Counted from the whole stretch's first letter, positions 1 through 62,901 are shown. The stretch: DNA of 62,901 nucleotides, filler included, from Octopus bimaculoides (GCF_001194135.2; 3 parts of 3 records of this genome joined end to end with filler, not necessarily neighbours in it), one strand, 5' to 3'. Made by a program: numbers and translations. Notes: generated from the sequence alone by a model not told the origin.

Positions 1-1353
1 ATACCAAATATACTGGCCATGTTTTCTTTGACCCAAGGCTAGAGTAAAACAAAGACCTTGTCACAAGGGGCCGCGCAGCGTGTCTGAATCTGGAACTATG
101 TGAACTACGTGCCTTCTAGCAGAAACTGAGTGAAAAGGAAGGAGATAATCACAAACATTGCGCCCACAACCACAATTCCTGCAGCCCTTCTCCACCAAAT
201 GCTCTTTACAATAATTATTGGACCACCTTGTCCCATACATTAGGCTACATTTCAAAGTTTCTTCGAACTTCTGGTGCGGTTCATTCACGAAACATTCAAT
301 TCAATTGTAAATAATACCATTTTGATCTGATGGTTTCCCTCTTGCGACCGAAAATCGTTCAGCTTTGTAGACTCACTTGTGACTATTGCTATGTTTGCTC
401 GAGAAATAATCCATTCTACTAAAGGTACAAGGCCTTTGCTTGAGAAATAATGTAATGTTGTCTTTGTGATAATGTTTGCAAGTGCCATATACTGCTGATA
501 CATGTGGTAGGATCGCATCTAAACAGCAGCATAAATAAACTGCTACATTGTTCATGCTATATAATTTGATAAAAGACAGACATCTTTGAGTCTGCCGACA
601 TTGTCTGATCTGTTTTCCACCTATATACATTAATCTTACAATATTCATTTAAGAAACATTTATGTAGTCTCGGTGTGAATACATAAAGAAGCAGTATATA
701 TATGCTTCTTTAATGTATCGTATATGCTAAAGCTGTAACATATTTACTCATAAACCACACCGCGTTGTTACTTTTCTGAAAAGAAAGTGGCCAACCGTGT
801 AACATTATCTACATTTCATTACTCCGGTAATAGCATGTTTACATTATTTATATGAAATTATGTTATTCTTAATTTCGACAGTGGAAAGGTGATAGAAACT
901 ATAACTTATCAGGATCGAGATAAACGAATCTAGTTTGTTTGAATCACTCTTAGTTGTCGAGTATTCCTGCATTTATCCACCGGCTACTTTTACAAGGAGA
1001 GAAAATGTATGTTTATTAGAGAAATCATGTAAGATTTTCCACATACATATTCATATATTCATATGCCGTGCTTTGATGTGAGTCACACTTTTTACATATA
1101 TGCATACATTTATACATTATAACGCGCGCGCGCATGTGTGTGTGTGTTCGCAAATACACACATTCGCACACATATGCATATGTACATATAGTAGAATAGC
1201 AACCTTGTTTCTTTCTGTCAGCAGCTACTAAAGCAAGAATATGCCAGAGCGGAACAAAGTAACAAGAAATATTAAACATACATTCCCCGCCTCCATTCTA
1301 TTTTGTGCTGCATGGCATTACGAATTATCACTTGTAACTTATGAATATTTATC

Positions 1354-1355
<2 letters not shown>

Positions 1356-1408
<53 letters not shown>

Positions 1409-1496
1409 GTATATGTGGGTGTGTGTATGTGTGTATGCATATCTTTGTATCTATCTACCTACCTATCTATTAATATATCCATCTATCTACTTATCT

Positions 1497-1556
<60 letters not shown>
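1356..1556. repeat. Two (TA)n tracts; representative of dozens of (TA)n, (CA)n, (GA)n, (TACA)n, (TAGA)n microsatellites in the window
   Basis: Directly visible at 1356-1407 and ~1499-1556. Confidence 0.95.
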
Positions 1557-1559
<3 letters not shown>

Positions 1560-3697
1560 ACCATGAATATGCAGATACATACACGCATACACACACATAC
1601 AAACACGCACGCATACACGCTCGTATACATAGGAGTATGAATTTATTCGATGCCTACCAGCTGATTATGTAAACTAGTGCTTGACAATTGGTAAAGACAG
1701 CAGTTTATTGTTTTGTTTAATGGGGTCTTTTGCGGGGTTGAAGAAATGATATTTATTCCGTACCGTTTTACACACATTCATTTGTCAATCTTGCCAAAAA
1801 TAGGAGAATAAATAGTAAACTGTATAATGGCGATCCACCGTCAAAATACATGAGACTAGCAACGTTATTTTTCAAGTAACGCTGTATAAACTTTATACAA
1901 GTGAATGTGACAAATGTACTTAATATTTTCACTGTTACAAGAGACAGATTTTATACGAGTAAATATTTTGTATGATCTATGATGAATTTCAATCAAAATC
2001 CGTTGTTAGCCGGCGGATGTATCGAAGGATTGCGAATGTATACCTTACCATATTTTTCTGATTGGTATATCGAATGATGTTTTGTTGAGAACGAGATTGT
2101 ATTGTCTCTTGTCTACTTGGCTATTATCAAATAATCCAGTGTTTCTTAAACCTTTCCGATAAATGAAGTATTTCTCTATCGTATACAATGAAATTAGTTT
2201 TGATTTTTCATAATCCAAGTTACTGAGATTTTGATAAATTAATACTTCCTAATAGAAATGATGCTTTTTCTGCGAAACTAACTTTAGCAGGAAAGATTCA
2301 CCAGTAAGTTATCCTCAAGGAACGATAGCTGAAGTAACATATAATAGTCGGAAAGATAATTTGCGCTCTACAGATGAGCTTCATAATGATTGTCAGAATT
2401 ACTATTATTAGAGCGATATAGTGTCTATATTCATATATGTGGTGCATGTGTGAACGTAGCTGTTTGTTAACAGTCCTAATTACACTCCAAGTGCGAAATT
2501 CCACCCAATAAAGATTTAGACAAAATGGCGGCTCTTCACCTTGTTTTGCATGAGAGGTTTCTTCTCGTTTCAGTGTTGATCTCTCCAATTAGGTTTCAAG
2601 CGTATGGTCCAAAGTAAAAGAGACGTAAATACATTAATGTGTTATTCGTTTCCTGAAATTCCCATCTACATTCATAAGCTGTTCCTGCACGCAGAAGTAT
2701 ACACGGGTAGGTTGCAGAAATTCATAAAGGTAGGCTTACAAATGAAGGTAAGCGCATACATGTACGCAGGGTTTGCATACAACGTATTGGCGATTCATTT
2801 TATATATGTAATGAACAGAAGACACCCAAAATTATGTCGAATCATGTGTAATGATTGGTGTAAAAAAAGCTAAGTATGTATGTATGTATATAAACACATA
2901 CACACGCACACATACACACACACACGATGAAGGCTATTATTTCGTGCCTATCTCATTATTGAAAATATACATTATGCATCATATTTGTATTTAAAATTAT
3001 AAATGGATGGAACGCACAATTATTTTCATTACAAAATTACATGTACATATACTTACATACAAGGTATATATGGCATATATACTGCACACATACACATACA
3101 TTCATATGCATATATATGAGTGTTTGCTTGTGCAGCGATTATACATATGTGTGTGTATACGCGGCGCTAATCGTCCCCATCTCACCATCATCCTTGCCCT
3201 CATCTTTGCACCGCACAGAGCAAGTAAAACAATGTGTATAGTGATTATAATGAAGCTAAGTGAAATGTTTATGCTGTATGTAATATAATTACAGCTCGTT
3301 ATCCCTGCCTGCTGCTTTAACCACTATCAAATATATATTTCACTTTATCTTTGTAATTTATGTTTTCTCTGTTCAAACATAATTTATGGGAAATTTCCAC
3401 TCAAACGTCTCTAAACAATTTGATAACATATTGCCGCACGCTTGATAAACATTATATTTTACTGGGACATAGAATAGAATTGAATTTGGATCGATGCTCT
3501 AAAAATAATAGACTGAGACACACAGACTCATATCTATGTCGGTTAATGAAGGAGCCACTAAGTTGTCGTTGGGTGTGATAGAATTCATGGCAAACATCCA
3601 TAGCGTTTTATATTATATTCTGAAGGAGAAATAAAACTATATCATATTCGGTGAATCTACTGGATTGTGAGATAAGTTCGTTCGTTCATTCTTTTTG

Positions 3698-3729
<32 letters not shown>

Positions 3730-3736
3730 TCAAAAG

Positions 3737-4180
3737 AGGCGGCGAGCTGACAGGATCGTTAATACGGCGGGCAGAAAGCTTTTTGATATTTCGTCCGTCT
3801 TCACTTTCTGAGTTCAAATTCCATCAAGGCCTATTCTGCCTTTCATCTTATCGGAATCGATTAAATAAATACCGGTCACGCACTAGGGTCGATGTAATCG
3901 ACGTAATCCCCTTTCCCTAAATGTGAGACCTTGAGTTTCCAGTAGAAAAGATTATTTCAAAGAAGCTGTGAGCTGGTATAATCGTTAGCACGCCGAGCAA
4001 AATTCTTCGCGGCATGTTGCTTGTCCTTACGTTCTGAGTTCAAATTCTGCCACGGTCGATTTTACGTTTCGTCCTTTCGGTGTAGATCAAATAAGTACCA
4101 GCTATGCATAGAGATCGATATGATCGACTAAACATCCTCCCCAAAAATGTCAGGCCTTGTTCCTATAGACGAGTGTAATT
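3737..4180 (+). mobile_element. Two tandem copies of tRNA-derived SINE family B
   Basis: aggcggcgagctg...ttctgagttcaaattc...tttcatc...aagtaccag...ggtcgat occurs twice (3737-3930, 3965-4180). Confidence 0.8.
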
Positions 4181-6189
4181 ATTTCAAGGCACTCTTTCGT
4201 TTTATGCCTGAAACAAGAGAAAACCTATTAAAAAAAAAGACAAATGCATTCCACAAAAAAATCGATAGACGAAACTTGTGCGAGAAAAACGTAAAATCAT
4301 GAAAACTAACAAAAAAAAAAATTGTTTTCCTGTTAATTCAAATGACGTTGGTACGGATTAAAAGAAACGTAATAAATGAAAGAATTTACATGGTAAATCA
4401 ATATTTACACTAAATATTATAAATCTCTGGGCTATAGCTGACTAAAGTGCCGCCTCTAGCGCAAAAATGGGCCGCAAATTTATTCCGGGAGGATGTTGAA
4501 AAACAGTTGAGCAGTTGAAGAATTAAGTGTGTTTAATGCATCGCTCGTGTATTTTGTTTACAACAGAGTCTTTGCGTGAACTCGTTTATGATTCAAAACA
4601 ATTTTAATAAGCTTTTATCCGTTTGCTGATTTCATTCATTGGACTGCGGCACTGACTTGAAGTGTTTAGCCGAATATGTGGAGACCAGTTCTTATTTTTG
4701 TATGAGTGGCAACCTATGCCTTACTTTTGCCAAGCCATTACGTTACATGAACACAAATAAACCAACACCTTCTCTTCACATGTGGTTGAAGGGCAAACAC
4801 AACGGCACACAACACATACACACACAAACACAACACACACATATTCATATTTATATACAACACCGGATGATCTAAGGCTGTAGAAGACATTTGTACAAAT
4901 TACCGCAGAATTACCGAAGCCATGTTGTTGCGAACTGTGCCTTCTTAACCACTAAGCCGTTTGTTTGGATGACTTTTAAGCTAATAAATCAGTTTTAAAC
5001 TGAAAATGCTCTATTTAATATAATTCATTGAATTCTTAGTGTGATACCTTTCATACGAAAGTGAAAAAATAAACTTTAATAGTGTTTCCATATACATTCT
5101 AACTGAGAGACAAAGAAAGAGAAAACGTTGAGTCACTGTTTTTAAAGACAAAAGAACATGTTACTTGAAAGAGACTGGCTGCTAGTTATAGCACATGAAG
5201 CGACCACATAGAGACCCTTCTTGTTGTTTTGGATCATTTTTGAGTCACCTTTTAATTTCTTCTGCTGTTCAGACTCAGGCAAAATCTGACATTGCACTTC
5301 TATGATCTAAAGTACTTCCGTCAGGCCATCTCGGCAAGATATGTCGTTACAACTTTGTCTGATAGAATTGAACATTCGCTCGAAGCGAGGTCGGAGACCA
5401 TGGGGAACAAAACACTTTGTATTAGAAAACTTACACGCAACAAAAATGTGTCAATCAATGTCACTATGTTACACAATTTCGAACATCTTTGATGCCTGAA
5501 AGCAATGCAAATAAATAGATTCAATCAGATTTGACCATTAGTAATTGTATGTTTGTCTAGGACAATGTTTTTATTCCATACATTCCTGAAAAATAATCAT
5601 TAGTTACTTTAGCTCCAAAATGTATAAACTGCAGGATGAAAATAATATAAAGTGATAGTTGATTGAGTGTTTTTATTAATATTTTCTTTCATTTCTTACA
5701 TTTATTTTCGTCTTCTGATTGCAATCCCACACCATAACGAACTTCACAAACGCTGTATATTTCGCATTTCGCAAGTGGATCTGATTACGTGTGTTTGTTT
5801 GTATGTATGTTCATGCATAGACCCAAGGTTTTCTACAAGGTTACAATTGGAGATGGCGTTCCTTTGTATAGTCGAGATTTGAAACCGAATGCATACACCT
5901 GTTGCTTGTCAGACGAATGTCTGATCTTTTGTACCTTATCTCTGTGCTGGAAGATTAACGAGAATAATCTGACCTTCGAGACCTTCGCTTATGATTGCGT
6001 CCCATAAAATTCAAATTTTCACTGGACAAATTTCTTGAAAACATACCAGACCAACCTCCTGCACTCGAATATGTCCCCCAAAATAATACCGGTTTGCTAG
6101 AGTGGGCCACGGTTCCCTATATATGACTAAAAGACTTCATCAGGTGGTGCTATTAAGTTAGACATGGCCTCGGCCTATACTGCCCGAAA

Positions 6190-6375
6190 ACTAACAAATA
6201 TGTGTGTGTGTGGGGTGGGTGGGCTCTGAATGGAAATACAATCCATCACTTACAACTGACCAAACTGTAAGAGCATGAAGTCATGTGTTTTAAATAAAGC
6301 TTTTCGCCCGGTCCAGAATTCGAAACCACAATCTTGTGATCATATACGCTACACTGTTACCACTACGCCACACAC
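6190..6375 (-). mobile_element. tRNA-headed SINE fragment
   Basis: Minus head gtgtggcgtagtggtaac...gtggtttcgaattctggaccgggcg; the segment gaatggaaatacaatccatcacttaca recurs at ~7415. Confidence 0.6.
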
Positions 6376-6991
6376 TTACACCTATGATGTGTGTGACAGT
6401 ACTAATTTTATTCCCCTTATACAAGTAGGACTTTGCCAATGGAGAACTAATTTTTTCGGTCAGCCCTTAATCAAGAATTGATATTTTCCGACTGATTCGA
6501 AATTCGTTTTGAGACTGCCGTCAGCCGGGTGATTCTTCAAACACCAAATGTGAAATCAATTTCCATTGTTTTAGCATATGTCATAACAGATCCAAAAATA
6601 ATTGTCGACATACTGAGTGAGATGTCGTATAAATAATTAGCTATTGATATCATGATTTACTTGTTATATCTATAAATATTTCAAGTATGATATGACATAA
6701 ATTTCCAATATTTGTGATAACAAGTTCTACATCACGTCATCAATGCAGACTTTGCGAAAGTTTTGTTCTTGTATTGTCAGAGATTGCCTGACCTATGACA
6801 TCGCCGAAATGTTTCGACGTTATTAAATCTTCCTATCAATATTCACTCTACATTCTAAATCAGTCACACATACACGGACGTAGATATTACGTACATCTAT
6901 AAATTCACACACATATGCATACATACTAGCATATATACCAAAATATATGCGCATACAGGCAAACTTAAAAACTGGCATATATATCTATCTA

Positions 6992-7059
<68 letters not shown>

Positions 7060-7484
7060 TATGTAAATATGTGTATAAGTGTGAGTTTAAATATTTACTT
7101 ACGCATACATATATGTCCATATATATCTATATATAAATATATAGACATATATATACATAAGCAGATAGACATATATATATACATAAGCAGATAGACATAT
7201 ATATACATAAGCGGATAGATAGACATGTTTCTACACACGCACATACAAATCTATGTGTGTGTATGTATATATATAATTACAGAAACCTAAAATCATATAC
7301 ACATACATATGTATACATACACAGACACACATACATATCTAAGCATCTACATCAAGGTGTGTGTGTGGGTGCGTGTGTGTGTGTGCGTGTGTGTGTGTGT
7401 GTATACGTGTTCTTGAATGGAAATACAATCCGTCACTTACATCTGATCGTGTGTTTGTGTACACATAAATATATATGATCACTT

Positions 7485-7527
<43 letters not shown>

Positions 7528-8442
7528 TATATATTCACATATATATGTTCACAAACACACACACACACATACATTGTATATATGTGTATATCTTGTTGGC
7601 ATCACAATCACTCCAAGGTTTACAGCTATTTCATTACCAAGTGGGTGTCAAATTATATAAAATATTCGAAAACAAAGAAGAAAGTTGTGGTTCTGTCATG
7701 TCGTTTATATAATATTGATAATATAATAAGAGCCCCGTAAATATCTAGTCATAAATTCTGTGACCAATGATTTGTCGCCCATTCTTTTGGAAGCAGCAGT
7801 AACCCGTGGAACAAATGTGATGTCAATAACTCCAGTTTTCAATTGTTTTATGCTCCGCGTCTGAAGTGAAGCTTCTGAATTTCCAGTTCCTACAAAACTA
7901 ATGTTTCTTCCAAACACATTTTCCTTCTTCCGTATTCTGATCGTTGGTGTTGGCGGAGCGCTATAAATGCATTCCACGCAGGACTGAAAACAAAATCTGG
8001 AACACACCTCTTCAAAAATGCGTAGGGATTAACAGAGTTTCGACGCGTTTAAAGTTAGATGAAGTTATTCCGATGGTACTATGCTAGTTGCGATCGAGTA
8101 GGGACAAATATCACTAAGAATATATTTAGGTTGGTATGTGCAACATATTCACACTATAACATAATCACAACGTGGGTTCTGTTCATTTCTACTATTTCTA
8201 CGATAGAGAGGAGTCAATGCAATGTAGATTTATCATGTGAATTGAACGATTTCGGTGCGTGCTGCAGTAAACGAGGAAGATTATCTTCGAAGTGAAATTT
8301 CCTTTGTTGTAAAGAACTGACTGTCTACTGTGTATCTTTGATATATTTACAATTTTTACTTTCAATATGAGTTGTGATTAATAATAAGATTAATTAACAG
8401 TGTCTTTTGATATTTTTGTAGCTTTAATAATGAAGAAAATAG

Positions 8443-8800
8443 GAGCAGGCGTGGCTGTGTTGCAAGAAGATTACTTTCCAACCACATGGTTCTGGGTTCA
8501 GTCCCACTGCATAACACCTTGGACAAGTGAGTTCTACTATAGCCTTGGGACGACCAAAGCCGTATGAGAGGATTTTGTAGATGGAAATTGAAAGAAGCCC
8601 GTCATATATACATATGTGTGTGTGTTTGTGTGTGCGTCTGCGCTTGTCCCTCGCCACCATCACTTGAGAACCGATTATGTGCTTACGTCCCAGTAACCTA
8701 GCGGTTCGGTAAAAGAGACGGATAGAAGCAGTACAAGGCTTACAAAGAATGAATCCTCTGGTCGATTTGATCGACTAAAGGCCGTGATGACTGAAAGAAA
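8443..8800 (+). mobile_element. tRNA-derived SINE family A, near full length
   Basis: Head ggcgtggctgtgt...ggttcagtccc (A/B boxes), core gcaccttgggcaagtg, internal (TA/TG)n, tail cgactaaagg...gactgaaa; more than 12 related copies in the window. Confidence 0.85.
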
Positions 8801-10294
8801 TAATATATATANNNNNNNNNNNNNNNNNNNNNNNNNNNNNNNNNNNNNNNNNNNNNNNNNNNNNNNNNNNNNNNNNNNNNNNNNNNNNTATATATATATA
8901 TATATATATGTAGGTGTTTGTGTGTGTATGTGTGTGCATATGTTTCTGTAAGAGTTAACACACATATATTTGTGCGTGAGTGTATGTGCGTGTCCCTATT
9001 CTCGTTTATGTGTATCCTGTCCTGATATAACATATGCCAAGAATATTTAACGGTTCTGAGAAATAATTTAACAGCAACATTTTACGTCGTTTAACGTTTT
9101 AGAGCAAATTACAAAATCTTCCGCTATAGTTCCTACCAAATCTCTCTTGAATTACAGAGTGTATACAAATAATGGATTAGAGTATAGGTTCTCAAACCTT
9201 TTCGGCCACCCCACATCATGGCCACATAATACACTCAGCGCCCCACCCCTATTGATAATTAATATTGTATAATTTGTATACAACACTATAATATAATGAA
9301 TTTATAGCGTCTCCCAGTTCACTGTCTTCCTCCCAATGCCTCCCTTTTCTCTACCGCCGCCCCCACACCTACCCTCTTAAACATTCGTATTTATCTTTCT
9401 TTTATAATTTACAATTTAATTTCAAATTGAATGTCGCATGTTGCATTTGCATCATTCTCCGAAGATTTATTCGAAGAAGGGAATTAATATGGGTTATTTC
9501 CCTTCTATCATTAAGGTATTTATGGCCGTTAACATCGTTATACAGGTTTGGGAGACTAAGTTGGTGTTGAGTTGAAATAGTGTATTGTATATTTCTATTA
9601 CTGTAGAAATCATTTAATTTTCTGTTATCAAAACATGATATAACCATAAACGGGTTATGAGTTAACCTAAATGCAACTCTAACACGTTTGAATTTAAAAA
9701 TTCACTATCCCTATTATCGTTATTAAAATGCTTATAAATAAACTTATATATAGATTTGATTCAATTATTATTAATTTGCATAGCATATGGAATGACAAGC
9801 CAAATAGTATTAGATTTTTCAAAATTATTTTTAGAGAGTTTATAATCTATTTATGATTAAGTAAATTTTATGGAAGCGGTTTATATTTTACTTTTTCTGT
9901 TACGAAAATTACATGGATTATCAATGTTATGAGTATTTAAGGGAATCAATGTTTTGTTATCTTCAACACATTTATCATTTGCGTAATTGTCACTAGAGGA
10001 AGATTTATGATTATTTATCAGTTCCTTATTGTTTATATTAGGGTTATACGATAAATAACTATGAGGTCAACATGTAATCTTTTAATGTAAATCTGCTTCC
10101 CTGGTGATATTTTGTTCATATCTTATAAATGTGAATTTAATGCATAAATGTGATTTATTTAATGAATACAAGTGGAAACAGCTGTAGGAAGTAAGAATTA
10201 TCAATTTATTAAAGCATAATTATTAACATAAAACTTCGTTTTTTTCTATCTCTCAAAGTCTCCGTCACTCTGTATCTCTCTCTCTCTCTCTGTC

Positions 10295-10329
<35 letters not shown>

Positions 10330-11229
10330 GGGGGGGGGAGGTGAATGGTTTAGTGGTCAGGGCATTCAGCTCATGATATATATATGCATGCATACATAAA
10401 TCCATGCATATTTGTCTTTGTATCTTTCTCTCCCTCTTCTTCCCTGTCTCTCGTTGTTCACCTATATTCTACATCCTTCCCTTTTTCCCTCTCTCTACCA
10501 CTCTTTCTCCTTACCCCTCGCTGATCACATGCGTCCGGCAACTGTTCTCTTTCTTATCTTGGCCACTGCCAACTTAGCACGAACTTTCTTCTCTCTTCCT
10601 TTCAGTTCGTCACATCACAGCGTTCAGTATGCAGATATATTTTTTTCACGTCTGGTCTTACAACACTTCTTGTTCATTTTCCCTGTTTCGTTTTCCTGTC
10701 GTGTTTTCTGTTCGCCACTCTCTTCCTCGGCATTACAAATTTAATTGGTTTCCGCGGGAAGAGCCATTCTAACAATGCATCCTGTCCTAACTTTTCGAAA
10801 CACTTAGTTTAAGAAAGGTGGCAGCTGATGAAGGAAATGTTCTTTATGTGGCCTGTCTGTTTTCTGTGCTCCGTTTTTGTTCTGTTTTTCATTTCGTCCA
10901 CTTTTTTTGTGACGTCCTGTACCCAGATATGCATCTATATATACATGTAGATGTAGGAATGTACATAAATGTACGTATATATGCATATACTCACATTTGT
11001 ATGATTATGTATATATATATATTGATACTAATAAATGTGTTTTTGTGTATGCATAGTGTACATATAAAGACTCACACACAGACATTCTTAGATCACTCTA
11101 AAGCTTTCAAATATGTTGATAGTTCACTGACATACGCCTCTTTGTTTTTAATGCCACCAAAATATTAGTTTTCATATATGTATATATAAGTACGTGCGTG
11201 TGTGTGTGTGTGAATGTTTGTTCATATAC

Positions 11230-11286
<57 letters not shown>

Positions 11287-11709
11287 GGGTACAGAATCAT
11301 ATATACACATCAGTGTCATATATACGCCAACCAATGTTCGTAATGTATAGTGGCCGTTCAATACCGAAAGGTCTGTTTTACTAAGCTGATATAAAACTCT
11401 TTATGGTCTGTAACAGCGTGACATATTATAAAGCGATCAGTGAACGCTAATATCGAAATATTAGTAAAATAAATACCTCGATACTAATGGCACAATCTCA
11501 GCGGTTACTTCCTGTAGCTTATAACTGTCTAGCAGAAATGAAATGTCTTTCATTATTCGTCAAAATGCCAGGCAATGGTATTCTGTTAGCTCATCAACTG
11601 ACTGTTTAATATATACATACGTATGTATTACGCGCGCGCGAACACACACATGCACACACATATATATCTGACTGTCAATCGCACTTTCTCTTTAGGTTGT
11701 GCATATACA

Positions 11710-11752
<43 letters not shown>

Positions 11753-12409
11753 NNNNNNNNNNCGTGTGTGTACGGGTGTGTGTGTGAGTAAAAATAAATA
11801 CAAAAAAAAGCGTTTTGTATGATCGTGTATAGAGGAATATATTATTTTATTTAAAAGAGTTCAAAATCTGTTTTTTATGTTTTATTTATGTTCTTGTAAA
11901 ATTAATGTGGGATATAGAATATGGAATATATAATATATAATATAAAAATGGATGGTACAATGAAATGAAGTATTGAATGTCTTATTGTATATATGGAATA
12001 TGTCTTATTGAATATATGAAATATTGAGTGTTCAATATAGAGGATTAAATATATAAAGGCGAATACGTATTTTCAATACCTTGTGGTATTTCATCATGGC
12101 CGATATCTGACAGACTGTGTTAGATCACAAAACGAGTTAACTATCTACTCGGTGTTTGTAAGAATGTGGAGGTTAAAAGTAAACTTAAGTCATCCATACA
12201 TTAATTATATTAAATTGTTATCGGTTACTCAAAATTCCATCGTAGAATTATTGTTGTAATCATATTTAACCCACATTATATCGGTGTAACCATGGTGCAT
12301 CCCCGGAAAACTGAGTCACTAGTTAATATCCTTAGGAGGTAACCAGCTTAATGAAATGGGAGCTTTATCTGCATTCCCTTAACGTTATCACAATTGAATT
12401 TAAAAAGAA

Positions 12410-12465
<56 letters not shown>

Positions 12466-12507
12466 ACACACACACACACANNNNNNNNNNATTGAATTTA
12501 AAAAGAA

Positions 12508-12550
<43 letters not shown>

Positions 12551-12814
12551 ACCAGAGTTATTAGTCAGCACCAGTCTTGCTAGAAATAACAGTTAAAAAA
12601 CTCATAGCTACAAGTAGCACCTTATCTTAATTACAAACAAGGGACACAAGCTCTAGTGCCTTGGGTTAAACTCACCTTGTTTTGTCAGTTTATAAGATTA
12701 TCGTAGGAATCATACACTGATTTCCTAAACGGTAAAAGTGAAAATTGTAATTCATAGGTGTGGCTTCTTTGCAGTTTGACAGCCGAAAGGCAGGAATATA
12801 TACGTCATTGTAGT

Positions 12815-12955
12815 AACTGAGGTCATTAGTTAGCACCAGTAATGCTAGAAATAAGAGATAACATAACTCATAGCCACAAGAAGTGCCTTATCTTAATGAG
12901 TGGCAAGGGAGCACATATTTCTAACGCTACTGGTGCTGAATAGTGCCTCAGTCAC
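12815..12955. mobile_element. Small foldback MITE with degenerate ~35-bp TIRs
   Basis: actgaggtcattagttagcaccagtaatgctagaaata vs reverse complement of tatttctaacgctactggtgctgaatagtgcctcagt; diverged direct copy of the left arm at ~12560-12640. Confidence 0.6.
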
Positions 12956-13019
12956 TTTAGTTACGTATGCATTTCTACCTTCCGGTTGTAAAATTAAAAT
13001 CAAGCCACCCTTATCCTCA

Positions 13020-14110
13020 TTAAATCTTTTTATGAAAGGTTTTGTTCGAACTTCTGGGGTCTTGCATGCATAGCGAGCTTGCTACCAGCACCCTACGGTA
13101 CCATGCCATCTGCTATTTTCAGCTATCTTATTCTATCCTGATTATTCTTTTCATGCCAAGAGGCAAATCTTTTGTTACAGTTCTACTAGGCATTCTATTA
13201 CAATTTCGTTTTTACTTCGTCTTCACTCCTCATACTATTCACCTTCTACATTTTCCACACCGGGCTATTTCGTACTTAAGAGGCTTGTATTTATCCATCT
13301 TTTCGCCTTCTTACTTGACTGTTTGTATTTCAAAGGGGCATGCAACATCAACTACATTGCACATGCGGTGCATCTTGTCGGCCACCACTAGGTCCGGTCT
13401 GTTATGCTCTAGCACCTGATCTCTTTGAATTGAGAAATCGCAGAGGATTTTGCTAGTCTCCGACACCACCACGTCTTGCCTGTCTCTAGCCCCCATTTTC
13501 CGTACAGTTTCCAACGTAGTACTTTCGGTACCTGGTCGTGTCATCACAGCTTTCAATGGTTTTGGGCAAGTTTACTGCATCCATTTGTGATATGGGCAAT
13601 GGTTTCATCCATTCTATAACAGATGTGGCACAACGGGGACACTTGCTCATTCCAAAGTTTGACACTCCATTTCGTGACCAAAGCTTGCTCTCGTTCTCCC
13701 AGCATATTGTTCTCGGTCTCATTTTTCTTGTGTTTCCCTTTCTTCAGCCAATCTCACCTATTTTTTTTTCCAGCAGTTCGTGTTGTGTTTGTATGGAATT
13801 GATTGCGTTGTCTTTTCTGGCGTAATTCTTCTTCGTGTCCTTCTTGTACTTCTTCCTTTGTTTTATCTTTTTTCTCTGCTTTCACTACTTCCTCGTTCCT
13901 AACTGACAATAGCATGCTTACCCTTACTTTGTGCTAGGTATCTCATAAAGCTCTCGATTTCCATAAGTACACAATCTTCCACAATTAGCAGTAATTAGTG
14001 ACGGTTATGAGCATTAAAGTTTCTCGTATATTCAATTTTCTTTGTTTCCCCTTTGATCATACTGAATGAACACTAAGAAATTCCCGAGGTAGACCCATCT
14101 TCACTCTTTT
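13020..14110 (-). mobile_element. Decayed R4/Dong-like non-LTR retrotransposon, 3' part (post-RT region, CCHC knuckle, restriction-like endonuclease)
   Basis: Minus frames give ETE...EQAL.T, CHIC...ETIAHITNGCSKLAQ..*..*HDQV..LRWKL, KILCDFSIQRDQVLEHNRPDLVVADK...VDVACPF and KEGEKMDKYKPLKYEIAR; multiple stops and frameshifts. Confidence 0.85.
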
Positions 14111-14660
14111 GTGCCACAAGGGCTCAACTCCCCTCCCCTCTTCATCTAACCCTCCTCACCTTTCCTCTTTTACCCTCACAACTACTTCTTCCCACTAACC
14201 TCTTCTCTCTTGCTCCGACTCCTACTTCTCTTGACTCCTACTCTGTCTCTCTTCTCTCCTACCCACCTTCTCCCTTCCACATAGCCCTTCATTCTCACCC
14301 CTCCATCGTAACATCAGCCCCTACACAATCCAACTTCAACTTCCCTATCCATCCCATCCCACCCTATCGCTTACACCCATTCCCACATACCCCACCCTCA
14401 CCCTCACCCACACCCAACCTTGTTTTCCCCACTCTCGCCTCCCCCACGTCCCAACACCTCCACACCACACCACACACCACATCCCACCACCACGCACACA
14501 CTAGCACTGACCACTTCCCAGCCTCATACCATCATCCACACATTTACACATGCACACACGCACATACATCCGTTTCTTGTCTACACTACCTATCTTCGTC
14601 TTTTGTGAATTCTACATATATATATATATATTCACAGAGAGTGTGAGAGAGAGACTGATA

Positions 14661-14788
14661 TAGAGTGAGTGAGAGAGTGAAAGAGTGAGATAGAGTGAGT
14701 GAGAGAGTGAAAGAGTGAGATAGAGTGAGTGAGAGAGTGAAAGAGTGAGATAGAGTGAGTGAGAGAGTGAAAGAGTGAGATAGAGTGA
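14661..14788 (+). repeat. 30-bp GA-rich minisatellite, ~4.3 copies
   Basis: tagagtgagtgagagagtgaaagagtgaga at 14661, 14691, 14721, 14751, plus a partial copy. Confidence 0.95.
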
Positions 14789-15028
14789 TTGAATCAGTGA
14801 GTGAGTGAGTGAGAGAGAGAGAGAGTGAGTGAGTGAGAGAGTGAGAGAGTGTGAGTTAGAGAGAGTGAGTGAGAGAGAGTAAGTGAGAGAGACATAGTGA
14901 CTGAGTTTGAGAAAGAGTGCCAGAGAGAAAAAGATACATATACACGAATATATACACACAGCACCAATATAAATACGTGTGTGTGTGTGTGTGTGTATGT
15001 GTGCCCGCGCTTGTGTGTGTGTGTGTGT

Positions 15029-15081
<53 letters not shown>

Positions 15082-16024
15082 TCGAATTTTATACAATTCG
15101 AATTTCTGTTAAAAATGTGTAATTTACAGAGATTGAAACTACTGGGTTCAGGGTCCAGCTTCCAAGTATTTCATTTCTCATCCCTGTAAGGACAGTAAAG
15201 ACCCAGGAAGACTTTTTACAGGCGCTGTATTATTTGAAAAAAAAAAAAAAATTCACTCCATGAATAACGATGTCTGCAATTTTAACCTATATACCGTCGA
15301 CACAATATTTATGTAGCCATTTATGTGTGTGTGTATGTTTATATGTGTTTGTATGTGTGTGTTTCTGTGTCTATTATAACAACTTTTCTATAATTGATAT
15401 TGTATATCTAGTCGAATTTCTCCTCAGTTCAGTCGTTGTTATTACTGTTTTATCATATGTAATGGATCACTGAGAGACGAAAAAAATGTCTTCAAAAGAA
15501 CTGAGAAAAAAAAATGTATATCATTTTCATTGTTGATTTTGGTGTACACTTTGATATTCGAAAGCATTTCAGACCAATATTTACTTCATGTTATATAGTA
15601 AACGTAGATATATAATACAATTGTTGGTCTTTATAAAAGCATATTTGATTTCGTTGTTTACATAAAGAAAAATTTAAAAATATAATATACATAAATAAAC
15701 TCATAAATATGCGCTATTTTTTTGTGAATAAAGCTGTACAGTTTTCGTCAAAAACACAGATACACACACACATAAACACACAGACACACAGAAACACGTA
15801 CACACAATTACTTTTACATATAAGCACACATATATTCTGCTATTCTTTTCTTTTACTTGTAGTTAAATACTTTTACTGCGAACAGGAAACGAGACAGAGT
15901 GATACATATAAGCGTGAAATGAGAGTGAGTGAGTGAGAGAGGGAAAGTGAGAGAGAGAGAGAGGGAGTGAGAGGGAGAGAGGGAGTGAGAGGGAGAGAGG
16001 GAGTGAGAAAGTGAGAGAATGAGT

Positions 16025-16087
<63 letters not shown>

Positions 16088-17080
16088 TGAGGGAGAGAAA
16101 CAGTAACTGTTTTTTTTTTTTTGTTTAAATGTTTACTTACACCTAGATTCGTTTCATGTTATTTACCCAATTATATTCTATTGATGTCTGATACGATTTA
16201 CCACTAGAAATAGACGAAAACCGTGAGATCCTGTAACTAAAAACAAGTTCAAACGTAATTCTCGACAAATCTGAATATCTCTAGAGAAAAAAATAGGCTG
16301 AGTCGGAAGTAATAACGCAAAAAGGCATAAAATTATGTTAAATGGAATCAACTAAACAGCGATAGTCAGTTAAAACTCTAACTTACGACAGAACTCCCCT
16401 GTGGCACAACAGGTTCACGACATTTCCGTGCGGGGAATTCATTATATTGTCAGAAATTGCTTTCTCGTTCCGCGAAGATTTAATTAAACCAAACAAGTAG
16501 TATGTTCCAAGAATATCAACACCGTGCGTAATTCTTTACAAAATTTACTCTGCTAAGGAAGCAATATTATCTACTGATTTCATATAAACGTAAAGAACGT
16601 GAAAAGGAGAAAAGAGAAAACTGATGTTTGGTTGAAAACATAGAGGAGCGTTTAATAAACTCCTACACGATTTACGGTTTCACACGCTCCTTAGCAACAT
16701 TTGATTAAGGGAAGTCTCAATGGGGTAATTTCGTCCAGTCTGCAATTCAGTACATAACACTTTATAATAAAGGAACTTAATTTTGATGCAAAAATTGCCT
16801 TCTCAGCAAACTCGTACCGATTTGTCAAGAACAGTTACTTGGCAAAGGATGCATTCGGAATAAATATACGGACGTTTCAGAAAAAGATTTATTAGATTAA
16901 CTTAGGAAGAACTGGGGTAATTTGTTTAGTATTTCTATTGATATTACACAAAGGTATAATATTCTGTGTATATATAATTACATCCATATATTAATTTCAT
17001 ATAATCGTAAATATACATATATATCTACTCACACGTGCATAGACGCACAGTCACATACATGTATGTATATTTGCATATCT

Positions 17081-17155
<75 letters not shown>

Positions 17156-18787
17156 ACTGTTTGGGTTTTTGGGCTTTAGTATATAGCTTTTCCTCCCGCC
17201 ATCCCGATCTGTATATACATATAAATATATATTAGCAAATAAGGTACTTATATTCCTGAAACACTTTTTGTCTCACTCAATCTACATATATACATTCATA
17301 NNNNNNNNNNTCAATGATATTTGTCAAAAATGAAATGGAAGAGATGAGATGTTAAAAAGCTGTAAGAAGTTTATTCATGCAGACAATCTTTTCGGACATA
17401 GACCTAAATTCATTTAGAATTTGTAAATATATACATATATGTAGACAGTATAAAGACACGAATTATTAAATGACCCTTAGTTTGAAGACGCTGGTCTAAG
17501 TGGCCTTTTGTGTCTCCAAGCAATTCATTTTACAAATCAGGACGCTGACACATGAGAAATCACGAGAAAAAAAAAAAAGAAAAACAGAGGAAATATGGGA
17601 TATATGACGTAAGGTCCAATTGGAAGTGTGAAAACGCAGTCGAAGTGCAAGGACGTTTTAGCGGGAAGTGTTCAACAGACCCCTCAATGTGTCTTACCAT
17701 CCATGGAATTACAGGGAACAGTTGAACAAATCGGCAACAAACGTAGACTGCCGACATCGACAAAACCCGAATACTAGAAACGTATTTGTGCAAGTTCAGC
17801 AAAATTTATCGTGCGTACGAGTCGTGAGATAGAAATTTCAAAATCAAACTTCTTTGATAAATTAATATTCATATGTCCGTGTGTACTTGTTTACATACCC
17901 CTTCGTTTCATATACATACAAAGGGTATTGCCCCATAAATCATGTGGATAATAGTTACATTTGTTCCGGTTATTTATTTGTTGTTTATTATTATTTTTTT
18001 TTTTGCACTTACTGGAATGTTGTCAAATGTTTAATTTTCTATGAAATATCTTGCACTATATGACCCACGAATGCAAAAGAGCAACATAGGCCATCAAACA
18101 ATGGAGTACAGATTTGTGTATACCTTGAATTCTACAATGAATTTATGACAATTTGCTTTCAATGAAGTAACCAATATATGTATTATGTTTTCGTGTGTCC
18201 CTTTTAGGTGTGACATATTCTGTGCTAATCAAGGGATCAGCAGTAAGTCCCAGCCGCAGATTCAGTTAAGGTGTCTTTCTGACTATGTGACAATGGCGCC
18301 GGTATATTTGTATGAATTGAAAATTCGTTTCTCCTTTTTAATTCGCTCTTTAACCTTTCCAGTTTTCTTTGTTTGCAAGTCTCATTCTGGCATATTGGGT
18401 TATGTGGAGGTAACGCGGTATTGCTTCACACCAGGAGACAGACAGAGTAAAAGAGAGAGACACAGAGATGTAAGTGACGGGGATGATGGCGGCAGTTTTA
18501 AAACTATGAAAAACAGACAAAATCCATATCGAATAATTCTAACCCAGATTTTTCCATTAATTGAATCTTAAAGAAATGGAAATGCTTATGGATTAAAAAA
18601 AAAAAATCTGCATTATTAAATAACATGCTAACACTAAATAAAATATTCATCGGTAAAATTTATCAAGTTCTGAATTCGGTGGGCTTCAAAGAATCAGGTA
18701 CCTATCCACCGCCAAACGCCGGTAGATATATATGCATATGTGGGTGTATATATATACGTGGGTGGGGTGTATAAAATGTAGTTATAC

Positions 18788-18945
18788 ATATGTGGCTGTG
18801 TAGTAAGAAACTTGATTTCCAACCACATTATTACAACCTTATGATTCCACTGCGTAGCAACTTGGGTAAATGTCTTTAGCTATAGCCTGGGGTAGACCAA
18901 AGTCTTGTGAGTGGATTTGGTAGTCGGAAACTTAAACAAATCATT

Positions 18946-18989
<44 letters not shown>

Positions 18990-19185
18990 CCCAACCACCG
19001 TTTGACAACCGATGCTGGTTTGTTTATGCTTCCGTAACAGTGGTTCGGCAAAACATATTGATAAAATAAGTCCCAGACTTCAAAGAAATAATTACTGGGG
19101 TTGAGTCATTCGAGTAAAACATTTCAACGCAGTGCTCCAGCATGGCCCCAGTCTAGTGACTAAAACTGTTGAAAGATAGAAAGAT
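18788..19185 (+). mobile_element. SINE family A copy
   Basis: Diverged match to head, core and tail of family A. Confidence 0.8.
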
Positions 19186-19599
19186 ATACATACACACACA
19201 GTACACATATATATATTTATATGTATGTAATGTATACAAGCACACACACAGACACACACACGAACACACACATACTCACAAATACACTGCAAAAATATGA
19301 AGTACTGTTCCATTATTGATGGAGTTAACAAAAGTACTGTATCAAATGAAAGATAAATATCATTCAATATACACAAGGCTTCGATTCGACTTTCTATTAG
19401 TTTCATGTCACTTGAAACACAATGGTTGGATAAGTGCGGTTTAGTTTGCCGAGTATTTTCCAATTATTGGGACTCCGAATTGAGAAATATCCGAAAAGAG
19501 CCCCGTACAAATATGGAAGCCTTACTTTTAACAAATCTGTGGCATGTAAAGAGGAGACTGTACATAGTAGAGTGGTATATAACGTAACTTTCACATGAT

Positions 19600-19934
19600 T
19601 GTTGTTGGCACTCGTCGCTTACGTCGTCGAGCGTTCCAGTTGATCCGATCAACGGAACAGCCTGCTGCGAAATTAACGTGCAAGTGGCTAAGCACTCCAC
19701 GGACACGCGTACCCTTAACGCAGTTCTCGGTGATATTCAGCGTGACACAGTGTGACAAGGCTGGCCCTTTGAAATACAGGTACAACAGAAACAGGAAGAG
19801 TGAGAGAAAGTTGTGGTGAAAGAGTACAGCAGAGTTCGCCACCACACCCTGCAGGAGCCTCGTGGAGCTTTAGGTGTTTTCGCTCAATAAACACTTACAA
19901 CGCCCGGTCTGGGAATGGAAACCGGGATCCTATG
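19600..19934 (-). mobile_element. SINE family C, antisense, abutting an RLE-LINE 3' end
   Basis: Reverse-complement match to 33350-33742. Confidence 0.8.
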
Positions 19935-19937
19935 ATC

Positions 19938-20200
19938 CTATTAGGCTTTTCAAAATCAGAAAGGAGAAACCTTATTGGAAGACTACAGATCCAATCCATC
20001 ACTAGAACTGCAAAAATCTTTAAAACTTACCTGAAATTTATCATTTAAATATATATGAGCATGTTTTGATATGCAACTATATGTATGAAAATACGTACAT
20101 AAAACATAAAAATCTGCATATACATACATACAAAAGCTATCTTGTTGATGTTGAAATTCCAATAAAGTAATCGTGGATATATCCTAGAAACCGTTTCTAT
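19938..20200 (+). mobile_element. 5'-truncated 3' end of the same RLE-LINE family
   Basis: LGFSKSERRNLIGRLQIQSITRTAKIFKTYLKFII*; nucleotide match to 20640-20790 and 29055-29230. Confidence 0.7.
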
Positions 20201-20289
20201 CTCTATTGGAAAGAAATCTTGAAATAAACTGAATAATGACATGCATACATGTAGCTAGGACACTCTATAATGAAACCTGTCGACAAGAT

Positions 20290-20830
20290 AACTCGGAGGA
20301 TAATGAAATAAGAAGCCGGTATGGTAGAAGCCATGGTCACTCATAATAAAATGGAATACCGATGGAACATACCCGTGAAGACCTCAATAAAAGGCACAAC
20401 AGACCTGATATCATGATTTGGGACAGAGGAGAGAAGCTGTCTACCATTGTGGATATTAGCTGCTCAGCGGTTGTTAACATAATGCTGAAGATCAGTGAAA
20501 AAGAGAACACCTATGCTGCACTATTGGGAAATCTGAAGTTACATTATCCAGATTACAAGTTCAGGTTTATAGCTGTAAATATTGGGGCCCTGTGATATGT
20601 AACGCGTTGCCTAAATACCAATCTTGAGAAATTAGGAGAAAGCTAATTCGCAGACTACAGATCCAATCTATCGCTGGAACTGTAACAATCACTAACCTTT
20701 TCCAGATGCTCATCATTTACGTATATATGAGCACATACATACATACATAGTTTAAAACAGAAATACCCCGTTGCTGATGTAGAGATTCCAATGACGGAGC
20801 CTTGCGTCTAGGTTTGAAATCGGCTCCATC
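20290..20830 (+). mobile_element. 3' end of a second restriction-endonuclease-type LINE (R4/NeSL-like)
   Basis: ORF 20362..20595 HNRPDIMIWDR...IVDISC...N....EKENTY..L...IGAL, then degraded LEKLG..RLQIQS and a (cata)n-rich 3'UTR. Confidence 0.8.
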
Positions 20831-22403
20831 ACTTTTGGCATGATATCGTGAAATAACACTGAGCAATGAAATACATAATCTTCGTGCCCGTATTTTCAAC
20901 ACCTTGTGGGGACAGCCCCGAAATTCACACCTGGTAAATAAAGGAGACATCAGGACTCGTTCAACGAGGCCCTTGCCCTGGTTTGTCATGAGGTATCATT
21001 CTCTATTGAAGCCAGCGGCCACGCGTTCTAGCTAGATGAGTGCGCTATTTCCCGCAGAAAATACGTCTGGAAACCAGACAACTGAAGAATATCGGGAATG
21101 AGATAGACCAGGCAGCTAAAATGGCTTGAAAGTGACTAACTGTGATAGGAGGCCAGCGGTGAAAAGCTATCGTAAAGAGAAGAGCAGATGTTGGTGCCCC
21201 ACTCACAAGCATTGCAATCGATTTAGTAGATTTGCAAAATCTCTTAGCAGCCCTTACAGTTTCTGCATCGAGCAAAGTATCTCTGATGTTTATTTCATCT
21301 GTATATATGCACGTATGGATTATATATACATACACACAAATGCATATATAACTATACATGAACGTAGTCTCATGAATATGTATATGCATGTATGTTTGTA
21401 TATATGTTTGTATGTATGTTTGTATATATGTTTGTATGTATGTTTGTATATATGTATATGCATGTATGTTTGTATGTTTATAGGTTTGTGCAAAAAAAGC
21501 TCCGACGCCGCAGAAAATGCATTCCTGTTGTATGCATGTATATGTATGTGTGTATGTGTGTGTGTGTGTATGTGTGTGTTTGTACATATATATGCATATG
21601 TATTGCGTGTCATTTCCCTTTTTCGGATACGAGGCTGTATGGTGAGGAATATTTGTCCTCCATTTCCAGCATATCGTATTACAGCAAATCATTTATTGAC
21701 GTAAATTAACTGTTCGCATGTTTCCCGATTTGATTTTACTTCTTAATTTTCTGAAGTCCATCAAAAGCTGGAAAATGGAAAACGAAAAGAAAACGCACTA
21801 CCATGATTTCCCTTAAATTTCGAAACCGTAATTTACTAAAATACGGTTACATTATTATTACTTTTTATTATAATGATTTTTATATTGAAGCATTTTATGG
21901 GAGGCATATTTAATAAACGTTAACGTGTGCATATTTTTTCCTAGTAATTCCGAAATTTTAAAATGTCAGACATTGAGATTCGGTAAAAGATATTCAACGT
22001 CTTTTTCAGGTTTATAAACAAAAACAGAAAAATATATTTATTCCAACTTATTTCCGTAAACATCTTTCATAAATTTGACTTTTACTGTGTTGAAGTATTC
22101 ATATGTCAGGTTACATTTGTGGCTTTGATGATATTTATATATTTGAATGGGAAAATGACCGTTTGGATTCTCTCTGTATACACATGGATCCGGATTAGAT
22201 GCCTACGAGAGACATCTTAACTAAATTACTTTTCATAGATATACACACACATCCGTATGTGTATGTGTGTGCGTTTGTGTGTGTGTATGTGTGTGAGAAG
22301 GAGAGTATGTGCGCATGCGCTGGGGGGTAAAATTGAATATAAATTTTAGATGAGGAAAAAAGGCTATGACTTTCCGCCACTCAGAAAGAGAATACCAGAT
22401 ACA

Positions 22404-22451
<48 letters not shown>

Positions 22452-22951
22452 CGAATGATACGGTAATTATTATTAGCATATATTTTTAAAATGCTTTATA
22501 ACGAATGATATAATGTTTATATGTCCGTTGATAGAATGGTAAACAACCCGGACAAATTACAGAGCAGCATTCCTTCGCCCGGTTCTTTTGCATAGGAACG
22601 CATAGGAATTGCTAAAATAAGGTACCAGTGAAGAAATCAGCGTTCATGTAGTCGACATGCTGCCTCTTCTGAAATTTGCTAACTATGAATCCAACAACGA
22701 CTCGGTGTCACTTTCATAGGAATATTGTCATTCGTAAGGAATTGAAAACGGGTAGCAAGAACTACAGTTCCTACGGCGCAGGAGAGATTGTTGTGGATTA
22801 TAGATTAAATAAATCGCATTATAACTATAAAAAGTAGACCCACAAGATGCTTATAAGAAGTTCACATATAATTTTAACCGTTGTTTATATGATTGCATGA
22901 ACACACACATACTCACATACATAATCACTGTCAGCATATATATGTGTGTGT

Positions 22952-22991
<40 letters not shown>

Positions 22992-23013
22992 GTGTGTGTG
23001 TGTGTGTGTGTGT

Positions 23014-23113
23014 NNNNNNNNNNNNNNNNNNNNNNNNNNNNNNNNNNNNNNNNNNNNTTAATTAATTAANNNNNNNNNNNNNNNNNNNNNNNNNNNNNNN
23101 NNNNNNNNNNNNN
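23014..23113. other. Assembly join marker 44N-TTAATTAATTAA-44N
   Basis: Exactly 100 nt; identical construct at 51730-51829. Confidence 0.9.
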
Positions 23114-24134
23114 CCCTCCCTCCCCGCCTCCCATTCTCTTGTCTTCTATTACACTCTCTTCCATCTTTCTCTCTCTCTCTGTCTCCCTTTCTCCCTACCG
23201 TCTCTTAATCGAACTCCCTCCCCCCCCTTCCTACTTTCTCTCTAACTCTTCCCTCCACTCCCTGTGATTGTTTATCCATCCTTTAAATGTTTTAATAAAG
23301 AATAAGGAGCCATCGTTTTCCCTTTATCGTCTGCTTATTTCAATCGGGGCAACAGTGAGAGAGAGATACGTTTGCATCTCATCGGAAGAAGTTCATCATA
23401 GAAATTCAAGGAACTCGTTCGTAGGCAAATACTTCACCTTCAAGAACTTCCTTCTTTTACTTTCACTACAAAATGCATTTATATAATATTTGGCGTTAAA
23501 AACAGCCCAAGTATTTCATTCATAATTTGGTTTGTTTATACAAACATACCTACCTACCTACCTACATACATTCATACATACATATATACATACATACATA
23601 CATATACATACGTACATACAAACATACATACATACATACATACGTACATAAACTTTCACACATACGCATTCGCACGCACATACATATTTATATAATATAT
23701 ACATACACACACGCATACATACATACATACATAAAACATAGATACATACATACACATACATACACATACATACATACATATATACATACATATATACATA
23801 CATACATAAACTCTTACACATACGCATTCGCACGCATATACACATACTTTTTAAAGATTTAACATTTATAATTATACCAATCAATTAATTTGCATGGATA
23901 TATACTTTGCTTGTATTTGACATCTCTTTTTTTCAAACAACAAAATTCTACGGAGAAACATCGTTAGGGACACTCCTGACCATCAAAATCCACTACAAAC
24001 AACTGAAACAACAATAACAACACCAGCAACTACCACCACTACCACCAACAACAACATTGCTACAAATCAACAACAATTAAACAACGCAAATTCAGAGAAT
24101 CCTAACATTGGCGTGGCTGTGTGTGTTAGGTGGG

Positions 24135-24190
24135 TGAAAGGGAGAGAGGGAGAGAGGGAGGGAGAGAGGGAGGGAGGACGAGAGAAGCCT
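24135..24190 (+). promoter_or_regulatory. GA-rich purine tract just upstream of the PRDM12 start codon (candidate proximal promoter/5'UTR element)
   Basis: gaaagggagagaggggagagagggagggagagaggggaggg directly 5' of ATG 24197; the function is inferred from position only. Confidence 0.3.
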
Positions 24191-24196
24191 TGAAGC

Positions 24197-24296
24197 ATGG
24201 AGATCACAAGAGACATTCTTCGAACCGTGTTGTACGGTCATTGGCGACTTACATCGAGTTTCACAGCAGGAGACGGTGGCGGAACGGCCGACACAG
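24197..24296 (+). CDS. PRDM12: PRDM12 coding exon 1 (MEITRDILRTVLYGHWRLTSSFTAGDGGGTADT/G)
   Basis: ATG at 24197 with an in-frame TGA 6 nt upstream; ITRDILRTVLYGHWR matches the conserved PRDM12 N-terminal motif ITSDILHSFLYGRWR; donor ACAG|GTAAGT, phase 1, fits exon 2. Confidence 0.88.
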
Positions 24297-24400
24297 GTAA
24301 GTTAATTTCTTAAAGTTTCTTACAACAGAACAAACATCTCGTTTATACTCAGGTAATTTGATGGTGACGACCACGATGATGATGATGATGATGATGATGA

Positions 24401-24800
24401 TAGTCCCACTGCGTGGCACCTTGGGCAAGTGTCTTCTACTATAGCCTCGGGCCAACCAAAGCCTTGTGAGTGGAATTCATAGACGGAAAATGAAAGAAGC
24501 CCGTCGTATATATGTATATATATATTGTGTGTATGTGTGTTTGTGTCTCCCTCTATAGCTGTATATCTGTGTATGTATGTATGTATGTATGTATGTACTT
24601 ATGTATGTGTTTGTCCCCCCAACATCGCTTGACAACCGATGCTGGCGTGTTTACGTCCTCGTAACTTAGCGGTTCGGCAAAAGAGACCGATAGAATAAGT
24701 ACTAGGCTTACAAAGAATAAGTCCTGGGGGTCGATTTGCTCGACTAAAGGCGGTGCTCCAGCATGGCCGCAGTCAAATGACTGAAACAAGAAAAAGTAAA
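24401..24800 (+). mobile_element. SINE family A copy (5'-truncated) at the start of PRDM12 intron 1
   Basis: agtcccactgcgtggcaccttgggcaagtgtc...cagcatggccgcagtcaaatgactgaaacaag. Confidence 0.85.
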
Positions 24801-24807
24801 GATAGAC

Positions 24808-24846
<39 letters not shown>

Positions 24847-25557
24847 NNNNNNNNNNNNNNNNNNNNNNNNNNNNNNNNNNNNNNNNNNNNNNNNNNNNNN
24901 NNNNNNNNNNNNNNNNNNNNNNNNNNNNNNNNNNNNNNNNNNNNNNNNNNNNNNNNNNNNNNNNNNNNNNNNNNNNNNNNNNNNNNNNNNNNNNNNNNNN
25001 NNNNNNNNNNNNNNNNNNNNNNNNNNNNNNNNNNNNNNNNNNNNNNNNNNNNNNNNNNNNNNNNNNNNNNNNNNNNNNNNNNNNNNNNNNNNNNNNNNNN
25101 NNNNNNNNNNNNNNNNNNNNNNNNNNNNNNNNNNNNNNNNNNNNNNNNNNNNNNNNNNNNNNNNNNNNNNNNNNNNNNNNNNNNNNNNNNNNNNNNNNNN
25201 NNNNNNNNNNNNNNNNNNNNNNNNNNNNNNNNNNNNNNNNNNNNNNNNNNNNNNNNNNNNNNNNNNNNNNNNNNNNNNNNNNNNNNNNNNNNNNNNNNNN
25301 NNNNNNNNNNNNNNNNNNNNNNNNNNNNNNNNNNNNNNNNNNNNNNNNNNNNNNNNNNNNNNNNNNNNNNNNNNNNNNNNNNNNNNNNNNNNNNNNNNNN
25401 NNNNNNNNNNNNNNNNNNNNNNNNNNNNNNNNNNNNNNNNNNNNNNNNNNNNNNNNNNNNNNNNNNNNNNNNNNNNNNNNNNNNNNNNNNNNNNNNNNNN
25501 NNNNNNNNNNNNNNNNNNNNNNNNNNNNNNNNNNNNNNNNNNNNNNNNNNNNNNNNN

Positions 25558-25596
<39 letters not shown>

Positions 25597-26826
25597 CAGA
25601 CATACAGACAGACAGACAGACAGATAGATAGATAGATGTACATTTATCCCCACGTAGAAAAAAAAATACAGCACCAGTGGTAGTAGTCGTGGTTTTTGAT
25701 GTAGGCGTTACCTTTTAAATAGACGACATACCATAAAGCCAACAAAACTTAGGGAAATTGGCGTTTGATGGTGGGCGGGGTCATGGAGCGAATCTGTTTC
25801 AACGTAAAGACCGCCCACCACAAGCATCAAACTCAAGTTCAATTTTTCAAGTTCATCTCTCTCTCACTCTGTCTCCCTCTATAGCTGTATATCTGTGTCC
25901 GTGTGTGTCTGTGTGCGCGTGCGCGTTTTGTTTTGCGCTTAGTTATAATAAACAAATCAACCCCAGGACTTATTCTTTGTAAGCCTAGTACTTATTCTAT
26001 CGAATTTGTGCCGAACCGCTAAGTTACGGGACGTAAACACACCAGCATCGGTTGTCAAGCGATGGTGGGGAAGGGGGACAAACACAGACACGCACAAATT
26101 TACACACACATTTGTTTAATGCGTAGGCGTGGCTGTCTGGTAAGAAGCNNNNNNNNNNNNNNNNNNNNNNNNNNNNNNNNNNNNNNNNNNNNNNNNNNNN
26201 NNNNNNNNNNNNNNNNNNNNNNNNNNNNNNNNNNNNNNNNNNNNNNNNNNNNNNNNNNNNNNNNNNNNNNNNNNNNNNNNNNNNNNNNNNNNNNNNNNNN
26301 NNNNNNNNNNNNNNNNNNNNNNNNNNNNNNNNNNNNNNNNNNNNNNNNNNNNNNNNNNNNNNNNNNNNNNNNNNNNNNNNNNNNNNNNNNNNNNNNNNNN
26401 NNNNNNNNNNNNNNNNNNNNNNNNNNNNNNNNNNNNNNNNNNNNNNNNNNNNNNNNNNNNNNNNNNNNNNNNNNNNNNNNNNNNNNNNNNNNNNNNNNNN
26501 NNNNNNNNNNNNNNNNNNNNNNNNNNNNNNNNNNNNNNNNNNNNNNNNNNNNNNNNNNNNNNNNNNNNNNNNNNNNNNNNNNNNNNNNNNNNNNNNNNNN
26601 NNNNNNNNNNNNNNNNNNNNNNNNNNNNNNNNNNNNNNNNNNNNNNNNNNNNNNNNNNNNNNNNNNNNNNNNNNNNNNNNNNNNNNNNNNNNNNNNNNNN
26701 NNNNNNNNNNNNNNNNNNNNNNNNNNNNNNNNNNNNNNNNNNNNNNNNNNNNNNNNNNNNNNNNNNNNNNNNNNNNNNNNNNNNNNNNNNNNNNNNNNNN
26801 NNNNNNNNNNNNNNNNNNNNNNNNNN

Positions 26827-27064
26827 GCTGTCAACTTAATGTGACAGTCCCCTGAAGGGAATAATACTACTGTTGGTTAGACCTAGGAAGCTGCACCGCT
26901 TCCTGTCGGCCTTGTCACATTTCCTGTGTCCTTATGTTTACAAGGGGGAGAGAACATAAGGACACAGGAAATGTGTCAAGGCTGACAGGAAGCGGTGCAG
27001 CTTCCTAGGTCTAACCAACAGTAGTATTATTCCCTTCAGGGGACTGTCACATTAAGTTGACAGC
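26827..27064. repeat. Near-perfect inverted repeat, 112-bp arms, 14-nt spacer, 2 mismatches
   Basis: 26827-26938 is the reverse complement of 26953-27064; the left arm starts at an N-gap edge. Confidence 0.95.
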
Positions 27065-29054
27065 CTACAACTACTTCATCATATCACTACTGCATAAATC
27101 TCTCTGAAAGATTTAGAAACGTATCATTTATAAATTTGAAATGGTATTAGTCTACAATAACCATTATTTAATGCAGATACACCCCTAAATGCCAAATTAA
27201 TTGCGGCATTCGTTCGCAGATTATATATTTTTTTATGAACGAACTCTGCTTAAAAACACAAATATAGCAGCAGCAGGCGAAAACTGTCCAGCAGTGGTGG
27301 TGAGAATGCTAGACACACATTTCTGCTTCTTTACGCTTCGTCAATAGCCTATATCTTTACTGTTAAACACAGTTCGCATGCTAAGAAGAATTTTGCCACT
27401 GGGTGCAAGCTGGCTCCTACCAACGAGTTGGACAACAGACCATATCAGAATCTGTTACAGGAAACTTCCGTACCCTCATCTACTTTGAAGATCATTCACC
27501 TTCATTGATGTTGCTTGGCAGAGAGACAAAATATGAAATTGTGGAATGGTACATTGTATAATGCAATTCCAAAGTCACTAAAATATATATGTGCGTGTGT
27601 GTGTATATGTGTATGTGTGTGTGCGCGCGCGCGCGTGTGTATGTATACACACACATACACATATGTACGCAAGTATGTATGTTTGTATGTATGTATGTAT
27701 CTATGTATGTAAGAATGTATGCAAGTCGTATGGAGCAGAATCACACTATCTTTAATAATAATAATATTTATTATATATATTCATATACATACATGTATAT
27801 ACACACACACACATACACACATATATATATACATATATTATATATATANNNNNNNNNNNNNNNNNNNNNNNNNNNNNNNNNNNNNNNNNNNNNNNNNNNN
27901 NNNNNNNNNNNNNNNNNNNNNNNNNNNNNNNNNNNNNNNNNNNNNNNNNNNNNNNNNNNNNNNNNNNNNNNNNNNNNNNNNNNNNNNNNNNNNNNNNNNN
28001 NNNNNNNNNNNNNNNNNNNNNNNNNNNNNNNNNNNNNNNNNNNNNNNNNNNNNNNNNNNNNNNNNNNNNNNNNNNNNNNNNNNNNNNNNNNNNNNNNNNN
28101 NNNNNNNNNNNNNNNNNNNNNNNNNNNNNNNNNNNNNNNNNNNNNNNNNNNNNNNNNNNNNNNNNNNNNNNNNNNNNNNTCTAACGTTGTGAAACCACAG
28201 AAAGTCATCTCTCTCCGTTCATTAATGAGTTTTTAAGTGTTTTCCACCTTTAACTACAGCGGAACCTAACATTAGTGGTTTGTCTTTGGTCTTACCAACG
28301 CGCGCGCGCGCAAGGCGGCGAGCTGGCGGAAACGTTAGCACGCCGGGCGAAATTCTTAGCGTTATTTCATCTGCTGCTACGTTCTGAGTTCAAATTCCGC
28401 CGAGGAGAGAGACGGGGGTAGAAAAAGAGAGAGAGAGAGGGGGGAAGAGAGAGAAAGAGAAAGAGAGAGAGAGAGAGTTATGGTTAGTGACGAAACAAAA
28501 CAAAATGGCGAGAGAAAAATGAAAGCAGATTGGAGAAAGATCGGCATAAGAGAAGAGGTGAAAAAAGAGAAGTAAGTAGAACAGCAGAGCCCCACCCGGC
28601 TCGACCCATCCTAGCGGTATAAAAATGGGCGGGTTAAATGTTATTCATTATGTTCAAGTTAAGTCATAAATACATTGTTGTCACTTTATGGAGTTTCGTA
28701 GCTGACTTCACTTACCACAATGGGAGGAGGGGGGAGCACGACAATAGTGGCGGATTCTGCTACTGGTTATATATGGTGGCTGTGACGATGTTATTTTGTA
28801 ATTGAATTTACCCGCGGGCTCGAACGTCGCCTACGAATTTCATATCCACCTCCCATTGTTCTTTCGTTTTCTGTTACTGTGTGGTGTTTTTTCTTTTCTT
28901 TTTTTTTTGTATATGTATCTCTTTCTTGTTAATGTCTCTCGCCCCCACTCTTGTCTCGCTTCATCTCTATCTCTCGATCTGTCTATACGCGCACATACAT
29001 ACATACATACATACATACATACATACAAACAAACATACATACCAGAAAGGTGAA

Positions 29055-29230
29055 AGCTAATTCGAAGACTACAGATCCAATCCATCACTGGAACTGTAAA
29101 AATCTGCAAAACTTTCCAGAAGTTTATCATTTTATCATTTAAATATATATGGGCATGTCTAGATATGTAATTCTATGCATAAGAATACATACAGGAAAAC
29201 AAAGCTTACAAATCTGCACATATACATCCA
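29055..29230 (+). mobile_element. 5'-truncated 3' end of the same RLE-LINE family (PRDM12 intron 1)
   Basis: gctaattcgaagactacagatccaatccatcactggaactgtaaaaatctgcaaaactttccagaagtttatcatt matches 19975-20050. Confidence 0.7.
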
Positions 29231-29480
29231 TACATCTATCCATCCATCCATACATCTATCCATCCATCCATCCATCCATACATGGTGGTTGTCTACTCCT
29301 TAAACAGAGTTTGACCACCTCCTGCACCTACACCTTAGCCCTTTCATGGCGTCTGATGTGGCTTTTTAAACCAGACAGTGTTTTGAAAAAACACCCACAC
29401 AGATTGCACCTCTGATTATATCTTGGAGTAACTTTCCTAATGTCTTCTATTTTCTAAAGAGGGCAGGATATACATGCATA

Positions 29481-29690
29481 TCGTTCGTTCGTTCGTTCGT
29501 TCATCCGTCGTTGTGGACAATGACCAAGGACATCACATGGGAGAAGAAACAGAGCAAGGTGTGTCAAGCAATGGCCGATAAGTCCGATCCATGCTCGAAA
29601 GACTGAGGCAGGTCGGGCACTGGTGGTCTGCTGTATCAGGCAAGGAATTCTGCCTCATATGCCCCATCCAACGTCAAAGTTTTCAATTCT
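29481..29690 (-). mobile_element. RTE-clade LINE 3' end with (GAAC)n tail
   Basis: Minus strand encodes HQCPTC + frameshift + FRAWIGLIGHCLTH, the RTE C-terminal zinc-finger-like motif (consensus CPxC.R.FRARIGL.SH.RTH), followed by (gaac)n. Confidence 0.65.
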
Positions 29691-29762
29691 ACTGTTTCCA
29701 TAATTTTTCCTTAGAAAATTCCCAACCAAGAACGCTTGTTAAATTCTTCACGCACAGGTTTC

Positions 29763-29950
29763 AAATTTTGGCACAAGGCCAGCAATTTGAGAGAAAAGGT
29801 AAGTCGATTACATTGATCCTAATGCTCGACTGGTACTTATTTTATCGACCCCGAAAAGATGAAAGGCAAAGTCGACCTCAGCGGAATTTGAACTCAAAAC
29901 GTAAAGACGGACGAAATGCCGCTAAGCATTTCTTCCGGCGTACCAGCTTG
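29763..29950 (-). mobile_element. SINE family B, antisense
   Basis: ctggtacttattttatcgaccccgaaaagatgaaaggcaaagtcgacctcagcggaatttgaactc. Confidence 0.8.
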
Positions 29951-31035
29951 CTAACTTTGTATTCTGTACATATAAACATTTAAAAGCGAAGTAGCTGATG
30001 AGAGAGGCTTGTACGTAGTCGTGCAATCTGCTAAAAATAACAGCAAAGTCTCCGTCAAATCACATCCTGCCCTCTTTAGAAAATAGAAGACATTAGGAAA
30101 GTTACTCCAAGATATAATATGTTTGAATAAAAGATGGAATGATCGTAGCTGGAACACTTTTGACAATAGATGGGTCTGATGGATTAAGCCTAACTTGTAA
30201 CTGGACAACCACGTAAAAGAGAGGAAGGAAAAAAAAAAAAAAATGGAACACTTGAGGAACAACTCTGATTAGTTGATCTAATGAGATTTAATGTTCTTTG
30301 AACGGATGCTGTTTGTTTCTAACCATTGTTAACTTTTGTTACATCGAACAAATAACAAATATCTAAATCAGAATAGGAATCCTCTGATCATTCTCTTTTA
30401 TTCTTCCATTCTGTTATTCCAACACTTTGTCTTATGGCAGTTTCGTTTCCTTTCATTTTTCGCGTTTCTTGATACACCAGTGGATTCGAGCAAGACGGTA
30501 GCCATAAGCAGCTAATGTTTTTTCTTTTGTCTTTTTTCTCCCCCTCACCATTTTTTTTATTCTCCTGCTAGGATTTTCTGCCAGTGGTCTCTTCTGCTGG
30601 TGGTTTCTGCTGGTCTTTTCCGCTCGTTCTCTTACATTTGCCAGTATATGTGACGTGTTGTCTGCTGGTTGCCTCATTTTTCTTCTCCAATACACCAGTG
30701 GATTCAAGCAGCCGACACTGGTGGACGTTTTTTTCTTTTTCAATTTTTTTTTCAATATATTTTTTTCTGTGAAGCCGACGAATGCGGGTCTTTGCACCTC
30801 ATTGAAGATAAAAGCAGAATGAACAAACTTGATGACATTGTACAGTCGACAATAGCACAATCTGTGCCCCCTACGGAATAGGTTTAAATATCAATAAATA
30901 TTCATTGTCGTCTCAAATAACAAGGAATTAGAAAGCCGCCGACATAATACTTTCCGCTTTTACGCATATACTGGCGCACATACACACACACAAACACAAA
31001 CTCACAGATACACACACACACACAAACTCACAGAT

Positions 31036-31068
<33 letters not shown>

Positions 31069-33282
31069 GGCGCACACATACATACATACATACACAGACA
31101 CATACATGCTCACACGCTAAACCTCCAACCGCACCTCACCGTCTGTCCAATGCCCACACACTTCCCCCTCCACCATCAGGCGACCTGCTTCACTCTATCG
31201 CATTATTATTATCATTATGATGATAATTAAAATATTTAAAAAATATTTATTTACGTTGGAAAGGATTATAGAAGCCTAAATAGTCTCCTCTTACTTATCA
31301 CGTCTCAAATATCTCTTCTTGAATCGGCCATCTTTCTGCTTTCATCCCTTCCACTCTTTCTTCACTCTCACCTCTCCTCACTCCTACCTTCGTTATTTAT
31401 CTTCTTATCGTTGTTTAATCTTTGTCTCTCTAGTTTCTTCTCCTCCTCCTCCTTTCCCTCTCCTGCGTCTTACTATCTACTTCACCTCCTCCACCTCCCT
31501 CGTTTTTCAGACTTTTCTTCTTTTTTTTTTTGCTTCTGTTCTTTTGTTTTCTTTCTTTTCTTTTTGAACTTTCGATTTTGTTTTTTCTTGTTTTTTTTTA
31601 ACAGATTTTATTTCTGTTTATTTATTTATCTATTTATTTTGTTCACAAGCTTCTCCCACCATCACCACCAGCCAAACCCTTTTCTGCCTCCTCCTCCAAT
31701 TATTATACTCCTCCTCTTATTCCTAAATGAAGGAAGATGCTTACCGACCACGTGAATCTAGGTCCAGTCCCTCTGGTGTGGCACCTTGGGCAAGTGTCTT
31801 CTACTATTGCTCCAGGTTGACCAAAGCTCTGTGAGTGTATTTGGTAGACATAAAAGAAGCTCCTGGTGTATAAACATGTGTATATACATTTGCGTATATA
31901 CATTTGTGTATATACATATGTTTGGGTCTTTTCTGTTTGGCTGCACCTGTGGAAATTTTAAAGTTCATTGAAAATTTAAAAATCTGGTTGTTTCGATGTA
32001 ATTTTCCACGCTGAATCTTTTTCTTATTTTTTGGAATTTTCAGAAAAAGTTTTGCAGATTTGTATTCTACACTCGAGAATTCATACGATTGTCCAAAAAC
32101 CCGCCAAGAATTTTGGTGATTTAAGGCTTATTTAGCTATTATTTTTAGCACATCTCACGACCACTTCATACCTCATGTATTTTTAAGCATATGACCACGT
32201 GGGTAAGCAGCTTCGTAACAGCTTGGCTTGTTACTATGGAAACAGGCACTTATATGTTTGTGGTTTTCGACTGGCTAAAATTACCCAAAATTTGCAAACT
32301 TTAAAAACTATTAACTCTTTATTTATTGACTTATGACAACAATGAATTTCCTGTCAATGATTACCATACAAAACTACACCAATACACCAAATATGAGACC
32401 AATTGGAACAAAAACTGAAGAAATTGCAAAGCAGCAGCGAAACAGAAAAGATCCTCTNNNNNNNNNNNNNNNNNNNNNNNNNNNNNNNNNNNNNNNNNNN
32501 NNNNNNNNNNNNNNNNNNNNNNNNNNNNNNNNNNNNNNNNNNNNNNNNNNNNNNNNNNNNNNNNNNNNNNNNNNNNNNNNNNNNNNNNNNNNNNNNNNNN
32601 NNNNNNNNNNNNNNNNNNNNNNNNNNNNNNNNNNNNNNNNNNNNNNNNNNNNNNNNNNNNNNNNNNNNNNNNNNNNNNNNNNNNNNNNNNNNNNNNNNNN
32701 NNNNNNNNNNNNNNNNNNNNNNNNNNNNNNNNNNNNNNNNNNNNNNNNNNNNNNNNNNNNNNNNNNNNNNNNNNNNNNNNNNNNNNNNNNNNNNNNNNNN
32801 NNNNNNNNNNNNNNNNNNNNNNNNNNNNNNNNNNNNNNNNNNNNNNNNNNNNNNNNNNNNNNNNNNNNNNNNNNNNNNNNNNNNNNNNNNNNNNNNNNNN
32901 NNNNNNNNNNNNNNNNNNNNNNNNNNNNNNNNNNNNNNNNNNNNNNNNNNNNNNNNNNNNNNNNNNNNNNNNNNNNNNNNNNNNNNNNNNNNNNNNNNNN
33001 NNNNNNNNNNNNNNNNNNNNNNNNNNNNNNNNNNNNNNNNNNNNNNNNNNNNNNNNNNNNNNNNNNNNNNNNNNNNNNNNNNNNNNNNNNNNNNNNNNNN
33101 NNNNNNNNNNNNNNNNNNNNNNNNNNNNNNNNNNNNNNNNNNNNNNNNNNNNNNNNNNNNNNNNNNNNNNNNNNNNNNNNNNNNNNNNNNNNNNNNNNNN
33201 NNNNNNNNNNNNNNNNNNNNNNNNNNNNNNNNNNNNNNNNNNNNNNNNNNNNNNNNNNNNNNNNNNNNNNNNNNNNNNNNNN

Positions 33283-33314
<32 letters not shown>

Positions 33315-33316
<2 letters not shown>

Positions 33317-33742
33317 AGGCGTAATGGCCTAGTGGTTAGGACAGCAGACTCCTGGTCATCGGATCGCAGTTTCGATTCCCAGACCGGGCGTTGTGAGTGT
33401 TTATTGAGCGAAAACACTTGAAGCTCCGCGAGACCCCGGCCGGGGTTGGTGGCGACCCCTGCTGTACTCTTTCACCCCAACTTTCTCTCATTCTTTCTTC
33501 TTGTTTCCGCTGTACATTGTATTTCAAAGGGGCCAGCCTTGTCACACTGTGTCACGCTGAATATCCCCGAGAACTATGTTAAGGGTACGCGTGTCTGTGG
33601 AGTGNNNNNNNNNNCCGAGAACTATGTTAAGGGTACGCGTGTCTGTGGAGTGCTCAGCCACTTGCACGTTAGTTTCACGAGCAGGCTGTTCCGTTGATCA
33701 GTTCAACTGGAACCCTCGTCGTCGTAACAGACGGAGTGCCAC
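33315..33742 (+). mobile_element. tRNA-derived SINE family C (resembles octopus OR-type SINEs; name tentative)
   Basis: tRNA-like head ggaggcgtaatggcctagtggttagg...gtttcgattcccagacc, body gtatttcaaagggccagccttgtcacac...cacttgcacgtt; 38-bp artefactual duplication around the 10-N gap. Confidence 0.8.
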
Positions 33743-33753
33743 GATATATATGC

Positions 33754-33787
<34 letters not shown>

Positions 33788-34601
33788 ATTGTTATGTATC
33801 ACATAGGGCATGTGCTTTAGCATTGAGTTTCTATATGAGTGTGTGCGCGCACCTTGTTCTGTATGCGTGTTTGCATTGTGTTGACGTATCTGTGTATTGT
33901 TACATGTGTGTGTCTATATATGCGTTATGTTGTGCCGTGTATGTGTATTGTGTTGTGTGTTCGATTCGAATTGTTCTATGCATGTCATATGTGCCTATGT
34001 TCACACACACACACACCTATGTTTGTATATAACTGACTCATCAAAAGGTATTAATAATGATCGTTCTTGACAAGATCAAAAAAAAAACATTACAAACTAT
34101 ATCTTCCCTTCAGTTGATATTATTATGATAATTATCATTATCGTTTTTTATTATGATAATTATCATTATCGTTTTTTATTATTATCGATATTATTATGTA
34201 TATGATTTCTATTTTTTCTTCCCTCAGTATTAAAAAAAATTGGGTGACGTGAAAAAATGGATGATCTTAGTTTCGTACGTTTCACTGAATCTTTCACTTC
34301 ACCACACATCACAGTTAATCTCTGTTTCTTTTTTTTTTCATGTGTGTGTGGGGGTGGTGTAAAAATGCAAAAGAATTCGAAATAAATATTAGCGGGGGAG
34401 AAAAAAAAACAGAAAGTCATGTTTATCGTTGATGTTTATTTTGATGTATCTGTCGTTGTTGTGTGTGCAAAGGAAATGGCAGACGACAGGATTAAAATTG
34501 ATTCGTAGTATTTTAGTTACATTCTGAGTTCAAATCTTGCTGATGTTGTCTTTGATTTTTACCATTTTGATAGTCATATAAAAATTAACTCCCAGTTATG
34601 T

Positions 34602-34670
34602 CAGTGGTTCTCAACCGGGGTCCATATGGCCCCTGAAGGTCCACATCAGATTTTTGGGGGTCCCAATTTC
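34602..34670 (+). mobile_element. hAT/Charlie-like terminus
   Basis: CAGTGGTTCTCAACCGGGG is a typical hAT-Charlie TIR start; a similar ggttctcaaaccttt end occurs at ~9188. Confidence 0.45.
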
Positions 34671-35244
34671 ATTCAAAAGGCGTATGGGGTGACCCAAGGT
34701 TATGAAAGAAGATAGTTACTCAAGATTTCACGTAGTGAGATCGAACTCGAAACCTAACAATTACAAAGCGCACTTCTTTACCATTTGGCCATTGCTGCGT
34801 CCATATATGACTATTCGTCGTTATTATTGATGTTGTCTGAGGCGGCAAGTTGGTAGAATCGTTAGCCGAAGTCGACTTTGCCTTTCATCCTTTCGGAGGT
34901 CGATGAAATAAGTACCAGTTATGCACTGAGGTCGATGTGATCGACTCCCCCCTTCCCCCTAATTTCAGGCCTTTTGCCTATAGTAGAAAGGATTATTATA
35001 TTTTGTTCTTTGTTCAAATTCCACGAAAGTCAACTTTGCCTTTGAACACTTCCAGGTCGATAAAATACAATACCAGTCATTCACTGTGGTTGATGGCTCC
35101 GACTTAATCCCTTACCATCAAACCTGCTCTGCTAGCCCTGCGTCTAGATTAAATGCGATTATTATCGATGTTGTTGTTGTTGTGGTTGTCATCAACGATG
35201 TTATTGTTTTTATTAATATTGTTTTACTTTCGATATTGCCACAG

Positions 35245-35438
35245 GGGACCGAAACCTGCTTCCGCTTCTGTCAACCCCGCCACAAGTGCGCTTAGGTTTC
35301 TCATCGATACCTACTTACCGTTTTGGCGTGTTCAGTAGCTGCTGGATCAAGGCCGGCACCGAGATGGGTCCTTACATCGGCCGAGTAGTACAGTGCTGTG
35401 AGATCAATATGCGGATACCGAACGAAACCATGTGGGAG
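35245..35438 (+). CDS. PRDM12: PRDM12 exon 2, PR/SET domain N-terminal part (GDRNLLPLLSTPPQVRLGFSSIPTYRFGVFSSCWIKAGTEMGPYIGRVVQCCEINMRIPNETMWE)
   Basis: Acceptor ttgccacAG, donor GAG|GTAAGC; WIKAGTEMGP and MWE match PRDM12; phase 1 in, phase 0 out. Not in the ORF track. Confidence 0.95.
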
Positions 35439-35763
35439 GTAAGCCAAACGTAGATTCCATTCCTTTTCGTGAATTCTTGCAAGAAAAAGGTCGATCAAAG
35501 CCTTGTGACTGGAATTAGGAGACGGAAACTGGAAGAAGCCCGTCATCCGTATTCTCTTATTGTTTGACTTGTTTCGGCCATTTGGCTGGGGGCCATGCTG
35601 GAGCACCGCTTTTTAGTCGAAGAAATCGACCCATGGACTTTTTCTTTGCAAGCCTGGTACTTATTCTATCGGTCGCTTCTGCCGAACCGCTAATTAGGGG
35701 GGGGCGTATACACAGACACAACGACACACATAAATGTGTGCGTGTGTGTGGGTAGGTGGGGGC

Positions 35764-35926
35764 GCAGATGTGGCTCTGTGACAAGAAGTTTGCTTCCTAA
35801 CCACATGATTCCGGGTTCAGTCCCTTTGTGTGGCACCTTGGGTAAGTACTTCCTCTATGGCTGCGGGTCGACCCAAAGCAAAGTGAGTGGATATGATAGA
35901 CGGAAACAGAAAGAAGCCTGTCAAGT
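35764..35926 (+). mobile_element. SINE family A head/core, PRDM12 intron 2
   Basis: gatgtggctctgtgacaagaag...ccgggttcagtccc...gcaccttggg; runs into an N gap. Confidence 0.8.
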
Positions 35927-36179
35927 AANNNNNNNNNNNNNNNNNNNNNNNNNNNNNNNNNNNNNNNNNNNNNNNNNNNNNNNNNNNNNNNNNNNNNNNN
36001 NNNNNNNNNNNNNNNNNNNNNNNNNNNNNNNNNNNNNNNNNNNNNNNNNNNNNNNNNNNNNNNNNNNNNNNNNNNNNNNNNNNNNNNNNNNNNNNNNNNN
36101 NNNNNNNNNNNNNNNNNNNNNNNNNNNNNNNNNNTGTATGTATATGTATATATTTCATACATATATAGTTTTTGTGCAT

Positions 36180-36252
36180 GTGCACGTACGCGCGTGTTTG
36201 TATTTGCCCCCATCACAGCGTGACAACTGGTGTTGGTGACAAACACAGACAC

Positions 36253-36294
<42 letters not shown>

Positions 36295-36445
36295 GACGGG
36301 CTTCTTTCAGTTTCTGTCTACCAAATCTACTCACAAAGCTTTGGTCGGCCTGAGACTATAGAAGAAGGCATTTGCCCAAGGTGCAGTGGGATTGAACTCG
36401 GAACCACGTGGTTAGGAAGCAAGCTTCTTAGCACACACCCACTCC
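36180..36445 (-). mobile_element. SINE family A copy, antisense, PRDM12 intron 2
   Basis: Reverse complement of the family A head/core (cacgacgggcttctttcagtttc...ttgcccaaggtgc...gaaccacgtgg). Confidence 0.8.
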
Positions 36446-36529
36446 CACTCCTATTATATATCTGTAGATAGATAGATATCATCCGTTTGTTTATTTATTT
36501 TATTTATTTGCTTTTTTTATTGTGAATAG

Positions 36530-36685
36530 GTTTTCGACGAAAGTGGAGGAATCCTGTATTTTCTGGAAACTGACCACAGTACGCCTTCTTCGTGGCTCTC
36601 TTATATCAACTGTGCCAGGAATGACCAAGAGCAAAATTTGGAAATCTACCAGTCCGGCAGAGAAATATATTACAGAGCTCTAAAG
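36530..36685 (+). CDS. PRDM12: PRDM12 exon 3, PR/SET core (VFDESGGILYFLETDHSTPSSWLSYINCARNDQEQNLEIYQSGREIYYRALK)
   Basis: 156-nt phase 0/0 exon, tgaatAG acceptor, AAG|GTAAAA donor; SW..YI.CARN.QEQNL is the PR-domain signature. Confidence 0.95.
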
Positions 36686-37159
36686 GTAAAAAAAACTATC
36701 AGCTACGTGCGTGCGTGCGTGTGTGTAAATATAAGTATATACAACACTCCCTTCTTTCGATAGTTTACACCGCCCACTACGCTCAATTCTCTAAACTCCG
36801 CCCTTATATTGCTATTGTAGCCAACCAGGTTTCGAGTTTGATGATCTTTCTGTTACTGCCTACTAGGAATTAACATAAGTTAACCAATAGCCGTCCTGAT
36901 ATGTCTGTACCAAAGTGTGCGTGAGCAGAACTGTTAGTGAGGGGGTGGGATACTTCCGACGCTTAACGTTCTGAGTTCGAAATCCAGTCTAGATCAACTT
37001 ATCCTTTCATCCCTCTCGGGGCGGTAATATACGATACCAGTCATGTACTGGAGTCGATGTGATCAACTAAGACCGTTGAGTCAAAATTAGAAAGAATTAT
37101 TATTATTTATTTATTTATTTTTGTAAATTCTATTTAATATATTCTCAGTCATAAGCCTT

Positions 37160-37372
37160 GTGAGCTGGTAGAAACGACAGCGCGTCGGGCGAAATGCTTA
37201 GCTGTATTTCGTCTGTCTTTACGTTCTGAGTTCAAATTCAACCGAGGTCGACTTTGCCTTTCATCCTTTTGGGGGTCAATAAATTAAGTACCAGTTGCGT
37301 ACTGGGTCGATCTAATCGACAGACACCCCACTGAAAAAAAATGTCGGGCCTTGTGCCTAAAGTAGTAAAGAA
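37160..37372 (+). mobile_element. SINE family B, PRDM12 intron 3
   Basis: gagctggtagaaacg...gttctgagttcaaattcaaccgaggtcgactttgcctttcatcc...ggccttgtgcct. Confidence 0.85.
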
Positions 37373-38529
37373 TATATTCTTTGTTATCTCTTTATCATTG
37401 TTTCCCCTTTTGATAATCTTTGTGTGTTGTATTTCTCCTTTTGATGTACTCCCCAATGTCTTGAGTCCTTGTGGCAATCATCATCATCATCATTATTGTT
37501 ATACTCATTTCAATATATATATATANNNNNNNNNNNNNNNNNNNNNNNNNNNNNNNNNNNNNNNNNNNNNNNNNNNNNNNNNNNNNNNNNNNNNNNNNNN
37601 NNNNNNNNNNNNNNNNNNNNNNNNNNNNNNNNNNNNNNNNNNNNNNNNNNNNNNNNNNNNNNNNNNNNNNNNNNNNNNNNNNNNNNNNNNNNNNNNNNNN
37701 NNNNNNNNNNNNNNNNNNNNNNNNNNNNNNNNNNNNNNNNNNNNNNNNNNNNNNNNNNNNNNNNNNNNNNNNNNNNNNNNNNNNNNNNNNNNNNNNNNNN
37801 NNNNNNNNNNNNNNNNNNNNNNNNNNNNNNNNNNNNNNNNNNNNNNNNNNNNNNNNNNNNNNNNNNNNNNNNNNNNNNNNNNNNNNNNNNNNNNNNNNNN
37901 NNNNNNNNNNNNNNNNNNNNNNNNNNNNNNNNNNNNNNNNNNNNNNNNNNNNNNNNNNNNNNNNNNNNNNNNNNNNNNNNNNNNNNNNNNNNNNNNNNNN
38001 NNNNNNNNNNNNNNNNNNNNNNNNNNNNNNNNNNNNNNNNNNNNNNNNNNNNNNNNNNNNNNNNNNNNNNNNNNNNNNNNNNNNNNNNNNNNNNNNNNNN
38101 NNNNNNNNNNNNNNNNNNNNNNNNNNNNNNNNNNNNNNNNNNNNNNNNNNNNNNNNNNNNNNNNNNNNNNTGAATGTTGTTTTCACTGTCCATTTTTTCC
38201 TGTCTTGGTTTGTGTTTGCCACCTTGGAATCCTCTGTGTAGTGGGTTGATCCACTACTCAGGAAGAGACTATTCTAGAGTACGTTCTGTCTTGTCTTCGA
38301 AACGTCTAGATAGAATAGAGACAGCTGATGAAGGGATATTCCAAGTGGCTTTCCGTTTTCCTATGTGTTCGTTCCGTTGTCTGTAGTTTATTGTTCTAAC
38401 GTCCTGTACCCTGATATGCATGTATATACACATGTAGATGTAAGTATGTACATATATGTGTGTATACATGTGTATATATATTCTTTGTATTATATATATA
38501 TATATATATAATCTTAATCTTCCCTGCAG

Positions 38530-38644
38530 GATATACCGCCTGACCAAGAGCTGTTGGTGTGGTACAGCTCCAGACAAGATGCCTATATGGGAATTCCCGG
38601 AATGACGTCATTCAGTAACAGTGAATATGTCAAATGGAAAGCAG
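38530..38644 (+). CDS. PRDM12: PRDM12 exon 4, PR/SET C-terminus (DIPPDQELLVWYSSRQDAYMGIPGMTSFSNSEYVKWKA/E)
   Basis: ccctgcAG acceptor, GCAG|GTCAGT donor; IPPDQELLVWY...GIPG is PRDM12-specific. Confidence 0.95.
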
Positions 38645-38684
38645 GTCAGTAAATTTTTGTTTGTTGTGTTTTTTTTCTCTGCGT

Positions 38685-38736
<52 letters not shown>

Positions 38737-39101
38737 TTATACTTATGTTAGCAGAAGTGAATATCGATCGTTTGGTGCTCCTATCGTCAGGAGAGCTGAA
38801 TCCAATATTTCGGGTCTTTGGCAGTCATCCGAAACTCCAGCCAGGAAAAGAAATCATGCACAAATTCATACAAGCATGTCCACGGTTTATCGATAACATC
38901 CGTTACATTAAGAAATAATTAACGGATTAACGGTTATCGAAGTGAACTTTTCGATTAACGTTGCCCACCTTTGACATACGCACACACACACATACATACG
39001 TCAGTGACCTACCCTGGGTGTTAACGAATGATAGGAACTCATACATCTGTCTCTATAGCCTTTTATTATTATTATTATTATTATTTCGTTTGTACTTTCA
39101 G

Positions 39102-39389
39102 AATCCGTTAACCGAAACTGTAAAACGACTCCGCATTCCGTACAGTCACAAGTGACTCAACAAAATCCACAATGGAACCATTCAGATGGTAACAGGACAT
39201 CTTCGAATTCTTTGCCGACCCTCGGCACACGATTACATTGTGTTTTGTGTCGGAGAGGTTTCAATTCAAGGAGCAATCTCCGTTCACATATGCGCATCCA
39301 TACCCTGGAGAAACCGTTCGTTTGCAAATTCTGTAACCGTAGCTTCAGTCAGTCGTCGACATTACGGAACCACACACGTCTTCATACAG
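39102..39389 (+). CDS. PRDM12: PRDM12 exon 5, linker plus C2H2 fingers 1 and 2
   Basis: tactttcAG acceptor, ACAG|GTGAGT donor; encodes [50 protein letters not shown]; overlaps ORF 39152..39451. Confidence 0.97.
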
Positions 39390-39411
39390 GTGAGTATGTG
39401 ACATTCATGCA

Positions 39412-39660
39412 TTCTGTCATCTTTTACCTTTCCCTTGTTTCAGTTATTTGAACTGCGGTCATGCTGGAGCACCACCTTGATAGGTTTTAGTCGAGCGAAT
39501 TGAATTCAGTACTTATTAGGTTTTATTTTGGGTTTTTAAAGTTTAGTACTTATTTTATCGGACCTCTTATCAAATCGCTAAGTCACAAGGATGGAAACGA
39601 AACAACACCGATTGGCAAACGATAAGGGGGTACAAACACAGACACAAAGACACGCACGGA
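39412..39660 (-). mobile_element. SINE family A 3' half, PRDM12 intron 5
   Basis: ttcagttatttgaactgcggtcatgctggagcaccacc...gtacttatt...caaacacagacac. Confidence 0.75.
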
Positions 39661-39791
39661 CACACACACACGTGTATAAGAGTAAACAGTTTCAGAGCTC
39701 ATACATATTCATACCATAAGGAGCAGGTACAGAATTATGTATGGAAGGATATAAAGGTTATAATTTCTGTTGTACAATTTCTATTTTTCAG

Positions 39792-40021
39792 GTGAGAAGC
39801 CTTATCGTTGTACAGTGTGCCAGAGTTCGTATTCACAGTTGGCAGGACTGAGAGCCCATCAGAGGAGTTCGCGTCACAGGCCACACTCTGAGGAATCATT
39901 TAGCAACAGTTCTTACCATAAGCAGAGACCCGTCGTCGGACTGACGTCTTCATCGTCATCATCGTCATCGTCGTCGTCGTCATCAACAACAACAACAGCA
40001 ACACAGAATAATCCTCCATAA
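39792..40021 (+). CDS. PRDM12: PRDM12 exon 6, finger 3, Ser/Thr run and stop
   Basis: tttttcAG acceptor; G|[28 protein letters not shown] then S13-T4-ATQNNPP-TAA; overlaps ORF 39770..40021. Confidence 0.97.
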
Positions 40022-40181
40022 ATATTGCAATTGGAAAAACATGTTTTGTTGTTTTTTTTAATTCCATTTTTGTTGTTTTTTTATATTCATATTTTAAAAT
40101 TTTATCTTCAATGGCTGTGGTGAGATCTTTTTACTGAAACTTTAGGAAGACTGAGAGATCGACAATGAGAAGTATTTTGAG

Positions 40182-40257
<76 letters not shown>

Positions 40258-40261
<4 letters not shown>

Positions 40262-40400
40262 ACGGGCTTCTTTCAGTTTCCATCACAAGGCTTTGGTTGA
40301 CCTAAGGCTATAGCAGAAGACTCTTGCCCAAAGTACCATGCAGTGGGACTGAACTCCGAACCATGTCGTTGGGAAGCAACTACACAGCCACTCCTGCGCC
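40258..40400 (-). mobile_element. SINE family A head/core in the PRDM12 3' flank or UTR
   Basis: acaacgggcttctttcag...cttgcccaaagtaccatgcagtgggactgaac...cacagccactcct. Confidence 0.8.
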
Positions 40401-40924
40401 TATATATATATATATATATATACACACACATATATATACAGATTTTTATCTTTCACTTGTTTCAGTCATTGGACTGCGACCATGAGTGTGTTACTATCGA
40501 ACAAGCAACTCCATAGACACCATAGTTTTTGAAAGCTTTATTTCTAGAAACAATATAATGCTATTTGATCCAATTTAAATACATAATCAAGTATTTAGTA
40601 GTCACACTTTGTACAGGTTTCAACGATTTAAAATGTATAGGCATCATACCAAAAGAATAGTGTCCACGTGGGTAAGACAGTATAATGGGGTGTCTATTTA
40701 CTTCTGAAGAACTCGACAAAATACATGGATAAAATCAACTGAAACATCTGAAGGCTGTACCATATCTTCCAGCATACAAGTCAACACTGTATATATTGTA
40801 AATATTCAGATATCACCACCATCTTTCCAAATGCTGCTGCATTTCAAATGAAATGTCTTTCTCCAAATTTATCTTGGAGTATAAGTTGACCAAACATTTG
40901 TTTTTTTAGGGGTTTTTTTTTTTC

Positions 40925-41128
40925 TTTTTTTTCAATTCTAGGCACAAGGCACAAAATTTTGGGGGAAAGGGTCAGTCGATTAACCCTAACCCCAGTACGC
41001 AACTGGTACTTAATTTATCGATCCCGAAAGGCTGAAAGGCAAAGTCGATCTCAGCGGAATTTGAACTCAGATGAAATACCACTAAGCATTTCGCCCAGTG
41101 TGCTAACGTTTCTGCCAGTTCGCCGCCT
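40925..41128 (-). mobile_element. SINE family B, antisense
   Basis: Full reverse-complement copy ending ...ttctgccagttcgccgcctt. Confidence 0.85.
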
Positions 41129-41149
41129 TGGTTTTATGGCAGTAAATTT

Positions 41150-41749
41150 GGATCTTGTTCAAAACGGGGGCACCAGTTTTCATTAATGTTTTATGTAGTG
41201 TTTTGGGTACCGAAAGACTTTCAAACTTCGTATACTTATCTATTTTGTGTTATAGAACAGAAAAAAATTTTGGTATTCGAATTTATTTCATGTAAAAAAT
41301 TGTCTTATTTCGATAATTTCAACCAATCACTGACAAGTATTCAGCTGTTTACACTTACTCTTAAGCGGTGTAAAGCGTATTTAATCTACATTTATAATTT
41401 CGTTAACATCTGCCTGAACTGTATGTGTACAACATTTGCTTTTTTCATTTTCTTTCACGCGTATTTATTTCGTTAACATTTGCTTGAACTGTATGAAAGG
41501 TTAGGGTTAGGGTTAGAGAATCGTTTGTTTACATAGTCAGCACTTAATAACATCCGGCTGAATGGACGTCAGTCATTGGTTGAAATTACAGAAATACGAC
41601 AACTTTCACATGAAATAACTTGCGATGTACGTTTTTTTGTTAAGAAGACTAAGAGAAAAAGATGTTTTATATGACACATTCTACCAGTGTCCCAAGTTTC
41701 AAAGTGTTTCGTTAAGAAAATACTGGTGCCCCCGTTTTGAACAAGATCC
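41150..41749. mobile_element. 600-bp non-autonomous TIR element (MITE) with perfect 28-bp TIRs
   Basis: Left GGATCTTGTTCAAAACGGGGGCACCAGT (41150-41177) is the exact reverse complement of 41722-41749; no ORF; no clean TSD; superfamily not assigned. Confidence 0.85.
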
Positions 41750-42179
41750 GTAAAGGATCTATTCTGGTCCGAAAATTTCAACTTCTATGTTGGGAAATAT
41801 GGTAATTGCAGTCTGCTGATTAAATCAAGTAAAAAGATTAAAGAAAAAAATTTAAATAATCTAGAATTGTGCTTCTAGATAGTTCCTTCATCATTGATGT
41901 TTTATGAATATTAATTTCATTAATATATCATATATCATTGAATATATTTTAGTGTTTATGTTGTATGTATACTTTAATACATCACGAAAAAATTGTTATA
42001 TCATGTATTTCTGAAATGAAAAGAAAAACCAATATAATTGAAAGTAAAATAAGGCTAAATATGTTTGTTTGGGGCAAAGAAAAGTGACATACTGTTGCAT
42101 TATACATACATGTTATCTCATATCAGTTTATGCATTTATCACAGCACATACATTCTACATCAGATTTAACACACACACA

Positions 42180-42317
42180 CACTCTCTGAGTGGTTGGCGT
42201 TAGGAAGGGCATCCAGCTGTAGAAACTCTGCCAGATCAGATTGGAGCCTGGTGTAGCCATCTGGTTCGCCAGTCCTCAGTCAAATTGTCCGACCCATGCT
42301 AGCATGGAAAGCGGACA
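42180..42317 (+). mobile_element. RTE-related short element family D
   Basis: gagtggttggcgttaggaagggcatccagctgtagaaac...catgctagcatggaaagcggac; at least 7 related pieces in the window. Confidence 0.75.
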
Positions 42318-42716
42318 AATGCGTTTCTTTCAATATTTATTTTTGCTAGCAATAGCCAGTTCTTTTGGTCAAACTATCGTATCTCCAGCTGCTTCAGATG
42401 CCAAGATATGAAAAATTGTCAAAGTGTAGTACAACAGTTTAGCATTCTTCACAAATACAAAACCAACACACATAACTCAGAAATGTACAAACACACACAT
42501 ACACACAAACCATCGTCCTTGTTTAACGTCCGTTTTCCGTGCTGGCATGGGTTGGACAGTCTGACAAGCCAGGGAGCTGTCCAGACCGCCAAGTGCATGC
42601 ATAAAATACAATTGTACTTGATGCGTGTACACAAACACACACACACAGGAATACACATATTATGAAGAGGAGGAGGACAAAAAGAGAGAAAGAAAGGACG
42701 ATACATACCAATCGTA

Positions 42717-42855
42717 TTACTGATGGCTGGTGAAGGAATCTGAACTAATGAATCGTAAAGATTTCCGAAGCTGATGGTTGTGGGTCGGCAGTTGTTTATC
42801 TTTACCTTCAGCTGACACACAGTTTATAACGTTTGTAATCATTTCTAGAAGATCC
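42717..42855 (-). CDS. Caspase-8-like terminal exon (DLLEMITNVINCVSAEGKDKQLPTHNHQLRKSLRFISSDSFTSHQ*)
   Basis: gcattttcAG acceptor, phase 2; DL..M.T.V...VS...KQ.P.....LRK.L.F caspase C-terminus; TAA at 42719-42717. Confidence 0.93.
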
Positions 42856-42904
42856 CTGAAAATGCAAAGATGCACATCATCATTATCATCATCATCATCA
42901 TTCT

Positions 42905-43262
42905 TTTATTCTTTCACTGTGGCCATGCTGGAGCACTGTCTTTAGTCGAGCAAATCGACCCCAGCACTTATTTTTTGTAAGCCTAGTACTTATTCTGTCA
43001 GTCGCTTTAGCCGAATTGCTAAGTTACGGGGACATGAACACACTAACATTGGTTGTCAAGCAATATTGCGGGGACGGACACAGAAACACACACATATATA
43101 TACGATGGGCTTCTTTCAGTTTCTGTCTACCAAATCCACTCACAAGGCTTTGGTCGGCCCGAGAGTATAGTAGAAGACACTTGCCCAAAGTGCCATGCAG
43201 TGGGACTGAACCCGGAACCATGTGGTTGGTAAGCAAGCTACTTACCACACAGCCACTCCTAC
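42905..43262 (-). mobile_element. SINE family A, full length, caspase last intron
   Basis: Complete reverse-complement copy from tail to ccacacagccactcct head. Confidence 0.85.
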
Positions 43263-43407
43263 ATTGTCGAAATATATTGCAATGAATTTCATATTTCAAA
43301 ATGTTGGCTGATATTTGTTTGCAGGTCTTAAACTGAAGAACACTCTTCTCTCTTAGCAACACCCAACATTTCTCTCTAATCTTCTTTCTCTTTGTGGGAG
43401 AACACAG

Positions 43408-43635
43408 TTAACCCTTTAGCCTTCAGATTACTCTGACAAATGTAAGGCCTGTTTAATTACATTGTTTTAAATTAATTGTACAGCATCTTGTAACTCTGAG
43501 ATTTTAATGATGTTCCTGATTATTTTTAGAATGACTTTGTAGGGTAGGTGTGAGAGGTCAGAGCTGGTTGGTTTGAGCATAAAACAGGAAGACAATTTTG
43601 GCCTGATGTGGCCGGTTTAAACACTAAAGGGTTAA
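43408..43635. mobile_element. piggyBac-type MITE (TTAA-CCCTTTAG ... CTAAAGGG-TTAA)
   Basis: TTAA at 43408-43411 and 43632-43635 flank 8-bp perfect TIRs starting CCC; 220-bp body. Confidence 0.8.
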
Positions 43636-43711
43636 GTAATTGAACCCCAGAAAAATAAGAACGTTTTTTTTTTCATATTTGCATCAACTGGGAATAAATT
43701 ACAATACTTAC

Positions 43712-43859
43712 TTTTCCTTTGCATAAGTTTCAAATTCATTAGTAATGTGTTTGATAAATCTGCATCCTTCCTCTGGACATCGAAATGAAAAATAACCAGG
43801 AATGGTAGACATGAAGATAGAAACATCTGCTTTTACCACAGGATTTCCATAATATATGC
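43712..43859 (-). CDS. Caspase-8-like small-subunit exon (CIYYGNPVVKADVSIFMSTIPGYFSFRCPEEGCRFIKHITNEFETYAKE/K)
   Basis: ctccttttAG acceptor, GAAAA|GTAAGT donor; AD.....ST.PGY.S.R....G..FI small-subunit motif; phase 1 in, phase 2 out. Confidence 0.93.
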
Positions 43860-43948
43860 CTAAAAGGAGAAAACAAAGCAAATGGATTGGTTGTTGTTGT
43901 CTATCCCAGATCCATCGGATCTTTCAGCAAAGAAATTACATCATAGTT

Positions 43949-44200
43949 GTCATCTTCATTGTTTAGCATCCATTTTCCATGCTGGCATGGGTTAGACAGT
44001 TTGACTGGAACTGGTAAGCTGGAGAGCTTCAGTCCGGTTTGGCTTGATTTCTATGGCTGGATACCCTTCCTAATACCAACCTTCCAGGAATGTAGCGGAT
44101 CCCTTTTAAGCGTCACCTGCACAGGTGCCTCTTACATGTCACTGGCACAGGTGCCTTTTACACGTCACTAACATGATAATCTTTTATGTGTTACTGGCAC
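43949..44200 (-). mobile_element. Family D copy with ~22-bp subrepeats
   Basis: ccatgctggcatgggttagacag...ggatacccttcctaataccaacc then gtcacctgcacaggtgcct-like repeats. Confidence 0.65.
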
Positions 44201-44484
44201 TGGCCATGACAACAATTCCATTTGGCTTCATGAATCGACTCAAGCAGAGCAGATTGCCAAAGATCTGGAACCATGTGGTTGGGAAACCAGCTTCTTACCA
44301 CATGGCCTGTGGAGTGTTTTTTAACCTTTCAGGAAATAAAAGAGCAGCAAATGATGAAAATGTATCTCATTTTCTTCCATTTCACTTTTCATGTAAAAAC
44401 AGTAGAAATAAACCATCCATACAGTAATCTTAGAGAAAGTTGTGTTGGAATATCACCATTTAGAAAATATACATATATAGATTC

Positions 44485-44682
44485 TTTTACTCTTTTACTT
44501 GTTTCAGTCATTTGACTGTGTCCATGCTGGAGCACCGCCTTTAGTCGAGCAAATCGACCCCAGGACTTATTCTTTGGATGCCTAGTACTTATTCTATCGG
44601 TCTCTTTTGCCGAACCGCTAAGTTACAGGGATGTAAGCACACCAGCATCAGTTGTCAAGCGATGTTGGGGGGACAAACACAG

Positions 44683-44730
<48 letters not shown>

Positions 44731-45285
44731 GACGGGCTTCTTTCAGTCCCACTGCATGGCACCTTAAGCAAATGTCTTCTACTATAGCCTTAGGTCAACC
44801 AAAGCCTTGTGAGCTGGCAGAAACGTTAGCACGGTGGGCGAAACGCTTAGCAGTATTTCGTCTACCGTTACATTCTGAGTTCAAATTCCACCAAGGTTGA
44901 CTTTGCCTTTCATCCTTTCGGGGTGGATAAATTTAGTACCAGTTACGCACTAGGGTCGATGTAATCAACTTAATCCCTTTCTCTATCCTTGTTTGTCCTG
45001 TCTATGTTTAGCCCCCTGGGGAGCAACAAAGAAATAAGAAACTGAAAGAAATTCGTGTGTGTGTGTGTATTTTTGCGTCTGTGTGTATTTGTGTACCCCC
45101 TCCCCACCACTGCTTGACAACTGATGTTGGTGTGTTTGCATCCCTGTGGCTTAGTGGTTCAGCAAAAGGGACTGATGGAATAAGTACTAGGCTTACGGGG
45201 AATAAGTCCTGGGGTTGATTCATTCAACTAAAGGCGATGCTCCAGCATAGCCACAGTCAAATGACTGAAACAAATAAAAGAATAT
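44485..45285. mobile_element. Nested SINE cluster: family A (-, 44485-44745), A core (+), family B (+, 44808-44985), family A 3' half (+, 45040-45282)
   Basis: Consecutive matches to family A and B consensus in mixed orientation. Confidence 0.75.
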
Positions 45286-45341
45286 ACTTCTTCCTCAGAC
45301 ATATTATCATGGAAAGATCAAAGAATTCAAACATTACTTAC

Positions 45342-45668
45342 AGTCATTCACAGCATCAAAAGAACAATCTTTCTGATCATTTTTGTTTTGACATGCTTGG
45401 ATGAAAAATAACTTCGGCTTATCTTGAAGAGACGGGCATTTGTCTGTATTAAAGAGTTCTACCAACTCAATAATCCCCACAGGTATACTGTCGCTTCCAT
45501 ATACTTCACCTTTTGCTCCATGTGATAGGATGAAGCAGGTAAAACAATCATACTGCGTGTGGTCTTCATCACTATATTTTTTTAAACATGCTTTCATTTC
45601 ATCGCTACTTAAATTTTGATGTATTTTTACAGTGAATTGAAATTTTTCAAATAAATCCTGAAGTTTCT
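45342..45668 (-). CDS. Caspase-8-like catalytic exon (KLQDLFEKFQFTV...DCFTCFILSHG...CPSLQDKPKLFFIQACQN...AVND/C)
   Basis: tattacAG acceptor, GACT|GTAAGT donor; catalytic SHG and QAC; CPSL.xKPKxFFIQACQ resembles caspase-8/10; overlaps ORF 45334..45597. Confidence 0.96.
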
Positions 45669-46150
45669 CTGTAATATAATATTAAATAATTGTTTAAAAA
45701 TCAAAGAAAAAGACATTTAAAAATAGTATGATTATAATAATATGATTTATAATATTTCTTAATTAATTATAGAAATGATACTAATAATTACATAGCAATT
45801 GTATATTATAGTTTCAAGACTTCAATATTCAGATTACTCTGTCAAAAATGTAAGTACTGGAGTCAGTTCCTTCGACTAAAGCAGATTGTTCAAGGTGGTG
45901 CCCCAGCTTGGCTGCAGTCTAATGACTGGAACAAGTAAAAGATAAGAGATGAACGTTTCCTTTCCTATAATAGACTGGTATAGTCTCAGGTTTATCTCAT
46001 CTGTTTATTAACAAAACAGAAATTCATTGCATCGGCTTACTACAGGTAACTCTTAGAAGAAAAAATATTTAGAAGAATAAAAATTTGAAAATTAATGACT
46101 TGTAGGGACACCAGATTTAATTATATACTACAAAGTATATTAAACACTTT

Positions 46151-46570
46151 CATCATCATTATCGTTTAACATCCGCTTTCCATGCTAGCATGGGTCAGGG
46201 AAGCCAGAAGGCTGCACCAGGTTCCAATCTGATCTGGCAGTTTCTACAGCCGGATGCCCTTCCTAATGCCAACCACTCCGAGAATGTAGTGGGTGCTTTT
46301 ACGTGCCACTGGCACGAGGGCCAGTCACACGATACTGGCAACGGCCGCGCTCAAAAAGGTGTTTTTTACGTGCCACCTGCACAGGAGCCAGTCCAGTGGC
46401 ACTGGCAACGACCTCGCTCGAATGATTTTCTAACGTGCCAGAAGGCAACGCTGGTAACGATTATGCTCAAATGGTGCTATTTACGGGCCACTAGCACAGA
46501 AGCCAGACAGCTGCTCTGGCAATGAACACGCTCGACAGTGCTGTTAGTGCTCCACTGGCGCGGTGCCAAA
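46151..46570 (-). mobile_element. Family D copy with (CAT)n tail and internal degenerate subrepeats
   Basis: catcatcattatcgtttaacatccgctttccatgctagc...ggatgcccttcctaatgccaaccactccg followed by repeated tttacgtgccac...gcac.ggagcca units. Confidence 0.7.
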
Positions 46571-46674
46571 TGTATCCTACTGTGTTAGCAGTGCTATTAT
46601 CACAAGTAATACTAAAGAAGGAAGAACTCCTAAAATATGCATATACACCCATTACCTATTTTTCCATTGTGACG

Positions 46675-46990
46675 GTGCATGGCTTAGTGGTTATGGCATT
46701 CGACTCATGATTGTAAGGTCGTGAGTTCAATTCCCGGTGACATGTTGTGTCCTTAAACAACATACTTTATTTCACGTTGCTCCAGTTTACTCAGCTGGCA
46801 AAAACGAGTAGTACCTGTATTTCAAAGGTCCAGTCTTGTCACATTCTGTGTCATGTTGAATCTCCCTGAGAACTACATTAAGGGTACACATGTCTGTGGA
46901 ATGCTCAGCCACTTGCACGTTAATTTCATGAGCAAGCTGTTCCATTAATTGTATCAGCTGGGACCCTCGTCCTCATAACCAACAGAGTGT
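46675..46990 (+). mobile_element. Chimeric SINE: different tRNA head and core joined to the family C 3' half
   Basis: Head catggcttagtggtt...gagttcaattcccgg, core gttgtgtcctt...tttatttcacgttgctccag, then gtatttcaaagg...cacttgcacgttaatttc as in family C. Confidence 0.7.
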
Positions 46991-47114
46991 TCCTTAATTT
47001 TTCCATCTTTTATCGCATTGTTGTTTACATTAGATGTATTCAGATATTAAACATCATAACAAATCGGTGCTGGCTATAATTTATTATAGAAAATCTATGG
47101 CGATAACCTTAACA

Positions 47115-47490
47115 TAGGCATAGGAGTGGCTGTGTGGTAAGTAGCTTGCTTACCATCCACATGGTTCAGGGTTCAGTCCCACTGCGTGGCACCTTGGGCA
47201 AGTGTCTTCTACAATAGCCTCAAGCCAACCAAAGCCTTGTGAGTGGATTTGGCAGGCAGAAACTGAAAGAAGCCCGTCGTATATATGTATATATATATGT
47301 GTGTGTGTATATGTTTGTGTGTCTGTGTTTGTCCCCCACACCATCACTTGACAACCGATGTTGGTGTGTATATGTTTGTGTGTAACTTAGCGGTTCGGCA
47401 AAAGAGGCCGATAGAAAAAGTACTTGGTTTACAAAGAATAAGTCCTGGGGTCGATTTGCTCAAATGACTGAAACAAGTAAAAGAGTAAAG
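47115..47490 (+). mobile_element. SINE family A, full length
   Basis: aggagtggctgtgtggtaagtagcttgc...aaatgactgaaacaagtaaaagagt. Confidence 0.85.
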
Positions 47491-47530
47491 AGTATATGAA
47501 ATTTGAAAAGGTCTCTGAAGACCAACTTAC

Positions 47531-47602
47531 TTTGATCTACCTGAGCCCCTTGTCTCAGTGACCCACTTCTAAATTCAATGTTGTTTATTATGACACAATA
47601 CC
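47531..47602 (-). CDS. Caspase-8-like exon (GYCVIINNIEFRSGSLRQGAQVDQ/K)
   Basis: ttttcatAG acceptor, CAAA|GTAAGT donor; CxIINN..F....R.G...D caspase motif including the S1-pocket Arg. Confidence 0.93.
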
Positions 47603-48078
47603 CTATGAAAATAAAGTTAAAAAAAGGCAAGTGAAATGAGTTTAATTCATTAGATTTCAAATAACAAATAAATATAAGGAGTGAATTTAAGTGAGTTTAT
47701 GATATGGGGATACTGAACACATTCATTAGAACTTTATTTAATTTCTTTTCATTGTAAGTTCTTTCAAGATTGAGATGACTGTCAATGAACTTCATAGACT
47801 CTCTCAAACGAGTGAGGGAGATGTAACGAAGCAAATGCCCAATCTGGATATCCGCATGTCAATGAGTTGAGATAGAAGTGACTAAAGGTTAAGCGGAATT
47901 TTGTGCAACAATGCTAAAGACATCTGAGGATGGTGATGTGCAACTGGGTACAATGTTAGACATGCAACTCAAACTGAAAGCAACCAAAGACCAGGTAGTC
48001 GTGTGACGTCAAAGAAATATCAAAACAGATACATACATATATATAAAAAAAAAACAGAGAAAACGAAATAGAACTGAC

Positions 48079-48129
48079 CTCTTGGCAGAGATTCCATTCT
48101 ATAATATTCTCTACTAATCTTTCTGCTAC
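48079..48129 (-). CDS. Caspase-8-like exon, start of catalytic domain (GSRKISREYYRMESLPR/G)
   Basis: ctgtcttttaAG acceptor, AGAG|GTCAGT donor; YxMxxxPRG is the canonical start of the caspase large subunit. Confidence 0.9.
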
Positions 48130-48744
48130 CTTAAAAGACAGAGAAAACAGAAAATTGTTTCATCATCATCATCAGTTAATGTCCACTTTCCATGCTGGCA
48201 TGGGTGGGATGGTTTGACAGAGAAATTTTTGCAACCAGATAGCTATGCAGCTGGTGTGAAAAAGGGAGAGAATTGAAGGGAAGCTGACCACAGGTCAAGT
48301 GTCAGCAGCAGGTTAGAGGAGAAAGAAGGCAAGAAAGAGGGAGAGAGAGAGGGATGGAGAGAGAAAATAAGGGAAGGAATGAAGGTGGGGGAGGGAAAGG
48401 ACAAAGGCCACAAATACAAGTGAGAGGGCCAGAGAGAGAAAAAAGGGTAAATTGGACAAACTAGGAATAAGAGGGTGAGAGAGAAAAGGAGAAAGAATGA
48501 AGACAAGAATAGAGTCACACAGAATATATGTATAGACTTCCTGTTAACAAAAGTTGGGTGTGTATTGTGTACCGTTACTTAATAAATGACAAAATGCATT
48601 GTAAACAGATAAAAATCATATACTTATACTGAGGGTGTATAACCAGATGAGAAACAGACAGAGAAGGTCCCTAATTCTTCAACAGGTGTCAACCAAATGG
48701 TAATACTCAGTTTTGCACCATTATATATGTACATATATAATAGG

Positions 48745-48960
48745 TGTAGGTGTGAGTCTGTGGCTAAGAGGTTTCCTTCTGAACCACATGGTTTGGGGTT
48801 CAGCCCCGCTGCATGGCACCTTGGGCAAATGTCTTCTACTATAGCTCGTTGACTGACCAAAGTGTTGTGAGAGAATTTAGTAGACGGAAACAGTGGAATC
48901 CAGTCATGTGTATGGAGGGGGGGCGTGTGTGTGTGTGTGTGTGTCTCCAAACTTGGAAAT
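48745..48960 (+). mobile_element. SINE family A head/core
   Basis: gtgtgagtctgtggctaagagg...ggggttcagcccc...gcaccttgggcaaatg. Confidence 0.75.
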
Positions 48961-49069
48961 AAGTATAAGATGATGAGAGGAAGGGCATCTGGTTGTAGAA
49001 AATCTGCTTCAATAAACTTCAGCCAAACCATGCAAGCATGGAAAATTGCATGTTAAAACGATGTTGATG

Positions 49070-60906: not shown

Positions 60907-62235
60907 TAATTAATATGTATAATTAGAACAGTAAAATGGAACTGCGAGCTTTACGGGGCTCGTAAGCCATTACATCTCTTTCATTGTTAAATATTTCATT
61001 TCGTATTTAATCATTCGTTTTATGTACCCCACGTTTTGTGTTGTCAGTCCTTGTAGTGTCTCCTTCTATGTTATGGCCGTAGTGCCTAATAAAGAAAGGA
61101 GTTAATTGAGTAGAGGTCATCTGAACGTGCGATATAACAGTGGCGACGAAGATTTCGTAGCTCACACAGCCACTGTGAAGTATTGCGATATAACAAAAAT
61201 ATAACTTGAACAAAATATAACTTGAACTCAAGAAATGCAAAATGATGTACCACAAACTGCAATGCATTATGTATGACGCTTTAACAGTTCCTTCAGTCTT
61301 ATAACTATCATTAGTACAATGTTAATCAAATCCGAATAGATGAAAATCAATGTTATCATTCTAACTAATTTTGGAATATGAATACTTAAGAAAACCAGCT
61401 GAATCATGATGTAGTGGGACTCTGTTGACAATACATCAGAGTTTTGAATTTTGCTAAGGGAAAGCTTAAATAAATTTAAAGCAAAGGCAGCATCTATTAA
61501 TTTCTTGTAGAATACTCACATGAGAGAATCAATCATGATTTCACGCTGGAAAAAGTTCGTATTCGTTTTATTAATTTCAGCTCAAAGCTGTAGTCATGTT
61601 GGGGCAGCACCGTTTAATGACAGCAAATATAACAAATTTAACATTGTATCTGTTTATATACATTGTGAAAATAAAAGGTGTTGTATTCACTTCCACATGG
61701 GCTAATACCCATTTCTTCTGTCGAGGGTTTCTGTACCCCAGTTTTAGGATATTTTCAACAGCCAATATATACAGTGAAATTGTATATGCTTAGGCTTATT
61801 GTTATATTTACAAAATTTTCGTTCAGTACTGTTTTCGTTCAGTACTTATGCAGTATAATGCACATGTTTACACAACGCTATAAAATCATAGTTGCTAAAT
61901 ACAAACCCAAACAATTGGTTGGTATGTTCGTATAATCGGACTGCACACTTGTCAAAGAAATAAGCGGCGTGGGTTCGTTTCTCTCGAGTACTAATGCCCA
62001 TTTTATTTCTGTCGATGGTTTTCATACGGTCCAATATTATAATCAGCATATAGTGAAACCTTATAAGTTTCAGCTAATAAGCATAGTTACATTTTCCCTA
62101 TATCCATCTATCTACCAATATATATATATATTGGTAGATATTTCTGAATCTCTTTGATTCTTTAGATGTGCTGGCCTCCTGATAATTAATCGATATTAAT
62201 TAATATATGACTAATTACCACATTTTATAATATAG

Positions 62236-62293
<58 letters not shown>

Positions 62294-62901
62294 CCTAGGC
62301 GCATGGGTATTTATATTTTTTTTAGATTTTAATTATTTCTGTGGTAAAATAAACATTTTCACGCCTAAAAATTAATAAGCTAATAAATAAAAATAGAGCA
62401 TATAACTGCAGTAAGCAAAGAATCCCACATACTTTATGGATAACGAGACACGGGAGGCGAGTGTGTGGTATTGTTTTGCATTGATAATAAAATAGATATA
62501 TACAAATTATAATCATTATAACAAGAAAACATATATGGTACAGTACTGTTTCTACTTCTACACCTGCGATAGCCGAGGGATTACTGTATATGAAGGCCAC
62601 ATTAGATACACTGCAGTTAAGAATTAGAGCATTTACAGAAACAAAATATAGATTTATGAACCTGTCCTTTAATATCTATGAATTACATAACAAATTAAAT
62701 ATATGAAAGTGAACGCATCAATACAATCGCGTCCCAACATTTAATAGATATCTCAGAGAACTCTTTTATGTATATGACGTAGTCACACATTTCGTTATAT
62801 ATGTCGCAGTCTGCTGATAAGTTAGTGTTTGAAAGCTAAAATAACAGAATGACGGCAGTATTGTAGTGAAGTTGGTCTTTTGAGTAAGTTACATATATAT
62901 A

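What the first reader, a model, noticed from the sequence alone, without database searches (positions are those of the whole stretch)
24197..40021. Complete PRDM12 (vertebrate nociceptor-specifying factor) orthologue in a probable octopus
Seen: six GT-AG exons splice into an open 360-aa protein with a PR/SET domain and three C2H2 fingers. The ORF track shows only the two finger exons (5 and 6), so the PR domain would be missed. Against the recalled human sequence the fingers are 19/23, 20/23 and 20/25 identical, with identical recognition-helix residues and the same HX5H third finger. Established: vertebrate PRDM12 is required for nociceptor development, is mutated in congenital insensitivity to pain (HSAN8), and recruits the G9a methyltransferase via its zinc fingers. 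Inference: a cephalopod may retain the same DNA/G9a interface, which bears on the origin of nociceptor programmes and on cephalopod pain. PRDM12 orthologues are known from other invertebrates, so the gene itself is not new; its role in this animal is the open question.
Basis: partly seen in the sequence, partly recalled or inferred. Interest (0 to 1): 0.8.

Follow-up and report, generated by a model that had tools for sequence, protein, structure and literature searches.

The report
Octopus PRDM12 gene, complete and intact
This is a real, complete and conserved octopus copy of PRDM12, the transcription-factor gene that vertebrates need to make pain-sensing neurons; the gene was already known in octopuses and other invertebrates, so the find is solid but ordinary, and nothing here shows what it does in an octopus.

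Summary
Six GT-AG exons (24197-40021, + strand) splice into a 1083-nt ORF of 360 aa, with a PR/SET domain and three C2H2 fingers. All assembly gaps lie in introns. The gap-free Octopus vulgaris chromosome has the same six exons with identical lengths and splice sites, and nothing PRDM12-like in its intron 1, so no exon is hidden.

The protein is a PRDM12 orthologue by five tests:
- database hits (all PRDM12);
- ranking against solved PR domains;
- a 144-sequence PR-domain tree, with PRDM6 and PRDM14 as the nearest outgroups;
- invariant finger helices;
- five intron positions and phases shared with a bivalve and a hemichordate.

dN/dS against O. vulgaris is 0.058. A spliced Sepia pharaonis transcript supports the junctions.

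Amphioxus Prdm12, with equally similar fingers, reportedly fails a vertebrate assay, so a retained DNA/G9a interface is plausible but not shown. No cephalopod expression or function data exist.

The gene is already annotated in O. vulgaris, O. sinensis and S. pharaonis, and all three models are defective. Low novelty.

The parts
24197..24296 (+). Exon 1 (100 nt, ends in phase 1). Holds the start codon and the conserved N-terminal motif MEITRDILRTVLYGHWR (24197-24247).
   Evidence: An in-frame TGA lies two codons upstream, and the donor is CAG|gtaagt. Exon length and splice site are the same in O. vulgaris. The motif aligns to I-T/S-x-D/E-I/V-L-x-x-x-LYG-x-W from cnidarians to vertebrates.
24297..35244 (+). 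Intron 1 (10,948 nt as assembled). Contains five N gaps: 24847-25557, 26149-26826, 27849-28179, 32458-33282 and 33605-33614.
   Evidence: It is colinear with the O. vulgaris intron 1 (27,227 nt, no N). No PRDM12-like coding sequence is found there. The phase 1 position is shared with Solemya, Saccoglossus, a fish and Nematostella. The acceptor is confirmed by transcript against genome in Sepia pharaonis.
35245..35438 (+). Exon 2 (194 nt). First part of the PR/SET domain, including WIKAGTEMGPY.
   Evidence: Acceptor cacag|GG, donor GAG|gtaagc. 95.9% identical to O. vulgaris. It ends at MWE|V, phase 0, which is conserved in all species mapped and confirmed by the spliced Sepia transcript.
36530..36685 (+). 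Exon 3 (156 nt). Central PR domain (VFDESGG...YYRALK). Holds the residues equivalent to human W160, R168, E172 and N174.
   Evidence: An in-frame stop sits at the acceptor, so the exon can only be read by splicing. The exon is present with intact splice sites in O. vulgaris although that species' annotation skips it.
38530..38644 (+). Exon 4 (115 nt, ends in phase 1). End of the PR domain (DIPPDQELLVWY) and start of the linker.
   Evidence: 98.3% identical to O. vulgaris. The same donor is used by both Octopus annotations. 'KWKA|ES' matches 'KWIAES' in the Sepia transcript.
39102..39389 (+). Exon 5 (288 nt). Linker plus zinc fingers 1 (39233-39301) and 2 (39317-39385).
   Evidence: Finger coordinates are. 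The helices SRSNLRS and QSSTLRN are invariant in 35 orthologues.
39792..40021 (+). Exon 6 (230 nt including TAA). Holds zinc finger 3 (39803-39877, HX5H), the C-terminal tail and a poly-Ser/Thr tract (39950-40000).
   Evidence: Intron 5 (phase 1, in the TGEKP linker) is shared with Solemya and Saccoglossus and is absent in the fish mapped here. The poly-Ser tract is three codons longer than in O. vulgaris and O. sinensis.
35439..36529 (+). Intron 2 (1,091 nt; gap 35929-36134).
   Evidence: GT-AG, phase 0. The flanks are colinear with O. vulgaris.
36686..38529 (+).
   Evidence: GT-AG, phase 0. The window interval around the gap is 1,077 nt against 1,065 nt in O. vulgaris.
38645..39101 (+). Intron 4 (457 nt, no gap).
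   Evidence: GT-AG, phase 1. The position in the linker is shared with all species mapped.
39390..39791 (+). Intron 5 (402 nt, no gap).
   Evidence: GT-AG, phase 1. It is 4.1-4.2 kb in O. vulgaris and O. sinensis.

Best explanation
The locus is the single-copy PRDM12 orthologue of an octopodid octopus. It is closely related to, but not the same species as, O. vulgaris and O. sinensis. The gene is intact, has six exons and is under strong purifying selection.

It encodes a 360-aa nuclear transcriptional regulator with three parts:
- a short conserved N-terminal motif;
- a PR/SET domain of the PRDM12 type;
- three C2H2 fingers whose helices are invariant across Metazoa.

The mechanism is inferred from vertebrate PRDM12, not shown here. 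The protein probably lacks intrinsic methyltransferase activity. It probably acts as a sequence- or partner-directed repressor that recruits an H3K9 methyltransferase (G9a/EHMT) through its fingers. Its likely role is to set neuronal subtype identity during neurogenesis. Whether those neurons include nociceptors in an octopus is unknown.
For: Shown here:
- The exact six-exon ORF.
- Pfam PR domain plus C2H2 fingers.
- Top database hits are PRDM12 from Octopus (83-97% identity) through cnidarians and vertebrates (44-58% identity).
- The PR domain scores 153.5 bits to human PRDM12 3ep0, against 93.9 or less for PRDM14, 9, 2, 1, 5, 4, 10, MECOM, 16 and 11.
- In an NJ tree of 144 PR domains, the model groups with the Sepia sequences (200/200) and then with molluscs. 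It sits inside a 32-member clade that holds all 12 named PRDM12 sequences and no others (137/200).
- The nearest outside clusters are named PRDM6 and PRDM14.
- All five intron positions and phases are shared with Solemya and Saccoglossus, four with a fish and three with Nematostella.
- Exon lengths and splice sites are identical in O. vulgaris and O. sinensis.
- dN/dS = 0.058 with dS = 0.198 over 357 codons.
- Exons are 91-98% identical to O. vulgaris, against 88% for aligned non-exonic DNA.
- A spliced Sepia pharaonis transcript (99% identical to its genome) confirms the intron 1 acceptor, intron 2 and the intron 3 donor at homologous positions. It starts at the same Met, with an upstream in-frame stop.
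- Five of seven paper-documented human CIP missense positions are identical (G115, W160, R168, E172, N174). D151 is E and A152 is T.

From the literature:
- PRDM12 lacks intrinsic activity and works with G9a, via the fingers in mouse and Xenopus (PMC8585061; PMC8502974).
- Prdm12 is ancestral to cnidarians plus bilaterians (PMC4760075).
- A bivalve PRDM12 peaks at the trochophore stage, when neurogenesis begins (PMC10451705).
Against: - There is no transcript evidence from this species or genus. Junction support comes from conservation, from annotations of congeners and from a cuttlefish transcript.
- Nothing here tests DNA binding, G9a binding or expression.
- Amphioxus Prdm12 has fingers as similar to vertebrates as the octopus ones, yet reportedly lacks the vertebrate En1-inducing activity.
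- Bootstrap support for the PRDM12 clade is moderate (68%). It comes from a simple NJ method on 139 columns.
- The AlphaFold model was of low confidence outside the fingers.
Confidence: 0.93

Rival explanations
1. The gene belongs to another PRDM subfamily, such as PRDM6 or PRDM14 (the nearest relatives), and only resembles PRDM12 through generic PR and C2H2 similarity.
For: Vervoort et al. report a weak Prdm6+Prdm12 grouping. In my tree the PRDM6 cluster is the nearest outgroup.
Against: - Mean tree distance from the model is 0.77 to the PRDM12 cluster, against 1.22 to PRDM6 and 1.25 to PRDM14.
- All named top hits are PRDM12.
- The three-finger architecture, with invariant PRDM12-specific helices and an HX5H third finger, is present.
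- The gene structure is identical to bivalve and hemichordate PRDM12.
Confidence: 0.01
2. The locus is a decaying or mis-assembled copy, so the open frame is an artefact of joining pieces across gaps.
For: Seven N gaps fall inside the gene span. Two gaps in the piece are flanked by exact duplicated sequence, which shows imperfect scaffolding. Intron 5 is ten times shorter than in the congeners.
Against: - No gap touches an exon.
- Order and orientation match a gap-free chromosome.
- All exons have identical lengths and splice sites in two other species.
- dN/dS is 0.058.
Confidence: 0.02
3. The 360-aa model is incomplete: a further coding exon, or an alternative 5' exon, lies in a gap or in the large intron 1.
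For: Intron 1 carries five gaps. It also holds a block (about 30260-31060) as conserved as the exons. Vertebrate proteins have about 25 more N-terminal residues.
Against: - The Sepia transcript starts at the homologous Met, with an in-frame stop seven codons upstream, and has no extra segment at any junction.
- The O. vulgaris annotation joins exon 1 directly to exon 2.
- tblastn with 11 orthologues finds nothing in the O. vulgaris intron 1.
- The ORF in the conserved block has lower amino-acid identity (81%) than nucleotide identity (91%) and no Pfam hit.
- Non-coding 5' exons or rare isoforms are not excluded.
Confidence: 0.05
4. This is a functional rival to the reader's inference. In octopus, PRDM12 would specify central or other neuronal subtypes, as it does for vertebrate V1 interneuron progenitors and hypothalamic neurons and in amphioxus nerve-cord cells. 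It would have no special link to nociceptors, and the nociceptor role would be a vertebrate novelty tied to TrkA/NGF.
For: - Amphioxus Prdm12 is expressed in nerve-cord cell populations (PMC9953854).
- Vertebrate PRDM12 also acts in the p1 domain and hypothalamus (title list).
- Its nociceptor role works through TrkA (PMC7434219).
- Amphioxus protein lacks one vertebrate activity.
- The fly evidence concerns Hamlet. The Prdm12 subfamily was lost in pancrustaceans, and Hamlet is, to my knowledge, a Prdm3/16-type gene rather than a Prdm12 orthologue.
Against: No data either way in any mollusc beyond a bulk trochophore-stage expression peak. The deep conservation of the fingers is compatible with conserved targets.
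Confidence: 0.5

Closest known systems
Vertebrate PRDM12 (human Q9H4Q4, 367 aa; PR-domain structure 3ep0)
   Same: - Same architecture: N-terminal motif, PR domain and three C2H2 fingers, the third being HX5H.
- PR domain about 51% identical (65/127 against frog).
- Finger block 67/81 identical, with identical recognition helices.
- Introns 1-4 are at the same positions and phases. The human positions c.223/224 and c.682/683 both fit phase 1.
- Residues equivalent to CIP positions G115, W160, R168, E172 and N174 are identical.
   Different: - Lacks the vertebrate N-terminal extension of about 25 aa.
- The region between the N-motif and the PR domain is shorter.
- The PR-to-finger linker is unrelated in sequence.
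- A poly-Ser/Thr tract sits where the human protein has the polyalanine tract (aa 344-359).
- Octopus has an extra intron in the ZF2-ZF3 linker. It is shared with bivalve and hemichordate and absent in the fish mapped here. Human has five coding exons.
- D151 is E and A152 is T.
Annotated cephalopod PRDM12 models: O. vulgaris 'domain zinc finger 12b' (P0001, 305 aa), O. sinensis 'PR domain zinc finger protein 12-like' (P0002, 284 aa), Sepia pharaonis fragment (P0121, 166 aa)
   Same: They are the orthologous locus. The neighbouring DED-caspase gene is the same. Identity is 97-98% in the shared exons for the two Octopus species.
   Different: All three public models are defective:
- O. vulgaris skips exon 3, which removes 52 aa of the PR domain.
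- O. sinensis starts at an internal Met in exon 2.
- Sepia starts with an N-terminal peptide that does not match the conserved exon 1 and reads through the exon 3 donor into the intron.

The window's six-exon model is full length. Applied to O. vulgaris, it gives an intact 357-aa ORF.
Other invertebrate PRDM12 (Solemya, Haliotis, Patella, Mulinia lateralis, Lineus, Saccoglossus, Branchiostoma, Nematostella)
   Same: Same domain set and finger helices. PR domain 54-58% identical, finger block 69-72/81. The five introns are identical in Solemya and Saccoglossus. Ml-PRDM12 is 283 aa with one PR domain and three fingers.
   Different: The cephalopod proteins have a longer, Q/S-rich linker and tail. 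Several mollusc annotations lack the N-terminal motif exon, probably because the models are incomplete.
PRDM6 and PRDM14 (nearest paralogous subfamilies)
   Same: PR domain of the same fold class, followed by C2H2 fingers.
   Different: PR-domain distance from the model is 1.22-1.25, against 0.77 within PRDM12. Finger numbers and sequences differ. Human PRDM14 scores 93.9 bits against 153.5 for PRDM12.

Membership tests
PRDM12 subfamily of PR-domain zinc-finger proteins | An N-terminal PR/SET domain of the PRDM type | tested here: met
   Pfam PF21549 PRDM2_PR, 1.9e-35, aa 50-172, covering 120 of 123 profile positions. SET (PF00856) at 2e-09.
PRDM12 subfamily of PR-domain zinc-finger proteins | PR domain closer to PRDM12 than to any paralogue | tested here: met
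   - 153.5 bits to human PRDM12 (3ep0), against 93.9 for PRDM14, 74 for PRDM9 and lower for PRDM2, 1, 5, 4, 10, MECOM, 16 and 11.
- The NJ tree places the model inside the clade of all named PRDM12 sequences (137/200).
- The PRDM6 and PRDM14 clusters lie outside.
- PRDM8, 13 and 15 were not individually named in the tree, but none appears among the top 120 full-length hits.
PRDM12 subfamily of PR-domain zinc-finger proteins | Exactly three C-terminal C2H2 fingers with the PRDM12 helices ([21 protein letters not shown]), the third finger being C-X2-C-X12-H-X5-H | tested here: met
   Fingers at aa 233-255, 261-283 and 289-313. These helix residues are invariant in 35 orthologues from cnidarians to tetrapods. 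67/81 identical to frog and zebrafish over the finger block.
PRDM12 subfamily of PR-domain zinc-finger proteins | Conserved motif upstream of the PR domain (I-T/S-x-D/E-I/V-L-x-x-x-L-Y-G-x-W) | tested here: met
   MEITRDILRTVLYGHWR. 10/17 identical to frog, amphioxus and Solemya, and 13/17 to Sepia.
PRDM12 subfamily of PR-domain zinc-finger proteins | Orthologous gene structure (shared intron positions and phases) | tested here: met
   I1 (phase 1), I2 (phase 0, MWE|V), I3 (phase 0, K|DIPPDQ), I4 (phase 1, in the linker) and I5 (phase 1, HT|G|EKPY) are identical in Solemya and Saccoglossus. A fish shares I1-I4 and Nematostella shares I1, I2 and I4. The Sepia transcript against its genome confirms I1-I3.
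PRDM12 subfamily of PR-domain zinc-finger proteins | Best hits in a comprehensive protein database are PRDM12 (forward half of a reciprocal test), and the gene is single copy in octopus | tested here: met
   Named hits among the top 120 of 5.8 billion clusters are PRDM12, except one multi-finger ZNF. There is one hit each from O. vulgaris and O. sinensis. A strict reverse search of human PRDM12 against this species' proteome could not be run.
PRDM12 subfamily of PR-domain zinc-finger proteins | No intrinsic methyltransferase activity; recruits G9a/EHMT2 through the fingers | not testable with these tools
   Known for mouse and Xenopus. Here it is inferred only from sequence conservation. The amphioxus counter-example shows that conservation is not proof.
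PRDM12 subfamily of PR-domain zinc-finger proteins | Expression in, and requirement for, developing nociceptive or other neuronal lineages | not testable with these tools
   No cephalopod PRDM12 expression or function was found in the literature searches. The only mollusc datum is a bulk RNA-seq peak at the trochophore stage in Mulinia.
Functional (non-pseudogene) protein-coding gene | Intact ORF, conserved splice sites and purifying selection | tested here: met
   dN/dS = 0.058 over 357 codons against O. vulgaris.

The most novel reading that the evidence does not exclude
Octopus PRDM12 is expressed in, and required for, a peripheral nociceptive sensory-neuron lineage and acts through the same finger-EHMT/G9a module as in vertebrates. 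That would make nociceptor specification by PRDM12 a bilaterian-ancestral programme rather than a vertebrate one. It would also provide a molecular marker for cephalopod nociceptors.
Probability: 0.2. Interest if true: 0.7.

Novelty: already known. Interest (0 to 1): 0.25.

Why it matters
If PRDM12 marks nociceptors in octopus, it would give a genetic handle on cephalopod pain biology and support a deep origin of the nociceptor programme.

The sequence alone does not move that question. The gene's presence in molluscs and in the genus Octopus is already public, and the conserved fingers are a family-wide trait.

The practical value is modest but real. The three public cephalopod genome annotations of this gene found here are truncated or mis-spliced. 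Expression studies that count reads on those models, or orthology tables built from them, may under-detect or misclassify PRDM12. The six-exon model corrects this.

Tried and rejected
- Hidden exon in gaps or intron 1: tblastn with 11 orthologues found nothing in the O. vulgaris intron 1. In the window's introns it found only a weak, non-conserved minus-strand C2H2-like fragment at about 29346-29426.
- Conserved intronic block as an exon: rejected. The ORF is open in both species, but amino-acid identity is lower than nucleotide identity, the sequence is low-complexity and there is no Pfam hit.
- Rfam scan of the whole piece: no family reached threshold.
- AlphaFold2 on the full model with 35 orthologues: mean pLDDT 54, with only the fingers confident (78-88). 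The N-terminal motif was not resolved, so I ran no fold search.
- Source of the runs SRR9970012 and SRR9970007: not found in papers. I identified them indirectly, by a 99% match to the Sepia pharaonis genome.
- Primary papers (Chen 2015, Nagy 2015, Thelie 2015) are not held. I used reviews and case reports instead. The variants D31Y, I102N and H289L are recalled from memory only and are not used as evidence.
- My first exon scan used a human sequence recalled from memory. All conclusions were later re-derived with database sequences.
- The species of the window could not be determined. No window-encoded protein appeared among the database hits.

Full report
**Observation**

Six blocks on the + strand resemble PRDM12 and are colinear (the query was a sequence recalled from memory, used only as a lead). 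Their boundaries are 24197-24296, 35245-35438, 36530-36685, 38530-38644, 39102-39389 and 39792-40021. Every intron is GT-AG and the phases agree. The spliced CDS is 1083 nt and encodes exactly 360 aa. An in-frame TGA lies two codons upstream of the ATG.

**Gap test**

The piece has eight N runs, seven of them inside the gene span.

- None touches an exon: five lie in intron 1, one in intron 2 and one in intron 3.
- A colinear chain of 32 blocks (15.4 kb aligned, mean identity 85%) links window 23555-44471 to a gap-free stretch of O. vulgaris chromosome OX597835.1. Both sides of each gap have the same order and strand.
- Some gaps are underestimates. For example, 846 nt here corresponds to 3.2 kb in O. 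vulgaris at 32458-33282.
- The 10-N gap at 33605-33614 and the gap at 49416-49869 are flanked by exact 38- and 55-nt duplicates, so they are unmerged overlaps. The first gap sits in an (AGAT)n run.
- O. vulgaris has the same six exons, with identical lengths and splice sites, apart from a 9-nt difference in the poly-Ser tract. O. sinensis has exons 2-6 likewise; its exon 1 lies outside the fetched locus.
- Searching eleven PRDM12 orthologues against the 27.2-kb O. vulgaris intron 1 finds nothing.

No coding exon is hidden.

**What it is**

- Pfam finds a PRDM-type PR domain (1.9e-35), SET and C2H2 fingers.
- In a search of 5.8 billion protein clusters, the best hits are O. vulgaris (E = 1.9e-189) and O. 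sinensis (2.5e-185). After them come PRDM12 proteins from cnidarians, molluscs, a nemertean, echinoderms, hemichordates, amphioxus and vertebrates, at 44-58% identity.
- Against all solved PR domains, the PR region alone scores 153.5 bits to human PRDM12 (3ep0). PRDM14 scores 93.9, PRDM9 74, and PRDM2, 1, 5, 4, 10, MECOM, 16 and 11 score less.
- The PDB lacks PRDM6, 8, 13 and 15, so I ran the exhaustive representative search with the PR domain (2035 hits) and built a neighbour-joining tree of 144 PR domains (139 columns, 200 bootstraps).
- In that tree the model groups with the two Sepia sequences (200/200), then with gastropods and a bivalve (114/200), then with a nemertean.
- It sits inside a 32-member clade that holds all 12 named PRDM12 sequences and none of the other 112 (137/200).
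- The nearest outside clusters are named PRDM6 (Nematostella, Orbicella) and PRDM14 (rodents, lamprey, starfish). This matches the weak Prdm6+Prdm12 affinity reported by Vervoort et al. (PMC4760075).

**Gene structure**

I derived exact exon maps for four distant orthologues. All five octopus introns have counterparts at the same position and phase in the bivalve Solemya and the hemichordate Saccoglossus. A fish shares introns 1-4 and lacks intron 5. Nematostella shares introns 1, 2 and 4. The published human splice variants c.224-2 and c.682+1 both imply phase 1 junctions, in agreement with introns 1 and 4. Octopus therefore keeps an intron in the ZF2-ZF3 linker that it shares with a bivalve and a hemichordate and that the fish mapped here lacks.

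**Transcript support**

No octopus transcript was available. A 355-aa protein (P0003) comes from intron-less 2.2-kb contigs assembled from two sequencing runs.

- It is colinear with the model across every junction.
- It starts at the homologous Met, with an in-frame stop seven codons upstream.
- It maps at 99% identity, in two blocks 1.8 kb apart, to assembly GCA_903632075.3, which two papers name as Sepia pharaonis.
- The mapping confirms three junctions at the positions used in the octopus model, the first within one codon in a variable stretch: the intron 1 acceptor (phase 1), intron 2 (GT-AG, phase 0, MWE|I) and the intron 3 donor (phase 0, K|DIPP).
- The two Octopus annotations between them use all five of the model's junctions.

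**Constraint**

Against O. vulgaris, 348 of 357 codons encode the same residue. dS is 0.198 and dN 0.0116, giving dN/dS = 0.058. Exons are 91-98% identical, against 88% for aligned non-exonic DNA. The gene is functional.

The counts 19/23, 20/23 and 20/25 and the HX5H third finger reproduce against rhinoceros and frog sequences. This level of identity is not special to cephalopods:

| Species (against frog) | ZF1 | ZF2 | ZF3 |
|---|---|---|---|
| Amphioxus | 19/23 | 18/23 | 20/25 |
| Solemya | 19/23 | 19/23 | 21/25 |
| Nematostella | 18/23 | 17/23 | 22/25 |

. The helix residues are invariant in all 35 orthologues aligned.

The review PMC8585061 reports that amphioxus Prdm12 lacks the vertebrate En1-inducing activity. 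It suggests that C-terminal differences, including the fingers, may be responsible. [quoted passage not shown] The inference of a retained DNA/G9a interface is therefore reasonable but not demonstrated.

Of seven human CIP missense positions documented in papers I could read, five are identical in octopus (G115, W160, R168, E172, N174). D151 is E and A152 is T.

**Function**

The mechanism is by analogy: a PR-domain protein without catalytic activity that recruits an H3K9 methyltransferase and fixes neuronal subtype identity.

I found no paper on PRDM12 expression or function in any cephalopod. The only mollusc datum is a bulk expression peak at the trochophore stage in Mulinia. In amphioxus the gene marks nerve-cord cell populations. 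The Drosophila evidence often cited concerns Hamlet. The Prdm12 subfamily was lost in pancrustaceans, so to my knowledge Hamlet is not a Prdm12 orthologue. A nociceptor role in octopus is an open question, and I rate it at about one in five.

**Novelty**

The orthologue is already in public databases for O. vulgaris, O. sinensis and S. pharaonis. All three models are defective:

- O. vulgaris skips exon 3.
- O. sinensis is truncated at the N-terminus.
- S. pharaonis is a fragment that reads through into an intron.

Transferred to O. vulgaris, it gives an intact 357-aa ORF. This is an annotation improvement, not a discovery.

**Verdict**

The functional inference is untested. The finding is already known, with interest of about 0.25.

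Noticed in passing
L003 (O. vulgaris OX597835.1), L004 (O. sinensis CM016880.1), L009 (Sepia pharaonis CAHIKZ030004826.1): All three public cephalopod genome annotations of PRDM12 are wrong in different ways. The O. vulgaris model skips exon 3 although the exon and its splice sites are intact. The O. sinensis model starts at an internal Met in exon 2. The Sepia model starts with an N-terminal peptide that does not match the conserved exon 1 and reads through the exon 3 donor into the intron.
   Followed up: yes
window 30260-31060 (intron 1); peak at 30764-30963: An intronic block is 94-99% identical to O. vulgaris, as conserved as the coding exons, against about 88% for other aligned non-coding DNA. 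Its minus-strand ORF (30453-30860) is open in both species but shows no coding constraint and has no Pfam hit. It is a candidate conserved regulatory element of PRDM12.
   Followed up: partly
window 45334-45597, minus strand: This is a caspase-domain exon (Pfam Peptidase_C14, 1.5e-20). In O. vulgaris and O. sinensis the gene downstream of PRDM12, on the opposite strand, is a DED + Peptidase_C14 caspase, so synteny is conserved. The rest of the gene in the window was not modelled.
   Followed up: partly
window 33605-33614, 49416-49869 and 24847-25557: The 10-N gap is flanked by an exact 38-nt duplicate and the 454-N gap by an exact 55-nt duplicate, each abutting the gap. These are unmerged contig overlaps, so the true sequence is probably continuous. 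The 711-N gap sits inside an (AGAT)n microsatellite.
   Followed up: yes
window 37526-38170: A 645-N gap in intron 3 lies inside the finding's range but is missing from the list of gaps attached to the finding. It does not touch an exon.
   Followed up: yes
window 39390-39791 (intron 5) and 24297-35244 (intron 1): Intron 5 is 402 nt here but 4.1-4.2 kb in O. vulgaris and O. sinensis, with no gap in the window. This is either an insertion in those species or a deletion or collapse here. Intron 1 is 10.9 kb as assembled, against 27.2 kb in O. vulgaris.
   Followed up: partly
window 39950-40000: The C-terminal poly-Ser/Thr tract is three codons longer than in O. vulgaris and O. sinensis. It lies in the tail where human PRDM12 carries the polyalanine tract whose expansion is pathogenic. 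The homopolymer tail is a recurring but compositionally different feature.
   Followed up: partly
window 29346-29426, minus strand (intron 1): A lone C2H2-finger-like fragment (…CNLCGCFFKTLSGLKSHIRRH) has only weak similarity and is not found in the O. vulgaris intron 1. It is probably a relic of a transposed or decayed finger gene.
   Followed up: partly
window 24402-24813, 42912-43263, 44482-44747 and 47112-47461: Copies of a dispersed repeat of about 350 nt each match many places, in both orientations, in the O. vulgaris and O. sinensis loci at 77-90% identity. It is probably a SINE-like element and was not classified.
   Followed up: no
L005-L008 compared with the window: The intron in the TGEKP linker between fingers 2 and 3 (phase 1) is shared by octopus, a bivalve and a hemichordate. 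It is absent in the fish mapped and in Nematostella. The fish has an extra phase 1 intron inside the PR domain (SVP|GEG).
   Followed up: partly
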